Assembly: GCA_963677485.1 (NCBI GenBank)
Contig: OY781964.1
Coordinates: forward strand, 5,056,001-5,120,000
DNA length: 64,000 nucleotides
DNA from: Armatimonadota bacterium
GTDB taxonomy: Bacteria > Armatimonadota > HRBIN16
Direction of reading: 5' to 3'
Below the pieces are notes generated by a model, which worked only from the letters and a program-made list of their open reading frames with translations, searched no databases and had not been told where the DNA came from. Positions within the stretch are counted from its first letter, which is position 1, and each line of letters starts with the position of its first letter. A program made the position numbers and the translations under genes. Shown one piece after another: positions 1-64,000 of the stretch.

Positions 1-564
1 CCGGTCATCGGCCGTACCGATATGGGTCAGGGCAACCATTATGTCGCACTTTGGCCGGATCACGGGGATCATATCAGCCGCAGTTTCCACAGCAGGTGTC
101 ACCATCCAGGCACTCACAGCCCTCAAAAGAGGATTACGATCCAGCATTTTTTCTGTGATCATCTCCTCCATCAGCCCCATGATACCAAACCGCACACCCA
201 TCCGCTCAAGGACAGTGAAAGGTGCCACCACAGGGTTTGTATTACGTTTAATGGGAAGCACATTGCTGGCCAGAATTGGGAATGAGGCTCCCCTGTGCTT
301 CGCTTGTAACCCGCTACGACTATAGTGAAACTCCCGATTACCGCAGACCATGGCATCATAACCAGCGTGGCTCATTTTGCCGAGGATCGGTTCAGGCAGC
401 ATGTTCCATGTGATGTTACTGGCAGTGATCGCATCCCCTGCGTCAAGAAGTATGAAACCTTCGGGATTCGGGGCTGTTTCACGCGCTTTTTTGATAGCAC
501 GCTGCAGGGCGATCGGAAAATGACCGTGCAAATCGCCGGTCAAGCAGATGCGGATGATTGGCAT
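1..564 (-). CDS. Calcineurin-like metallophosphoesterase (5'-nucleotidase/UshA N-terminal type), partial; runs off the window start
   Basis: Manual translation from ATG at 564: MPIIRICLTGDLHGH...ILLDAGDA...GYDAMVCGNREFHY...FPILASNV, giving the DxH, DxGD and GNxE motifs. Absent from the ORF track because no stop lies in the window. Confidence 0.8.
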   Translation of the reverse strand, partial: MPIIRICLTGDLHGHFPIALQRAIKKARETAPNPEGFILLDAGDAITASNITWNMLPEPILGKMSHAGYDAMVCGNREFHYSRSGLQAKHRGASFPILASNVLPIKRNTNPVVAPFTVLERMGVRFGIMGLMEEMITEKMLDRNPLLRAVSAWMVTPAVETAADMIPVIRPKCDIMVALTHIGTADDR

Positions 565-569
565 ATAGG

Positions 570-1130
570 TTATTGCACCTTAGGGAGGCTGTTTGGATCA
601 TAGGTAAACAGGCGAATGATTTCATCCCAATAGCCGTTGGCTTTGAGAAGAACCTCGGCGATTTCGCGCATCCCGCCGTTGCCGCCTTCGGCTACGGTGA
701 CGTAATCCGCCAAAGCCTTCACCTCAGGTGAGGCATTTGCCACAGTGAATCTGACACCAGCCTCGCGGAAGGCTGACAGATCGTTCAAATCATCGCCTAC
801 ATAGGCTACGGCACCGGCATCTACCCCTAACTCATACATGAGTTGAAGTAATCGAGTGCCCTTATCACCTACCCCCATCAGGCATTGGTCAAAATGGAGG
901 TCGCTGGCTCGGCGAGCGACAGATCCGTCTGAACGGCCGGTCATCACCACTAACTGGTATCCATACCGCTTCAACAGGTTCAGACCAAGCCCATCGCGTA
1001 CGTGGAACGCCTTAATGAACTGGCCGTCCGGTGAATAATAGAGCATGGAGTCAGAGAGAACGCCGTCGACATCCGTGACCAGAACCTTCACGCGCCGCAG
1101 ACGGTCCAAAAGAGCTTGAGTAATAGCCAA
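570..1130 (-). CDS. kdsC: 3-deoxy-D-manno-octulosonate 8-phosphate phosphatase (HAD family)
   Basis: DVDGVLSD, FHVRDGLG and GDDLND motifs; GGNGGMRE; directly downstream of kdsD. Confidence 0.92.
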   Translation of the reverse strand: MAITQALLDRLRRVKVLVTDVDGVLSDSMLYYSPDGQFIKAFHVRDGLGLNLLKRYGYQLVVMTGRSDGSVARRASDLHFDQCLMGVGDKGTRLLQLMYELGVDAGAVAYVGDDLNDLSAFREAGVRFTVANASPEVKALADYVTVAEGGNGGMREIAEVLLKANGYWDEIIRLFTYDPNSLPKVQ

Positions 1131-2105
1131 CTACACGATACCCGTACGAAGAAGGTCTTTTAACATCAACATACCGATCGGTTTGCGCTGGTGATCCAGC
1201 ACTGGTATTTCACCGATCTTTTTCGACAAGGTCTCCATCAGGCTTAGTGCCTCGACTGCCAGAGGATCACCCTCAATCACGGAAGGGTTGACGGTCATCA
1301 CCTGCTCCGCTCTCAGGGTCAGTGTTTTATCATTAGATAGAAGGAATCGTCTGATGTCGCCATCCGTGATCAGTCCCGCCATCTTGCCATCTGTATCTAA
1401 GACACAGGCCGCTCCTGCGTTCGCTTCCGTGATGGCGAAAAGAACATCGCGAACTGGCTGTCCGCACTCCACAACGGCCACGGCATCGCCGGTACGCATC
1501 ACGTCGCTGACATGCAGCAACAGACGCCGTCCCAGACTCCCTGCCGGGTGAAACACCGCAAACTGGCTTTCTGAGAATTCGCGGGCACGCATAATGGAAA
1601 TGCTAAAGGCATCACCCATGACCAGCATCGCTGTGGTGCTGGCGGTGGGAGCGAGATTGAAAGGGCAAGCCTCGCGTGGTACGGAGATATCTAGTATCTC
1701 ATCCGCGGCCAAGGCCAGGGTGGACTCTAGTCGCCCTACCATCGCGATGATCTTGGCACCGATACGCTTAATGGTAGGTAGAATTGCCAATATTTCGTCT
1801 GTTTCACCGCTGGCTGAAAGTATAAATACCACATCATCCTTGGTGACCATACCAAGGTCGCCATGCACCCCTTCTGCAGGATGCAGGTAGAAGCTGGGCG
1901 TTCCGGTGCTGGCAAGGGTGGCGGCTAGTTTGCGAGCGATCGCTCCTGACTTACCCATACCGGTGGTCACCACGCGTGCTGTACAACCTAACGCCATCTT
2001 GACAGCGTGTTCAAACCGGTCGTCTACGCGTGGCAACAATCCATTTATACCCAGAAGCTCAGTTTCGATCACCTCTCGGCCATAGTCGGAAATCTTAGTA
2101 CTCAT
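1131..2105 (-). CDS. kdsD: Arabinose-5-phosphate isomerase (KpsF/GutQ family, SIS + 2 CBS domains)
   Basis: GMGKSG, HPAEGVHGDLG, EACPFNLAPTAST and HPAGSLG motifs; C-terminal CBS pair. Confidence 0.95.
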   Translation of the reverse strand: MSTKISDYGREVIETELLGINGLLPRVDDRFEHAVKMALGCTARVVTTGMGKSGAIARKLAATLASTGTPSFYLHPAEGVHGDLGMVTKDDVVFILSASGETDEILAILPTIKRIGAKIIAMVGRLESTLALAADEILDISVPREACPFNLAPTASTTAMLVMGDAFSISIMRAREFSESQFAVFHPAGSLGRRLLLHVSDVMRTGDAVAVVECGQPVRDVLFAITEANAGAACVLDTDGKMAGLITDGDIRRFLLSNDKTLTLRAEQVMTVNPSVIEGDPLAVEALSLMETLSKKIGEIPVLDHQRKPIGMLMLKDLLRTGIV

Positions 2106-2111
2106 ATTCGG

Positions 2112-2477
2112 TTATACGTTCTCGTCTCTATCAGTGTCACGTTGAGCATCTGTGGATGCGTCAAGACGCGGCAGTGTCTCAAGTGAGTAGTGAAAATGAA
2201 GCATTTCGTCAAGAGAGATCGGCCCCATATTGGCTTTGGTCAGCATCTCTTCAGGGTCCATCTCACGGATTTCGTGGCGTAGAATCTTCTCATCCCATGC
2301 CTCTAGCCGGATGAAGCTTTCGCCCAATCTACGGCACCGACTGCACCGGAAGCGGAGATAAACATACGTGGTATCGACACGGCGGAGCTGCGTCCCTTTA
2401 TGGATGACATCTCCTTCAAATATTCGTTGACCGCAGGAACAGAATACACCAACTTTTACGTCCTGAAAATCTTCCAT
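2112..2477 (-). CDS. Small hypothetical protein with putative Zn ribbon (CSC...CSRC)
   Basis: Likely start MEDFQDV at 2477 behind AGGGG; CxC and CxxC Cys pairs; the track ORF extends to 2624. Confidence 0.6.
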   Translation of the reverse strand: MEDFQDVKVGVFCSCGQRIFEGDVIHKGTQLRRVDTTYVYLRFRCSRCRRLGESFIRLEAWDEKILRHEIREMDPEEMLTKANMGPISLDEMLHFHYSLETLPRLDASTDAQRDTDRDENV

Positions 2478-2639
2478 GGCACCCCTCCCTGCTTCGGTGG
2501 TTGATATCATCAGCGACTCACTGCACCGAATTCTGAAGCATTTCGAGACAAAATCTCCAAATGCCACCATATTGAGTATACAGAATGAGCAACATACCGG
2601 CAAACCGGCAGAGATTGTAAGCACGAAACGAGATTGTAC

Positions 2640-3164
2640 TTAAGGTTGACCTGGCCGATACGGCTTGTTTCGACCCATCTTCTCGTCGCGCGACGTAGGC
2701 ACATAGAGTTCCGGCTCTTGGATGATCCTAAAAGTATATAACTTTCTCAGCCAGTCATCCTTAGTCAAACCGCCTATTACTGTCTTCGTGTTCACATCGA
2801 CGATAAAATAGCCAGGTCGTAATTCACGATTGGTTAATGGGAATTTGTTTTGCTCATCTCGGTATTTTGGATGAGGGCTCACCTTTCCTATGATAGCATT
2901 TGAAAACACACGGTATCCCACTACATTCGGACCGACCGCGAACCTGCCAAAAGGTGGAACCGTCTTAAAATCCATGTTTTGTATCCATACTTCGTCAAAG
3001 TGTTGCATGAGCCGAAATCCGCCAGGTAAATTAAAGCCATATCGATTCATCAGATTCCACATGACCATATAACCCATGAACACCAACATCAGAGCCGAAG
3101 CTGAAGCGACAATGACTGTGAATACCGGTATGCGCCTTCGTTCCTTACTACTTTCTGCCGTCAT
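2640..3164 (-). CDS. Hypothetical protein with N-terminal membrane anchor
   Basis: 174-aa ORF; basic N-terminus followed by one hydrophobic helix; co-oriented with neighbours. Confidence 0.65.
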   Translation of the reverse strand: MTAESSKERRRIPVFTVIVASASALMLVFMGYMVMWNLMNRYGFNLPGGFRLMQHFDEVWIQNMDFKTVPPFGRFAVGPNVVGYRVFSNAIIGKVSPHPKYRDEQNKFPLTNRELRPGYFIVDVNTKTVIGGLTKDDWLRKLYTFRIIQEPELYVPTSRDEKMGRNKPYRPGQP

Positions 3165-3181
3165 GATTTGGGTAAGCCTCC

Positions 3182-5992
3182 TTATGAATACGGCGGTACC
3201 ATCAGCTTGATATAAAGCTGCGTAGAGTCATTATCCATCGATCCGATGGAATCCAAAACAAAATCCACTGCCGATCCGACCCTAATTGCACTCAGCTCAC
3301 AGAGCAACGGATGCGGCTTGTCGTCCTTCGCTTCCAACTCCCATTTGCGAATGCCATCAACGAAGACCGATAACCGCACACCATCACCCAGCCCGTTGTT
3401 CTGCACGGTCCCCTCAACGCGCAGTCTACCCGAGACGGTGCTGACCCATCGCTTGACGGCAGCCTGTTTGTCAGAGGGGTGCACGCTCATAATCGCAGCA
3501 TGGGGATATGGGCTCTCCACACCAGCCACCCACCGACCCGGCTCATACCGACGCATAACCGTAAAGGAATCAGTCCGGTAACGGCCACTTCGGACCTCGC
3601 GGTTTCCGAGCATGCCATACCACCAGCCATTGAGTCCTTGTATGCCATCATGGCTCCACCCGGTGACGAAATCCGCCACACAGTCCCACTGATGCTTCCC
3701 GTCCACGACCACACCGCTTGCCAACGGGCCTGTCTTCACCATAGCACCGGCCTTGTGATCGGGATCATACACCAGGTTGCCTTCTATCCGTGCGTTCTTT
3801 ACGACACCAAGAAAAATCGAGGCATCCGGCAGATCACCGCAGGTCGTGGCAAACGCACTGCCAAACCCCTTCCAGTCAGCCGCATGAAACGGCCGGTCGA
3901 TGATGTTATCCTTGACGATCAGCCCATCCATATTGGTGATGTAGATCGGCACACCTCCGGGGGTTTCGATGTAGTTGCCTTTGAACAGCATGTTGCGTAT
4001 GGGTGTAGAGCGCCGCAGGTAGTTCCCTCCACTTGGCACCATCACGGACATGACGGCACCTTGCAGATAGGCATCGCTGGCAGCGGCTCCGGTAGAGCAC
4101 CCCAACATGCGGTTGTTAATGAACCTGTTGTCGTTCGCAAACTGGCCTTCCGTCATCGGCCCCCAGGTTTCATAGTGAATCTCCAGACCGTGCATCACAT
4201 TCTGAAAAGTGTTGTATTCGACCAGGCCACCAGAGGCACCATTCAGCAAGAACGGCCTGTTGAAGCAGTCATGGAACCAGCAGTTGCGCACCACGAAGCC
4301 CTCGCAGTTCAAGCTGTGGGTGTCGATCAGTGTGCCCACGGGCAGATCGAGGTCGCGGTCCATTGTCACCTCCCAGACCTCGCTGCTGTGGGCGTGTTCC
4401 ATGCGTTTAAGTTCACTCAGCACCTGCTCGCTCTGCACGCTATCTGTCACACGCCGTGTCCGAATGACAGTAGCCGCGCCGAGGTGTTCTACGCTGCGCC
4501 AGTCCCAGAAGTCCATCTTCTTTTTAGTCTTGAATGGGCCATAGGACGCCGCAAAGTAATACTGGTGGGCTGATACCCGCTGAGCGACGATACCGAAGAA
4601 GCCGTGCAGGTTGATGTGGTCATCTGCCAGGTGAGCGACTTCACAGCGGTCGATGGTCGGCCCCTTCTCGGTTGCGGTCATATGAAACCCATCGGCGCCA
4701 AAAGCATGAAGCCGGTTGGTACCGGGGCGTCGGACGCCGTGCAAACGCCGGTACACATTGCCCCCGGCACCCCCACCCTCCATGGCCATCATGCCGCCGC
4801 TGGCATAGATATTGCAGTCTTCATAGACGATGCTTTCGCATTCAATAGTGCGTAATGCGGCTCCGGTGCGGATGGGAGCCGCCAGGTAGTCGCCTACGGA
4901 AACCCCAGGTGCCGGTGTCTCAAACTCAATTCGATTATTATGGCCAATGCGATGCCAGCTCTTGCCCAACAGATAGTTGTTGATGAAGCTGCCGTCTTGA
5001 TGGAAAAAGAGGATGACCCTCTGCCCATTATCTTCAGGTATCCCATCAGCATTACGCGGTTCATGCCCTGGCATGATCTCAGCTGTGACGCGTTCATTTG
5101 GTGCATCAATATGAAGAACGCGTGCTTGGAAAAATGGCAGCGGATCGAAGTCGATGGTCAAGCCACGGAAGGTGAGGTTTTGGCATTTGCGCACCAGTAA
5201 CCCCCAGATCAGTGGAGGTTCCATCCAAAAGGTGGCGCCTGATGCCTCAATCTGCAGATCATGCACGCCTTCAATGATTGGGCAATCGGGGTCCCATCCC
5301 GCTCGATAGCGATAATCGCCAGCAGGTATGTGGAAAGTTTTGATCTTTTGGTCAGAGGCGCGCTTGATCTGCAGCAGAAGTTCTTTGCCAGCTTCACGCT
5401 GCGTTTGCTTCTGCGAATCCGTAAACTGAGGGCCGATCGGTAAGTCGGGACGCCAGGCCGTGCAGGTTTCGGACACTATCTGCAGTTTCCAATCGACTTT
5501 CACGACCGCTTCTTTCGATTCGGACACCGCCACCAGATCAATATCAGCCAATTTCGGTAGATCCACCAGCAGCACATCATAAGCATGTGGGATATAGTCA
5601 TCTTCGGCAAGCGTCCGGCTCCACGCCAGCTGCCCATCACGATAGATGCGGAAACTCACCGCACCCCGAGTGCTTACCGCTTTTGCGAGCCAGCCGACAA
5701 GCCGCACACTGCCAACCCGATCGGCTGTCCATCTGCGCACCGCAGCCAAGCAACCACCGTCTTTCCAGATCGCAGTCTGGCTATCACGTCCCAGTTGGAG
5801 CTGCCGGTATTTCGGCGTCATCCATACATCGGCACGACGGTTCTCAAATGGAGTAAATGGCTCCATCCGCCCATCGTCAGTAATATGCGCCACCCCATAA
5901 TGCCAACCCCGATGGGACTGAACGGCACTGAAGTCAAGCGTCGAATCAGCAATGGCGTCATCAAATCCAACGACACGGTCTCGAAATCGCAT
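3182..5992 (-). CDS. Right-handed parallel beta-helix protein (GH110 alpha-galactosidase-like core) with duplicated flanking domains
   Basis: IPAGDY, NLTFRGLTIDFDPLPFFQARV, GADGFH...GPTIDRC...LADDHINLHG and repeated N-x-F/I beta-helix rungs. Confidence 0.7.
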   Translation of the reverse strand: MRFRDRVVGFDDAIADSTLDFSAVQSHRGWHYGVAHITDDGRMEPFTPFENRRADVWMTPKYRQLQLGRDSQTAIWKDGGCLAAVRRWTADRVGSVRLVGWLAKAVSTRGAVSFRIYRDGQLAWSRTLAEDDYIPHAYDVLLVDLPKLADIDLVAVSESKEAVVKVDWKLQIVSETCTAWRPDLPIGPQFTDSQKQTQREAGKELLLQIKRASDQKIKTFHIPAGDYRYRAGWDPDCPIIEGVHDLQIEASGATFWMEPPLIWGLLVRKCQNLTFRGLTIDFDPLPFFQARVLHIDAPNERVTAEIMPGHEPRNADGIPEDNGQRVILFFHQDGSFINNYLLGKSWHRIGHNNRIEFETPAPGVSVGDYLAAPIRTGAALRTIECESIVYEDCNIYASGGMMAMEGGGAGGNVYRRLHGVRRPGTNRLHAFGADGFHMTATEKGPTIDRCEVAHLADDHINLHGFFGIVAQRVSAHQYYFAASYGPFKTKKKMDFWDWRSVEHLGAATVIRTRRVTDSVQSEQVLSELKRMEHAHSSEVWEVTMDRDLDLPVGTLIDTHSLNCEGFVVRNCWFHDCFNRPFLLNGASGGLVEYNTFQNVMHGLEIHYETWGPMTEGQFANDNRFINNRMLGCSTGAAASDAYLQGAVMSVMVPSGGNYLRRSTPIRNMLFKGNYIETPGGVPIYITNMDGLIVKDNIIDRPFHAADWKGFGSAFATTCGDLPDASIFLGVVKNARIEGNLVYDPDHKAGAMVKTGPLASGVVVDGKHQWDCVADFVTGWSHDGIQGLNGWWYGMLGNREVRSGRYRTDSFTVMRRYEPGRWVAGVESPYPHAAIMSVHPSDKQAAVKRWVSTVSGRLRVEGTVQNNGLGDGVRLSVFVDGIRKWELEAKDDKPHPLLCELSAIRVGSAVDFVLDSIGSMDNDSTQLYIKLMVPPYS

Positions 5993-6038
5993 TTATGTCA
6001 CGCTCGCATTAATTCAAGTTCCAAATCGACTCTATAAC

Positions 6039-6067
6039 ACAAAAGGGCCTCGATTTCTCGAGGCCCT
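6039..6067 (-). terminator. Rho-independent terminator of pfp
   Basis: Minus strand AGGGCCTCGA-GAAA-TCGAGGCCCT followed by TTTGTG, 20 nt after the pfp stop. Confidence 0.8.
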
Positions 6068-6086
6068 ACGGTAACGGCACCAGTGA

Positions 6087-7745
6087 CTACCCGCGCTCAA
6101 GCTGCAGGGTGATCGGGGTGACATCGCACACTTCAGACGGCCCAAAGTACTGGATGGGACCGGGATACACATAGTCATCCTCAACGGCCCACTTTTCGCG
6201 GTTCTGGGCATACATCTTAAATGGCTTGCCATCAAGCTCCACGAGTGCTTTCTTGATGACCGGAACATCCTTGCCCAGTCGGCGTTCGATGTTTAACATA
6301 GAGGTCACAGGGGTTGCCATAGCCACCCACTCAGATGCTGGCTGGTTCAGGTTCTTCACGCTGACCGTGTAGCCTGTGAATCCAGCGCGAACCACCTGCG
6401 CAGCGGTATAACCAAGGCTGTAGCAGTAGTCTGCGTCGAAGTTACTGGGAGCAGCGCATCGGCCTTCGTATCCCACGAAATGGCTCAATGCGGTGAACTT
6501 CGCAGCCGTTTTGCCCTGCTTCTTGGCGGAGGCGATCCGCTGTTTGACCAAGTCAATCAACAACTTTTCTGTCTCCACCTGGCTCAGCGGTGGGTTACCG
6601 TGGCTGTCGATGTTCAGAAGAACCGCTTGTGTGTCTTCTGGCAGCGATGCGTAGGCTTTAGCACTCAGAGCACTGAACATGCTGCTTAGATATTGGGTGC
6701 GCTCTTCGTGAGTATCAAAGCTGCGCACGGTCTCCAGGGTGTCTTTGTCACCCAGCATCGTCGCGAGTTCGTCAATCATGCTCTTCAGTTCAGGGATGAA
6801 CTCCAGCAGCCCTTCAGGGATCAACACGATACCGTAGTTGCGTCCTTTGGCGGCACGAGCTATCACGGTATCCACGATACCATCAGCAACTTCAGCCAGT
6901 GTCATGCCTTTTGACCTGATCTCTTCAGAGATCAAGGTGATGTTGGCATGGGTGGATAGACCGCACTCCAGCGTGACATGGCTGGCTGCCCGGCCCATCA
7001 AACGCACAAAGTGCCAGTATTTGATAGCCGATGTGGCGTCTCGACAAATGTTGCCAATCACTTCAGAATAGGTCTTGCATGCGGTGTCGAAGCCAAAGCT
7101 CATTTCGATCTGCTCGTTGCGCATGTCGCCATCGATGGTCTTGGGCACGCCCACCACACAGCATTTGCTGTCGTTGGATTTGAGGTATTCGGCCAACATG
7201 GCAGCGTTGGTATTGCTGTCATCACCGCCCACCACGACTAGTCCGTTCAGGTCCATAGTGGCCGTATTATCGAGGCATGACTTCAGGTCCTCGGCGCTCT
7301 CGATCTTATCGCGGCCGCTCATGATCATATCGAAGCCGCCCGTGTTGCGGTAGGCATCAATTATTTCTGAGGTGATTTCGACGAAATTACCCTTTACGAT
7401 CCCAATCGGCCCCTTCAGGAAGCCGAACAGCTTGTTGTCGCTGTTAGCGGTTCGCAACGCGTCAAACAGTCCAGCGATCACGTTATGTCCGCCCGGAGCC
7501 TGCCCACCACTCAACACGACGCCCACGCGGATGGCATGGTTTGACAGGTTCGTCTCTCCAGCTTCAAAGGTCAGTATCGGCTGGCCAAAGGTGTTTGGGA
7601 AGAGAGTCTTGATCCTGTCTCGGTCTACGGGGGGTAAGATCACCTCACCCTTCTTGACCAAAAATGATCCATTTTTTAACGACAAAGGCAGCTTGGGCTG
7701 ATAAGCACTTCGCGCCTTCTGTAGCGGAGATATCGCACCAGACAT
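6087..7745 (-). CDS. pfp: Pyrophosphate-dependent phosphofructokinase (long clade)
   Basis: LSGGQAPGGHNV, GGDDSNTNA, PKTIDGD, MGR and GYEGR motifs; 552 aa. Confidence 0.95.
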   Translation of the reverse strand: MSGAISPLQKARSAYQPKLPLSLKNGSFLVKKGEVILPPVDRDRIKTLFPNTFGQPILTFEAGETNLSNHAIRVGVVLSGGQAPGGHNVIAGLFDALRTANSDNKLFGFLKGPIGIVKGNFVEITSEIIDAYRNTGGFDMIMSGRDKIESAEDLKSCLDNTATMDLNGLVVVGGDDSNTNAAMLAEYLKSNDSKCCVVGVPKTIDGDMRNEQIEMSFGFDTACKTYSEVIGNICRDATSAIKYWHFVRLMGRAASHVTLECGLSTHANITLISEEIRSKGMTLAEVADGIVDTVIARAAKGRNYGIVLIPEGLLEFIPELKSMIDELATMLGDKDTLETVRSFDTHEERTQYLSSMFSALSAKAYASLPEDTQAVLLNIDSHGNPPLSQVETEKLLIDLVKQRIASAKKQGKTAAKFTALSHFVGYEGRCAAPSNFDADYCYSLGYTAAQVVRAGFTGYTVSVKNLNQPASEWVAMATPVTSMLNIERRLGKDVPVIKKALVELDGKPFKMYAQNREKWAVEDDYVYPGPIQYFGPSEVCDVTPITLQLERG

Positions 7746-7862
7746 ATTTGGGTAACTCCTGAGTATTCTCTATGTATATGAGCAGCGCCAAGCCATCAAT
7801 ATGTGACAGGCTCGGTACTGATCTATGTTATTTTACTAAAATCCGGTCATAGACCGCTGAAC

Positions 7863-8435
7863 CTATTCGTCATCGGTAAACTTGACGGCCTCAAGTGCGC
7901 GCTTGAACTCGACGACACACTGAGAACCCATTGCCACAAGCCTGATATCCGTCAAGCAAGTCTCGGGATACCAAAAAAGATGATCGGATATGGCATCTAC
8001 GATGACGGATGTGCATCTTGCGACAGGAAATCCAAACAAGCCAGCACTAACCGCAGGAATGGACAGACTCGTATACTCCGCCTCTTCAGCCAGCTTCAAA
8101 GCGGCTTGGATTGCACTGCATAGCAGGTCGTCTGCATCTTCAGGGTCGTAGTGACCAAATATTGGGCCGACGGCGTGTATAACGGCTTTGAATTTTAAGT
8201 CGCCAGCCGCTGTCATTACAGCGGACCCGGTGGCGACTCTCTTAATCTTCTTGCATTCTTCGTACATAGAAGGGCCAGCGGCATCAGCGATCTGTTTGGC
8301 GACGCCTCCGCCGTGGGTCAAGTTTTCATTCGCCGCGTTGATAATGGCTTCGGTCTGCTCATCGAGAATGTTGCCTTCAACAACCGAAACCACATGGGTT
8401 TCGTCAAACTGCTTCTGGGTGATCAGCTTGTTCAT
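7863..8435 (-). CDS. Macro domain protein (MacroD-type ADP-ribose binding/hydrolase)
   Basis: GNI, INAAN...HGGGVA, VIHAVGP and PAVSAGLFGFP motifs. Confidence 0.9.
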   Translation of the reverse strand: MNKLITQKQFDETHVVSVVEGNILDEQTEAIINAANENLTHGGGVAKQIADAAGPSMYEECKKIKRVATGSAVMTAAGDLKFKAVIHAVGPIFGHYDPEDADDLLCSAIQAALKLAEEAEYTSLSIPAVSAGLFGFPVARCTSVIVDAISDHLFWYPETCLTDIRLVAMGSQCVVEFKRALEAVKFTDDE

Positions 8436-8474
8436 CAGGAATCCTGGGTTACCTCACTAATAGATTGAACTGAA

Positions 8475-10001
8475 CTACGAGATTTTAGATACTGAGGCAA
8501 AATCTGCCTTAAGGCTATGATACAACTTCTTGTATATTTCGTAAGTGTTGTCATAGATCGCTCGGTTATCATTCCGACTGGGTGTTGTCGATTCAACAGC
8601 AATAGTCGCCCTGCAGGCCTGTTCTACGCTATCCCAGACTCCTGTCCCTACTCCGGCCATTAGGGCCACCCCAAGTGCCGGACCTTCATCGATATTGATT
8701 ACCGACTGCCCTATTCCGGTGATGTCCGCCAGAATCTGCCGCCATACGGTGCTGCGGGCTCCACCGCCGGATACGCGGCACTGGTTCATGGGTATTCCCA
8801 TCTCCTTCATAATTTCGAAGGAATCGCGTAATCCGTAGCACACGCCTTCCAGCACACTGCGTGCCATCTGTGGTTTGTTGCTGCGCAAGGTGAGCCCAAA
8901 GAAGACACCACGCGCATTCGCATCTTTGTGTGGAGTGCGTTCACCGGACAGATACGGCAGGAAGATCGTGCCTTCGCAGCCTGCAGGTGCCCGATCGGCT
9001 TCGGCTGTGATCAGCTCATACGGATCCTTCCCGAGCAGCTTTGCCGTCGCTACTTCCTGCTGGCAGATTTCATCGCGATACCATCGCAGGCTGCCGCCAG
9101 CGGAGAGCATCACCCCCATCGTGTGCCATTTGCCGGGCACCGCATGGCAGAATGTGTGCGTGCGCATGCCGGGATCAAGTACCGGCTCGTCTGAAAAGGC
9201 AAACACCACGCCAGAGGTGCCCATCGACACCGACACCACACCGGTCTCCACAATGCCATTTCCGACGGCTCCCGCAGCCTGATCACCGCCACCTCCCACT
9301 ACAGGAGTGCCAACCATCAACCCGGTTTCAGCAGAACCAGCCTCACTGACCTTCGTGGTCGCCTCAACCGATTCATACACGGGCACCATCCACTCTTTAG
9401 GAATTCCTGTGCCCTCCAGCATCTCCTGGCTCCAGCGGCGTTTGCGGACATCAAACAACGAGGTTCCGGAGGCATCGCTCACTTCACCGGCAAACTGTCC
9501 GGTCAACCGATAGCGGATGAAGTCTTTGGGTAGAAGCACCTTGGCGATCTTGGCATAGTTCTGCGGTTCGTTGTTCCGCAGCCAGATGATTTTACCGGCG
9601 GTAAATCCAGTCAGCACCGGGTTCAGGGTATATTCCATCACCTTGCGGGCACCGATGGTGTCAGTGATCCAGTCGCACTCAGCTTGGGTTCGCTGGTCGC
9701 ACCACAACAGTGCCGGGCGTATCACCTGTCCATTGGAGTCCAGGAAGACTGAGCCATGCATTTGTCCCGATATGCCTATCCCGCGTATGTCTGAGGATTC
9801 GACACCAGCTTGGTTGAGCACTTGCTGTATGGTGCATACGGTCGCCTTCCACCAATCCTCAGGGTTTTGCTCCGCCCACAAAGGTTTCGGTGCGTATAGC
9901 GGGTATTCGGCAACGGCACTCGCTACGGCATGACCTTCAATATCAATCAACAGGGTTTTGACCCCGCTCGTGCCTACATCAATGCCTAAAAGATACTGCA
10001 T
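8475..10001 (-). CDS. xylB: Xylulokinase (FGGY family)
   Basis: GIDVGTSGVK, SGQMHG, WCDQRT, DASGT, GGGDQAA and PYLSGERTP motifs. Confidence 0.92.
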   Translation of the reverse strand: MQYLLGIDVGTSGVKTLLIDIEGHAVASAVAEYPLYAPKPLWAEQNPEDWWKATVCTIQQVLNQAGVESSDIRGIGISGQMHGSVFLDSNGQVIRPALLWCDQRTQAECDWITDTIGARKVMEYTLNPVLTGFTAGKIIWLRNNEPQNYAKIAKVLLPKDFIRYRLTGQFAGEVSDASGTSLFDVRKRRWSQEMLEGTGIPKEWMVPVYESVEATTKVSEAGSAETGLMVGTPVVGGGGDQAAGAVGNGIVETGVVSVSMGTSGVVFAFSDEPVLDPGMRTHTFCHAVPGKWHTMGVMLSAGGSLRWYRDEICQQEVATAKLLGKDPYELITAEADRAPAGCEGTIFLPYLSGERTPHKDANARGVFFGLTLRSNKPQMARSVLEGVCYGLRDSFEIMKEMGIPMNQCRVSGGGARSTVWRQILADITGIGQSVINIDEGPALGVALMAGVGTGVWDSVEQACRATIAVESTTPSRNDNRAIYDNTYEIYKKLYHSLKADFASVSKIS

Positions 10002-10136
10002 GAAGCAACCTCTCGGTAATAACTAGTCGTTGTGGTCTAATATATGGTATGACATTACCATCGGCTATTTCTGCAAATGCGTCGCGTATTCCTGCAACAG
10101 TGGCATTTTCTCTAAAAAGCGATAAGGAGCTAGTGG

Positions 10137-11168
10137 TTGCCAGAACGTAAATCACGACTGCATATCAACACTTGCCCCCGATGTGGTGCCATAGCCATAC
10201 CAGATCGCACTTCCTGTCATATGTGTTATGCGGTTCTGCTGCCATCGTCTGTCGAAACCCCAACGCTACCGGAAATGCAGCCTTATATACCTTCTGAGCC
10301 GGTTGCTGATCCAGTTGCCGAACCTGACACCAAGCTGTCCGATCTACCGGCTTTGGCCGTCATGCTTGAAAAACCAACAGACATTGGTGAACCTGCATTT
10401 GATAATTCAATAGATAAATCATCTGCCCAAGTCGCGGATATACTACCCACCTCACCGGTTGATATGGATCTACCCGATCCCTGCCAGCCAGACATCCCTC
10501 CAACCGATGTTGTGCAACCAATTCAGGAAGCATCAGTGCCTCTCTCGCTAAGGTTGCCACCAATTGAAGAGATTCTACCAGAGTTTTTGAAGTATAAGTC
10601 GGTCATGAAACATCGGCTGTACCGCAAAAAGTCACGAGCCAGATTGCGGGGCATTTTGCGCAGAATCACGTGCTGGCTTCTCGCGCTGTTTGTTGTAGTT
10701 CTGGCATATACAGCCTGGCTTCACAATCCTATGATCGCATCAGATCAACAGACCGCTACGAGTACCGCGGCGCGATTAGCACTGGCTATCAATGACCGCG
10801 ACTACGAGCTACTATATAACAGCACCATATGGACAGACCATTATAGGCAAGCATTCCACAGCAGTTCCGATATCGACAGATTTTGCCGAAATCAAAACAA
10901 GGCCCAATCGTTTAAGCTGCATCATCTGGCAGAATTGTGGCAAATGAAGCACACTGTTGTTGTTAGCGGAAAACTCATCGGACTAAACAGTATTGGCTAC
11001 ACATTTATTGACACATCCAGCAAACAGCAGAAATTTCAGTTCACATTGACCCGTACCCCTTCGAAACGCTGGATGTGGGACATCGCATATGACTACCGGC
11101 TTGCCCCGTCCGATATCCCGTTGTTAAACCACATCATGGTGCAAAGCAGGCTACAGGAAGCAAAATGA
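10137..11168 (+). CDS. Hypothetical membrane protein: N-terminal Zn ribbon, Pro/Asp-rich linker, one TM helix, extracytoplasmic domain
   Basis: TTG start behind AAGGAG; CPRC..CHMC; TM segment ITCWLLALFVVVLAYTAWL; stop overlaps the rodA start. Confidence 0.65.
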   Translation: MPERKSRLHINTCPRCGAIAIPDRTSCHMCYAVLLPSSVETPTLPEMQPYIPSEPVADPVAEPDTKLSDLPALAVMLEKPTDIGEPAFDNSIDKSSAQVADILPTSPVDMDLPDPCQPDIPPTDVVQPIQEASVPLSLRLPPIEEILPEFLKYKSVMKHRLYRKKSRARLRGILRRITCWLLALFVVVLAYTAWLHNPMIASDQQTATSTAARLALAINDRDYELLYNSTIWTDHYRQAFHSSSDIDRFCRNQNKAQSFKLHHLAELWQMKHTVVVSGKLIGLNSIGYTFIDTSSKQQKFQFTLTRTPSKRWMWDIAYDYRLAPSDIPLLNHIMVQSRLQEAK

Positions 11169-12262
11169 TCAAACGACCACAGCACATTGACTGGGCTCTT
11201 CTGAGTCTCACACTGCTGCTTTGCATCATCGGTCTTGTCTGCATCTACAGTGCCGTTCATAGTGATGCTGGCTTAGGCATGGTTCGCAAACAGCTTCTTG
11301 CTATGGTGATCGGACTGATCGCTCTCACAATATTCAGCAACCTGCCTGTGCAGATATACCGAAACTGGCGTATAGCACTCTATTCAGTCAACATTATTTT
11401 GCTGCTTATCGTCGATGTCATGGGCCATTCAGCTAAAGGAGCCCAGCGTTGGATTCCGCTGGTTGGAGGTTTCAACCTTCAACCTAGCGAAGTGGCGAAG
11501 GTGCTGCTGGCAATCACGCTAGCCGACTTCGTGGCCAGATATGAAGACAACATGAGAAGTCCGGTGGTGTTTTTCCGATCGCTTCTTCACATCGGATTCC
11601 CGGCACTGCTGGTCTTTGCGCAGCCGGATCTGGGCACATCCATTGTCATCATGTCGATATGGGCTGGCATCATGCTGGTATCGAGAGCTCCGAAACGGCT
11701 GATGGTGCTTGTGGCACTCACAGGCTTATTGGGGTTTGGCACCATCTGGCAAACAGGGGTGTTGAAAGACTACCAAAAAAAGCGTATCACGGCGTTCATC
11801 AACCCCGCCAGCGATCCCAGAGCAGCTGGTTACCATGTCATACAGGCTCGCATCGCCGTGGGTAGTGGACAGATCACCGGTAAAGGGTTGTTCTCTGGCA
11901 CCCAAAACCGATTAGACTTCATTCCAGAGCAGCATACAGACTTCGTTTTCACCGTCATCGGTGAGGAGGTCGGATTTGCAGGCAGCATCGCTTTGTTGGT
12001 GATATATGCCCTCTTTTTGTGGCGGATTTTACTCATTGTGTATCAAGCCCACACAACATACTCCCGAGCACTCGCCGCCGGGATATTCACATTCTTCGCA
12101 TACCATATCATCATCAATATCGGAATGGTTATTGGTGTGTTCCCTGTCGTCGGGGTATGGCTGCCGTTTATCAGCTTTGGCGGAAGTGCGATAATATCGT
12201 GCCTCTCCGCGGTTGGACTGCTTCTAGCCATCAACCGCGCCGAATTCGCTTCACGTTTCTAG
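11165..12262 (+). CDS. rodA: Rod shape-determining protein RodA (SEDS glycosyltransferase)
   Basis: GAQRWI, QPSEVAK, QPDLGT, GYHVIQARIAVGSG, PEQHTDF and LPFISFGGS motifs. Confidence 0.93.
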   Translation: MIKRPQHIDWALLSLTLLLCIIGLVCIYSAVHSDAGLGMVRKQLLAMVIGLIALTIFSNLPVQIYRNWRIALYSVNIILLLIVDVMGHSAKGAQRWIPLVGGFNLQPSEVAKVLLAITLADFVARYEDNMRSPVVFFRSLLHIGFPALLVFAQPDLGTSIVIMSIWAGIMLVSRAPKRLMVLVALTGLLGFGTIWQTGVLKDYQKKRITAFINPASDPRAAGYHVIQARIAVGSGQITGKGLFSGTQNRLDFIPEQHTDFVFTVIGEEVGFAGSIALLVIYALFLWRILLIVYQAHTTYSRALAAGIFTFFAYHIIINIGMVIGVFPVVGVWLPFISFGGSAIISCLSAVGLLLAINRAEFASRF

Positions 12263-12357
12263 GCAGAAATATGTCATCATAAACCTTGCGTGATACAATG
12301 ATAGTAAGCACAAACGCATCATCTACCACTCAATAAGGGGATACTTTACCTAATATC

Positions 12358-13083
12358 ATGCCTACTCTTCTGGCACGAATGAGAGAAGACATTCAAACTG
12401 TCTTCCGTAAAGACCCGGCTGCAAAAACCTTGTTAGAGGTGTTCACCTACCCCGGACTTCATGCGGTTTGGATGCACAGGTTTGCTCACTCCATTTACCG
12501 ATGTAAGCTATACACATTTGCCCGGATCATTTCTCAGGTGAACAGGTTATTCACTGGTGTGGAGATTCATCCCGCAGCCGTGATAGGACGACGTCTGTTT
12601 ATCGACCATGGCATGGGAGTGGTGATCGGCGAGACCGCTGAGATTGGTGACGATGTGTTGATGTACCACCAGGTGACACTGGGCGGAACCACACTGGAAA
12701 AGGGTAAGCGTCACCCCACAATTGGCAATAATGTGCTGATCGGAATGGGCGCCAAGATAGTGGGTGCCATTACGGTGGGCGACAACTGCCGAATCGGTGC
12801 AAACGCTGTGGTCAACAAAAATATCCCAGCAAACTGCACAGTGGTCGGTGTTCCTGGCCACATCGTCACCAGGGACGGCGTGAAAGTAGACGATTCCCCC
12901 AGGGTGATGGACAACATCGTAAACAGCATTGACCCTGAAGATGAAATTGTCCGCGACCTTCGCCAACAGATCGCCCAACTTGCTAAGCACTATGCCGCCA
13001 TGCTGCAGGTGCTCGAGAACCAACAAGATGTGATCGGTGACCTTAAGCAGCCTGACCAGCCAACAGCCAATAACGACCATTAG
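12358..13083 (+). CDS. cysE: Serine O-acetyltransferase
   Basis: DPAA, YPGLHA, IDHGMGVVIGETA and GKRHPT motifs; adjacent to cysS. Confidence 0.93.
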   Translation: MPTLLARMREDIQTVFRKDPAAKTLLEVFTYPGLHAVWMHRFAHSIYRCKLYTFARIISQVNRLFTGVEIHPAAVIGRRLFIDHGMGVVIGETAEIGDDVLMYHQVTLGGTTLEKGKRHPTIGNNVLIGMGAKIVGAITVGDNCRIGANAVVNKNIPANCTVVGVPGHIVTRDGVKVDDSPRVMDNIVNSIDPEDEIVRDLRQQIAQLAKHYAAMLQVLENQQDVIGDLKQPDQPTANNDH

Positions 13084-13092
13084 GAGATATCA

Positions 13093-14490
13093 ATGACATC
13101 TCTCAAGATATATAACAGCATGTCCCGCAAAGAAGAAGAGTTCAAACCGCGTGAGCCGAACAAAGTCTCGATCTACGCTTGCGGGTTGACCGCTCAAGGT
13201 CCGCCTCACATCGGGCATATCCGTGGGGCCATCGTCTTTGATATTATCCGACGCTGGTTCATAGAACTTGGCTACGATGTGGAGATGGTTCAGAACTTCA
13301 CAGATATTGATGACAAGATCATCGCTAAAGCCGACACTGAGGGGCTCTCTTCTGAGGATGTCGCCAAGAAGTATAGCACGGCCTATTTGACGGTGCTTGA
13401 CAAGCTGAATATCCTCCCCATCCATTGGTGCCGTGTCACAGAAGAGATGGACAGCATCATCGAGATGGTAGCAACCCTCATTGATAAAGGGCATGCCTAT
13501 GCCGTGGATGGCGATGTCTATTTCAAAGTCAGCAGCTTCAAGGACTACGGTAAACTCAGCGGCCGTAACATCGAAGATGTTCGTTCAGGCTATCGCATTG
13601 AAGTGGATGAGCGGAAGCAAAACGCAGAGGACTTCGCTTTGTGGAAGTCGGCTAAGCCGGGTGAGCCATCATGGGCAAGTCCATGGGGGCCTGGAAGGCC
13701 TGGCTGGCACATCGAGTGCTCCGCGATGAGTTTGAAGTATCTGGGCAAGGATTTTGATATTCACGCTGGAGGCAACGACCTCATCTTTCCGCACCATGAA
13801 AATGAGATCGCACAGTCAGAGGCCTATCTTGACAGTGAGTTCGCGAAATATTGGGTTCACTGGGGCAGCGTCACACTCGGTAAGGAGAAAATGTCCAAAT
13901 CATTGGGCAACTTCTTCACGGCCGAGGAGATACTAGCTGAGTTTGACCCTGATGTGCTGCGCATGTTCCTCATCAGCACCGACTACCGAAGCCCTGTGGA
14001 CTTCAGCAGAGAGCGTCTGGCTCAGACCAGCACCGCTGTGGCGCGCATCAAGAACGCATACACCAGGGTGAAAAGCGTGATCGGAGATGCCCAATCCGAT
14101 CCCGACACGGCCTATTGGGGCAAATTCTCAGATGCTATGAACTACGACTTCAATACCTCAGCAGCCATCGGAGTGATGTTTGAGGTAGTCAGTGAAATCA
14201 ATAAATCCATTGACGACACGAGTGCAGACAATGCGGTCACCGCATCACTCTGCGCCGCTCTAGTCAAGATGGCGGACACGTTAGGGTTCATGAACCTGTT
14301 TTCCGACACAGTGAAGATAGACAACGACCTGAGTGCTGACCTCATTCAAGCAGCCATTCGTTGGCGTCAAATAGCCCGCGAAACTAAGAACTGGGCTATC
14401 TCGGACGCTATCCGAGATGACCTGAAGGCACTAAACATCAGCTTGCAGGATGGAGCCAACGGCACCACCTGGAAGATCGAAACACAGTAG
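13093..14490 (+). CDS. cysS: Cysteine--tRNA ligase
   Basis: CG..HIGH, DFALWK, GRPGWHIECSAM, FPHHENE and KMSKS motifs. Confidence 0.97.
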   Translation: MTSLKIYNSMSRKEEEFKPREPNKVSIYACGLTAQGPPHIGHIRGAIVFDIIRRWFIELGYDVEMVQNFTDIDDKIIAKADTEGLSSEDVAKKYSTAYLTVLDKLNILPIHWCRVTEEMDSIIEMVATLIDKGHAYAVDGDVYFKVSSFKDYGKLSGRNIEDVRSGYRIEVDERKQNAEDFALWKSAKPGEPSWASPWGPGRPGWHIECSAMSLKYLGKDFDIHAGGNDLIFPHHENEIAQSEAYLDSEFAKYWVHWGSVTLGKEKMSKSLGNFFTAEEILAEFDPDVLRMFLISTDYRSPVDFSRERLAQTSTAVARIKNAYTRVKSVIGDAQSDPDTAYWGKFSDAMNYDFNTSAAIGVMFEVVSEINKSIDDTSADNAVTASLCAALVKMADTLGFMNLFSDTVKIDNDLSADLIQAAIRWRQIARETKNWAISDAIRDDLKALNISLQDGANGTTWKIETQ

Positions 14491-14514
14491 CAAAATAAAG
14501 GAGATGCGCCCCAT

Positions 14515-15933
14515 ATGGGAGCCATCAAGTCCTCAAAACCGAATACCAAGGCGAAGATATTGACAGGGATTACCATTTGCGCGATTCTGGCGATTACGGC
14601 TCCCCTCCTCAAAGGGGACGTCGGTGGTCAACCACAGATACACAATGTCACCGTAGCGGGCATCATCCTCAAGGAGCTTAGCCCAGAGCAAGCACGGCTC
14701 GAGTTGCAGAAACAAGCCGTAACCCTTCAGTCACAGCCTGTTCAAGTCGATGTCTGTGACACCACTGGCAAACGTCTTTGGGGCCGTGTCTACACACGGC
14801 AGGAACTCGGGTATAAACTGGATGTTCCGGCCACCGTGCAATCGGCCATAGAGGCCAGCAACCCTCAAGGGCTGTGGCAAAAGATTCTACTGGCATACTC
14901 CCATCGATCGGGCGTTGCCATGGAATCAAAATACATCAGCGATACCCAAATCGCGAGGGCTGTCGCAAAACGCATCGGCAAATTGGTGAACCGTCCTCCA
15001 GTGGACGCAAAAATAACAGGAATTTCTGCCGGAACCATAGTGAGCACCCCTGAGCAAACTGGATACCATGTTCCTGACACGGCAGGCCCCGAACTGCACA
15101 CAGCGGCTCTGCAAGGGCTCCCGCGAGTTGTGATTCAGTGTGAAGAAGAACCTGCCAAGATCACCCAGGCTAGTTTGCGTTTCACACCAGTTGTGCTGGC
15201 ATCGGCAACCACTAAATACAGTTCACGGAAGGTAGCCCGCACGAAAAATGTGGTGATGGCCGCTAACAATATGAACAACACGGTAGTTGTGCCAGGTGCT
15301 GAGTTTAGCTACAACAAGGCTGTCGGTCCGCGAAGTTTGGAAGAAGGCTTTGTAGAAGCCTTGATATTTGTGAAGGGCAAAGTGGTTCCAGGCGCAGGCG
15401 GAGGTGTGTGTCAGGTCTCTACCACGCTGTTCCAGGCCTTGTTGAAAACAGGCCTGGAGATCAAGGAGCGGCACCCGCATAGCCTGCCAGTGACCTATGC
15501 AAAACCGGGGCTTGATGCCACTGTATCGTATGGTGCCATAGACCTGCGCTTCCTCAATAACTATGACAAGCCAGTGATAGTGCATAGCAGGGCTAGCGGC
15601 GGTTTGATGACAGTCACATTACTTGGCGATGCATCCTGCAAGGGACAATACAAGGTAGTTCAAGAAGGCCTGAAGGTCACGAAACTGCCAGCTAAAGTGG
15701 TCTATTCCAACAAACTACCTGCAGGTAAGCGCGTTGTCGAAAACAAGTCTGTCACCGGCTACCGTGTCACCACATATCGGGTGAAGTTGGAAGGTGGCAA
15801 GGAGATCGAACGCAAACTCATCGACCATGACGTCTACCGTCCACAGTCGAAAGTTGTTGTCGAAGGCACAGCCAAAGCTCAACCATCGGCCAATCCCACA
15901 ACCGGATCAGCACCACAAGAGCCTGGAATTTAG
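14515..15933 (+). CDS. VanW-family protein with C-terminal G5 domain
   Basis: FSYNKAVGPR, GGGVCQVSTTLF, ERHPHS and DATVSYGAIDLRF motifs; N-terminal hydrophobic anchor; G5-like tail. Confidence 0.88.
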   Translation: MGAIKSSKPNTKAKILTGITICAILAITAPLLKGDVGGQPQIHNVTVAGIILKELSPEQARLELQKQAVTLQSQPVQVDVCDTTGKRLWGRVYTRQELGYKLDVPATVQSAIEASNPQGLWQKILLAYSHRSGVAMESKYISDTQIARAVAKRIGKLVNRPPVDAKITGISAGTIVSTPEQTGYHVPDTAGPELHTAALQGLPRVVIQCEEEPAKITQASLRFTPVVLASATTKYSSRKVARTKNVVMAANNMNNTVVVPGAEFSYNKAVGPRSLEEGFVEALIFVKGKVVPGAGGGVCQVSTTLFQALLKTGLEIKERHPHSLPVTYAKPGLDATVSYGAIDLRFLNNYDKPVIVHSRASGGLMTVTLLGDASCKGQYKVVQEGLKVTKLPAKVVYSNKLPAGKRVVENKSVTGYRVTTYRVKLEGGKEIERKLIDHDVYRPQSKVVVEGTAKAQPSANPTTGSAPQEPGI

Positions 15934-15950
15934 ATGTTCGCAATTTCCAG

Positions 15951-16937
15951 ATGAAGATAGGAACAATCGAGATTGACCCACCGGTGGTGCTCGCCCCCAT
16001 GGCAGGCATCACCGATGCTCCTTTTAGGGCGATTTGCAGACAGTATGGCGCAGGGCTCGTCTGTTCGGAGCTCATCAGTTCCACAGCTCTGCAGTTCAAC
16101 AGCGTTAAAACCCATGAGATGATGCAAACCTCTCATGAGGAACGTCCGGTGAGTATTCAGATTTTCGGCAGCAACCCTCAACACATGGCTGAAGCCGCCA
16201 GGCAAGCTGAAGAGTATGGGGCCGACATTGTAGACATCAATATGGGTTGCTGGGTGCCGAAGGTCGTGAAGACCGGTTCAGGGGCTGCACTGCTGCGTGA
16301 TATCGACTTAGCGGTCACCATAACCAAAGCAGTCGTCCAATCAGTCGCTATTCCTGTCACGGTAAAAATTCGCTGTGGATGGGAACGGGCCGAGATCAAC
16401 TATGCTGATCTAGCCCCACGCCTTGAACAGATCGGTGTCTCAGCAATAGCCTTGCATGCCCGAGTGGCCACTCAAGGTTTCACTGGCGAAGCCGACTGGA
16501 GTGCGATAACTCATCTCAAGAGCATCGTGCAGATTCCGGTGATAGGAAATGGTGATATACGTGATGCACACGACGCGCTGCGTATGTTCGAAACTACTGG
16601 CTGTGATGCCGTCATGGTGGGCAGAGCCGCGGTCTCCAATCCCTGGCTGTTTCAGCAAATCAACCATCTGCTGCAAACAGGCGAAACACTACCGGCTCCT
16701 TCATTGGGTCAACGGTTGGAAGTCGCACTGACCCATGCCCAGGAACTGTGTAAACTGAGGCCCGAAGAATCTGCCATCAAACACATACGTGGGCAAATGG
16801 CGAATTACGTCAAAGGCTGCCAGGGGGCGAATTCCTTTCGAAATCACATCTGCCAGTGCAACAGTCTTGAGCAACTTCAACGTATATTTGATGAAGTCAT
16901 TGATACCAACATCTCAGAATCACAAGGTATCGTATAA
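15951..16937 (+). CDS. dusB: tRNA-dihydrouridine synthase B
   Basis: LAPMAGITD, DINMGC, GSGAAL, VTVKIR and IPVIGNGDI motifs. Confidence 0.92.
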   Translation: MKIGTIEIDPPVVLAPMAGITDAPFRAICRQYGAGLVCSELISSTALQFNSVKTHEMMQTSHEERPVSIQIFGSNPQHMAEAARQAEEYGADIVDINMGCWVPKVVKTGSGAALLRDIDLAVTITKAVVQSVAIPVTVKIRCGWERAEINYADLAPRLEQIGVSAIALHARVATQGFTGEADWSAITHLKSIVQIPVIGNGDIRDAHDALRMFETTGCDAVMVGRAAVSNPWLFQQINHLLQTGETLPAPSLGQRLEVALTHAQELCKLRPEESAIKHIRGQMANYVKGCQGANSFRNHICQCNSLEQLQRIFDEVIDTNISESQGIV

Positions 16938-16939
16938 AC

Positions 16940-17839
16940 ATGAAACACATCGTATCAGTCAGTCTAGGCAGTTCACAGCGCAACAAATCGGCATTGGTAG
17001 AAATCCTGGGAGAGCAGGTGCAGATTGAGCGACGAGGCACCGATGGAGACAAGGCACTGTTCCAAAAAACACTGGAAGAGCTTGATGGCCATGTCGATGC
17101 CATCGGCCTGGGGGGCTGCGACCGTTATGTCTGGACTCCTGGCCGTCGTTATGAATTCCGCGACATTGCCCGTCTGTCTCGAAATGTCACTAAAACGCCC
17201 ATTTTAGACGGCAGTGGCCTCAAAAACACGCTGGAACGCACGGCCGTTGATAAGCTGGGTGACCAAGAGATCATACAGTGGTCCGATGACAACGTGCTTG
17301 TCGTAGCCGGTGTAGACAGGTTTGGCATGGCCGAGGCAATTTCCTTACGGGCAAAGTCCGTGGTGTTTGGCGACGCGATGTTCGCCATCAACCTACCCTT
17401 ACCCATTCATTCGTTGCGCACTTTAAAACTGCTCGCGGATATCCTTCTGCCGATTGTCACACTGATGCCCTTTGAATGGGTCTACCCTGTGGGCAAAAAG
17501 CAGGAAGAAAGCAGTCCGAAGTTTGAGGAATGGTTCCGCTGGGCAGATGTGATCGCTGGCGACTGGCTGTTTATCAAACGTTACAGCCCCACTAACCTCA
17601 AAAGCAAGACCATACTCACCAACACAGTAAGGCAGGCCGATGTCGACATGCTGAAAGAGCGGGGAGCGAGCCGGCTGTTTACGACCACTCCAGTTTTCGG
17701 CGGCGAGACTTTCGCAACCAACGTGTTGGAGGCTTTGATTGTGGCCTTCAGCGGCAAAGGTATGGAGCCGCTAAGTGCGTTAGAATATGCTGAGTGGCTG
17801 ACTAGACTTAATTGGAAGATCGGCCACATAGAGTTATAA
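16940..17839 (+). CDS. Conserved uncharacterised protein (family often auto-annotated 'quinate 5-dehydrogenase')
   Basis: VSVSLGSS.R, R.GTDGD, DAIGLGG, DGSGLKNTLE, DRFGMA and TNVLEA motifs recognised; function unproven. Confidence 0.7.
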   Translation: MKHIVSVSLGSSQRNKSALVEILGEQVQIERRGTDGDKALFQKTLEELDGHVDAIGLGGCDRYVWTPGRRYEFRDIARLSRNVTKTPILDGSGLKNTLERTAVDKLGDQEIIQWSDDNVLVVAGVDRFGMAEAISLRAKSVVFGDAMFAINLPLPIHSLRTLKLLADILLPIVTLMPFEWVYPVGKKQEESSPKFEEWFRWADVIAGDWLFIKRYSPTNLKSKTILTNTVRQADVDMLKERGASRLFTTTPVFGGETFATNVLEALIVAFSGKGMEPLSALEYAEWLTRLNWKIGHIEL

Positions 17840-17878
17840 TATCGGCGATATAGAGATATCTATCATGGAGGAAGTCAT

Positions 17879-18883
17879 ATGTATACGAAGCAGGTCCGAC
17901 CTTACGTTGGTTCTATGAACCAACTCGCAGGGGCTACCCCCTTACGTTACCAGCACGGTTCCGAAAGTGAGCAGTTTGCGGTCCGTCTATTCACAGCATC
18001 CGGATGGGACATCAACGTGATGTGCGATAGAGGCATGGATATCGGCGCAGCCTCGTATAAGGGCACACCGGTCGCCTGGTGCAGTCCAACCGGATACGCC
18101 CATCCCCATCGCTACGACCCCAACAGTTTCGAATGGCTTCGGGGTTTTGGCGGTGGATTACTGGCCACATGCGGCTTGACTCAAGTGGGAGCCGCCTGCA
18201 CAGATGAGGACGAAGAACTGGGTCTTCATGGCCGGGCTGTCGGCTTGTCAGCCAGCAACCTGAACTGGGGTGCCGACTGGGTTGGTGACAGCTACACTTG
18301 CTGGGTAGAGGGTGAAATCCGCCAGGCCAAAGTGTTCGGTGAGAATATCACCCTGCGGCGACGCATCTCCATCACGCTGGGCAGCCCCAAGATTGAGATA
18401 CATGACACCGTCTGCAACCAGGGATTTAGCGAAACACCATTCATGCTGTTGCATCACATGAATTTCGGATACCCGTTAGTGGATGAGGGCACCCAAATCG
18501 AGTGTAACTACACCGAGATTGAACCGCGGAACGAACATGCCGCCAAGGGTATCCCCACATTCAAAAACATCCACGCTCCCACTGCAGGATATGTTGAAGA
18601 GGTGTTCCATCCTAAGGTTGTAGCGGTGGATGGCCTTTGCCAGGCCTCACTTGTCAACTGCAAGCAGAAACTGGCCGTCACGGTACAGTGGAACCCTGAA
18701 GAGAGCCCCATGATGACGGTATGGAAAATGCTGGGACAAGGCGAGTATGTGATTGGCCTTGAACCAAGCAACTGCCACGTGGCTGGCCGTGCTGCGGAGC
18801 GAGCTACTGGCAGTCTGCAGTATCTGCAGCCAGGCGAAGTTGCTGAGAAGCACATACAAGTCATCGCAGAAGTCATGTCCTGA
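17879..18883 (+). CDS. Aldose 1-epimerase-like protein (DUF4432 type)
   Basis: DRGMDI, GGLLATCGL, LHG, HMNFGYP and GLEP motifs. Confidence 0.85.
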   Translation: MYTKQVRPYVGSMNQLAGATPLRYQHGSESEQFAVRLFTASGWDINVMCDRGMDIGAASYKGTPVAWCSPTGYAHPHRYDPNSFEWLRGFGGGLLATCGLTQVGAACTDEDEELGLHGRAVGLSASNLNWGADWVGDSYTCWVEGEIRQAKVFGENITLRRRISITLGSPKIEIHDTVCNQGFSETPFMLLHHMNFGYPLVDEGTQIECNYTEIEPRNEHAAKGIPTFKNIHAPTAGYVEEVFHPKVVAVDGLCQASLVNCKQKLAVTVQWNPEESPMMTVWKMLGQGEYVIGLEPSNCHVAGRAAERATGSLQYLQPGEVAEKHIQVIAEVMS

Positions 18884-20541
18884 TGTCTTCACGCCGATCC
18901 TCTCATTTCTGGTGGCCAGTGGGGTTAACGCTTCTACTGGCCGCCCTACCCTATCTTTGGGGCTGGTTCCTGGCAGTAGATCGGCATTATGTGTGGATCA
19001 ACCACAACCTGGACGACAACATGGTATATTTGGCTTGGATGCGCCAGGCAGCCGATGGTGCGTTCTTCCTGACGAACCGCTGGACCGCCGAATCGCATCC
19101 GAGCATGTATACCAATCTGCTGTTTTGGTTCATGGGCCGCCTTAGTGGTATGACCCATATCCCGCTTATTGGCATGTTTCACTTCACACGAATTGCATTG
19201 TCTGTGGCCTTAATGGGCACCGTGTGGCTGGCCACCGCGCACTGGATGGGAGTCAAATACCAGCGTCTGACCATGTGGCTGGTGGGGTTATCTTCCGGTC
19301 TTGGATGGCTATTCACCGATGACAGACCGAAGGTCATGCTCGCCCCCATCGATGCCTGGCAGCCCGAGGCCATCACGTTTCTCAGCGTCTACCTTAACCC
19401 GCTGTTCGTCACAGGACTGCTGCTGATTTTGGCCACGAATCTACTGTTGTGGCTCAGCCTGCATCGCCAACAAGCACGCTGGGCTGTGTATGCCGGCTTG
19501 TGCGCTTTGCTGCTGGGCAACATCCATTCCTATGATGTGATTCCGCTTACCGTCACCTGGCTGTTATACGGGCTCAGCCTGCTCATTTGGCACCGCGACC
19601 AAATCAAGCGATATCTTCTTTACGGTATGATCACGGCCGTCATCGCACTACCCAGCGTCATCTGGCAATATGCGGTCTATAAATTCGACCCTGTGTTTCA
19701 CGAGCGAGCCGGTTCATATACTCCGGCGCCGGAGATATGGTGGGTGCTGCTCGGGTTTGGTTTCCTCATTCCGCTGGCACTCATAGGGCTATACAGACAG
19801 CACCGTGCTGAAAAGCTCAGCAGCTCACATATGCTGTTAGCCTGCTGGAGCTTGGCTGCGTTGGGCACTCAATATATTCCGAAATTGCTGAAATACATCG
19901 GCGTAGATGCTCCTTTGAATTTCGAACGCAAGATGGTAATGGGGGCACACATCCCACTCGCTATTTTGGCTGCCATGGGAGTGGTTTACCTAATACAAAA
20001 ACAACATTCGCTTTCACAGAAAGTGGCCATTCCGGTTTTGCTGCTGCTGCTCAGCTTGAGTAATCTGGTATGGATATATCATGACTGCAGGCTGTTATGG
20101 TATAACATAGCCAATACAGGTCTGCATCAACCCTATATAGACGCCAAACGGTGGAGCTCATTCATCGGGCTGCGTCAATATATCAAGCCTGACGATGTGG
20201 TGCTTTGCCCGGTATCCATGGGGGTTTTCCTGCCGGTAGAATTCGGAGCCCGTACCTATGCCGGGCATTGGTCAGAAACACCGTATTTCGCGGACAAGAT
20301 GCATGACATCATCAGCTTTTACGATCCCGGCACGACAGATGACAGTCGCACCGCATTCCTGAAGGGATCGAAAATCAAGTGGGTGATCAGTTTCCACGGG
20401 AAGCAATCTCTTGAGGAGATGTCGCTTCAGCACTCATTCGACAGGCTCCCTGCAGTCAATAGTAACAGCATGTCAGTAAAATACCGCGATGCGGAACTCA
20501 CTCTGTTCGAGGTCGATGATGAGGGTAAATCCTACAGGTAA
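18883..20541 (+). CDS. Polytopic membrane protein, probable GT-C-type glycosyltransferase
   Basis: ~12 TM helices; acidic DD motif in the first outer loop (NLDDNMVYLAWMRQ); HSYD; soluble C-terminal domain with YAGHWSETP. Confidence 0.55.
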   Translation: MSSRRSSHFWWPVGLTLLLAALPYLWGWFLAVDRHYVWINHNLDDNMVYLAWMRQAADGAFFLTNRWTAESHPSMYTNLLFWFMGRLSGMTHIPLIGMFHFTRIALSVALMGTVWLATAHWMGVKYQRLTMWLVGLSSGLGWLFTDDRPKVMLAPIDAWQPEAITFLSVYLNPLFVTGLLLILATNLLLWLSLHRQQARWAVYAGLCALLLGNIHSYDVIPLTVTWLLYGLSLLIWHRDQIKRYLLYGMITAVIALPSVIWQYAVYKFDPVFHERAGSYTPAPEIWWVLLGFGFLIPLALIGLYRQHRAEKLSSSHMLLACWSLAALGTQYIPKLLKYIGVDAPLNFERKMVMGAHIPLAILAAMGVVYLIQKQHSLSQKVAIPVLLLLLSLSNLVWIYHDCRLLWYNIANTGLHQPYIDAKRWSSFIGLRQYIKPDDVVLCPVSMGVFLPVEFGARTYAGHWSETPYFADKMHDIISFYDPGTTDDSRTAFLKGSKIKWVISFHGKQSLEEMSLQHSFDRLPAVNSNSMSVKYRDAELTLFEVDDEGKSYR

Positions 20542-21220
20542 GACAATTGGGCTAGGGTTAGCGGCTATTATCGGGCTGATTGGCATATTCAGACTGACAT
20601 CAATCGGATCGCAGCCTTACGCGCGGTCAAGAGACGAAGGGTTTACTGAAGTCAGCTCCCCAAAAGCAATTCCCAACCCCCAAACCACGGCAGATTCATC
20701 AGAACCTGCCCAGCCACAGCCATCGCAATCTGGAGCAAGAGAAGGCACCATCAGAATCTATGTCTGTGGCCAGGTTAAGCGGCCATCAGTCATGACCATT
20801 CCTGCCTCCTACACAGCCTATGACGCCGTCCAACGTGCTGGCGGGCTCACCGATAAGGCAGATGCAGAACGGGTCAACCTAGCGGCTTGTCTGTCCGATG
20901 GGCAGCAGTTATATATCCCCGCCAAAGGCCAAGCTGCGATTCCCATCGCACCGTCGGCATCTGCGCCTGCATCGCCAAAACCACCCACAGCAACCAACGG
21001 CACTCGCGTTGAGTCTGAAGGGGCCCAACAGATGGTGAACATCAACACCGCGGAGCTCGAGGAACTCGATCGGTTGCCGGGGATAGGACCCGTTCTGGCC
21101 CAGCGAATTATAGACTACAGAAACCAGAACGGCCCTTATGGCACTGCCGATGAGTTAATGGAAGTTAAAGGTATCGGTCAGAAGAAGCTGGAGCAGATGC
21201 GTTCTTTTATTGAGCTCTAG
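20516..21220 (+). CDS. comEA: Competence protein ComEA (SLBB + helix-hairpin-helix)
   Basis: N-terminal TM helix; IYVCGQVKRP...VNLA...DGQQLYIP; VNINTA..EELDRLPGIGP..AQRII; start uncertain (20489-20519). Confidence 0.9.
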   Translation: MMRVNPTGKTIGLGLAAIIGLIGIFRLTSIGSQPYARSRDEGFTEVSSPKAIPNPQTTADSSEPAQPQPSQSGAREGTIRIYVCGQVKRPSVMTIPASYTAYDAVQRAGGLTDKADAERVNLAACLSDGQQLYIPAKGQAAIPIAPSASAPASPKPPTATNGTRVESEGAQQMVNINTAELEELDRLPGIGPVLAQRIIDYRNQNGPYGTADELMEVKGIGQKKLEQMRSFIEL

Positions 21221-21222
21221 CA

Positions 21223-23547
21223 TCACAACTTCATGATAGCAACTGTCGCGCCTGCTCCGCCTTCATCGGCGTCTGCGATTCGGAAGCTTTTCACCAGTGG
21301 ATGTGTGCGCAGGAACTGATGCACGGCCGAACGCAACGCGCCAGTGCCCTTCCCGTGGATGATCCGCACGGGCGACATCCCAGCCATGAAACTGTCATGC
21401 AGGTACATATCGAGCTCCATCATCGCCTCATCTATGTGTAACTGCCTGATATGAATCTCCGATTTAGCTTTCAGAGACTTAGCCAGCCCCATGTCACCAC
21501 CACTTCTGACCACACTGACAATCTTTTGCCCAACAACTTTGCTGACCTCGCTGTATTTCACAGTCATCTCCATCACACCAACCACAACTACCAGACCATC
21601 GGTCTTCAGACGGATGACCTGTCCCTGTACGCCAAGGTTGTTCAATTTAATGGTGTCCCCGATATGCAGCTCCTCTTGAGGCTGATTACTGACTGATGGC
21701 TTCCGCTTTTGCTTTGCCGTCTGAGCAAGCCCACGGATGGCCATCCGGGCATCCTGAACCTCTTTGTTTTCTCTAGGCTGCGCCTGAAGCTTCTTATATT
21801 GTTCTTCCGCCTGATCGACAAGGGTGTCGAAATCGGAGATGGCCTTCTGTACAGCCTCATCAACAGCCTTCTGCTTCTCGCTCTCCAGCTTGGCGATGGC
21901 TGTTTGCAGCTGCTGGTTCAGTTGCTTCTGTTTTGCCAACTGCTGCTCAATCTGCTGCGATTGCAGGTTGGTGTGCTGCTGCTGATGCTGCACAGCCTCC
22001 ATCAATGCCCTCATATCATCTGCGCTTTTTAGCATATGCGAACGGGCGGCTGCTAACACCGTCTCGGGTAGACCTAGCTTGTCAGCTATGGTGATCGCAT
22101 GGCTGGAACCAGCCCCAGGCAGTAGCCGGTAGGTCGGCCGCAGAGTCACCTCATCAAATTCCACGCTGATGCACATCACATCGGGATTGGCCATACCAAA
22201 CATCTTGAGCTCGCTGTAGTGCGTGGTGGTAGCGGCCAGACAGTGTTTGTCGATCAGGTCCTCCATCACAGCCGTAGCTAACGCTGCACCCTCTTGAGGG
22301 TCGGTGCCAGCTCCCAGTTCGTCAAACAACACAAGGCAATTCGCTTTGATGGCGCGTAGTATCCGCGCGATGTTCTTGATGTGCCCTGAAAAAGTGGACA
22401 ACGACTGCTCTATACTCTGCTCATCTCCGATATCCGTCAGCACATCATCAAAAACAGGGATCACAGCCACATCGGCCGGCACATGCATTCCAGACATCGC
22501 CATCAGGGTCAACAAACCCATTGTTTTGAGCGTGACCGTTTTACCGCCGGTATTTGGGCCGGTGATCAGCAACACGCGTCTCTCGGTTAAATCGAGGCTG
22601 ATCGGCACCACCGGTGGTTTGATGAGCGGATGCCGCGCCTGCTTCAACATGAACTGGCCCGTTTCATTCATAGAGGGCTTCACAGCATCCATATCCGCCG
22701 AGAGCCGCCCCATGGCCGCATGGATGTCCATCAGCGTCAGCATTTCCAGATTACTATCTATCTGCGAGTAGTATTTCGATGCTAATGCACTGAGTTCCGT
22801 CAGTATCTTCGCGATTTCCGCCAGCTCAGCCACCTGAAGCTCACGATGCTGGTTGCCCATTTCCACCACATCCTGTGGCTCTACAAACAACGTGGCCCCG
22901 CTTCCTGAGACATCATGAACTATGCCAGGAACCTGCGACCGGTTCTCGCTCTTCACGGCCAGGCAATACCGATTCCCTCGTATGGTGATGATATTGTCCT
23001 GCAGTGCTGACTGATATTTGCTGCTGGTAATATACCCCTGCATTCGGCTTGATATGCGGTTTTGTATGGTCTTGATGCCGTTTCGTATTCGCCCCAACTC
23101 AGGCGAAGCAGCGTCTGAGACAATCCCTTCGTCGGTCAGGCAGTAGCGGATGCGCTCCACCAGACCAGGACACATTTCGAGTAACTCGGCGACATCCCAC
23201 AATGAAGGCAACTGTGGTTTACGCTGCTGAGTAAATCCACGGACACGCCGAGAACACTCCACCAGGTCAGCGATGGCCAGCAGCTCTTCCACGCGCAGCA
23301 CTGCTCGAAGCTTGGTACGGGGTATGGCCTCACCTAATGGGCGGATCCCGCGTAGAGGCATCTCCTCTGCGTGGTCATATAACCATCGGTTCTCGGTGGT
23401 CAGTTTTTGCCAGCGTTCAATCCTGGCACGGTTATTGTCGGGCTGTATTTCCTGTGCCCGGCGAAGGCCTTCAGGAGTAAGTGTGCGGTCGGCCACCATT
23501 TGGCGTACGGTGTCATATTCGAGGATTCTAAGCGCGTGGGTATCCAT
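21223..23547 (-). CDS. mutS2: Endonuclease MutS2
   Basis: Likely start MDTHALRILEY; ITGPNTGGKT, DIGDEQSIEQSLSTFS, DELGAGTDP and TTHY motifs; Smr domain IHGKGTGAL. Confidence 0.95.
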   Translation of the reverse strand: MDTHALRILEYDTVRQMVADRTLTPEGLRRAQEIQPDNNRARIERWQKLTTENRWLYDHAEEMPLRGIRPLGEAIPRTKLRAVLRVEELLAIADLVECSRRVRGFTQQRKPQLPSLWDVAELLEMCPGLVERIRYCLTDEGIVSDAASPELGRIRNGIKTIQNRISSRMQGYITSSKYQSALQDNIITIRGNRYCLAVKSENRSQVPGIVHDVSGSGATLFVEPQDVVEMGNQHRELQVAELAEIAKILTELSALASKYYSQIDSNLEMLTLMDIHAAMGRLSADMDAVKPSMNETGQFMLKQARHPLIKPPVVPISLDLTERRVLLITGPNTGGKTVTLKTMGLLTLMAMSGMHVPADVAVIPVFDDVLTDIGDEQSIEQSLSTFSGHIKNIARILRAIKANCLVLFDELGAGTDPQEGAALATAVMEDLIDKHCLAATTTHYSELKMFGMANPDVMCISVEFDEVTLRPTYRLLPGAGSSHAITIADKLGLPETVLAAARSHMLKSADDMRALMEAVQHQQQHTNLQSQQIEQQLAKQKQLNQQLQTAIAKLESEKQKAVDEAVQKAISDFDTLVDQAEEQYKKLQAQPRENKEVQDARMAIRGLAQTAKQKRKPSVSNQPQEELHIGDTIKLNNLGVQGQVIRLKTDGLVVVVGVMEMTVKYSEVSKVVGQKIVSVVRSGGDMGLAKSLKAKSEIHIRQLHIDEAMMELDMYLHDSFMAGMSPVRIIHGKGTGALRSAVHQFLRTHPLVKSFRIADADEGGAGATVAIMKL

Positions 23548-23693
23548 GATAAGTCGGTCATCTCTCTTTCGTATACCTTCATGGTACGGATTTTTGCCAA
23601 TTCGGTCAAGAACCAGTACAGAACGACTAAGCTGTGTGGGTAATCTTAAGATGGCGACCAACAACAACGAGCTGCCTTAAGGAGGCAACCTTG

Positions 23694-24473
23694 ATGAACG
23701 CTTATCCACTGTCACAAGAGCAGATCGAATTCTACCGTGAGAACGGATTCGTAATGCTTGAAAATATGCTAACCGACGAAGAGTTGGAATCTCTTAGATC
23801 CGCCGCCAATGATATTCTGGCAGAGACCACACCACTGCCAGCCGATGCGCCTGATGCGGTTAAGGAATATCGCAAGGTGTTCGACCAGCGGGTCAACCTG
23901 TGGCCGCACCATCAGGGGATCAAGAAACATGTCACCAACCCAAAGATAGCCGAAGTAGCCAGGCAACTGGCCGGACACACCGCCACACGGTTATGGCATG
24001 ACCATTTACTCACCAAAATGCCAGGTGATAGCAAAGCGTCAGCTTGGCATCAGGACCTCCCCTATTGGCCTTTCTTCTCTCCAGACACACTCTCATGCTG
24101 GATGGCACTTGATGATGTCACCGAGGCCAAGGGCTGCATGCAGTTCGTACCCCGAAGCCAAACATGGGGGCTGTTTGAGCCCATCAACCTGATCACACCC
24201 CAGGCGCTTTTCGACATGGTGCCGGACAAGAACCCTGAAGATTTTCGGCCGTTCGTCGCGGAGATGAAAGCCGGAAGCTGCACATTCCATAACGGCATGA
24301 CTTTCCACTATGCAGGGCCTAACCGCACCGACACCCCACGCCGAGCCATGGTGACCATCTATATCCCAGACGGTGTCATCTACGAGGGACGCTCCCACCC
24401 CGTCACAAACGGACTAGGGCTGGAGGTCGGCCAGCCAATGGCAGGAGAGATGTTCCCCCTACTCGCTCCATAG
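23694..24473 (+). CDS. Phytanoyl-CoA dioxygenase family (PhyH-like 2OG-Fe(II) oxygenase)
   Basis: WHQD, WMALDD...GCM, H...N...RR motifs; AAGGAGG RBS before ATG 23694. Confidence 0.9.
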   Translation: MNAYPLSQEQIEFYRENGFVMLENMLTDEELESLRSAANDILAETTPLPADAPDAVKEYRKVFDQRVNLWPHHQGIKKHVTNPKIAEVARQLAGHTATRLWHDHLLTKMPGDSKASAWHQDLPYWPFFSPDTLSCWMALDDVTEAKGCMQFVPRSQTWGLFEPINLITPQALFDMVPDKNPEDFRPFVAEMKAGSCTFHNGMTFHYAGPNRTDTPRRAMVTIYIPDGVIYEGRSHPVTNGLGLEVGQPMAGEMFPLLAP

Positions 24474-24498
24474 AATATAAAGGCCACCCAACAACGGC

Positions 24499-24536
24499 GA
24501 AGGCACCGACCCCACGACTCGGGATCGGTGCCTTCA
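24499..24536. terminator. Hairpin between convergent genes (probable terminator)
   Basis: GAAGGCACCGACCCC-ACGACTC-GGGATCGGTGCCTTC inverted repeat; no strong U-tract. Confidence 0.6.
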
Positions 24537-24553
24537 TGCAGCTACAGTGAGCG

Positions 24554-25258
24554 TCAGTGCCCTGGGAAGAGTATTCTATCGCAGTTATCGCACTGTTCCA
24601 CATGGCCCTCTTCAACCGAATGAACGGCAGCGATGGCTATGGGCATACGGCACATGCCGCACTTGCCACCGGCCAGGGGACTCATACCCACACCGCGCTG
24701 TCTGCGGCGTACGCCATCGTATTGTGCCAGAAGGTTCTTGTCTACTTTTGCGACGGCCCGGCTTCGCGCTTCGCTCAACGCGGCCATTTCGGCCTCAATA
24801 CGGGCCTTGCCTTCATCTGCCAGTTTGGCAGCTTCACGGTAAGCCTTGACCTTAACGTCCTTGACTTCAGCCAGCGGTTTGACCTCAACTTGAAGCTGCT
24901 CTATCAGGTCCATCAGCTCAAGCATCTTGTCTTCTTTTTCCACCCGATGCCTGGATACCAGCTCCATCTCTTTTTGTTTGTTGTCCAGCTCCTTGGAACC
25001 AGTGATCTTTCCGCTATATAACTCCCGATGCAGACTCTTTTCCTTGGTCAACATACCTTGAACTTCTAAATCCAAATCACGGTAGTCACGCAAGGCGGCC
25101 TGCAATTTAACGTCTACCGCTTTAAATGCGTCCAGTGCCGTCATGGCCTGCGCTTTAAGTTGGTCAACCTCGGCCATCTTCTGTAAATCCATGCGGTGCT
25201 TGAGCAGTTGCACATCAATCTTGTGAACTTCATACAGGAATAGAATTCGTTCATTCAT
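24554..25258 (-). CDS. Coiled-coil protein with C4-type zinc ribbon (COG1579-like)
   Basis: Long helical coiled coil followed by CGMC...CDNCDRIL. Confidence 0.88.
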   Translation of the reverse strand: MNERILFLYEVHKIDVQLLKHRMDLQKMAEVDQLKAQAMTALDAFKAVDVKLQAALRDYRDLDLEVQGMLTKEKSLHRELYSGKITGSKELDNKQKEMELVSRHRVEKEDKMLELMDLIEQLQVEVKPLAEVKDVKVKAYREAAKLADEGKARIEAEMAALSEARSRAVAKVDKNLLAQYDGVRRRQRGVGMSPLAGGKCGMCRMPIAIAAVHSVEEGHVEQCDNCDRILFPGH

Positions 25259-25264
25259 ATCCAG

Positions 25265-27079
25265 TTACCCCTTCCCTTCAAGTGGAACGGTATCGTCCTT
25301 CGGGAACACCACACGGGCATGAGCACGCCCATCGATGTTTCCCATCCAAAAGCTGCCCTTCAACCCGGTTCGCGCCAGATCATCAACGATCTTCAAGCCT
25401 AGCCGAGTCGTCTTGCGGAAATCAAATTCATCCGGCAGTGGTGCTCCATCATTATAAACGGTGATTCGGTAGTCCCTGCCGATATCTTCAATCAGTACCT
25501 TGATCACACCATTATCGGTGTTCTTGAACCCGTGCTCCACCCCATTCTGAATCAACTCATTCAGGATCAACGCAAAGGACGTCGCCTTTTGGAGGGGCAG
25601 CATGAAATCGGCCCCTGATATCGACATATCCACATGCTTGTTGGGTGGTATCAGTCCGCCCTGAGTGGCAGAGAGTATCGACTCAGCCAGCCGTTGCACA
25701 GGCACCAGGTCAAGGTCTTCACGTGACAGCAGATCATGAACTGCTGCAATAGAAGATATGCGCCCGAGGCTTTCCCGGAGAGCCTCTTGAGCCTGGGCGA
25801 CATCAGTGTACCGCATCTGCAAGCGCAGAAGCGAGGCGACCTGTTGCAAGTTGTTCTTTACCCGATGATGCATTTCAGAGAGGATGGCTGACCGAAGGCT
25901 GAGGCGCGCTTGCTGGACCGCCAGAGCTATTTGATTAGCAAAAGCCGTGACGATCTTCTCTTCTTCTTCGCTGAACCTGTGGAACTTCGAAGTGTAGCAG
26001 TTCAATACACCCAGATTCCGATCTTTGGCTCTGATGGGCACGCTCATCAGGCTGAAGAAACCTTCGCGAGCAGCGATGTCACCAAAAACATAGTTGCTTT
26101 CTTTGCTGACATCATCTACTATGATCACACGGTTTTCCAGTATCGCTTTACCCGTCACGCTATGACGTAACGGCACATTCGGTTTTGAAACATATTCCTG
26201 GCTCTGGTTAGAACTGGATTTGAGGATTAACTCCTCATGTTTCTCATCAAGCAGCATGATTGTGCAGACTTTGTAGTTCATAGCCTGTGCGGCTGTATTG
26301 ACCACAAACTGCAACTGGTCTTCCAGATACAAATCACTAGTCACTTGCTTTGTGATCTCAGTGAATGTGTTGACTTGCTCGGCTTGCTGCTGAAGCATGC
26401 GGTAACTGCGGGTTTTTTGAATGGTGCCAGCAACTTGAGCTGCCAGGTTACTGAGTATACGGATTTGGTTCGGCCCATATTCACGTGGTTGTATCGTCTT
26501 GACCGCGACCACACCAAGCACTTCATTTTCATAAAGAAGCGGTACAGCAAGCATCGATTCATACTCGCCTTCCCGCAACTCAGGGAAATACTTGAAGCGC
26601 TTATCGTGGTAGGCAGCAGAGGGAACCGCTACGGCAACACGCTCACGAGCCACCCAGCCGATGATGCCTTCGCCTACTTTCAGGCGCAGTTTTCCCACCA
26701 TATGTCTGCTCTGTTCTTCGGCGGCACGAAGAACCAGCTCTGTTCGGGATTCATCAAAAAGAAGGATGTGGCACGACTCCGTGCCTATTAACCTCTGTGT
26801 TACCTCAACTAATGCGTTGAGGCTGTCTTCAACTTGGATTGCAGAACCCAATGCCTCCCCGATACTACGGAGGGCATCAATCTCCAATTCCTTCTCGGTG
26901 ATCTGCCGCTTCAGTTGGTTGGCCTGAGCCTCTTTACTTGACAGCAGCCGTTCGCTTACAGCCAGGCTTCCGCGTAATGAAACTATCTCATTCGATTCGC
27001 TTTGCAGCCTGTGACTATAACTACGTAGATACTTCGTCGAACGGTGCGGAATTAGACGATGGGTTCTATTTACTGCCAT
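25265..27079 (-). CDS. Cytoplasmic sensor histidine kinase (2 GAF + HisKA_2 + HATPase; PdtaS/EutW-like)
   Basis: Two GAF repeats, EMHHRVKNNLQ H-box, LNELIQNGVEHG and LGLKIV; no TM helix. Confidence 0.92.
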   Translation of the reverse strand: MAVNRTHRLIPHRSTKYLRSYSHRLQSESNEIVSLRGSLAVSERLLSSKEAQANQLKRQITEKELEIDALRSIGEALGSAIQVEDSLNALVEVTQRLIGTESCHILLFDESRTELVLRAAEEQSRHMVGKLRLKVGEGIIGWVARERVAVAVPSAAYHDKRFKYFPELREGEYESMLAVPLLYENEVLGVVAVKTIQPREYGPNQIRILSNLAAQVAGTIQKTRSYRMLQQQAEQVNTFTEITKQVTSDLYLEDQLQFVVNTAAQAMNYKVCTIMLLDEKHEELILKSSSNQSQEYVSKPNVPLRHSVTGKAILENRVIIVDDVSKESNYVFGDIAAREGFFSLMSVPIRAKDRNLGVLNCYTSKFHRFSEEEEKIVTAFANQIALAVQQARLSLRSAILSEMHHRVKNNLQQVASLLRLQMRYTDVAQAQEALRESLGRISSIAAVHDLLSREDLDLVPVQRLAESILSATQGGLIPPNKHVDMSISGADFMLPLQKATSFALILNELIQNGVEHGFKNTDNGVIKVLIEDIGRDYRITVYNDGAPLPDEFDFRKTTRLGLKIVDDLARTGLKGSFWMGNIDGRAHARVVFPKDDTVPLEGKG

Positions 27080-27660
27080 TACACGCTATGAGCAATGATG
27101 ATCGCCTCTGCGATCTCTTTCATCGTCTTGCGGGTGTTCATACTTTGAACTTGAATACGGCGGAACGCCTCTTGCTCTTTTAGCCCATATTGATCCATCA
27201 ATATGCCTTTGGCTCGCTCTATCAGCTTGCGAGTCTCAAGCCGCTCTTCAAGGCTGGTCACTTCACCTTCGAGAGCTTGCATTTCCGAGTAGCGACTGAT
27301 TGCGATTTCGATAGCAGGCATCAGGTCGGCCTCTTTGAAAGGCTTCACAATATAGCCAAACACACCAGATGCTTTTGCTCGGTCGACTAAGTCGCCATCA
27401 CCAAATGCGGTGATCAGCACGCAAGGCGCGATTCGTTCGCTTTGTATGGTCTGAGCAGCGTCTATGCCATCAACTACAGGCATTTTCACGTCGAGTAAAA
27501 CCACATCCGGTTTGTGCTCTCGAGCGGATTCTATCGCTTCGCTGCCATCACTAGCTTCAGCAATTACGTTATATCCCAAACTCTCAAGCATGTTTTTGAG
27601 GTCCATACGAATGATGGGTTCGTCATCCGCGATTACTATCTTCAGGCTGTTTGTTGCCAT
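27079..27660 (-). CDS. ANTAR-domain response regulator (PdtaR/EutV-like)
   Basis: REC domain (IADDE, LDVKMP, KPF) plus ANTAR domain (RKLIERAKGILM...EAF..IQ..SM). Confidence 0.95.
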   Translation of the reverse strand: MATNSLKIVIADDEPIIRMDLKNMLESLGYNVIAEASDGSEAIESAREHKPDVVLLDVKMPVVDGIDAAQTIQSERIAPCVLITAFGDGDLVDRAKASGVFGYIVKPFKEADLMPAIEIAISRYSEMQALEGEVTSLEERLETRKLIERAKGILMDQYGLKEQEAFRRIQVQSMNTRKTMKEIAEAIIIAHSV

Positions 27661-27744
27661 ATGCTGCGGTTCCTTTCTAAGAATACATCAGTGTTAGTGT
27701 GTTAATTGTACCACAGGGGAAACACTGCGTCATGCAATGTGATA

Positions 27745-27790
27745 GAAAACTAGAAGGGGCACCAGGCTATACACCCAGCACCCCTGCCTA
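27745..27790 (-). terminator. Rho-independent terminator after the corrinoid protein gene
   Basis: Minus strand AGGGGTGCTGGG-TGTATAG-CCTGGTGCCCCT followed by TCTAGTTTTC. Confidence 0.65.
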
Positions 27791-27810
27791 TTTATATGAT
27801 AGCGGAAATC

Positions 27811-28446
27811 TTAAGCGATTCCCACTAGCTCCTTCAGCTTGTCTACAGCACTGGCTGCATCCTCTGAATAACCGTCAGCACCGATCTGGTCTGAGTATTC
27901 CTGAGTAACAGGAGCTCCACCGATCATGACTTTGACTTCGCTGCGTACACCCTCTGCAACGAGTGCATCAATGGTGCTCTTCATGGAAGGCATGGTGGTT
28001 GTGAGCAGTGCGGACATGCAAAGCACGTTGACGCCCTTCTCTTTAACCGCTTCTACGAATTTCTCAGGGCTGACGTCAACACCCAGGTCGACAATTTCAA
28101 AGCCAGCGCCTTCGAGCATCATCATGACCAAGTTCTTGCCGATGTCATGCAGGTCGCCTGCCACGGTGCCGATACCCACCGTAACGGGTGATTTGCGCTC
28201 TGCTGCACTGAGCAGAGGCTTAACGATGTTCATGCACTGCTGCATGGCGCGAGCAGCCACGAGTACTTCAGGAACGTAGTATTCGTTAGCCTTGAAACGG
28301 CGGCCAACTTCCTGCATACCAAGAATCAAGCCATCGGTAATGATGGTTGCTGGGCCTACACCAGACTCTAGTGCGGCGCGGGTGATCTCTTCGGCCTTCT
28401 TGCGGTTACCATTGATAATCGCTTCTTGTAGGGTACTTAGGTCCAT
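27811..28446 (-). CDS. Methyltransferase cognate corrinoid (B12-binding) protein
   Basis: Cap domain (YYVPEVLVAARAM) plus GDLHDIGKNLV, SALLTTT and GGAP motifs. Confidence 0.93.
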   Translation of the reverse strand: MDLSTLQEAIINGNRKKAEEITRAALESGVGPATIITDGLILGMQEVGRRFKANEYYVPEVLVAARAMQQCMNIVKPLLSAAERKSPVTVGIGTVAGDLHDIGKNLVMMMLEGAGFEIVDLGVDVSPEKFVEAVKEKGVNVLCMSALLTTTMPSMKSTIDALVAEGVRSEVKVMIGGAPVTQEYSDQIGADGYSEDAASAVDKLKELVGIA

Positions 28447-28517
28447 GATGTCCTCCCTGATTGTCGTGTATATGTTGTGATTATGTATATAGCTCAGAAA
28501 GCAGCTCTCCCTGCTGC

Positions 28518-29249
28518 TTACCTCGCCGCGATGATGCCGTCGTCATTGGTACCCGTGACGCTCTGTCCAGGTTGCACGATCAAGAAGTCTTGATCCCACT
28601 CCCCTTTGGTTAGTTTGCCGAGAAGAGATAAATTTCCCTGCAATTCGGCATAATTCCAGTTATTCGTTTGACAGATGTTTTGAACTTCTTCAGCCATAGC
28701 CGACTGATCGTACATGGGAAGTTGAATAAGAACCCCTCGTTTATAGTTACTTTTCCAACTACCCAAAACCTCTAATAAATACTTAGCGTTATCTTCACCG
28801 TACTTTTCTACCATATCCTCATAGCACTCAATCCCCTCACCAAGCATATCGGGTACAGACTGTTGCTGTAAGTATCCGGAAGTATTGGCGGTGAGAAATC
28901 CCCTTGTGAAATAGTAGCTGCCAGGGTTTTCATGGAACTCATCAAGGTATCGCTTCCTGGAACCCATAAACAGGGTCAGGCAGTCATGAGCTCTTGGAAT
29001 GACCAATGGCGTATGCCGTGAAGTCATCCCTTCGATCAGCCGGTTACAATAGGCATATCCAACTAGAATATAGTCATATCCTTCGGGGATTGAATCAAGC
29101 TCTTGCTGCAGCTTGTTCGCACTCCGTTTGGGAAAATTATGATACTCATCTCTGACCACGTAATGAAGATCGATCTGATGCTCATTGTTTTCGATCAGTA
29201 TGCTCATCTCATCCTTCATCACGTCACAGGCGAAAAGTAGTAGTTTCAT
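28518..29249 (-). CDS. DUF1638 family protein (associated with corrinoid methyltransferase systems)
   Basis: ACDVM, HNFP, GYAYC, VIPRAHDCL..FMGS and PGSYY motifs; likely start MKLLLF at 29249. Confidence 0.8.
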   Translation of the reverse strand: MKLLLFACDVMKDEMSILIENNEHQIDLHYVVRDEYHNFPKRSANKLQQELDSIPEGYDYILVGYAYCNRLIEGMTSRHTPLVIPRAHDCLTLFMGSRKRYLDEFHENPGSYYFTRGFLTANTSGYLQQQSVPDMLGEGIECYEDMVEKYGEDNAKYLLEVLGSWKSNYKRGVLIQLPMYDQSAMAEEVQNICQTNNWNYAELQGNLSLLGKLTKGEWDQDFLIVQPGQSVTGTNDDGIIAAR

Positions 29250-29359
29250 ACCTGTCTCACCAACCTCACAGTAACGAACCAAGTATTCTTAGCATATCAA
29301 ACACATTGTGCCGTGAGACGGGTCTATTTTCAAGCTATTTATGGTAATATCGTATCGCT

Positions 29360-30616
29360 CTAGAGTAGGCCCAGGCTCTTTAGTCCACTGTAGGCTTCAT
29401 CCACTGACTCATCGAAACTCTTCAGCAAGGTATTCACCTGGTCTGATGTAATGATGAGTGCCGGTTCCATGCGAACCACGCTGGGATTGTTAAGCGTATA
29501 GGCCGCGATGATCCCGCGGTGGTTCAGGCCTGACATCACTAACTTCGCGACATCCTCCATCTCAAACTGAATACCGATCATAAGTCCAATCCCACGGATT
29601 TCGGTGAGAACCTCCGGGTATTTCGCCTGGATCTTTTTCAGCCCGGTGAGCAGTTGGAGGCCGCGCTCTTCCGAATTCTGGCAGAGGTTTTCATCATGGA
29701 TCGCCTTGATGGTAGCCATACCCGCTACACAGGCCAATGGATTCCCGCCGAATGTACTCGTGTGTATCAGCGGGTTATCACCAAAGACACGCTTCCAGAC
29801 ACGCTCGGAGCTGACCATGGCACCTGAGGGCACAACCCCGCCACCGAGTGCTTTAGCGATGGTCATGATGTCCGGCACAACTCCAGTGTGATTGACGGCG
29901 AACATTTTGCCGGTGCGCCCAAAACCGGTCTGAACCTCATCTACAATTAAAAGGGCTCCGGCCTTTTGGCATATCTCCTTGAGTGCCGGAAGGTAATCCG
30001 GGGAGGCCACGTTAATCCCACCTTCGCCCTGCACAACCTCCACAATCACACCGGCGGTGTCGTCACCAATGATCCCGCTTACCGCGTCGATGTCATTGAA
30101 TGGCACATGCTCGAAACCGGGCACCATCGGCAGAAAGTCAGCTTTATACTGCTCACGGCCGGTGGCACTCAAGGCTCCCATGCTTTTACCATGAAACCCA
30201 CCCACAGTGGCGATGAACTTATGCCGGCCGGTGTATTTCCGTGCGATCTTGATCGCAGCTTCCACGGCCTCAGTGCCGCTGTTGCACAGGAAGCTGTATT
30301 GCAGGTCACCTGGCATGACACTGGCGATCATCGCGCAGAACTCCCCTACCAACGCGTTAAAGAAGACCTTGCTTGACAGCGGCATCAGATCAAGTTGCGC
30401 TTTGACTGCCTGAATGACCTTGGGATGGCAGTGTCCCAAAGCAAACACGCCATATCCTCCAAGGAAGTCCATGAAGGCATTGCCCTTGTCGTCATATACA
30501 TACATGCCCTCAGCGCGGACCTCTACTCCGAATCCGGCAAACTTCATGAGTTGAGCTAAGCCCGGATTGACAAACTGTGTATAGTTATCAAAGGTATTCT
30601 GTAAGATATCATCCAT
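29360..30616 (-). CDS. Class III PLP aminotransferase (putrescine/acetylornithine aminotransferase-like)
   Basis: DFLGGYG, NSGTEAVE, FHGKS, QGEGG, DEVQTG, AKALGGG and STFGGNP motifs. Confidence 0.9.
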   Translation of the reverse strand: MDDILQNTFDNYTQFVNPGLAQLMKFAGFGVEVRAEGMYVYDDKGNAFMDFLGGYGVFALGHCHPKVIQAVKAQLDLMPLSSKVFFNALVGEFCAMIASVMPGDLQYSFLCNSGTEAVEAAIKIARKYTGRHKFIATVGGFHGKSMGALSATGREQYKADFLPMVPGFEHVPFNDIDAVSGIIGDDTAGVIVEVVQGEGGINVASPDYLPALKEICQKAGALLIVDEVQTGFGRTGKMFAVNHTGVVPDIMTIAKALGGGVVPSGAMVSSERVWKRVFGDNPLIHTSTFGGNPLACVAGMATIKAIHDENLCQNSEERGLQLLTGLKKIQAKYPEVLTEIRGIGLMIGIQFEMEDVAKLVMSGLNHRGIIAAYTLNNPSVVRMEPALIITSDQVNTLLKSFDESVDEAYSGLKSLGLL

Positions 30617-30627
30617 TTCGTTTATCT

Positions 30628-32136
30628 CTATTCTATGATTCGTCGACCATCGTACGATGGTGAGATACTCTTTTTATTCACTATCGCTTGAGCCAGACTG
30701 TCTCGGGCGTCTTTAGCGACAACCTTGCTTTGAAGCTTCAGTTGGTCGCAAATGATCCCTCCGAAATAGCTATTGGTGCTCACGTGGTATATCTTCTGGT
30801 CATCCACTGCTGTGCCATTCACGGTCAGCTCTTGCAGCACACCGGCTTTCATCCGGTAACGGGCTCCAGAAGCGGCAGGGGTGCCGGTAGCGATGACCTT
30901 GGCCAGTTGCAGGCCGGTCATATCGATGGTGACCAGTGAGTTCGTCCAAGGGATCAGACGCGCCAGGTCATAGCGTGACACCGCCCCTTTGCATAGATAC
31001 GCCCGTACGCCGCCCATGTTTTCCAGATGCACATCGGTTCCCAGCAACTCCCGTGTCAAGTCGGCCACCATATAGTATGGCTCCTCGTCATTGCCGCGGG
31101 GCACAAATGAATCGGTGGCAATGCCTATATTGTCCATATAGTAATTCCGTAGTTTACCCCATGCCTTATCCACCAGTTTGGCGATAGCCTTATCGGCGGG
31201 TACATCCTCAGTCACCGGGATGAGTTTTCCGGTCACTGCCATCAGACCCCAGCCATCATCATTTCGGCGCAGCTTCATCTCAACACAGCCCAGTTCCTGG
31301 CCCCACTGACCAGCTTGCACAATGTAGGTTCCGTTGGTCTTGCCGATAGATGTGATTTCGCCCTTACGCACTACTGTGGGTTGTGCTAAACGTGTGTGTG
31401 AGTGGCCGCCAACGATGACGTCAATACCGTCCACCTGGGCCGCTATCTGCTGATCAACATCATACCCACAGTGGCTCAGAAGTACCACCACATCGGCTTG
31501 CTTACGTAGCTCAGGCATCAACTTCTTGGCGGTTTCGATTGGGTCTAGAATGTCTACAGTGTCTTGTGCTAACTCGTAGGTTCTGGCGTCAGTCGTCAAT
31601 AACCCCAATATCGCGACCTTCACTTCACCGGCTTGTTTGATGATGTAGCTTTTCACTACCGGTTGTGTGGTGCCTTTGGCTACCACGTTGGCATCGACCA
31701 GTGGGTATTTCGTAGCCGCCACCAACTGGCTCCATATATCTTTGGGTTTCATCTCATGGTTGCCAAAGCATTCGGCGGTATAGCCAACAGCATTCATGGC
31801 AGCCACATCAACCAGGCCATTGAAGGCGATGCTGAACGCGGTACCATCGGTGTAGTCACCGGCATCCAGCAGCCATGTATCGCCGAACCGCTTTTTGACC
31901 TGCTGGAATACAGTGGAGCGTCGGGCGATGCCCCCCAAAGTGATCACACCATCTTTTACATATGATGATAGCTCAGGCATGGTTTCTGCGGGAGTGTTGA
32001 ACGGCAGTAGATTGCCATGAGTGTCATTGGAATGCAGGATTGTGAGCTGGTAATACCTGGGGGCATCTGCATGAGACATCCCCGCAAACATGAACAGTGC
32101 GACTGTGGCCACGACCAGCGATTTGATACGAACCAT
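30628..32136 (-). CDS. Secreted bifunctional metallophosphatase/5'-nucleotidase
   Basis: Signal peptide; HSNDTHG, DAGD, GNHE and GGHSH motifs; C-terminal 5'-NT domain (NMGGVR). Confidence 0.9.
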   Translation of the reverse strand: MVRIKSLVVATVALFMFAGMSHADAPRYYQLTILHSNDTHGNLLPFNTPAETMPELSSYVKDGVITLGGIARRSTVFQQVKKRFGDTWLLDAGDYTDGTAFSIAFNGLVDVAAMNAVGYTAECFGNHEMKPKDIWSQLVAATKYPLVDANVVAKGTTQPVVKSYIIKQAGEVKVAILGLLTTDARTYELAQDTVDILDPIETAKKLMPELRKQADVVVLLSHCGYDVDQQIAAQVDGIDVIVGGHSHTRLAQPTVVRKGEITSIGKTNGTYIVQAGQWGQELGCVEMKLRRNDDGWGLMAVTGKLIPVTEDVPADKAIAKLVDKAWGKLRNYYMDNIGIATDSFVPRGNDEEPYYMVADLTRELLGTDVHLENMGGVRAYLCKGAVSRYDLARLIPWTNSLVTIDMTGLQLAKVIATGTPAASGARYRMKAGVLQELTVNGTAVDDQKIYHVSTNSYFGGIICDQLKLQSKVVAKDARDSLAQAIVNKKSISPSYDGRRIIE

Positions 32137-32151
32137 GATCTACCTCCAAAG

Positions 32152-33231
32152 CTATACAGAAAGTTGCATGAACTCCTTGGGTGAGTATGTGAGGCACTCA
32201 CATCCGCTTTCGGTGATCACCACATCATCTTCTATGCGGACGCCACCGATACCATCGATATAAATCCCGGGTTCTACGGTCATCACCATACCTGGACGCA
32301 GCACAAGCTCACTCAGCGTAGATAACCCCTTGCCATCATGAACCTCTAGACCAAGACTATGTCCCAGTCCATGCTTGAACTTATCGCCATAGCCGGCTTC
32401 GGTGATCACCTGCCGTGCGACGGCATCTACTTCTTTACCAGTCATCCCAGGCTTAATCACATCAAGAGCCGCCATTTGCGCCTTCAAGACCACATCGTAT
32501 ATATGGCGTAATTCATCAGAAACCGGCCCCAACGCGACGGTGCGAGTGATATCGCTGCAATAGCCTCTGCACTCGGCACCAAAGTCCATCGTGATCATAT
32601 CGCCAGATTGCAGCAGCCTGCCAGAGGGTTCTGCATGGGGCATCGCGCTGCGTTCACCTGAGGCGATAATGGTGTCAAAACTGGGGCGACTGGCACCCAT
32701 CTGCCTCATCATGAACTCAATCTGTATACACAGCTCGATTTCGGATAAACCCGCATGGATTTTTGGTAGTATGGCTTGAAAGGTGTCATCTGCGATCTGA
32801 CAGGCGTGGGCTATGGTCTGTAGTTCGCCCTCATCCTTCACAAGCCGCATTGGTTCGATGATTTCCTCGCAAGGAACCAACTGCAGTGAGGGGTTAAATC
32901 TCTTCTTCCATCGGTCATATGTAAGAACAGTGACACACGCACCCTCAAACCCTAGTTTATGAACATGTCCATTGATCTGAGCTGCCAAAGGATCATCAGA
33001 GAACTGCTGAGGTACCAAAACTTGGTAATCAACCGCTTCCTGTGTGGCTTGGAGCGTGTAGCGGCCATCTGTGAACAACTGAGCCTTATCTTGCGTTATC
33101 AGCAATGTGGCAGCACTACCGGTAAAGCCGCTAAGGAAGCGCACGTTACGCAGATTGGTGATGAGTACCCCATCTAGCGATAGCTGGCTGATCATCGACC
33201 GTAATAGTCCGATTCTGAAGGCGTAATTCAT
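32152..33231 (-). CDS. Xaa-Pro aminopeptidase/dipeptidase (M24B)
   Basis: GFTGS, TDGRY, MPH, DFG...SDITRT, HGLGH..GLEVHD, TVEPG and GVRIED motifs. Confidence 0.93.
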   Translation of the reverse strand: MNYAFRIGLLRSMISQLSLDGVLITNLRNVRFLSGFTGSAATLLITQDKAQLFTDGRYTLQATQEAVDYQVLVPQQFSDDPLAAQINGHVHKLGFEGACVTVLTYDRWKKRFNPSLQLVPCEEIIEPMRLVKDEGELQTIAHACQIADDTFQAILPKIHAGLSEIELCIQIEFMMRQMGASRPSFDTIIASGERSAMPHAEPSGRLLQSGDMITMDFGAECRGYCSDITRTVALGPVSDELRHIYDVVLKAQMAALDVIKPGMTGKEVDAVARQVITEAGYGDKFKHGLGHSLGLEVHDGKGLSTLSELVLRPGMVMTVEPGIYIDGIGGVRIEDDVVITESGCECLTYSPKEFMQLSV

Positions 33232-33689
33232 TGTAGGCGGCTATCCTCTACCACATACTTAATGGCTTCTAGAGCCAGCAAATAACTCATCGCACCAAAA
33301 CCGCTGATCACTCCCTGACTCACGGCACCAGTGACAGATTCGTGACGGAAGGATTCCCGGCCAAATATATTACTGAGGTGTACTTCAATCACCGGCAGCC
33401 TGATGGCTGTGATGGCATCACGGATGGCCACGCTGTAGTGGGTATATGCAGCAGGATTGATGACGACGCCTCGGGCAGTTAGCCGGGCCTGATGCAAGGC
33501 CTCGACAATATCACCTTCGTGATTGCTCTGAACGATTTGAAGTTCTAATCCGAGAGCTTCCGCTCTGGCGCGCATTTTATTGTTGATATCCTCTAGCCCT
33601 AAGTGTCCGTAAACCTCAGTTTCACGAATCCCCAGTAAATTGAGGTTAGGACCATGGATGACTGCAATTTTAATCAGTGGTTTCTTCAT
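33228..33689 (-). CDS. aroQ: Type II 3-dehydroquinate dehydratase
   Basis: HGPNLNLLG.RE..VYG, QSNHEG, NPAAYTHYS and EVHLSN motifs. Confidence 0.96.
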   Translation of the reverse strand: MKKPLIKIAVIHGPNLNLLGIRETEVYGHLGLEDINNKMRARAEALGLELQIVQSNHEGDIVEALHQARLTARGVVINPAAYTHYSVAIRDAITAIRLPVIEVHLSNIFGRESFRHESVTGAVSQGVISGFGAMSYLLALEAIKYVVEDSRLQ

Positions 33690-33861
33690 CTAGTACTGAT
33701 GCCTCCTCAGGAAGTAAGTTGACGATACCGTCTTCAATTTCGTATACACGATGACACAATGGGCATAGCAGAGCATCATCATCTAGAATCTCAAGACCTG
33801 GATGATTGGCGCACGCGGGGCAGGCCAGAAGAGCAAGGACCTCAGGATCTAGCACTGACAT
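33670..33861 (-). CDS. Trm112/YcaR-like small Zn-binding protein
   Basis: LLACPAC...LLCPLCHRVYEIEDGIVNLL. Confidence 0.85.
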   Translation of the reverse strand: MSVLDPEVLALLACPACANHPGLEILDDDALLCPLCHRVYEIEDGIVNLLPEEASVLDEETTD

Positions 33862-33865
33862 GTTT

Positions 33866-34972
33866 TTACCCAACACCCGGTTCAGACAACACTGCCTTCA
33901 ATGCTGATACAAAGCCTTCGCATTGAGCCGCTGTGCCTGTAGTAATGCGAAGATATTCCGGCATTCCGAATACATCACCTGTACGCACAATGTATCCCTT
34001 CCTCATCAAAGCGTGGAAGACATCATTGGCTCTCGGACCTACACGCACCATGATACTGTTGCTGACACTCGGTATGGTTTCTAAGCCCATCATCGTGAAT
34101 TGCAGGTCCATATACTGAATCATCTTTTTGTTTTGTGCGAGCACCATTTCAATAAACTTCACATCATCAAGTGCCGCTAATGCCGCGGCCTGCGCTACAG
34201 AATTGACATTGAATGGTTCGCGGATTCTATCCAAAGCATTGATGATGGAGGCGTCGGCGATACCATACCCCACGCGTAGACCTGCCAGTCCATACGCCTT
34301 ACTGAATGTCCGAAGTACCATGACAGGCGCTCCAGCCTTCACAAGCGCGATGGAATCGGGATAGTCAGGGGCATCCTGGGCGTATTCCCAGTAGGCTTCA
34401 TCCATGACTAAAATGGCACCCTCTGGGAGTTTTCCTATGAGGTATTCTACATCACTCTGGGTAATGTAGGTTCCAGTGGGATTGTTAGGATTGGGGATGA
34501 TGACAAGGCGTGTCTTTTCTGTCAGCATCTCCGCCATCGCTTTCACATCGAATGTCCAGTTACGGGTAGGTACGCTCACGGTGGTGACATTAGCCAACCT
34601 TGCGGCTGTAGCATACTGCATAAAGGTAGGATGACCTGTCATCAATTCAGTGCCATCATGTAAGCATCCGACACCAAGATAGTAGATAATTTCATCCGAG
34701 CCGTTACCGAACATCAGCATATCGGCATCTATGTCGTGCTTATCTTTAAGTGCCTGCCGCAGCTTATAACAGTATCCGTCCGGGTATAAATTGAGGCTAT
34801 CCAATGACGCCTTAGCCGCCGATACACCTTTAGGTGATGGTCCAAATGGGTTTTCATTACTTGCCAGTTTCACAACTTCGGAAATGCCCAGTTCGCGTTT
34901 GACATCTTCAATTGGCTTGCCTGGGCTATACGGCTTCATGCCTAGTATATGCGGCTTCACAAAACGGCTCAT
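33866..34972 (-). CDS. hisC: Histidinol-phosphate aminotransferase
   Basis: KLASNENP, GNGSDE, NPNNPTG, DEAY and RTFSKAYGLAGLRVGY motifs. Confidence 0.93.
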   Translation of the reverse strand: MSRFVKPHILGMKPYSPGKPIEDVKRELGISEVVKLASNENPFGPSPKGVSAAKASLDSLNLYPDGYCYKLRQALKDKHDIDADMLMFGNGSDEIIYYLGVGCLHDGTELMTGHPTFMQYATAARLANVTTVSVPTRNWTFDVKAMAEMLTEKTRLVIIPNPNNPTGTYITQSDVEYLIGKLPEGAILVMDEAYWEYAQDAPDYPDSIALVKAGAPVMVLRTFSKAYGLAGLRVGYGIADASIINALDRIREPFNVNSVAQAAALAALDDVKFIEMVLAQNKKMIQYMDLQFTMMGLETIPSVSNSIMVRVGPRANDVFHALMRKGYIVRTGDVFGMPEYLRITTGTAAQCEGFVSALKAVLSEPGVG

Positions 34973-34997
34973 TATATTCCTCCGATTTCACTACCTG

Positions 34998-35041
34998 TAA
35001 AAAAGTACACGGGGGGCATACTCTACCCCCCGTGCCTTTTT
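34998..35041. terminator. Bidirectional Rho-independent terminator ending the transporter operon
   Basis: A-run, CACGGGGGG-CATACTCTA-CCCCCCGTG, T-run; ~40 nt after the ATPase stop. Confidence 0.85.
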
Positions 35042-35073
35042 ACACTCAGATATTCCTAAGATAGCGAGTAGAA

Positions 35074-35826
35074 TTACTCGCCCTCCATCGAACCTACGTT
35101 CAATTCGAGGTTAGCACGGTCCTCGACACGGTCGATGACACCGTCTCTAATCCACACGATACGGTCAGATACGTCCAGCATCTTCAAGTCGTGCGTTGCA
35201 GAGATAATGGTGACATTATTATCTTCGTTAAGCTCACGAAGAAGTTCGATAATCTCTTTACCTGTTTTACTGTCCAGGTTACCAGTTGGCTCGTCGGCCA
35301 GAATGATGGAAGGACTGTTAGCCAGTGCGCGAGCGCAAGCGACACGCTGCTGTTGTCCACCCGACATCTCATTGGGTTTATGATGTAATCTTTCGCCCAG
35401 ACCGACCTTCTTGAGCAGCTCAATGCCCTTGTCAATGGCATCGTCAGTGCTTAAACCGGCGAAGATCATTGGCAGGGTTACATTTTCAAGAGCAGTCATG
35501 TTTTTCAGAAGGTTGAATGTCTGGAAGATGTATCCAATAGTGCGGCAACGGAGGAACGCAAGCTCTTTAGCATCAAGCTGAGCCATGTCTACATCATTAA
35601 TAAACACACTACCGCTTGATGGTCGGTCAAGACCGCCAATCGCGTTAAAGAGTGTGGACTTACCAGAGCCAGAAGGACCCATGATGGACACATATTCGCC
35701 ACGCTTAACGTCGAGGTTCACTCCGTTCAGAGCGCGGAACGTCACCGTACCCATCGTGTATTCCTTGATGATATCTTTACAGCGAACTACATTTTCTACG
35801 CTGTCTATCTTATTATTAGACGCCAT
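35074..35826 (-). CDS. ABC transporter ATP-binding protein (LolD/MacB type)
   Basis: GPSGSGKST, IFQTFNL, MSGGQQQR, ILADEPTGNLD and ATHD motifs. Confidence 0.95.
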   Translation of the reverse strand: MASNNKIDSVENVVRCKDIIKEYTMGTVTFRALNGVNLDVKRGEYVSIMGPSGSGKSTLFNAIGGLDRPSSGSVFINDVDMAQLDAKELAFLRCRTIGYIFQTFNLLKNMTALENVTLPMIFAGLSTDDAIDKGIELLKKVGLGERLHHKPNEMSGGQQQRVACARALANSPSIILADEPTGNLDSKTGKEIIELLRELNEDNNVTIISATHDLKMLDVSDRIVWIRDGVIDRVEDRANLELNVGSMEGE

Positions 35827-35853
35827 ATTACAGAAGACCCCCGAATGATTCTG

Positions 35854-36483
35854 TTAGATTTCAACCCGAAGCGCGGCAGCGGCTGGCATTTTTGAAGCGA
35901 CATACGCCGGAGCGATCGTCGCTAATACCGAAAGAATAGTGCCTATTGCCAAAGCTAGTCCAAGCAATAATAACGATGATGTCATATCCATGTAGTGAAA
36001 GACCTTCATGCCCGTTGAGAACATGCGGATGACCACTACAGATCCGAAGCCAAGTATCCAGCCTAAGACTGACGACAGCAAACCTGTCATCATCGATTCG
36101 ATAAAGAAAAGTTGAACGATGAAACCATCATAAGCACCCAAACACTTCATGGTACCTATTTCTTGATATCGCTCAGTAACTGACATCAACATGGCATTAA
36201 TAATGCCAACGAGGCACACGATCAGGCTCATGGCGGTTAACCATGTCATCCTTACCTTTTCCGAAGCGTCTATAGCTCCGCCCGAATTGGCTTGGATCAT
36301 ACCTGCGGTCTTAACAGACACAAAGAAGGCGATACCAAGTACGGTACCTGCAGCAGTGATCACTGTTCGTCCAAACCTTTGACGGACACTTTGCAGTGCG
36401 ATATGCACAGCGGTCTTCAAAGGAAGCGAAAGAGATTCACTTTTTTTCGTATTAGTATTTCTACTTGTCATGCGTTGTTGCAT
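35854..36483 (-). CDS. Minimal FtsX/MacB-type ABC permease (4 TM, almost no extracytoplasmic domain)
   Basis: GIINAMLMSVTERYQEIGTMKCLGA and PAYVASKMPAAAALR motifs; true start may be ATG 36471. Confidence 0.88.
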   Translation of the reverse strand: MQQRMTSRNTNTKKSESLSLPLKTAVHIALQSVRQRFGRTVITAAGTVLGIAFFVSVKTAGMIQANSGGAIDASEKVRMTWLTAMSLIVCLVGIINAMLMSVTERYQEIGTMKCLGAYDGFIVQLFFIESMMTGLLSSVLGWILGFGSVVVIRMFSTGMKVFHYMDMTSSLLLLGLALAIGTILSVLATIAPAYVASKMPAAAALRVEI

Positions 36484-36883
36484 CCTCCAGCCGAAAACCG
36501 ATCAGTTTCCTCTCGGTCAGCATCTTCAGAAACATGCCCACAGACTTTTCCACTTCGATACGGCTCATTTTTGTGCGCACCATCATCCGTCGGATGATCG
36601 TATCCATTGTGGTTTCATCGTCAATGAAATTCCACACGCATGAGCCGATTTCATCTAATTGGATCTGCCTGAAAGGCGGTAACTTAAACATGCGCACAGC
36701 CCAGCCAAATGCTGTACCCTTCATGTTCACGGGTGCTTTAAGCAAAACATCGCCATCGACCTCAGTGATTTCCACCAAGGGATTGCGAACCGGTACCATT
36801 TTCAGAATATCACTACGATCATACTGCTGTTTATCTCGAAGCAGTGGTATTCTCTGCGTAAAGAACTGCTTTATAGAAGTCAA
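36461..36883 (-). CDS. Stand-alone PqqD-family / RiPP recognition element (RRE)-like protein
   Basis: LDEIGSCVWNFIDDETT...II...FLKMLTERKLI winged-helix pattern typical of PqqD/RRE; TTG start. Confidence 0.75.
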   Translation of the reverse strand: MTSIKQFFTQRIPLLRDKQQYDRSDILKMVPVRNPLVEITEVDGDVLLKAPVNMKGTAFGWAVRMFKLPPFRQIQLDEIGSCVWNFIDDETTMDTIIRRMMVRTKMSRIEVEKSVGMFLKMLTERKLIGFRLEDATTHDK

Positions 36884-36884
36884 T

Positions 36885-37784
36885 TTAGTGGCACTCCACT
36901 CTGCTCAGCAGAGCTTCGAATTGTTCTGGCTGCGATCGAAAGCATCTTACCGAAATAATCGCATTTGATTCGGGACAGTGCCAAGCCGCAAACCGATGAA
37001 CCATTGGATACCTTAGCAAGGCAAAAAGAACATCCCTCGCTAACGTTGAGCCAGGTTTGCTGCGAAACTGTCCAATATACGCCTGGTGGCCGTTGATCAG
37101 CCGATCCTCGGTGGTCACCTGGTTGTATACCTTCCAGTCAGCAAACTGATTGACCCATTCCCGCACGCTCCAGCGTTTCAGACTGACGTCAGCCAATCCC
37201 CATTTTTCGACAATCACTTCTTCGGCGAATTTCTTGAATGGCATCTTGAGATACCCGGACATCATCTTAGGCTTGTCAAGAAGTAACTTCTTAGGCACTG
37301 CAAACTGAACGCCCATTAGTCCCCATACGTCCCAGCCATCGTCTGAGTGATCCGTGATCCTGTTGACCAAATCTTTATATACTGACTGAACAGGGTCTTG
37401 ATGCCGCCCCACTACTTGCCCGATGATGACCCGTCCACAGCCAGGACAGATTTTGCCGAATCCATAGACAGTTCTGTCCGCGATATAACGGTAAGCCAGG
37501 ATTCCATTACCGTCAATTGGTTCGATACGGGCTGTGAACTTTTCCTTCTTTTTCTTGGCTAGTTTTTCAACATCCGTTAAATACGCATCGACACGCCTGG
37601 CCAGATTGTCTTTTTTTCGTGAAGGCATCCATCGAAGCTCTGCGATAATACTACCAGCAGAATCAACTCTCAGAAGCCCCTCTTTACGATTACCTTGAAA
37701 ACCAGCAAAACTCCAGTCTTCAGGTAAGGTAATTCCCACGCCTTGCCAGCCAATACGCTGGTTGCGATTCGACTTCGTATTCAA
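36885..37784 (-). CDS. Hypothetical protein with two similar halves
   Basis: 299 aa, soluble; IGWQGVGITLPEDW resembles VWGLMGVQFAVPKK; CPGC and HCPES at equivalent positions; ends in CH. Confidence 0.7.
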   Translation of the reverse strand: MNTKSNRNQRIGWQGVGITLPEDWSFAGFQGNRKEGLLRVDSAGSIIAELRWMPSRKKDNLARRVDAYLTDVEKLAKKKKEKFTARIEPIDGNGILAYRYIADRTVYGFGKICPGCGRVIIGQVVGRHQDPVQSVYKDLVNRITDHSDDGWDVWGLMGVQFAVPKKLLLDKPKMMSGYLKMPFKKFAEEVIVEKWGLADVSLKRWSVREWVNQFADWKVYNQVTTEDRLINGHQAYIGQFRSKPGSTLARDVLFALLRYPMVHRFAAWHCPESNAIISVRCFRSQPEQFEALLSRVECH

Positions 37785-37792
37785 ATGTTAAG

Positions 37793-38002
37793 TCAGGCCT
37801 TCTTGTCATCGGAGTGATCCGAGATAGCCGGCTTTTCATCGCCGTTAACCAGGTCGTTTGTCGCCTTCTTGAATTCCTTCAAACTCTCCCCAACAGCGTG
37901 AGCTAATTCTGGAAGCTTTTTTGCTCCAAACAGCACAAAGATGATGAGGATGATAGGCCACATCTCTGACCATGCAGGCATGTACATAAGAACCATTTCC
38001 AT
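37793..38002 (-). CDS. tatA: Twin-arginine translocase subunit TatA/TatE
   Basis: TM helix followed by LFGAKKLPELAHAVGESLKEFKKA; likely start 38002 behind GAGAGG. Confidence 0.9.
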   Translation of the reverse strand: MEMVLMYMPAWSEMWPIILIIFVLFGAKKLPELAHAVGESLKEFKKATNDLVNGDEKPAISDHSDDKKA

Positions 38003-38056
38003 CGGTGTGTTTCCTCTCGGGGGCGCAGATTGCAATGCACCCCCAATTTCATTATA

Positions 38057-40057
38057 TCAATATGGCAGGTAGGATACTGATCGGCCTATGATAGCTAAAG
38101 CTATCGAAGCCATACCAATTAGTCCCATACCACACGAGAAACCGGCTAGAAGAACTGGAGCCCACATTCGCCATGTTTCAGCACCGAACCGCTTGGCGAA
38201 ATACTTCTGCGAGAGAAGTGTTCCACATAGAAGCGGGATGGTATTGTGAGGCAGTGCACCTACTCCACCAATCAGTCCGTAGTAAGTCAGCATCGGCCAC
38301 TTAAGAACCGCAAACATTCCGTAAAGCGCTAAGCCGACGCCCGCACCGATACCAATCCTGTTCAAACTCAGGGCATCCATCAACCAGCTTCGTGAAGAGT
38401 TGCCTGGTAGGTTGATCTGCTGCCATAAGGCTGACATCTGAGCGTTGAGTGGCCAGAACCGTTGAGCGTATGGGTATTGCGCCGATGGTATTTGGCTGCT
38501 GTTCCAGAAGAAACTCCAGAACAAGAAGCTGAACAATGGCACCACCAGGAAGATCGCTAACTCCGCCCACACAATACTGGTGAACTTGGTACTGGTCAGC
38601 TCAATTTCGCGGAAGCGCTGGGCGTAACCGCCGTAGTCTCCTATCGGAATAGGAGCGTACCAGATATCCACCCTGTCGTATTTCGTGGCTAAGATGCTCG
38701 CTTCTTTTAAGAACGGGAAGGAGACACCGCTACCGGTAAGTCCTATCATACGAGCACTGATATAGCTGTTCAATGGCGTCCATAACAGACCAAACGCTAT
38801 GAGTATCCAAAGCGGGAATGCCGGAACCATCTTGTGACCAATGATGATCATCGCGATGGTTGCGATCAACCAAGCTCCGAGGGCATAGTATATGGTCTTC
38901 GGTGTATCACCGCGTCCGGCAGGAATTGGTGCAAAACTGCCCCGCATCGCTTTTCTTTTCGCGTTTTCGATGAGTGTTTTTGCCACCATGACGATACCAA
39001 TAGCAGCCACAGCTAACTGTAGACCGATACCAATCGCCATCCAGAAGTCGATATTCACCGTTAGTGAGCCTTGAATTGATGACATCCCAGGATACCAGTT
39101 AGGTAAAAACCCGGTCTGCTGCAGAATAGTGTTACCGAAAATCTGGCACGCGATACTCGATATCGCCTGTCCATACACAATCTGTGCAGGAATGACAAAT
39201 CCAGTGATAAGCACACCAAGATCACCAGTCAGACCAAACAACGCACCAGGAAGAATATGTTCGATATTGGGTACAAGATCGAAGAATGGAATGGGGATTA
39301 TGGTCATGGCTTTACCGAACAATACCGAAGTAAAGATCGGTACACCAAGGTAGATAACTCCATAAATCAATCCAATAGCGGCACCAGTGGAGAATACTTT
39401 CCATCTCCAACTGTCTTCATTACCTTTACCCGCTTCCGCCAGGGCTGTCGCGCCAGAAGCAGCAACAGGAGCCATAGGGAATGGCAGCTTTTCAATATCG
39501 CTTGTGACTCGGAACAGAGCATATCCCAGCCCCATCCACATCATACGACCTAGAACTTCGAAGGCTAACAACAACGCGATCGGAATGATCCAGTCCTTGT
39601 GCATAAAGCTTCTATGCAGGATCGCGGCACTATCGGGTTGAGGTACGGCCCATCTTGGTATCTGTTCTACGATGGGAGCCGCAGCCGGAGACTGGACAAA
39701 ATATTGCAACCAGACAAGGTTAGCAAAAGGTCCACCAGATAAACCTAATCCACCTACCATACCAGTAAGTGCAGAGGCGACATAGAATAATATATATATT
39801 TCCTGGCGCTTAAGTGGGGCGAAGCTTCTTCGAGCTACTTCGGCAAAAAGCACGATGGTGACCCATTGTGCCGCCGGCCCCAAACCCTGTCCTGCCACGA
39901 GACCCAAATAGATAGCTCCGGGCATCATGATCATGGCCACGAAGAGCGTACCAAATAGCGTTCTCGAAGAGAATCCCTCTTCGAATACTACTTTGTTCTC
40001 ATCGCTAGACTGCGCTTCAGAACGTTGCCGAGCTAATACCAGTTCGTCAACAGCCAA
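38057..40057 (-). CDS. Polytopic membrane transporter, OPT/oligopeptide-transporter-like
   Basis: ~16 hydrophobic segments; EKLPFPMAPV motif resembles the OPT E.L.FP loop; likely TTG start 40057 behind GGGAGG (track ORF starts at 40135). Confidence 0.65.
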   Translation of the reverse strand: MAVDELVLARQRSEAQSSDENKVVFEEGFSSRTLFGTLFVAMIMMPGAIYLGLVAGQGLGPAAQWVTIVLFAEVARRSFAPLKRQEIYILFYVASALTGMVGGLGLSGGPFANLVWLQYFVQSPAAAPIVEQIPRWAVPQPDSAAILHRSFMHKDWIIPIALLLAFEVLGRMMWMGLGYALFRVTSDIEKLPFPMAPVAASGATALAEAGKGNEDSWRWKVFSTGAAIGLIYGVIYLGVPIFTSVLFGKAMTIIPIPFFDLVPNIEHILPGALFGLTGDLGVLITGFVIPAQIVYGQAISSIACQIFGNTILQQTGFLPNWYPGMSSIQGSLTVNIDFWMAIGIGLQLAVAAIGIVMVAKTLIENAKRKAMRGSFAPIPAGRGDTPKTIYYALGAWLIATIAMIIIGHKMVPAFPLWILIAFGLLWTPLNSYISARMIGLTGSGVSFPFLKEASILATKYDRVDIWYAPIPIGDYGGYAQRFREIELTSTKFTSIVWAELAIFLVVPLFSFLFWSFFWNSSQIPSAQYPYAQRFWPLNAQMSALWQQINLPGNSSRSWLMDALSLNRIGIGAGVGLALYGMFAVLKWPMLTYYGLIGGVGALPHNTIPLLCGTLLSQKYFAKRFGAETWRMWAPVLLAGFSCGMGLIGMASIALAIIGRSVSYLPY

Positions 40058-40135
40058 CGGATTAACCTCCCTATCGCACCGTTTAGATTGCACCTGCCGG
40101 TGCTTACTCTTACGAGAAGTTGATGATATCTTCAT

Positions 40136-40174
40136 GTCTTAGGAGAGCGATACGAAATACCGCTCTCCTAAGAC
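40136..40174. other. Intra-operon perfect inverted repeat (14-bp stem)
   Basis: GTCTTAGGAGAGCG-N11-CGCTCTCCTAAGAC; no U-tract on the coding strand. Confidence 0.8.
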
Positions 40175-40187
40175 TATCGGGTTCAAT

Positions 40188-43100
40188 TTAAGTGTTCTGG
40201 GCTTCTACTGCTATATTCTCATCGAAATAGCGGTTTCGGTCCTCTGCACTTAACGTTCGCCAGATCAGGAACTGCTTTCGCAGAGTATTCATAAAGCGTC
40301 GGTTGACGCGTTTCCAGTTGGCGATGTCACCGCTTAACCGCGTAAGGGTTAAGGTCAGCGAATAGATGTCATCGGTGTCAGTCGGTTCTGCACTGATGAG
40401 AACTGTCTGGCTTACGCCTAAGTCAAACGGAGCCAGCCATGCAGTACAACCTATGGAATAAGCACGTCCGTGCTCTTTCATGTAGTTGTCTGTCGTGACA
40501 GACTGTGTGACAAAATCGCCCACAGAATAGTCTTCATAGGCACTCAACCACTCGCCCAGGAAGGAGCTTAAACCGGTAGCTTGAACTTGATTTACTGAGA
40601 ACGGCATGGGGATTACCCATTCGTCACCCTCAGGATCAGGTGTGTGCCAGTTACGATCCAAGGCAGGCGATGCCACCTCAGACGCCTTACGAGCAGGATA
40701 TATGGTTGATAGGAGAACTGTAGCCACTACCACTAAGGTGGAGACTACTGCCGACATCGACGAGAAGTTGAGATATAAGCCTTCGATCTTGAGTAAGACA
40801 ATGGCTTTTGCACTCAACTGCGCGACAAAGTAGCCCGTAACCGAACCAACGATCGCATAGACCAGTGATTCTGCAAAGAACAACAGACCGATGTGTGTCG
40901 GTGATAGACCGAGTGAACTGAAGATGTGAATCTCCTTCACACGTTCGAACACCGAGCTGAGCATGGTCTGAAGACAGATCATGGCAGCGATCAGGATCGG
41001 GATGATCACGAACTCAATACCACGCCCAGAAGTCGCAGCCAGTGTAGAGAACCGCCATATCTGCGGACCCTGACCTGAATAGATATTCAAGCCGAGGCGG
41101 GGCATTAATTTATCAAGAACACCCTTTACCTCCTTCTTATTAGCAAAGGAGATAGCGATAGACCGGATCTCCCCACCCTGGTTCATCAGAGTGCGGTACG
41201 GTAGATAGAAGACACTATCCGGTTCAAGGTGAACGTATTCACGGAACCCAGATTCTTGACCGCCTCCACTACCACCGCCGGCTTTGTTACCCATTTTGTT
41301 CATGAGCAGGAAGTCGACAGGGGTTAAAGGTTCCTGGTCAAGGTCTGTTACTGTCTTGAACTTGCCACTGTCGAGGATTCCGATGACGTTGTACTCCATA
41401 CCGTTGAAACGGACAGAGACTTTCCCGACATCTTCAACTCCAACACGCAGAGATTCAGCAACACCGCTAGGAAGTATGGTTACATAGCGGTCACCATCTT
41501 GGAACCAGCGGCCCGCTTTCAGGGCACGTTGTGGCCGCGTGACTTGAGCTTCATCTGGAGTCAGGCCGACAATTGACTTCACATCATATTGTCTGTCACC
41601 TTTGCGCACAGCGAATGAGCTCTGCTCTCCATAGGCAACACCATAGAACCAAGCCCTCGGAGCTACCGCGCGGTCGCGGAACTCGTCGCTTAGCAGACGG
41701 TATGCCGGGTCTTGCAGAGGTTCCCAAAGTGCCGTTCTAATCATGATTCCGTTGTAGTCCGCAACACCCGGTGCACGCACCTGGTTGAAGCGGAGCACAT
41801 TCACGATTGAAGTAAAGGATAGCACGATGAACGTCAGCATGATCAGCGTGATGCTGGTCAATATAGTCCGAGCTTTTCGCCTGCGCATGTTTGACACGCC
41901 CAGGTTAAACGCCGCAAATGCGACACTAACTCGTCCAATATCGGCCCGGTGAACGCCACTCATCTGTTTGTTGATCTGTTTGAGTTGTTCCTCAAACTTG
42001 CCCATAATCATGGCCGTAACCAATCCAGATAGAGCCAGCATGACGAAGGCCAAGAAGACCACCGCAAGGTTACTGACTAACTGGAAGGCAGGGTGTATCC
42101 GACTGAACAAGAGGAACACAACAACGAAGATACCAAGGGCGGCCATCAACTGGTTGCGCAGATTTGGGAAGCCGAAGAACAACCTCTCCATAAAGAACGC
42201 GAATGGCAACAGTAATGCCATGTAGAAGATGACTCCTCTAACCACGTCATTCGCCGTCGCTTGCACGTCTGGATAGGCTCTGGCTTCATAACCCCAGGCT
42301 GCTCGACTATAGATGTCGAACTTGGCATAGTCTTTGGCGACGAGAGCAGCACGTGCCATGTCAAGTGATTTCTTTGACATCGCATGAAGCTGTTCGAGCC
42401 CCTCGTTGATAATTCGGAATTTCCGGAGTTTGGTCATGCGGTACTCATCAAGAGTCCACATGTCTTCAGCTACACGGAAAGCAGTATTAGTGATGACACC
42501 ACCAGCCGCGAAGTTATCGCGGTCACCGTAGTTCTTATTCTTCTGACCGAAACCAACCTCTTTAGCCACACCCTGAACGCGGTAGCCAATACCTTCCGGG
42601 TCTTGCTTAGTGGAGTTGATCATCACAAAGCGTGTGGCACCAGGCCCCACACCCATGATCAGCTTAATGCGGGAACCAGGCTGTGAAAAGACAACAGCCA
42701 CGTCCTCAACATAAGAGGTCATCAAGTAGTCTTGCTGGGTTGCTAAAGCCCAACCATACATACGTGGAGTACCATTGGTTTCGGCATCCAGCACGTTCAT
42801 GGTTGTCAAAGCACGCAAGGCTTGCTGATCGACCAAGTCAAAGAGCGAAGTAGGCACGCAGTTGAACACTACGATACGGCTTGTCTTTTGTCCTGTTGTG
42901 ACAGGAAAATCAACAGGATATTCTACGGCTCCCTGAGCACCTTGGTCGGGTGCAAAGTCGATGTTACCGGTGGTTCGATCGACTCGGTATGCTGCAACCG
43001 ATGTAGGGCGGTTCCATCCATAAGCTGTGACAGGTGCCACACCTGGGAACCGGTACTCGGCCTTATCATTTACGATCTGTATCAGGTTACCGCGCACACC

Positions 43101-44774
43101 TGCAAATGTCTTCGTGGCGTGTCGAACGACAGCTAGACTGTCCAGAACCGGTTCTTTGGGGATGAAGCTCTTTTTAGGTTCAAAACGGACAACCTGCCCG
43201 CTGATCGTAGAAAAGCCTCCCTGCAAGCCCATTCTCTGGAAGTTACCGGGTTCATCAATTGCGAAGTGAGGAAGTGCGGGGTCTTGAACATTGTTAGGAT
43301 CATTAAATACATGCCACAGAATACCTGACAGTAGTTTGGTCTGCATAGCCACGTTTGAGTAGTTCACCCTGTTCGGGGTGTCAAACGGCGTGTCTACCAT
43401 AGGTCGACTGTCATCGGTGGTGCAGAATGTAATCCCATTCGCCCCTGATAGTGTGACTAGCTCCGCATCAAAAGCATACTTACCGGCGAGGTAGTTCCGC
43501 CAGATTTTACCGTCAACGGGGTTAACACCATCGGCAAACATACGTGATCCGGCCAAACCCAGTGCGGCTAGAACCTTATCGGAATTTTCACGACATATTC
43601 GAGAGAGGTCAGAAAATCTATTCTGGACATCTTCGCGCATGTCATAGAAATAGCCTTTATAGAACAGTCCAACTTGCTTGTTTCGGCTGGAGATATCCAA
43701 ACCGGCCCACAAGTAGATGTCCATCAAGTCTTTTTGCTTAGGTTTGATGCCGACCGCTTTCAGCATAGACATGAACAGCTTCTGGCCCACGTTTGGCCTC
43801 TCGAGGCGGTTCATGTGTCTATCCATCCACTGTCGGATGCCTTCAAGGGAGGTAAAGTGTCCGCCTGTAGCGACGAACATGATGCTTCGCTTTGGCTTTT
43901 CTTTGGCGTATGTACGCGCAAGCTCAAGCATGGAAGCTATGCCGCAGGCACTTTCAGCACCCGGCGCGATAGCTGGAACCACTGACATCGAATCGAAATA
44001 AGAAGACAGAACAATCACTTGCTTGGACATCTTAGGGTCAGAACCCTTTATCCAGGCGATGACGTTCCTGCCCTCTTTTTTCTGCCATTGCATGGAGCAG
44101 GACAGCTTGCCAGGGAGCTCTTGGTTAGAAGCACAAAGTGCCATCAAAGGCACAGCATCACTCTTGCGTATGAAGAAACGAGGCACATTTACCGGAATTC
44201 CGATAAACTTCGCTTCAGATTCCCCACGCATCGTGTCGTCTGGCTCAACGAAAACCACCGCCTTCGCACCTAAGCGGGGAGCATTCAACCATTCGGTTCC
44301 TGAGTTATAGTTAACGAGGACGATACTACCCTGAACACGCTTACCGCTGAAGTTCGGGAGTTTCCCATCACCCACATAAATAACGGAACCACTCACACCT
44401 TCAGGAGGAAGTTGTGATGTTCGAACGAGGTTAGGCCACAGAGCATTTAAGTGAATAGATTTTCCATTCACTTGAAGCACTGATCCCTGGTCAACAGGAA
44501 CGCTGACAGGGAAAGACTCCGTAGTGATGTCTGTAAGCCCGATGGTACGGAATTGATCGGCTACCCAACCGGCCGCCTTGTCGGCACCGGGGTAACCACA
44601 AACGCGGCTGTCAATAGCAGACAAACTATTAACTGTTGTACGGATACGAGTTGTATCAACACTGTTCGCGAGGCGCATATAGTCTGGGCTGGTTACAGGT
44701 GCTTGTGCGTAAGCGATCGTAGAAACAGCCGAAACTAAGAGCATCCAACGAAGCGCCTTCCGGATAATCATCAT
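40188..44774 (-). CDS. Giant fusion: signal peptide + M28/PA peptidase-like domain + extra TM helices + MacB/FtsX permease
   Basis: Signal peptide ending AYA-Q; SRVCGYPG, PA-like insert, VLSSYFDS..PGAES..GIASMLELAR; NMRRRKARTILT, SVFERVKEIHIFSSLGL and YPARKAS FtsX motifs; likely start 44774 behind GAGGAG (track start 44807). Confidence 0.85.
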   Translation of the reverse strand: MMIIRKALRWMLLVSAVSTIAYAQAPVTSPDYMRLANSVDTTRIRTTVNSLSAIDSRVCGYPGADKAAGWVADQFRTIGLTDITTESFPVSVPVDQGSVLQVNGKSIHLNALWPNLVRTSQLPPEGVSGSVIYVGDGKLPNFSGKRVQGSIVLVNYNSGTEWLNAPRLGAKAVVFVEPDDTMRGESEAKFIGIPVNVPRFFIRKSDAVPLMALCASNQELPGKLSCSMQWQKKEGRNVIAWIKGSDPKMSKQVIVLSSYFDSMSVVPAIAPGAESACGIASMLELARTYAKEKPKRSIMFVATGGHFTSLEGIRQWMDRHMNRLERPNVGQKLFMSMLKAVGIKPKQKDLMDIYLWAGLDISSRNKQVGLFYKGYFYDMREDVQNRFSDLSRICRENSDKVLAALGLAGSRMFADGVNPVDGKIWRNYLAGKYAFDAELVTLSGANGITFCTTDDSRPMVDTPFDTPNRVNYSNVAMQTKLLSGILWHVFNDPNNVQDPALPHFAIDEPGNFQRMGLQGGFSTISGQVVRFEPKKSFIPKEPVLDSLAVVRHATKTFAGVRGNLIQIVNDKAEYRFPGVAPVTAYGWNRPTSVAAYRVDRTTGNIDFAPDQGAQGAVEYPVDFPVTTGQKTSRIVVFNCVPTSLFDLVDQQALRALTTMNVLDAETNGTPRMYGWALATQQDYLMTSYVEDVAVVFSQPGSRIKLIMGVGPGATRFVMINSTKQDPEGIGYRVQGVAKEVGFGQKNKNYGDRDNFAAGGVITNTAFRVAEDMWTLDEYRMTKLRKFRIINEGLEQLHAMSKKSLDMARAALVAKDYAKFDIYSRAAWGYEARAYPDVQATANDVVRGVIFYMALLLPFAFFMERLFFGFPNLRNQLMAALGIFVVVFLLFSRIHPAFQLVSNLAVVFLAFVMLALSGLVTAMIMGKFEEQLKQINKQMSGVHRADIGRVSVAFAAFNLGVSNMRRRKARTILTSITLIMLTFIVLSFTSIVNVLRFNQVRAPGVADYNGIMIRTALWEPLQDPAYRLLSDEFRDRAVAPRAWFYGVAYGEQSSFAVRKGDRQYDVKSIVGLTPDEAQVTRPQRALKAGRWFQDGDRYVTILPSGVAESLRVGVEDVGKVSVRFNGMEYNVIGILDSGKFKTVTDLDQEPLTPVDFLLMNKMGNKAGGGSGGGQESGFREYVHLEPDSVFYLPYRTLMNQGGEIRSIAISFANKKEVKGVLDKLMPRLGLNIYSGQGPQIWRFSTLAATSGRGIEFVIIPILIAAMICLQTMLSSVFERVKEIHIFSSLGLSPTHIGLLFFAESLVYAIVGSVTGYFVAQLSAKAIVLLKIEGLYLNFSSMSAVVSTLVVVATVLLSTIYPARKASEVASPALDRNWHTPDPEGDEWVIPMPFSVNQVQATGLSSFLGEWLSAYEDYSVGDFVTQSVTTDNYMKEHGRAYSIGCTAWLAPFDLGVSQTVLISAEPTDTDDIYSLTLTLTRLSGDIANWKRVNRRFMNTLRKQFLIWRTLSAEDRNRYFDENIAVEAQNT

Positions 44775-44947
44775 TCGCAAACCGCTCCTCAGTGTGGTTC
44801 TTAGCATTTGGCGCAGATGCGCCTTAATGAATAATAACAGAAAGTAGGCGTGAAGTGGTAATGCCTACTCTATCTCGAAATCGGGTATAATTTGTTACCC
44901 ATGAGGGTTTCTGAGCTTGAGGGCTCCCCTCGCCGAACCTGCAGTGT

Positions 44948-45634
44948 GTGAACCACTCTTTATACGCTAACCTAAAATCTCGGAGAATGCCAGTGAGTTT
45001 TCAAAAACTCTGTTATCTGATCTATTCGGACATGTTCCGATACTATGGAAAACAGCCGTTTTATCGCAACCTCCATACGATGATCTGGACGTTCGGAGCT
45101 ATTCATAGCTTCTGGTTTCGCTTGGGTCAGTATTTTTGGTCCAAATCTGCAGTAGCCAGGCCACTGTATTACATCGCTCGTTATATACAGCGAATCTATA
45201 TGGTTCGATTTGGTTTTGAGGTATCACCCGAAACCATCATAGGACCAGGATTGTATATCGGACATATCGGAGGCATCACTATCAGCCGCTTTGCAAAGAT
45301 CGGCCGAAACTGCAATATATCGCAGGGAGTGACCATTGGAGCAACACAGAGGGGCGACAAAGCCGGAGCCCCCACCATCGGCGATAATGTATACATCGGG
45401 CCGGGAGCCCGTGTAATAGGTGCGATCGTGATTGGTAACAATGTGGCCATTGGTGCCAATGCCGTCGTAAGTAAGGATCTGCCCGATTTTTCAGTTGCTG
45501 TCGGATTACCCGCACGGTCTATCGGCACGGAAGGTTCTGTCGGCTATATCAACAACACGGAATACGATCAGCATTTGGGAGCCTGGGCCAGGAAATTCGC
45601 TCAGGTAGTATCAACACCTGACAAAGTGTTATAA
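44948..45634 (+). CDS. Hexapeptide-repeat O-acetyltransferase (serine acetyltransferase-like, probably polysaccharide-related)
   Basis: IGPGLYIGH, IGRNCNISQGVTIG, PTIGDNVYIGPGA and IGANAVV motifs; start may be ATG 44987. Confidence 0.85.
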   Translation: MNHSLYANLKSRRMPVSFQKLCYLIYSDMFRYYGKQPFYRNLHTMIWTFGAIHSFWFRLGQYFWSKSAVARPLYYIARYIQRIYMVRFGFEVSPETIIGPGLYIGHIGGITISRFAKIGRNCNISQGVTIGATQRGDKAGAPTIGDNVYIGPGARVIGAIVIGNNVAIGANAVVSKDLPDFSVAVGLPARSIGTEGSVGYINNTEYDQHLGAWARKFAQVVSTPDKVL

Positions 45635-45635
45635 T
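45626..45635 (+). promoter_or_regulatory. Extended -10 promoter for yebC
   Basis: TGtTATAAT ~40 nt upstream of the GGAGG RBS and ATG. Confidence 0.6.
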
Positions 45636-45671
45636 CTTCAAGGAAATATCACGGAGGCACATTAACAATCT

Positions 45672-46412
45672 ATGTCTGGTCACTCCAAATGGCATAATAT
45701 CCGCTTGCGTAAAGGCAAGCAGGATGCCGAGCGCGGAAAACTGTTTACACGAGTTGCTCGCGAGATCATCGTAGCAGCTAAAGAGGGTGGCGGTAACCCC
45801 GACGCTAATCTGCGACTTAAAATGGCAATGCAAAAGGCCCGCGATGTGCATATGCCTCAAGATAATATCAAGCGCGCCATCATGCGCGGCACAGGTGAGC
45901 TTGACGGCTCCAACTATGATGAGGTCACCTACGAAGGTTACGGCCCCGCAGGTGTAGCTATACTCGTAGAGTGCATGACTGATAACAAAAACCGAACAGT
46001 TTCGGAAATCCGGCATGCTTTCACCAAGGCTGGCGGCAGTTTGGGTGAGATGGGCTGTGTCGGCTGGATGTTTACGCCCCAGGGCATGATCATGGTACCG
46101 CTGTCGGCTGGCGACGAAGAAACCATCATGACCGCAGCTTTAGAAGCGGGTGCTGAGGACTTTGTGGCTACCGATGATGGGTATGAAATCACGACCGATC
46201 AGGGCGGCTTAAACACTGTCACCGAAGCACTAAAGGCAGCAGGAATACCAGTTGAGAACTCCGAACCCACTATGACACCCAGTTCTACGGTGGCCATTGA
46301 AGGCAAAGAGGCTCAACAGGTTTTGAGGTTACTTGATATGCTGGATGAACTTGACGATGTTCAAGCAGTTCACTCCAACGCAGACATACCCGATGACGAG
46401 TATGAGGGGTAG
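45672..46412 (+). CDS. yebC: YebC/PmpR family protein
   Basis: MSGHSKWHNI, YEGYGPAG, TDNKNRT and DDVQAVHSN motifs. Confidence 0.96.
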   Translation: MSGHSKWHNIRLRKGKQDAERGKLFTRVAREIIVAAKEGGGNPDANLRLKMAMQKARDVHMPQDNIKRAIMRGTGELDGSNYDEVTYEGYGPAGVAILVECMTDNKNRTVSEIRHAFTKAGGSLGEMGCVGWMFTPQGMIMVPLSAGDEETIMTAALEAGAEDFVATDDGYEITTDQGGLNTVTEALKAAGIPVENSEPTMTPSSTVAIEGKEAQQVLRLLDMLDELDDVQAVHSNADIPDDEYEG

Positions 46413-46419
46413 CTTCAGC

Positions 46420-46974
46420 TTGCAGCAACAAGATACCATACTGGCCCGCCTGAAAGCGACAAGCTTCGGGCGGGCTGCCGTTTTCTTTGACCGTGATGGC
46501 GTCTTGAATGAGGAAGTTGGATATCTCCACTCCCCCAGCAGATTTATCTGGCGCAAAGGAGCCGAACGCTGCATCCACGCCGTTAATCGGGCAGGGTTGC
46601 TCGCTATCATCATCACCAACCAAGGTGGGATCGCACGCTCCATGTATACGGAACACGATGTGCGCCAACTCCACTTTTGGATGCAAACCCAGCTTCAGCC
46701 GCATCACGCTCATCTTGATGCATTCTATTATTGTCCTCATCACGACGAAGGTGACATTCCGCATCTCGCCATAGATTGTCCAAACCGTAAACCAAATCCA
46801 GGAATGCTGTTGAAGGCCGCTAACCAATGGGGTATCAACTTACCAAACAGCATCATGCTGGGTGATAAACGGCGTGACATGGAGGCGGCATCTAATGCCG
46901 GAGTGTTGGGTTTAATGGTCGATGACCATACATTAGATGATCTCGCTTCGTTGCTTGAGCAGCACCACGAATGA
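46420..46974 (+). CDS. gmhB: D-glycero-D-manno-heptose-1,7-bisphosphate phosphatase (HAD IIIA)
   Basis: FFDRDGVLN, TNQGGI, CPHH...CPNRKPNPGM and GDKRRD motifs; start uncertain (46402 ATG or 46420 TTG). Confidence 0.88.
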   Translation: MQQQDTILARLKATSFGRAAVFFDRDGVLNEEVGYLHSPSRFIWRKGAERCIHAVNRAGLLAIIITNQGGIARSMYTEHDVRQLHFWMQTQLQPHHAHLDAFYYCPHHDEGDIPHLAIDCPNRKPNPGMLLKAANQWGINLPNSIMLGDKRRDMEAASNAGVLGLMVDDHTLDDLASLLEQHHE

Positions 46975-48422
46975 GCCAGGTTGAGAACCGGTACAAAAGT
47001 GTAGTTTCAGGCCTCAAGTGGCTTACGTTGGCCTCTATTGGCGGCCGTATCATCACATTTGGGATGGGCATCATCCTTGCCCGTTATTACTTAACCCCTG
47101 CCCAGTTTGGTTTGGTCAACATGGCAGCGATCAGCGTGATGGCATTTGACCTGATCCGCGACTTTGGACTTGTAGAAGCGCTCCTCAAGCGTGAACAACT
47201 GAACGATGAAGCCGCAGATACTGCATTCTGGTTATTGACAGTTTTCGCATCAATGGCAGCCGCGGTAGTGATTATACTGGCTCCGCATATTGCCCAAGTA
47301 TTCCATGAACCCGCTCTGGCCAGTTATCTTTATGTCATGTGTCTGTCCTTGGTTACCAACGGGCTCGCGGCTGTGCCATTAGCCCTTCTTCAAAAGCAAG
47401 ACAGATGGAAGGCCTATGCCTCGGCAGATGCGGTCTTCGCCATTGCTGGTTCGGCCACAGTTCTGCTTTTAGCGATCATGGGGGCTCGCGAGTGGTCACT
47501 GGTGATTGGAATAGTGCTAAAGGGGATCATCCAAACATCGTATGCCTGGTGGCTGATAAAATGGCATCCAAAACTGAAGTTTTCGGTTAAAACAGCCAAA
47601 GAGATGCTCGGTTTCGGTAAATGGGTCACGGCGGTCCGGTTCCCTGACCTCTTCATGTATTTCGCGGACAACGCCTATTTGGGCCGATATGCCGGCAAAC
47701 AGAATCTGGGTTATTACTCTCAGCCTTATAACTGGATACAACAGCCGCTCACTCTATTTGTCAGCCAGGTTGGTAAGGCTCTATACCCCAACCTTGCGAA
47801 AAGCCATGATGACCTGGAACGAAGGGACCTGTTTTTAAAAAGCTATCAACTACTGTGTTGGCTCGTAGTTCCGTTGTATGCGTTTCTGGGATGTCATGCT
47901 CAACTATTTGTAGATGTCATCTACGGTCCAAAATGGGCGCCGTCAGGCAAGATACTGGTGTGGCTGTGTGCAGCAGCGACCGTAAGGGCGTTAACAGCCG
48001 ATGGTCTACAGGGTTACTTCTGGGCTAGCAACCGCGGCAAGCAATATGCCTGGCCGATATGGGTGTCCATTCTATTTATTTTTGGAGCCATGGTTTACAG
48101 CCAAGGAAAGTGGGATGGCCGACAGATCGCCATGCTGTTTACGGCCGGCATCAGCCTTCGGGGGATTATCAACCTGATGTTGTTAAGCACGAAATCGGTG
48201 AAGTTGACAGGTGCCACAGTACAGAAGCTGATGGTTGCATTCTGGCCATGTGCTTTATTGGCTTGGAGCTGTCATTATCTCGTTACACTTTATATCGCTA
48301 ACATGACACTACAGCTTATATCATCAATGATGTTGTATGGTGCAGGAATATTACTACTTTACGTAGGAATAACAAAGAAATTGGTCAAACTGTCTGTATC
48401 AAGACAGGATACTAATAGTTAA
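46971..48422 (+). CDS. Polysaccharide flippase (Wzx/WzxC, PST family)
   Basis: ILARYYLTPAQFGL, DFGL..AL, DNAYLGRY.G...LGYY motifs; ~12-14 TM helices. Confidence 0.88.
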   Translation: MSQVENRYKSVVSGLKWLTLASIGGRIITFGMGIILARYYLTPAQFGLVNMAAISVMAFDLIRDFGLVEALLKREQLNDEAADTAFWLLTVFASMAAAVVIILAPHIAQVFHEPALASYLYVMCLSLVTNGLAAVPLALLQKQDRWKAYASADAVFAIAGSATVLLLAIMGAREWSLVIGIVLKGIIQTSYAWWLIKWHPKLKFSVKTAKEMLGFGKWVTAVRFPDLFMYFADNAYLGRYAGKQNLGYYSQPYNWIQQPLTLFVSQVGKALYPNLAKSHDDLERRDLFLKSYQLLCWLVVPLYAFLGCHAQLFVDVIYGPKWAPSGKILVWLCAAATVRALTADGLQGYFWASNRGKQYAWPIWVSILFIFGAMVYSQGKWDGRQIAMLFTAGISLRGIINLMLLSTKSVKLTGATVQKLMVAFWPCALLAWSCHYLVTLYIANMTLQLISSMMLYGAGILLLYVGITKKLVKLSVSRQDTNS

Positions 48423-49144
48423 GCCTTCGCGAAATCGCCTATAATGATTTGCCTGGCGTGACAAAAAGGCCACATATTATATATCCTGCCAATGTAACAG
48501 GCCAGTATGTAAAGTGTCTTTCGCTGCCAAAAATATCTATATACCCCGCTAATTAAGCTCAACACCTCTACCCTAAATCCATTTTGTGTTGCCAGACGTC
48601 TCAACGTTTTGACGCTGTTCATTCGGTAATAAGTCTTGCTGTTGTCCCAGTCAGCTTTACGCAACAAAGCCCCAACCACAGCTCTGTGTGTCTGATGGTT
48701 GGTCAGTGCAGAGATCACCATTGCAGGATTATATATATTGGGAGTCCAGAATAGAAAATGGCCACCCGGCTTGAGCACCCGTCGAATCTCACTTAATGCG
48801 TGATCAGGGTTCCTAAAATGCTCGAGCACCCATGCTGCTATAACTATATCTACAGAGTTGTCATCTAACGGTATGTCCTCTACTGAGGCCACATGGAATT
48901 CGTCAATGTGCGGGTTGCTTTTTTTTTCCGGGTCAATGTCGATACCTACTACATGCACTCCAGATACATCCTGGCGTACTTTGTTGCTAACCCAACATTC
49001 AGCCCCACACCCTGCTTCTAGTATCACCGGGTGTTCTTTACCAGTCAAGTGTTTTCGGATTTGATTTTCGGCCAGGTCATGCCACTTAATATGGCCATAC
49101 GGCCTAACATTGTCCTCAATTTCGTTAACCCAGTAGCGTGTCAT
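48419..49144 (-). CDS. Class I SAM-dependent methyltransferase
   Basis: ILEAGCG, GIDID, LEH...RVLKPGG motifs. Confidence 0.9.
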   Translation of the reverse strand: MTRYWVNEIEDNVRPYGHIKWHDLAENQIRKHLTGKEHPVILEAGCGAECWVSNKVRQDVSGVHVVGIDIDPEKKSNPHIDEFHVASVEDIPLDDNSVDIVIAAWVLEHFRNPDHALSEIRRVLKPGGHFLFWTPNIYNPAMVISALTNHQTHRAVVGALLRKADWDNSKTYYRMNSVKTLRRLATQNGFRVEVLSLISGVYRYFWQRKTLYILACYIGRIYNMWPFCHARQIIIGDFAKA

Positions 49145-49338
49145 ATTGGCTATCCTTAATTCATGTCGGTATAAATGCAGGCCAGAAATGTCCTAATCGA
49201 GTAAGTAAGTCGCGTTTCAAACGGTGGTCCCGATTACCGCGCATATTTCAGTATACACAATGGGATATGCAAACGGGAGCACAATCTCACACTTCCGCGT
49301 ATACTAAAACAGTGTATTTATAACCCCTGGAGGCATGT

Positions 49339-50910
49339 GTGGCTCACCTCTTTCGCAAACCTTTGACGATAATCGATACGCTCACCAGCCGCTGGTTAAG
49401 AATCAACGAAGCATGGTATGAGTTCTTCACGTTGGAAAAACGTGTAAGCATTTTCACATCGATTGTCACACTCATCATAGGCCTTGTTGTCTATTTATGG
49501 TTCCGCCAACCTTTCACTGGAGCCATAGATATCACTCTGCTCATGCCTCTGTTCATCGCAAGTGTTATCGTCGTATTCAATGCAGGCTTATTGCTAGTAT
49601 TGCTGCTAATATTGTATGACACCCTGATATCATCTCTTGCGTCAAACATGTTAACAGTTTCTGCCTTCAGTTCGATGACTGTACCTTACCTCATCATCAT
49701 CGCCTCTGCGCTTTTCATGGTTGCCCGCTGCTTGTGTGTATCTTCCAATAATCGTGCATTACTACTCTCACCCATCACCAAAGGCTTGGCCTTCATGCTG
49801 TTCACGACTGTGTTTATCGGTTTAGTCTATCATGTAAAACTCGACAACCAATCGCCAAGTTCATTGGTAACTATGACCGCCTGGCTCTGTTATTTCATCG
49901 TCATAACCGGTATCACATCCAAATTCAGCCACGTAGCTCTGTCGGTGTCGATATTCGTCATCAGTGTGATAGTGGCTCTAGCAACAATAATACAAAGCTA
50001 TTTTGGTATCGATCATTATCTGTTCTTGAAACTAGCAGCACGCGACACCCGTATTGAACAACTTGACGGAATCACCCGCGTCATTCCACAAGGATATCTG
50101 CTGTTTTTCACGATGATTCATGTAAGCTGGCATATGTTTTTGACTACCGATTCCTTTATCAAACGATGGGGATGGGGTCTAGCGTTATGTATTTTCATCG
50201 GGGCTATGATCGTCACGATGTTCAGAAATATGTGGGTCATTGGCGGCATACTCATGGTCGTTCAGTTCATGATCGTGTCCACAAACCAGCGTATTCGCTC
50301 GATACCGTATTTATTAGGGATATCAATCGTACTTTTTGGCACTCTTTCGGTAGCGTTGTCCTCATCAGGCTCATTCAACCCAGTGCAAGCCATAGAAAAG
50401 CGCTTGTCGGAAACAAAGGACCTTAGTCTTGTAGACAGCAGCAGTAGCCTCGGAAGCCGGGTCGATGAGATCACACAGATAAGCGAAATGTGGGTAAGCA
50501 GCCCCCTGGTAGGTATCGGCTGGGGCAAGGGTTACCAGTCCCGTGGGGAGGTGGATCCTTTGTTTGCCACCTTTAAGATCACCCAGAGCTTCTACATCCA
50601 CAACACCTTGTGGTGGTTCCTTGGCAAGAGTGGAATACTAGGGCTCATCGGCCTATTGACCTTTTGGACTATGTCGCTACTCAGGTGCTGGCATATAGCT
50701 AAGACAACAAAACACGTATACACGAAAAATCTTGTGACTGCCTTGGGTTTTGCTTTTGCATCAATCTGCATCTCTTCTATGTTCCATCCCTATTTTTCGG
50801 CTGGACCTGACTTGATCCTACCGATCGCGTTATTATTGGGATTTGTAGAGATTCAGAACTTGATGACGAAAGACATTGACACTGAGACGTCGGCAAAGAT
50901 AGCGGCCTAA
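49339..50910 (+). CDS. O-antigen ligase/polymerase (WaaL/Wzy_C) family protein
   Basis: Multi-TM; TMFRN, S...R...W.SSPLVGIGWG and HNTLWWFLGKSGILGL motifs. Confidence 0.82.
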   Translation: MAHLFRKPLTIIDTLTSRWLRINEAWYEFFTLEKRVSIFTSIVTLIIGLVVYLWFRQPFTGAIDITLLMPLFIASVIVVFNAGLLLVLLLILYDTLISSLASNMLTVSAFSSMTVPYLIIIASALFMVARCLCVSSNNRALLLSPITKGLAFMLFTTVFIGLVYHVKLDNQSPSSLVTMTAWLCYFIVITGITSKFSHVALSVSIFVISVIVALATIIQSYFGIDHYLFLKLAARDTRIEQLDGITRVIPQGYLLFFTMIHVSWHMFLTTDSFIKRWGWGLALCIFIGAMIVTMFRNMWVIGGILMVVQFMIVSTNQRIRSIPYLLGISIVLFGTLSVALSSSGSFNPVQAIEKRLSETKDLSLVDSSSSLGSRVDEITQISEMWVSSPLVGIGWGKGYQSRGEVDPLFATFKITQSFYIHNTLWWFLGKSGILGLIGLLTFWTMSLLRCWHIAKTTKHVYTKNLVTALGFAFASICISSMFHPYFSAGPDLILPIALLLGFVEIQNLMTKDIDTETSAKIAA

Positions 50911-50918
50911 AAATACAA

Positions 50919-50994
50919 TGGTGAGCCGGCAGGGACTCGAACCCTGGACCCACGCCTTAAAAGGGCGTTGCTCTACCAACTGAGCTACCGGCTC
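50919..50994 (-). tRNA. tRNA-Lys (UUU)
   Basis: GAGCCGG acceptor stem, anticodon arm ACGCC-CTTTTAA-GGCGT, GGTTCGAG T-loop, encoded CCA. Confidence 0.97.
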
Positions 50995-51035
50995 ACAAAA
51001 GAAATTATACCAAACGGGAGCTTCTACTGCAACTG

Positions 51036-53003
51036 ATGCGACTTCACCACGTTCTCACAGTCATCGCCGCATTGATTATCGGCACGACTGCATGCCTTCC
51101 GACCCTAAGCCAATCGCAACCGAAGCATCCAAAATCTGTAGTCGTATTATGCAACTTCGAGCTGGCCGATATACCTCAGCGATATGTGTCACATTTGCAT
51201 CTTGCCTATATTATGAGCCGAACCGCTTCACCCACTAACTGGGCTGGAGACTACAACTCATTCCCTGAACTCTGGACCAAAAGCGCGTTACTCACCATCA
51301 ACTCTGGCAACAGGTTGAGTACTGTCGCAAAGAGAATCATCACAGCCGACGACATCAAGCGGGGAAATGCGCGCCTTATCTATACGTGGCGTCTTGGAGT
51401 GCTGGCGGATTCAATATCCAAATCAGGATCATCACTCACTACCTGGGATATCCACCCTAAACAGACTGCATCATTGTTAGCACTAGGTTCTAATAGCACA
51501 CACTACTCTCTTCCAGCCTCTACGACTTCCCACGACGCCTTGGAGCAAGCGATCACCAATTCGAAACCCGGCTTGGTCGTGTTTTCACCGCGAAATGCCG
51601 ACCGCCATCACTGGACTGAACTGCTCCCTCAACTAGAAGATGCGCTCCGCACTAAGGCCATAGACAGCTATGTGCTTTTGCGGCCCGTAGGGTCGGTATC
51701 TGACGGTGATATAGGTGTAGGTGCTGGAATAGTCGCCGTGCGCTATTCAGGCGCGAATTCGGGGCTTCTGCACTCACGTGCTACTAAGATCACCGGCTAT
51801 GTCACACTGTCAGATATCACTGCCCTGTTTTGCCACCTTGCGGGAGCAAAAGCTCACGATCCAACCTATACGGGCTTGGTACCTCAACCCGTCAGTACAC
51901 CCTACTCAATTCAAAAGCTGGGACGACTGCATGGCAATATGTCGGGCCAACATGAGTGGGAGCGTCTTATAGGCAATCTACCAAGCCTGCAGTTTGCCAT
52001 GCTATTATGTGCCATCATATGCTCAGCATTAGGATTTCATACGGCCAAGCGGTTGCTATCAATATGGCCATATTCGATTCCCCTGCTTGGCCTAACTGTG
52101 GGCTCAGCCTGCATCATGGGACACTGGCCTATTTGGGTCGGAGCACTCATATGGGTTGTACTTACTGTGTTGATGATCGCTTGGAGCATGCGCTGCAGTT
52201 CCCTGAGCTTCTCCACCCAATGCAGCATATTCGTGATTACACTCATCACAGTCGCATTGGCCATCTGGCCCGACTTGATGCGTTGGACCGGATTTGGATA
52301 CAGCCCGCAAGAGGGATCCAGATACTACGGGATAGGCAATGAACTAGAGGGACTGACCACCGGGGCGGTCGCCATCATCGCATATCGATACCCCAAAATC
52401 GCAGTCGCTATGATGGTCATCTGGATTGGTATTTCAGGAATGCCTTCACTTGGAGCCGACGTCGGTGCAGTATTAGGAACTGCTGCCATGATGGCAGCAT
52501 ATATCTTTCTACACCAGTGGTCTAAAGGGCACAAGCGGTTGGCAATTGGTGGGGTCAGCATGATGTGCATACTAGTGGTGCTGATTGCCGCATTTTCCTA
52601 TTTCATAGCACCCGATTCGCATATCGGCGAGTTTCTGCACGATCCGTCAAGCTGGGCTATGACTTTCACACGTAAGTGGGCTATGAATATGAAGCTGCTG
52701 CAGTATAGCCCCTGGTCGCTATTGATGTGGATATCGCTCGCGTTGATGTTGGGGCTTCCGATTTGGATGTGGGCAGGCGTATTAGCCCTTTTCTTCCTCA
52801 ACGACTCCGGTGTGATTGCTGCAGCCACCATGGCGAGCTGGCTAGGAGTCTGGCATCTAAATGATCAGACAGTTAAGGGGCCTATATCCCGGTGGGGTGA
52901 TTTAGGAATACGACTTCGAGATGCATTAGCGCAGCAAGTAGATTTCCAAGGGCACGCACACCGAAAGTCTCAGTCTGATAATGTCCGCCTAAAAGAAGAC
53001 TGA
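51036..53003 (+). CDS. Uncharacterised polytopic membrane protein (GxRxYGxGNE ... NDSG family)
   Basis: Signal peptide, soluble N-terminal domain, ~9-10 TM helices; paralog of 53621-55423. Confidence 0.75.
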   Translation: MRLHHVLTVIAALIIGTTACLPTLSQSQPKHPKSVVVLCNFELADIPQRYVSHLHLAYIMSRTASPTNWAGDYNSFPELWTKSALLTINSGNRLSTVAKRIITADDIKRGNARLIYTWRLGVLADSISKSGSSLTTWDIHPKQTASLLALGSNSTHYSLPASTTSHDALEQAITNSKPGLVVFSPRNADRHHWTELLPQLEDALRTKAIDSYVLLRPVGSVSDGDIGVGAGIVAVRYSGANSGLLHSRATKITGYVTLSDITALFCHLAGAKAHDPTYTGLVPQPVSTPYSIQKLGRLHGNMSGQHEWERLIGNLPSLQFAMLLCAIICSALGFHTAKRLLSIWPYSIPLLGLTVGSACIMGHWPIWVGALIWVVLTVLMIAWSMRCSSLSFSTQCSIFVITLITVALAIWPDLMRWTGFGYSPQEGSRYYGIGNELEGLTTGAVAIIAYRYPKIAVAMMVIWIGISGMPSLGADVGAVLGTAAMMAAYIFLHQWSKGHKRLAIGGVSMMCILVVLIAAFSYFIAPDSHIGEFLHDPSSWAMTFTRKWAMNMKLLQYSPWSLLMWISLALMLGLPIWMWAGVLALFFLNDSGVIAAATMASWLGVWHLNDQTVKGPISRWGDLGIRLRDALAQQVDFQGHAHRKSQSDNVRLKED

Positions 53004-53634
53004 CACCTAACTCCTCAGCATCCAGTGCCTGATGATGCGCGGCCTCACCGGTCAATAGTGCCTGGCAGCCCTTCAGGCGGGCTTCCGTCAGTGCATCTGC
53101 GCCTCCACCAGAACATATCGCCAGCCTGCTGACTGCCAGGCCATTATCGGCATGAACAGTCACAGGCAGCCCCATCGCCGACAACCTGGCGGTCAAGTCA
53201 ACCATAGAGAGTTCTGGAACCTCAACAATCACTCCTATTTTGGTACCCGCGTATTCATAAAGCTCTTCCGCTATTGGGAAACCTAATGCACGGCCAATCT
53301 GCACATTGTTGCCTACCTCAGGGTGCCGGTCAAGTGGTAAATGAACGGCATAAATGTTCATGTCGTTCTTTATCACCGGGATCAAGCGTCGTGCTGAACG
53401 ATCGGTGATAGGAATAGTATTTGACCAGAATACTCCGTGGTGAACCAGCAGCATATCAGCTTTAGCCTCAATAGCTTGCCGAACTGTGGCCTCGCAGAAG
53501 TCAACAGCCACGGCCACACGATGAATGTTTTGCTTACCTTCAATCTGAAGGCCATTAAACGCATTGGGGTAATCACCGACACTGTCTATTGCTAGATAGT
53601 CGTTGAGCCAGCTTACCAGTTCATCCCTGATCAT
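52882..53634 (-). CDS. Nif3-like dinuclear metal centre hexameric protein
   Basis: NGLQIEG, VHHG, HLPLDRHPEVGNN, TGE and GHYQTE motifs. Confidence 0.93.
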   Translation of the reverse strand: MIRDELVSWLNDYLAIDSVGDYPNAFNGLQIEGKQNIHRVAVAVDFCEATVRQAIEAKADMLLVHHGVFWSNTIPITDRSARRLIPVIKNDMNIYAVHLPLDRHPEVGNNVQIGRALGFPIAEELYEYAGTKIGVIVEVPELSMVDLTARLSAMGLPVTVHADNGLAVSRLAICSGGGADALTEARLKGCQALLTGEAAHHQALDAEELGVSLLLGGHYQTETFGVRALGNLLAALMHLEVVFLNHPTGI

Positions 53635-55423
53635 TCGGTGTCAGCCCTCCATCAGATTGCAACAGTAGCGCGTAGATCATCACACACGCCATGATGATCA
53701 CAGCAGGCACGATGCCAGAGTCATTAAATACCAAAGCAGGGACACTTGCGAAACCGCCGATTTGAACCCAACCAAGATACTGCGACGCTCGTTCTGGTGT
53801 GGTGTGCTGCCGCATCCTGTGGGTGCTGTACCACAGCACTATGACAAATCCCGCAATACTGAGCATACCAAAAGGCATTGTCACGATTTGTATAAATAGA
53901 TGCAGTTTGCTCGTAAACATGGTGACTATGGCGTTCTGACCGAGCAGTGAAGCCCGAATGGCCGCTTCGCCCATGTGGGTAGGAGAAGGCATCATACTGT
54001 CAATAAGCATCGGCCACGGAACCATAATCAAGGCGGAGGCGAGTCCTGCTGCCAGCGCCAATCCGTAGCCGATCTTCCGTTTATAAATGGTTTGACCAAA
54101 TAAACTGAGCGAAATTATAGCAGCCACACAAGTAGCGAAACCGCCCAGGTTCGCTCCCCACGCTCCTGCAGCAAATATAACCGCCAGCAACGCCAGCAGT
54201 ATGGTGGCCATGCGCTTATCACCGGACAAGGATATCATCATCAGGCACCCACCGACTAGAATGCCCATGAACTCATTTCCGACCCCATATAGGCGGATAC
54301 CCGTCAAAACATAACTGCTGATAACCGATGTGAATACCCATTCATATCCCAGCAGAGCCGCGACGGACACGTAACAGATCGTAAGTAGCATCACCAGCCT
54401 GACCGCAGCCCAGGCTTTTAACCTCACGGCGACACAACACAACACCCCCCCGAGTAAACATGAAGCCAACAGCAACAAGCCAGACCGGTCTCCTTGATAC
54501 AAACCCGTGACGATCCAGCGCCCAAGTTCGCAGGTCGCCAGCGGCAACATGGCTAGACCTGCAGCGAAAACCGCCCTTGGCTTCCCCAACCCCCTGATTG
54601 TCGTGGATTTAGCTAAACAACTCCCGATCAACAAGATGCAGGCGATAGCCGCCACCACTCCAACCCATACGATCAAATACTCATTAACGGTGCATAGTCG
54701 GATGATCCGTTCACACCGGCTACGTGAGGTCACAGCATCTGCTGGAACCACAGACCATCGATGGGCCAGGCGTTCTGGAGTAATGCCTAACAGGGACAAC
54801 ACCGAGCCACGAATATCCGTATCACGCAAGACACCGATATTACGGCTGGTAGAAGATGTCAGTAGCCCCGATGTCCGCCCTCCGATATACGCCAGCGACA
54901 ATATGGATGATCCGGTTTTGGGACCGCATATCACGACCATCGAATCCCCATTGGAATGCAAATAACTCATGACCGATGTCACTGCACGACGATCATTTCC
55001 GGCAAATACAAACAGTCTTGTTGGGTGCGCTTGAGGGCTCTCCCCCCATAGCCTGGACTTTTCTGTGAATAGCCAACCGATACCGGCCTTCTCTAAAAGT
55101 TGGGGGGTGGGCTCTACGACAAGCTTCGCCATCTGGTCTCGGTATTTTTGTGGATCACTGCCCGATAGACCACGCAGGCCGCTATACAATACACCTTCCA
55201 ACCAAACCATGTCATGGTTACGTGGTGTCGACATGATCGCCATTCCAGTTTTCCATCCGTGCTGCTCTGCATACTGAACAACCGGATAGACATCGGATAG
55301 TTTCTCGCTATAAATCCTAACAACGACAACACGACCATCAGATGCTACGGGAGCACCAAATGACCGTGTTTGAAATAACGTCGCTGCCATCAATATGACG
55401 GCGATGACTGAGGCTACGCGCAA
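53621..55423 (-). CDS. Uncharacterised polytopic membrane protein (GxRxYGxGNE ... NDSG family)
   Basis: Signal peptide, soluble domain, GIRLYGVGNE, GANLGG, THMG and FNDSG; overlaps the ends of argB and nif3. Confidence 0.75.
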   Translation of the reverse strand: MRVASVIAVILMAATLFQTRSFGAPVASDGRVVVVRIYSEKLSDVYPVVQYAEQHGWKTGMAIMSTPRNHDMVWLEGVLYSGLRGLSGSDPQKYRDQMAKLVVEPTPQLLEKAGIGWLFTEKSRLWGESPQAHPTRLFVFAGNDRRAVTSVMSYLHSNGDSMVVICGPKTGSSILSLAYIGGRTSGLLTSSTSRNIGVLRDTDIRGSVLSLLGITPERLAHRWSVVPADAVTSRSRCERIIRLCTVNEYLIVWVGVVAAIACILLIGSCLAKSTTIRGLGKPRAVFAAGLAMLPLATCELGRWIVTGLYQGDRSGLLLLASCLLGGVLCCVAVRLKAWAAVRLVMLLTICYVSVAALLGYEWVFTSVISSYVLTGIRLYGVGNEFMGILVGGCLMMISLSGDKRMATILLALLAVIFAAGAWGANLGGFATCVAAIISLSLFGQTIYKRKIGYGLALAAGLASALIMVPWPMLIDSMMPSPTHMGEAAIRASLLGQNAIVTMFTSKLHLFIQIVTMPFGMLSIAGFVIVLWYSTHRMRQHTTPERASQYLGWVQIGGFASVPALVFNDSGIVPAVIIMACVMIYALLLQSDGGLTPNDQG

Positions 55424-56271
55424 AGCATAGTGCCTACGCCGCCGACGGTAAATACCTCACCCAATATGGCATGGGGCACACGTCCATCAATGATGTGGGC
55501 ACTCTTGACCCCGCCTTCCAAGGCGATGATGCAGCTTTGTAACTTAGGCCCCATTCCACTGCCGGCTTGTCCTGAATCCACGATCTGCTTTGCTTCGGCC
55601 AAACTCATCTGAGAAACCAGTGTTGAGGGGTCATCTTTATCTTGGTAATAGCCAGCCACATCGGTCATAGTGATCAGCTTTTCTGCATGTAAAGCTGCTG
55701 CTATCGCTCCAGCGGCGTGATCAGCGTTAACGTTGTAGCTGTTTCCGTCTAATCCTATCGCGACCGAAGAAACCACAGGTAGATAGCCCGCATTCGTTAA
55801 CACAGTCAAGACCTCTGGGTTCACCTTGGTCACTTCGCCAACAAATCCAATATCTGTGCCATCAGGTGACAGTTTTTCGGCAATCAGTAGATTACCGTCT
55901 TTCCCACTCAGGCCCACCGCTTTACCACCGGCGGCATGTACTAAAGAAACAATACCCTTATTGGTGGTACCGGCTAATACCATCTCCACCACTTCCATCG
56001 TCGCGGCATCGGTGATTCGCAATCCTTTAGCAAATCGCGGTTCTATACCGATCTGCCTCAGTTTCTCCGAAACCTCCTTGCCGCCTCCATGAACAAGCAC
56101 GATGTTGACGCCTACAGTCAAGAGTAAGACTATGTCCTGCATCACCATGGCCTTTAGATTGTCATCAACCATGGCAGCTCCACCGTATTTCACGACGAAG
56201 GTCTTACCCTGCCACTGTTTGATATAGGGAAGTGCCTCTGTCAGCACTGTCACATCCATCATTGATATCAA
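55414..56271 (-). CDS. argB: Acetylglutamate kinase
   Basis: EALPYI, VKYGG, VHGGG, GLRITD, NVNAD and GMGPK motifs. Confidence 0.96.
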   Translation of the reverse strand: MISMMDVTVLTEALPYIKQWQGKTFVVKYGGAAMVDDNLKAMVMQDIVLLLTVGVNIVLVHGGGKEVSEKLRQIGIEPRFAKGLRITDAATMEVVEMVLAGTTNKGIVSLVHAAGGKAVGLSGKDGNLLIAEKLSPDGTDIGFVGEVTKVNPEVLTVLTNAGYLPVVSSVAIGLDGNSYNVNADHAAGAIAAALHAEKLITMTDVAGYYQDKDDPSTLVSQMSLAEAKQIVDSGQAGSGMGPKLQSCIIALEGGVKSAHIIDGRVPHAILGEVFTVGGVGTMLCA

Positions 56272-56312
56272 TATCCTTGTCTGTTGTATTTACGAATGCA
56301 TCTATCTGTAAT

Positions 56313-57479
56313 CTATCTGTCGATCTTGGTTTTCCATATGGCCTTGCGTATCGCCGTTACCGCATCACTTGCTAAAAGGATCGGGGACTTACTGTTTAGC
56401 GCCTCATCTTCAGGAGTAAACACTAAGACTTTGCGTTCTGCAATGTATACACTTTTCTTGTCTGTGCCCACCACCACATCCTGCACCCGGGTATTATCTG
56501 TCAGGCTCATATCCATGGCATCTTGTGCCTTCTTCACTCGGTCTGTGCCAGGTTCGCCTTCTCTGTCGGCCAGTTTTGCTACAGGAGCACCGTCAATCAA
56601 AAGAGTACTTACTTTGCGACCAGCGACATCATCCTCTTTTACCGTGACACCAAGCACAGTGGCAACATCCCTTCGATTAACCGGGATATTGTTCTTCTCA
56701 AACAGGACCAGCATCTTGCGAGCTCGTTCCTGCGATGGCGGGTGAGTTTCCATGATACCCCAGTTCACACTGGGCCTCCGCATCTCATCGCTGGCCAACC
56801 TGCTCATAAAGCTGTAAAGACCGACAGGATTATACCCTGACTTCATCATATAGTAGACCGCCGCATTATCAGCATCGACTTCAGCCTCAACGCTATATTT
56901 GCTCTCTATTGAAGTTTCATAAGCATTGACACCAGTGAGCAGGCCACGAGCAGCATCCACATTTTTACTCATCATGGCGGCGGCCGCTAACACCTGCACC
57001 AAACCGGATATACCACGGGTTTCGTGGTTGATTTGGTTCATGATGTATACCCTGTGATGGTGGGCGGCATGGCCAAGTTCGTGAGCCATGACACCAGCAA
57101 GTTCATGGTCAGACTGGCACGCCGCAATCAGCCCTTTGTTGACGTAGATAAATCCACCAGGCAGCGAAAATGCGTTAATGTCGGGGGAATCTACTACTTT
57201 GAAGGTATAGTTGAATTGGCTTAATCTATTGATGCCCCAGATAGCGGGAATGTTGATGGAGTTGACAACCACAGCCAGTTTAGCCCCAATGCGATTGACC
57301 CGGTCTACTTCTTCGCCCGATTTAATGAGCTTCAGGTCCTTGTCAATCTGCACAGACGCATCCTGACCCAGCTTGATCTCATTCGTATCTTCTTTGGCCG
57401 GATCCAACGCAGCGAATGAGACTGACGTCAGGCTGACTGTGATCAGCATGTATATCGAAAGTAGTCTGAGTAACTTCAT
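56313..57479 (-). CDS. Secreted M48-family zinc metallopeptidase
   Basis: Signal peptide; INAFSLPGG, HELGH, EVDAD and THPP..ER motifs. Confidence 0.9.
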   Translation of the reverse strand: MKLLRLLSIYMLITVSLTSVSFAALDPAKEDTNEIKLGQDASVQIDKDLKLIKSGEEVDRVNRIGAKLAVVVNSINIPAIWGINRLSQFNYTFKVVDSPDINAFSLPGGFIYVNKGLIAACQSDHELAGVMAHELGHAAHHHRVYIMNQINHETRGISGLVQVLAAAAMMSKNVDAARGLLTGVNAYETSIESKYSVEAEVDADNAAVYYMMKSGYNPVGLYSFMSRLASDEMRRPSVNWGIMETHPPSQERARKMLVLFEKNNIPVNRRDVATVLGVTVKEDDVAGRKVSTLLIDGAPVAKLADREGEPGTDRVKKAQDAMDMSLTDNTRVQDVVVGTDKKSVYIAERKVLVFTPEDEALNSKSPILLASDAVTAIRKAIWKTKIDR

Positions 57480-57547
57480 GTTTATGTACCTATTAATCAG
57501 ACTACCAAACAGCCCGCACCGTTACCAGTACAGGAGGCTCACCGCAG

Positions 57548-58189
57548 CTATATCTGACGATCAAGGCTTCGGATCAGCCCAACTACCTTACCGATGATTG
57601 TCGCCTCTTCTATCGGCACTTCCTGAACACTGTATCGCTCGTTAGCCGGGATCAGCCTGAGCACGCCTTCACCCAGTTTCACGCGTTTAATCGTGGCCTC
57701 ATCATTTACCAACACTGCGGCAATATCATTTTCCGACACTGTTGACTGAGTTCGAATCACCACATAGTCATTGGGCATGATATGGGCATCAATCATGCTA
57801 TCGCCTTGAACCCGTAAGATAAATGGGTTGTCGATATTACGAACCATCTCTATAGGAAGCGGGATATATGATTCAATATTCTGTGAAGCGTATATGGGAG
57901 CACCGGCGGCGATCTCACCCACTAATGGCACTAAAGCAACCGTATCATTGATATCTTGAAGATCCTGGAAATCGGGATGGATGACCTTGATGCTGCGGCT
58001 TTTGTGCTCACGCTCAATGTAGCCTTTGCGTTGCAATGCATCAAGATGGACAGTGACCCCTCGCAGACTAGAAATGTCGAAGGCATCGCCAATTTCACGG
58101 ATTGTGGGCGGATAGCCGTTTTCGCGAACTTTCTTCACTATGTAGCGTAGAATGCTTTCCTGTTTGTCGGTCAGTCCACGTGTCATCAT
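57548..58189 (-). CDS. lexA: SOS repressor LexA
   Basis: LTDKQ...GYPPTIREI HTH, IAAG cleavage site, GDSM serine and ATIKR lysine; start 58189 or 58186 behind GAGAGG. Confidence 0.95.
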   Translation of the reverse strand: MMTRGLTDKQESILRYIVKKVRENGYPPTIREIGDAFDISSLRGVTVHLDALQRKGYIEREHKSRSIKVIHPDFQDLQDINDTVALVPLVGEIAAGAPIYASQNIESYIPLPIEMVRNIDNPFILRVQGDSMIDAHIMPNDYVVIRTQSTVSENDIAAVLVNDEATIKRVKLGEGVLRLIPANERYSVQEVPIEEATIIGKVVGLIRSLDRQI

Positions 58190-58217
58190 ACGACCTCTCA
58201 TGTCTGTTGATATTACG

Positions 58218-58261
58218 ATTATACACCAATATAGTTCTACATTACAACACTTATTTAGTGT
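58218..58261 (-). promoter_or_regulatory. lexA sigma70-type promoter with two palindromic candidate operators
   Basis: Minus strand TTGTAA-N18-TATAAT; ACACT-TATTT-AGTGT at 58247-58261 and ACACC-AATAT-AGTTC at 58223-58237. Confidence 0.6.
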
Positions 58262-58280
58262 GAAGATGTATACATTTTTG

Positions 58281-58325
58281 GGAAGGAGACGGGAGTCAGG
58301 AGTCAGGAGGCAGGAGAGGAGGAGA
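58281..58325. repeat. Degenerate purine-rich heptamer tandem repeat (GGAGTCA/GGAGGCA)
   Basis: ggagacg ggagtca ggagtca ggaggca ggagagg. Confidence 0.75.
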
Positions 58326-58373
58326 ATCAGCGCTTTTGAGTTCAAGGCAGCCCGCATTGTTATTGATACGGTC

Positions 58374-58456
58374 GTAGGGGCGCCCCTTGTGGGCGCCCTA
58401 ATCGTTGCTCATTCGATAGTTCTGGTTTTTATGGCGCCCACAAGGGACGCCCCTAC
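58374..58456. repeat. GTAG-family REP doublet (REPIN-like)
   Basis: GTAGGGGCGCCCCTTGTGGGCGCC (58374-58397) and an inverted copy GGCGCCCACAAGGGACGCCCCTAC (58433-58456) with one mismatch. Confidence 0.8.
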
Positions 58457-58594
58457 GGCCAGTTGCTTATAAGGAGGCAAGGAGGAGAGAGACGCCATGA
58501 TTTATTGGGTATCCGTATTTTATGAATACTGGCCTCTGCTATCGTTGCCATTAAGTATATTTCGTAAACCAACCCCCTCCTGACTCCATCTTGA

Positions 58595-59317
58595 CTATCT
58601 CCTCCCGCCCGTCTCCTGCCCATAATATGCCCCTGCCCCATGTTTCCGGTAATAGTGCTTATCGAGTAGCATCTGCGGTACCGGCTCGCATTCCGTGCTC
58701 GCTAATCTGGCGATTTGTGTATTGATCGCCATGGCACAAACCTCTTCCAGCGTCACGGCGCTGTCAACACATTTCTTCACAGTTTCTCCCCAGGTGAATG
58801 GTCCGTGCTGGCTAACGAGTACTGCGGGTACAGCCAGTGGATCTATGCTGCGGTTTTGGAACGTCTCGACAATCACAATCCCGGTGTTTTTCTCATATTC
58901 GTTCTCAATCTCAACCTGCTGTAGTGGACGGGCACAGGGAACTGAGCCATAATACGTATCGGCATGTGTGGTGCCAAGGCAAGGAACATCATGTCCACTC
59001 TGCGCCCAGGCGGTCGCATATCGGCTGTGAGTATGTGCGATACTACCCACACCACTAAAAGCATGATAGAGAACGAGATGGGTCGGCATATCGGACGATG
59101 GTTTCAGTTTCCCCTCAACCACTACCCCATCCATGTCGACGATCACCATATCGGCTGGCCTCATACTGTCGTAATCCATCCCGCTGGGCTTGATAGCAAA
59201 TATCCCCTGCTCTCGATCTATGCCACTGACATTTCCCCATGTCAATATCACCAGACCATGTTTGACCAGATTTATATTCGCTTCGTATACACTCTCTTGT
59301 AGTTGTTTGATCTGCAC
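58595..59317 (-). CDS. araD: L-ribulose-5-phosphate 4-epimerase
   Basis: TWGNVS, IKPSG, PSSDMPTH, HTHS, GTTHAD, HGPF and KHYYRKHGAGAYYGQ motifs. Confidence 0.95.
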   Translation of the reverse strand: MQIKQLQESVYEANINLVKHGLVILTWGNVSGIDREQGIFAIKPSGMDYDSMRPADMVIVDMDGVVVEGKLKPSSDMPTHLVLYHAFSGVGSIAHTHSRYATAWAQSGHDVPCLGTTHADTYYGSVPCARPLQQVEIENEYEKNTGIVIVETFQNRSIDPLAVPAVLVSQHGPFTWGETVKKCVDSAVTLEEVCAMAINTQIARLASTECEPVPQMLLDKHYYRKHGAGAYYGQETGGRR

Positions 59318-59417
59318 GACTGTCTCCTATTCGTATATTGTGCGCTAGAAATGCTTGGTAACTAGTATAATATAATGAAAAGCAAGGACACTTCACGGAC
59401 TATAAGGATGGATACAC

Positions 59418-60350
59418 ATGAACCGACTATCCCAGCTATTTTTATTTTTAGTCATCGCCTCTGCACTGACGGGATGCAAACCGCCGAGTTCACCATCTAG
59501 CAGCTCTAGCCACAAAATCCTGGTTACAGCCTCATTTTACCCCGTTGCTGACATTGTCAGGCAAGTCGGCGGTGATAAGGTTGAAGTATCCACGCTTCTA
59601 CCGCAAGGGGCTGACATACACCATTTTAGCCCAACAATGGCACAGATCAAACAGCTGAACAAGTCCCATTTAGTGGTCAGAATGATGACTGGAGTGGATC
59701 CATTTGTTGACACCATCATGAAATCCGTGGACAACAAGAACGTAAAACTAGCCTCCATCGGCGATGGCTGCAGACAGTTATATTATCACAACGGAGCCGA
59801 CGTCAAGAATAACTCTTCTAGTCGCCCCATCGACACAACTCTCGACCCTCACATGTGGTTATCACTATCGAACCTTGAAGCTATGGTTATCAGCACCAGC
59901 CGCGCACTCAGGATACAAAGTCCTGAAGATAGTAAATACTTTGAAAATAGATGCTATCTGTTGATGGCGAAGCTTCGAAACATGGGCAAGCAAGCACAAC
60001 TCGACCGTGCCAAGTGGAAACACCCAAACTACATCGCCGTTCATTCGGCATTCAGGTATCTCAATGACGAGCTCGGGCTCCATCAAGTCGGTGTCTTCGA
60101 GCCGAAACCTGGTTTGCAATCTTCCGCTCGCGATCTGCGGAACCTCATTGACAAGGCGAAGAATACCACCGTAAAGTGCGTATTTATCGCTTCAGAAGAA
60201 CAGAACAAACTGGCGTCAACGGTGGCGGAGGACTTGGGGCTTCCGGTGTACACGCTGGATGTCTGCACCCAGCCAATGTCAGATAATGACCCAGGCATCG
60301 TTGCCCGTATGCAAGCAAATCTTGACGTCATTCGCAAGGCCATGGAATGA
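59418..60350 (+). CDS. znuA: Zn/Mn ABC transporter substrate-binding lipoprotein
   Basis: Lipobox LTGC; D.HHF.P, DPHMWLS and HSAFRYL motifs. Confidence 0.85.
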   Translation: MNRLSQLFLFLVIASALTGCKPPSSPSSSSSHKILVTASFYPVADIVRQVGGDKVEVSTLLPQGADIHHFSPTMAQIKQLNKSHLVVRMMTGVDPFVDTIMKSVDNKNVKLASIGDGCRQLYYHNGADVKNNSSSRPIDTTLDPHMWLSLSNLEAMVISTSRALRIQSPEDSKYFENRCYLLMAKLRNMGKQAQLDRAKWKHPNYIAVHSAFRYLNDELGLHQVGVFEPKPGLQSSARDLRNLIDKAKNTTVKCVFIASEEQNKLASTVAEDLGLPVYTLDVCTQPMSDNDPGIVARMQANLDVIRKAME

Positions 60351-61075
60351 ACGAACCAGCTATATCGTTAAGTGGTGTGTCTGTGCAGCTTCAGGATCAC
60401 TTGATAGTATCTGATGTCAATTTTGAAACTCAAGAAGGCCAGGCAATCGCCATCATCGGTCCAAATGGTGCAGGCAAGACCACACTAGTCAAAGCCATGC
60501 TGGGTCTCATTCCATCGCAAGGCAGCATCATCATTAACGGTGATGTGGTCAAGATGGGTTCTCCGCCATCCAGCGTGGCTTATGTGCCCCAAAAACTAGA
60601 GTTCGACCGCAGCGTACCGCTTGCGGTGAAGGAGTTGTTCCAGGCTTTTGTACCTCGGCATACGGCTGATGAGATGCGGGAAGCCCTCGAGCGTCTCGGC
60701 GTGGGATCGCTGCATCGTTCTATGGTGTCTCGCCTGTCGGGCGGGCAACTTCAGAGAGTAGTCATCGCGATGAACCTCATGCTAAAGCCCAAGGTGCTGT
60801 TCCTTGATGAGCCAAGCACAGGCATTGATGCGGAAGGCGAGACCCATCTGTATAAACTGCTGCGCGAGCTTTGCAGCCAGCATAAAACCAGTGTAGTGAT
60901 GGTGTCACATGACCTTAGTGTGGTGAGCAAATACATGGACCATGTGGTCTGCATCAACAAGAAGATGCTGTGCTGTGCCCATCCCGAGCATGCCCTGTCA
61001 GACACGAACCTTCAAGAGCTGTTTGGCCACGATTCCGTTCGGTACCATCACGCGCAACACGAAGATCACATATGA
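60347..61075 (+). CDS. znuC: Zn/Mn ABC transporter ATP-binding protein
   Basis: GPNGAGKTT, YVPQK, LSGGQLQR, LDEP and SHDL motifs; His-rich tail. Confidence 0.88.
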   Translation: MNEPAISLSGVSVQLQDHLIVSDVNFETQEGQAIAIIGPNGAGKTTLVKAMLGLIPSQGSIIINGDVVKMGSPPSSVAYVPQKLEFDRSVPLAVKELFQAFVPRHTADEMREALERLGVGSLHRSMVSRLSGGQLQRVVIAMNLMLKPKVLFLDEPSTGIDAEGETHLYKLLRELCSQHKTSVVMVSHDLSVVSKYMDHVVCINKKMLCCAHPEHALSDTNLQELFGHDSVRYHHAQHEDHI

Positions 61076-61881
61076 TAGAAGCATATATCAAAGAAGCCTT
61101 TAGTTACGTGTTTTTCGTAAGGGCCCTTATCGCGGCGATGATATTGGGTGCTTGCTTGCCGTTGCTGGGCGTCTTCATCGTATCACGCCGGTTGTCATTC
61201 TATTCTGAGGCGGTCGCACACTCTGCATATACCGGTCTCGCAGTGGCTGCACTGTTGGCTACCCCTATACTTCCCACGGTCGTTGCGGTAGCCATTATTA
61301 CGGCACTAAGCATCTCTGTCACGTTGAAGCATACCGAGCTGCCGTCGGACACCGTCATCGGCGTATTTCTGGCCATATCAGCCGCGCTGGGTATCATGAT
61401 TCTGGGATGGAAGCAAGGGTATAATCCCTCACTTTTTCAGTACCTATTCGGTGATATCCTGGCCATAAACAGGCATGATGTGCTGACTATTGCCGCCCTG
61501 GGAGCCATCATCATCGTGACGATGATGATTCTGTGGAAACCGCTAGTGAGAATCACCATTCATCGTGAGATGGCCTTGGTCTCAGGTACAAAAGTCGATT
61601 TCGTGGACTCCCTGTTTCTGGTGCTTGTGGCGGTGGTTGTGACGCTAAGTCTGAAGCTGATTGGTATCGTGCTGGTGACTGCCATGTTTTTATTGCCTAC
61701 AGCGGCTGCCCGAAACATGTCCAAAAGCCTGCACACCATGGCCATACTGGCTGTCGGCATCGGGCTATTTAGCGGAATTACGGGAATGTTCATCAGCTTT
61801 TTCGCAGAGACCGCGAGCGGCTCATGCATAGTCATGACCAGTGCAGCCGTATTCATCGCGTCGTTGTTCTGCCGTCGGTAG
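61072..61881 (+). CDS. znuB: Zn/Mn ABC transporter permease
   Basis: RRLSFYSEAVAH, YLFGDILA and LPTAAAR motifs; ATG 61072 overlaps the znuC stop. Confidence 0.88.
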   Translation: MIEAYIKEAFSYVFFVRALIAAMILGACLPLLGVFIVSRRLSFYSEAVAHSAYTGLAVAALLATPILPTVVAVAIITALSISVTLKHTELPSDTVIGVFLAISAALGIMILGWKQGYNPSLFQYLFGDILAINRHDVLTIAALGAIIIVTMMILWKPLVRITIHREMALVSGTKVDFVDSLFLVLVAVVVTLSLKLIGIVLVTAMFLLPTAAARNMSKSLHTMAILAVGIGLFSGITGMFISFFAETASGSCIVMTSAAVFIASLFCRR

Positions 61882-61926
61882 ATAGACCGCCACAGATTGT
61901 TAAATCATAGGATTTCGCAGGGCACC

Positions 61927-61955
61927 TTGACGGAAACATGATGCTCGGTTATAAT
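61927..61955 (+). promoter_or_regulatory. Sigma70-type promoter of tRNA-Leu
   Basis: TTGACG-N17-TATAAT, 11 nt upstream of the tRNA. Confidence 0.8.
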
Positions 61956-61966
61956 ATTTGAGTTAG

Positions 61967-62051
61967 GCCGAAGTGGCGGAATCGGTAGACGCGCGCGACT
62001 CAAAATCGTGTGCCTTCGGGCTTGAGGGTTCGAGTCCCTCCTTCGGCACCA
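61967..62051 (+). tRNA. tRNA-Leu (CAA)
   Basis: GCCGAAG/CTTCGGC acceptor stem, CT-CAA-AA loop, long variable arm, GGTTCGAG T-loop, encoded CCA. Confidence 0.97.
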
Positions 62052-62144
62052 CCCCCCACACCATACTCATTTTGCTGCGGTTTTGTTCGCCATAAATCGG
62101 GTATATTCAGTAATGTAGATCACTATTCTATGAGGTCATCATAT

Positions 62145-62558
62145 ATGGAGCGAACTTTCGTCATGGTCAAGCCTGATGGGATCCAAAAAGGTCTCGTCGG
62201 TGAATGTATCAAGAGGTTTGAGCAGCGAGGTTTAAAACTCGCAGGTTTAAAGATGTTGAAAGTCAGTCCTGAACTGGCCGCCAAGCATTATGCAGTTCAT
62301 GAAGGCAAAGATTTCTATGATGGCTTGATCAAGTTTATCCTCTCTGGCCCTGTGGTGGCCATGGTGCTTGAGGGGAATAACGTGATCCCACTAGTCAGGG
62401 CTATGATGGGTCCGTTGAACCCACTTAGTGCCGCAAGCGGTACCATTCGTGGCGACTACACCTGCGATACGCGCACAAATATCGTCCATGGATCTGACTC
62501 TCCAGAAGCTGCGGCTTTCGAAATCGCATTATGGTTTCAGCCCGGCGAGTTACTATAA
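62145..62558 (+). CDS. ndk: Nucleoside diphosphate kinase
   Basis: MERTFVMVKPDG, SGPVVAM, GTIRGD and NIVHGSDS motifs. Confidence 0.97.
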   Translation: MERTFVMVKPDGIQKGLVGECIKRFEQRGLKLAGLKMLKVSPELAAKHYAVHEGKDFYDGLIKFILSGPVVAMVLEGNNVIPLVRAMMGPLNPLSAASGTIRGDYTCDTRTNIVHGSDSPEAAAFEIALWFQPGELL

Positions 62559-62576
62559 ATGAAGCCACACGCTTAC

Positions 62577-62606
62577 TTGATTTATATCCTATCGGGATGC
62601 TATACT
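62577..62606 (+). promoter_or_regulatory. Putative glnA promoter
   Basis: TTGATT-N18-TATACT with a TGn extended -10. Confidence 0.55.
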
Positions 62607-62660
62607 AATCTTGATGGATATTTGGAGGCGCAGCCGCTTCCTATACAAACAGAAGAGAGG

Positions 62661-62712
62661 GACGTTCCTTTCATGGCTTAATCGGCCAGGAAACGGGCGT
62701 CTTTTCAATTTT
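62661..62712 (+). terminator. Terminator-like hairpin inside the putative glnA leader
   Basis: GACGTTCCTTTCATGGC-TTAATCG-GCCAGGAAACGGGCGTC (imperfect stem) followed by TTTTCAATTTTC. Confidence 0.55.
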
Positions 62713-62790
62713 CTTGGGTCGGCCCCTCTTCGCTTCACGGTGGAAGTAGCATGGCAGCCCACGAATGATGGAAACCAAAATAAGGAGACT

Positions 62791-64000
62791 ATGCGCATGA
62801 CTCCCACAAACGCCAAAGAGGCGATTGAATTTGCTCACCAGAACGAAGCTGTAATGGCTGACCTTCGATTTACTGACCTTTTCGGAACCTGGCAGCACTT
62901 TAGCTTCCCTGCTAAAGCTCTTGATGAGAGCCTTTTTGAGAATGGTGCCGGTTTTGATGGCAGCTCCATCCGAGGCTTCCAAGCTATCAACGAATCTGAC
63001 ATGCTTCTCATGCCAGATCCCACCACAGTGTTCATGGACCCCTTCTTCGAGCACCCAACCGCAGTGTTCATCTGCGATGTGCAAGACCCTCTCACCCGCG
63101 AATCCTACAGCCGCGACCCACGAAATGTCGCCAAGAAGGCTGAAGCATACCTCAAGTCCACAGGTTTAGCTGACACAGCTTACTTCGGACCAGAGGCGGA
63201 GTTCTTCATCTTCAACAACATCCAGTATGGTCAGGAAACCAACAGTGGTTTCTATAAGATCGACAGCGATGAAGGCGTATGGAACACCGGCCGTGATGAG
63301 TCACCGAACCTCGGCTACAAAGTGCGAACCAAGGGCGGGTATTTCCCCTGTCCCCCAACTGATAGCCTGCAAGACCTCCGCACAGAGATGGTTCTTCGCC
63401 TGACAGAACTCGGGATCACCACCGAGATGTCACACCACGAAGTCGCCAGTGGTGGTCAGTGCGAAATTGGTATGAAGTTTGACACCCTTCTATGCATGGC
63501 TGATATGCTGCAGAAGTTCAAATACACAGTGAAAAACACCGCTGTGCTGAATGGCTATACCGCCACTTTCATGCCTAAGCCACTCTTCGGAGACAACGGC
63601 TCAGGTATGCATTGCCACTGCTCATTCTGGAAAGACGGCACGAACACCTTCTACGATGAGAGAGGCTACGCCGGACTTTCTGAGAACGCCATCTATTTCA
63701 TCGGTGGTCTCCTGAAGCACGCAGCCAGTCTTCTGGCCTTCGGCGCACCCAGCACCAACTCCTACCGCCGTCTGGTTCCCGGTTACGAGGCCCCGATCAA
63801 CTTGATCTACAGCCAGCGAAACCGATCGGCCTGTATGCGCATCCCAATGTATAACACCTCGCCTAAGGCGAAGCGTGTGGAATTCCGCGCACCAGACCCC
63901 ACGGCCAACGGCTACCTGCTCTTCTCCGCCATTATGATGGCCGGCCTTGATGGAATTCAGAACAAGATCACTCCACCAGAGCCGATCGACAAAGACCTCT
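62791..64000 (+). CDS. glnA: Glutamine synthetase type I, partial (runs off the window end)
   Basis: Manual translation: [69 protein letters not shown] and EFRAPDP; AAGGAG RBS. Confidence 0.97.

Follow-up and report, generated by a model that had tools for sequence, protein, structure and literature searches.

A conserved gene block of Armatimonadota that probably encodes an uncharacterised type VII ABC envelope machine

What is built from seven neighbouring genes whose products include a giant FtsX-type ABC permease with a peptidase-like head, an OPT-like membrane protein, a TatA and a PqqD-fold protein? The question is raised by a locus in a window of 64,000 nucleotides from an Armatimonadota bacterium (contig OY781964.1, positions 5,056,001 to 5,120,000). 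The seven open reading frames (ORFs) all lie on the minus strand and occupy positions 35074-44807 of the window, in the order A (40188..44807, 1539 aa), B (38057..40135, 692 aa), C (37793..38035, 80 aa), D (36885..37784, 299 aa), E (36461..36883, 140 aa), F (35854..36483, 209 aa) and G (35074..35826, 250 aa). The intergenic gaps are short: 52 nt for A/B, 21 nt for B/C, 8 nt for C/D, 1 nt for D/E and 27 nt for F/G, with a 23-nt overlap of E and F. The operon ends at a hairpin resembling an intrinsic terminator, with a stem of 12 pairs (8 G-C) and a T-run (35007..35035, minus strand), and the lack of RNA-library contigs over 34000-34833 in 4/4 runs is a weak hint that termination occurs there. 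Upstream of A, a divergent intergenic spacer of 140 nt (44808..44947) leads to a divergent hexapeptide-transferase gene. The operon promoter presumably lies inside this spacer; a consensus scan of its minus strand found no sigma-70-like site. The ORFs and the hairpin bear out the description given in a first-pass annotation, of seven tightly packed, co-oriented genes bounded by a terminator; the annotation also counted the genes correctly, but gene D is missing from its list of names.

The architecture is most readily recognised in A, F and G. Gene A encodes an FtsX-type permease (Pfam FtsX PF02687, 51.6 bits, residues 1266-1376, above the curated cut-off). Its N-terminus is signal-like, the signal peptide having been judged by eye from the sequence, and the hydropathy map places an ectodomain of ∼820 aa at residues ∼36-854, three extra transmembrane (TM) helices at 855-934, a MacB-type TM1 at 986-1004, a periplasmic core domain at 1005-1255 (41043..41795, minus strand) and TM2-4 at 1256-1362. 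The FtsX TM2-4 module with its PF02687 match extends over residues 1256-1376 (40680..41042, minus strand), and a cytoplasmic alpha/beta domain forms the C-terminus (∼1396-1539). The top Foldseek matches of an AF2 model of residues 340-1539 (mean pLDDT 78.6) are MacB, LolC/E, YtrF, HrtB and YbbP, and the modelled core domain resembles the periplasmic region of MacB (3ftj, TMt 0.60) and the extracellular domain of YknZ (5f9q, TMt 0.63). The PA and MacB_PCD labels once attached to A find no Pfam match in the window protein at E ≤ 0.1, but both domains are seen in the precomputed Pfam annotation of homologues, most of which carry PF12704, and in the fold comparison.

Gene F encodes a second FtsX permease (PF02687, 60.8 bits, above the curated cut-off) with four TM segments in the hydropathy profile (37-55, 77-95, 122-140 and 172-190). 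Only ∼20 residues separate TM1 from TM2, so that F is without an ectodomain. The product of G matches ABC_tran (117.6 bits, above the curated Pfam cut-off), scores 241.3 bits against the LolD model TIGR02211, under the cut-off of 307.75, and contains the Walker A, signature and Walker B motifs. Its predicted role as an ABC ATPase of the LolD/MacB/FtsE subfamily, matching A and F, is strongly supported, as is the pairing of A and F as two unequal FtsX-type half-permeases with the sole periplasmic core domain on A.

Several of these features are those of the type VII ABC systems (MacAB-TolC, LolCDE, FtsEX, YbbAP-TesA, YtrEF, HrtBA, BceAB): four-TM FtsX modules, a periplasmic domain of the Porter/Sabre-like type that A carries between TM1 and TM2, a LolD/MacB/FtsE-type ATPase encoded by a separate gene and, as in LolC/LolE, two unequal permeases. 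In contrast with those systems, one half-permease has no ectodomain at all, and A adds a PA/M28-like and beta-rich ectodomain of ∼820 residues, the three extra TM helices and the cytoplasmic C-terminal domain. The partnership with an OPT-like permease (B) and two cytoplasmic binders (D, E) is also unlike them, the cluster has no linked gene for a MacA-like adaptor, a LolA-like carrier or a hydrolase partner, and scores fall far short of every equivalog cut-off tried (LolC/E, LolD, MacB and FtsX). BceAB and YtrEF occur among the Foldseek matches of A, and several A homologues are named ‘ABC-type antimicrobial peptide transport system permease subunit’ by JGI, a generic label. A role of this kind, in which a hostile peptide would be caught by the ectodomain and the motor would release its target or send a signal, is nevertheless very unlikely: linkage to a two-component system or other regulator is absent, and a phylum-wide, mostly single-copy system with an OPT-like partner is unlike resistance modules. 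BceB, as described in PMC5985334, has ten TM helices and two FtsX modules in a single chain, a layout unlike the A and F pair.

The PA/M28-like head of A (residues 49-353; 43749..44663, minus strand) aligns with the PA and M28 domains of the aminopeptidase 2ek8 (phmmer, E 4.8e-11); its hits to Nicalin, an inactive M28 relative, are weaker. The transferrin receptor is also an inactive relative of the PA-domain M28 aminopeptidases. The Pfam match to Peptidase_M28 (41 bits, above the curated cut-off) covers no more than positions 1-78 of the 193 in the profile, and the domain, unlike M28 aminopeptidases, is fused to an ABC permease. The active site also departs from M28 enzymes in the 43 family members compared: the His ligand is replaced by Y (37) or F (6) at position 270, the catalytic Glu by H317 (43/43), and the Glu ligand at position 318 mostly by F (32), with H in five and Y in two. 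D272 is present in 43/43, and position 285 is E in 37 and D in six. With its metal-site residues swapped yet strongly conserved, the site appears re-tooled rather than decayed, a reading of the alignment that is strongly supported.

A dead peptidase head also brings to mind cell-wall remodelling as by FtsEX-EnvC/PcsB/RipC, in which the head of A would be a hydrolase activator or scaffold and B would recycle the freed peptides. Catalytically dead peptidase-like partners are described for FtsEX-type systems (PMC7668044, PMC10214136), and a presence throughout nearly the whole phylum would fit such a role. Three observations make it distinctly unlikely: the genome already encodes, away from this cluster, a canonical FtsX of its own that bears an FtsX_ECD domain (PF18075, 67.5 bits); the surroundings of the cluster show no recurring hydrolase gene; and in some of the Atlas clusters neighbouring B the most frequent phylum is the archaeal Thermoproteota.

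Gene B encodes a polytopic membrane protein, in which the hydropathy map shows 12 or more hydrophobic segments. Its homologues begin ∼25 residues later than the listed ATG, so the true start may lie downstream. The protein has no Pfam or NCBIfam family above cut-off and misses Pfam OPT even at E ≤ 1, and only remote evidence supports its earlier ‘OPT-like’ label; its profile found no PDB sequence, and an hhalign comparison with one OPT-scoring protein was negative (probability 0.15). OPT is the sole recurrent Pfam family among B homologues (1/14 and 5/69, best E 6.2e-10). Of the three closest Atlas clusters, all with a score of 0.98, two carry PF03169 OPT in 15% and 33% of their members. The likeness to OPT/YSL transporters thus lies in size, the many TM segments, Atlas feature neighbours and sporadic matches of homologues, whereas the B family is a conserved group of its own without a PDB sequence relative. 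On this remote evidence B is a relative of the OPT superfamily, and only a distant one.

Gene order argues that these parts belong together. Among 80 loci, A immediately precedes B in 47 of the 61 with sufficient upstream flank, D-E-F-G is colinear downstream in 36/58 with enough flank, and the complete order A-B-D-E-F-G, the conserved six-gene core, is found in 31/50. Other arrangements occur in metagenome-assembled genomes (MAGs) labelled Desantisbacteria (D-E-F-G..A-B), WS1 (F-G-A-B..D) and Hydrogenedentota (A-B-F-G), and where B or A-B stands alone the remaining parts are elsewhere in the genome (A in 5/5 and D in 8/8 such genomes). Both A and B are present in 32 of 41 genomes and neither in eight; the sole genome with A only is 80% complete. 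That B is an obligate genomic partner of A is strongly supported, and B is found in 170/201 Armatimonadota genomes. RNA-library contigs of a relative with 95-99% identity cover the block and bridge five of the six junctions (A/B, C/D, D/E, E/F and F/G), one of them extending from within A to 44949; as assembled contigs of a related strain they can neither establish that the block is one transcript nor rule out carried-over DNA. Conserved order and bridged junctions are in line with the first-pass proposal of one conserved multi-component envelope system rather than separately transcribed genes. Its statement that no characterised transporter matches also agrees with searches of the literature and the PDB, which found no transporter of this architecture and no paper describing this combination of components.

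TatA is the exception. The product of C exceeds the cut-offs of TatA_B_E PF02416 (61.7 bits) and TIGR01411 (57.7 bits); its ORF opens at TTG, but translation probably starts from an ATG within residues 12-19, where several occur. Gene C is co-oriented with its neighbours at distances of 21 and 8 nt, an RNA-library contig spans its junction with D, and TatA is directly upstream of D both in the window's family and in 3/3 Fimbriimonadia-labelled genomes tested, which keep this link even with A and B elsewhere. The earlier annotation implies that all seven proteins, TatA among them, are subunits of one machine merging three transport systems, but this has little probability. Just 7/80 loci, all close relatives of the window, have TatA between B and D, and the position is confined to the window's family and the sister Fimbriimonadia; in other sampled families TatA-family genes, usually a tandem pair, are on different contigs or at least 52 kb from the cluster. 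In the genome of the window, TatA-family genes number just two and TatC, at another locus, just one, so C must also serve general Tat export. TatA is therefore, with strong support, a clade-specific passenger outside the core: it is the pore subunit of general Tat export and is transcribed together with the D-G module. A count of three transport systems for the machine is thus too high.

The two remaining core proteins, D and E, show no TM segments by hydropathy. Protein D has no Pfam or NCBIfam family above cut-off and no PDB sequence match, although its profile gathers 1759 clusters at 50% identity. Its AF2 model (mean pLDDT 88.6, pTM 0.82) takes the form of a tandem of two PsbP/Mog1-like alpha/beta sandwiches, with Foldseek matches to the two-domain type VI secretion system (T6SS) immunity proteins TplEi/Tli4 (E 5e-5) and to PsbP (TMt 0.5-0.59) at 8-15% identity; unlike these, D is cytoplasmic and without sequence similarity to them. 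Residues C113, C270, C298 and H299 are invariant and C116 nearly so (n=14), and we know of no such invariant Cys/His cluster in PsbP/Mog1-fold or Tli4/TplEi proteins. In E, a conserved N-terminal extension of ∼70 aa precedes a PqqD fold of ∼65 residues (PF05402, 34.6 bits, above the curated cut-off), and a profile of 29 homologues matches the lasso B1-type protein 9x90_B (3.9e-8), TbiB1 (5v1u, 4.4e-8) and PqqD (3g2b, 1.7e-5). In contrast with PqqD and B1 proteins, E is linked to an ABC machine and has neither a partner enzyme (radical SAM PqqE, B2 protease, cyclase) nor a precursor. A predicted D+E complex hints weakly at contact, scoring 0.40 against 0.00 for the best of three controls, a value attained by 58/80 solved complexes and 2/110 mismatched pairs in a range (up to 0.60) where predictions are wrong more often than right; the runs share at least 64% of contacts, with partner pLDDT of at least 67. 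That D and E are binding proteins, soluble and cytoplasmic, is strongly supported, and neither shows signs of an enzymatic fold.

The PqqD/RRE fold of E, adjoining an ABC system, might suggest a cluster for RiPP biosynthesis and export, but this is extremely unlikely. As the first reading of the sequence had it, the radical SAM, YcaO, LanB/M and lasso cyclase families have no match among the seven products (Pfam, NCBIfam), and the spacers are too short for a hidden peptide gene within the operon. E scores 29.2 bits against the NCBIfam lasso_PqqD cut-off of 80, the modelled fold of D is a non-enzymatic binding fold, and conservation across the phylum is housekeeping-like. No precursor-like or modifying-enzyme gene recurs beside the cluster in the 80 loci, and the leader-peptide handling implied by the RRE label is not supported.

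Export or surface assembly is a rather unlikely alternative. Here E and D would bind, in the cytoplasm, a small protein or peptide of ribosomal origin whose gene lies elsewhere, B or Tat would translocate it, and A-F-G would expel, extract or surface-mount it, like MacB/LolCDE. The resemblance of E to leader-binding B1 proteins and PqqD, the fold that D shares with PsbP/Mog1-type binding proteins and T6SS immunity proteins, and the TatA-D linkage all favour it. So do the type VII ABC systems of known role, which work outward, in export, extraction or hydrolase control and not in uptake, a point that counts against import. A cytoplasmic RRE and a chaperone-like D suit export at least as naturally as import, and the TatA linkage likewise points outward. 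Against export stand the lack of any recurrent precursor-like or modifying gene, the restriction of the TatA linkage to one clade, and the fact that characterised OPT transporters are importers.

The best explanation, with a probability of about 0.4 for architecture and mechanism together, is ABC-assisted capture of a peptide-like ligand that is passed to the OPT-like permease. The proposed architecture is very likely; the mechanism of capture and import is a tentative best guess by analogy, since every functional reading (capture, import, export or sensing) draws on folds and gene neighbourhood. Two G subunits would hydrolyse ATP and thereby shift the ectodomain of the A-F heterodimer, with no substrate pumped through, as in other type VII systems. 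The dead aminopeptidase head of A would hold the ligand outside the membrane without cutting it and hand it to B for proton-driven uptake, while D and E on the cytoplasmic face may bind the incoming peptide or gate the ATPase. In its architecture the block very likely represents a single instance of a conserved but so far uncharacterised ABC envelope machine of type VII (MacB/FtsX-type), near-universal and mostly single-copy in the phylum Armatimonadota.

The window covers positions 5,056,001-5,120,000 of a single-contig genome of 5.22 Mb, assigned to Armatimonadota by the source names of near-identical proteins. The seven genes A to G lie on the minus strand at 35074-44807; the first five reading frames stand 52, 21, 8 and 1 nt apart, E and F overlap by 23 nt, and 27 nt separate F from G. 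Past the end of the operon, at 35035..35007, a 12-pair hairpin runs into a stretch of T, and at the opposite end a 140-nt spacer stands between A and a divergent hexapeptide-transferase gene; a promoter scan of the minus strand of this spacer returned no sigma-70-like site. The flanking genes belong to ordinary metabolism: one flank encodes an aminotransferase, a type II dehydroquinase and an M24 peptidase, and the other YebC, a HAD hydrolase and a polysaccharide flippase. Some kilobases upstream of the operon, a flippase gene of the Polysacc_synt_3 type and a methyltransferase gene convergent with it (window 46971-48422 and 48419-49144) are neighbours whose adjacency to the operon is not kept in other loci.

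The A-G block encodes a type VII ABC machine whose composition is new. Most of the domain calls made in the first-pass annotation are borne out by Pfam and NCBIfam, which assign a partial Peptidase_M28 and an FtsX domain to A, TatA to C, PqqD to E, FtsX to F, and an ATPase of the LolD/MacB/FtsE type to G. Its gene inventory needs completing, as D (299 aa) had been left unnamed, and neither D nor B (692 aa) has a family match in these two collections. Full-text literature searches, together with the abstracts of further papers, yielded no description of the A-G architecture, and in the searchable text of a review of the MacB family (PMC5985334) the terms 'peptidase', 'M28' and 'OPT' have 0 occurrences.

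The giant permease A has a signal-like N-terminus, recognised by eye, followed by an ectodomain of ∼820 residues (delimited by hydropathy, AlphaFold2 and Foldseek), three extra transmembrane helices (residues 855-934), a MacB-type unit (TM1, periplasmic core domain, TM2-4) and a cytoplasmic alpha/beta domain (residues ∼1396-1539). The FtsX module PF02687 scores 51.6 bits in A and 60.8 bits in the small permease F, with a cut-off of 25.5. An AlphaFold2 model of residues 340-1539 of A (mean pLDDT 78.6, pTM 0.69) finds MacB, LolC/E, YtrF and HrtB in Foldseek at E-values of 1e-11 to 1e-6, and the periplasmic core domain between TM1 and TM2 resembles 3ftj (TMt 0.60) and YknZ 5f9q (TMt 0.63). This 1200-residue model is matched over its ABC-permease part alone; Foldseek assigns neither residues 533-739, which are rich in beta structure, nor the C-terminal domain in the cytoplasm.

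The head of the A ectodomain aligns to 2ek8, an M28 aminopeptidase with a PA domain (E 4.8e-11), and more weakly to Nicalin, an inactive relative. An active M28 peptidase needs the Zn ligands His, Asp, Glu, Asp/Glu and His plus a catalytic Glu. In the alignment of A with 2ek8, HHDS becomes YFDS, DD becomes ES and EE becomes HF, and the last two ligands are not placeable. Neither a His at position 270 nor a Glu at 317 or 318 occurs in any of the 43 members of the A family, which come from several lineages. With these replacements of ligand and catalytic positions (His by Tyr or Phe, Asp by Glu, Glu-Glu by His-Phe), A does not fit the pattern of an active M28 enzyme. The replacement residues are themselves conserved: D272 and H317 are present in 43/43 members, position 270 is Tyr in 37 and Phe in 6, and position 285 is Glu in 37 and Asp in 6. 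Conserved in this way, the M28 site is a re-tooled binding site, not a decayed one, and for that reason the head is read as a ligand receptor. The favoured reading of the machine is the capture and uptake of a ligand, with a probability of roughly 0.35: the conserved, non-catalytic aminopeptidase pocket of A would hold the N-terminus of a peptide. BceAB-like sensing finds little support and is judged very improbable.

The small permease F is a four-helix FtsX protein without an ectodomain; hydropathy gives its TM1-TM2 loop a length of ∼20 residues, hence it has no periplasmic core domain. Since F lacks an ectodomain, the permease is likely, by analogy with LolC/LolE/LolD2, to be an asymmetric A-F pair seated on two G subunits. 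The ATPase motifs of G are intact, and its best NCBIfam models are LolD, the MacB nucleotide-binding domain, DarD, DevA and FtsE (E 1e-72 to 1e-60), all under their cut-offs. The difference from LolCDE is clear in the scores: the lolCE model TIGR02212 gives 17.2 bits for A and 37.4 bits for F against a cut-off of 362, and LolD gives 241.3 for G against 307.75. The FtsX models likewise reach only 28-35 bits on F, with cut-offs of 225-255. A, F and G belong to the MacB/FtsX superfamily and stay below the cut-off of each equivalog model for LolCDE, MacB and FtsEX.

An FtsEX-like role in wall remodelling is improbable. The genome has a separate canonical FtsX with an FtsX_ECD domain, its sole PF18075 match being a 292-aa frame at another locus; no hydrolase is linked to the operon in 80 related loci; and the partner protein B has archaeal relatives in the ESM Atlas. 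Outside the window (G000:C1:4904976-4906733), and besides this canonical 292-aa FtsX, the same genome encodes three ordinary FtsX/MacB-type permeases of ∼400 aa and a 1157-aa frame with two FtsX modules in a YbbP/ADOP-like layout.

The polytopic protein B, with at least 12 hydrophobic segments by hydropathy, is probably a distant member of the OPT superfamily, as judged from its homologues. Its three nearest ESM-Atlas clusters have a score of 0.98, two of them being automatically named as peptide transporters, and OPT (PF03169) is found in 15% and 33% of the members of two of the three. Pfam OPT is reached by 1/14 and by 5/69 B homologues in two sets (the 69 being the 80 loci minus 11, L034-L044), with a best E of 6.2e-10, and no other Pfam family recurs in either set. 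The window's own B has no match to Pfam OPT at E <= 1, and its profile has 0 matches among PDB sequences at E <= 10. A comparison of the B profile by hhalign with the only, weakly, OPT-scoring protein in 21 related genomes gave a probability of 0.15. In the capture reading, ATP-driven motion would hand the ligand on from A to this OPT-like permease.

Two further proteins have the look of cytoplasmic binders. D has no transmembrane segment and is modelled (pLDDT 88.6) as two PsbP/Mog1-like sandwiches, which resemble most closely PsbP itself and TplEi/Tli4, immunity proteins of the T6SS that likewise have two domains. Across 14 sequences there is no variation at C113, C270, C298 or the C-terminal H299 and almost none at C116, and this Cys/His cluster is a putative metal site. 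A word-based search reached 7 relatives of D; its profile, in an exhaustive search, reached 1759 clusters at 50% identity. Against PDB sequences the same profile returned chance-level rows of ribosomal eL8 alone (E 0.09-0.9), and no Pfam family occurs among the 30 nearest Atlas clusters. As read from Atlas clusters alone, the top three have Armatimonadota, Poribacteria and Gemmatimonadota as their most frequent phyla.

E matches the PqqD/RRE family PF05402 at 34.6 bits (cut-off 23.4), its profile matches 9x90_B, TbiB1 and PqqD, and it carries a conserved N-terminal extension; it is a true PqqD/RRE fold. A predicted D+E complex scores 0.40, the best of 3 controls scoring 0.00, and its runs share at least 64% of contacts with a partner pLDDT of at least 67; a score of 0.40 is attained by 58/80 solved complexes and by 2/110 mismatches, and scores <=0.60 are more often wrong than right, so that the prediction weakly suggests such a complex. 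An RRE could point to a RiPP cluster, in which a precursor peptide is matured by dedicated enzymes. Neither a precursor gene nor a modifying enzyme is present in the operon or recurs in the 80 related loci, and a RiPP cluster is hardly credible. The main rival to capture and uptake is an outward route, which E, as an RRE, and the chaperone-like D suit well; all known type VII systems, as far as the consulted sources describe them, also act outward. This route is rated unlikely. In the favoured reading of ligand uptake, D and E would take up the cargo or gate the motor.

The gene set is widely conserved. The giant A is (near-)full-length in 33/41 related genomes, more than 1000 database proteins match it, the named ones almost all from Armatimonadota, and B is found in 170/201 genomes of the phylum. 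In the 41 genomes common to both searches, A and B are both present in 32 and both missing from 8, and A occurs alone in 1, which is 80% complete. Seventeen loci fetched from relatives show A-B-(C)-D-E-F-G again, in full or in part. A broader scan with the B alignment as query, one genome per species, confirmed 578 B-encoding stretches, the best 80 of which were kept as loci. Among these best 80 of 578, A is directly upstream of B in 47/61 loci with enough flank, D-E-F-G follow colinearly downstream in 36/58, and all six core genes are colinear in 31/50.

Other arrangements retain parts of the linkage, under MAG labels that may be wrong for the rearranged loci: D-E-F-G..A-B (Desantisbacteria), F-G-A-B..D (WS1), F-G-A-B (Zipacnadia), A-B-F-G (Hydrogenedentota), A-B alone (Abditibacteriaceae and Brocadiia) and B alone (Fimbriimonadia). 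Parts missing from incomplete loci are found elsewhere in the same genome, in 5/5 cases for A and 8/8 for D; tblastn at five such D loci placed E and F behind D in two, and F and G in a third. Several full-length paralogues of giant A also occur in some genomes where B stands alone: at least three in G204, the genome of locus L100, and three in G205, that of L109. The first-pass annotation had named a lack of conserved gene order as a result that would refute its seven-gene machine; with order and linkage recurring across loci, the complete core colinear in many and linkage rearranged elsewhere, this refutation does not hold.

No further neighbour is conserved in the 80 loci beyond lineage-level synteny, the largest family occurring in 13/80. 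This family is a membrane protein of ∼277 aa between B and D in Chthonomonadales-labelled loci (L043:11980-12810 and 12 further), and the one member searched (L043) contains no Pfam family. The B-D slot is variable in content: TatA in the window, the ∼277-aa protein in Chthonomonadales-labelled loci, and in a WS1-labelled locus two genes which we take, by eye, to carry a prepilin-type N-terminal motif. Other coordinates of this slot are L098:12160-12756 and L106:12012-13922. Between A and B, eight Chthonomonadales-labelled loci (L043:8494-9645 and seven others) encode a 384-aa protein that combines a DUF2092 domain with an AhpC/TSA-redoxin one.

The assignment of C to TatA/E is secure (PF02416, 61.7 bits, cut-off 21; TIGR01411, 57.7 bits, cut-off 53.9), and two genes of the TatA family are found in the window genome, with a single TatC far from them. 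Of the 80 loci, just the seven nearest relatives of the window have TatA in the B-D slot, as do 6/6 genomes belonging to its family. For 65 genomes from outside this family, TatA-family genes, usually a tandem pair, are on a different contig or no nearer than 52 kb wherever the place of the cluster is known. Three Fimbriimonadia-labelled genomes have TatA directly upstream of D, followed by F and G and a probable E, with A and B elsewhere, and this TatA is the only TatA-family gene detected in them. The gene upstream of D is at 37793-38035 in the window and at G201:C12:15927-16079, G202:C12:11712-11849 and G203:C5:218810-218947 in these three genomes. The TatA-D link is retained across ∼50% protein divergence. 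In a FastTree phylogeny of the 80 B proteins the window's family appears as sister to the Fimbriimonadia-labelled loci; two separate origins of the linkage are rejected, since this placement makes one ancestral arrangement enough. The link looks like one old arrangement retained in a single clade, and leans, as a small point, towards the outward route. The first-pass annotation had counted TatA among the components of the machine; with its position restricted to a clade and TatA genes elsewhere lying away from the cluster, a role as core subunit falls away, and we conclude that C is the general TatA, which stands outside the core machine and is probably transcribed together with the D-G module.

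RNA libraries offer a view of expression. Nineteen bioreactor metatranscriptome runs, recorded as RNA, contain 5-28% of the sampled words. The four best runs were compared; of their 75 contigs, 67 are 95-99% alike and 8 are at least 99%. A close relative of the window organism is present in the RNA libraries of those reactors (window 34000-46500). The contigs span ∼34,950-44,950, with little cover past 44,842 and, in 4/4 runs, none in 34,000-34,833. The A/B, C/D, D/E, E/F and F/G junctions are each bridged by at least 31 nt on either side among the contigs listed; the B/C junction is unbridged among the 32 listed of 75, and within B (38587-39420) cover is scant or zero in some runs, two observations of little weight. 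The first-pass annotation had also named separate transcription as a refuting result, and these contigs do not show it: five of the six junctions are bridged, a cover compatible with an operon, although contigs cannot distinguish a single transcript and DNA carry-over is possible.

Taken one step further, the system may embody a new transport principle, a reading held more tentatively than uptake itself. A type VII ABC mechanotransducer would serve as a receptor that is anchored in the membrane and powered by its motor: the dead aminopeptidase head would bind peptide N-termini and load a secondary permease of the OPT type, and a cytoplasmic RRE-PsbP pair would read the cargo or gate the motor, as a phylum-wide housekeeping function.

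To our knowledge, there are few type VII ABC systems, and all those known have an essential task in the envelope: efflux, lipoprotein sorting, division or lipid extraction. Very few Armatimonadota proteins, as far as we know, have been studied, and this gene set is among the most conserved unexplained ones in the phylum; its few cultured members offer a direct route to testing the system. A first function for three unannotated families (B, D and the E subtype) would follow. A further, phylum-wide type VII class, in which a pseudo-peptidase is fused to the permease, an OPT-like protein is the obligate partner and an RRE works outside natural-product synthesis, would widen the known roles of this type of motor.
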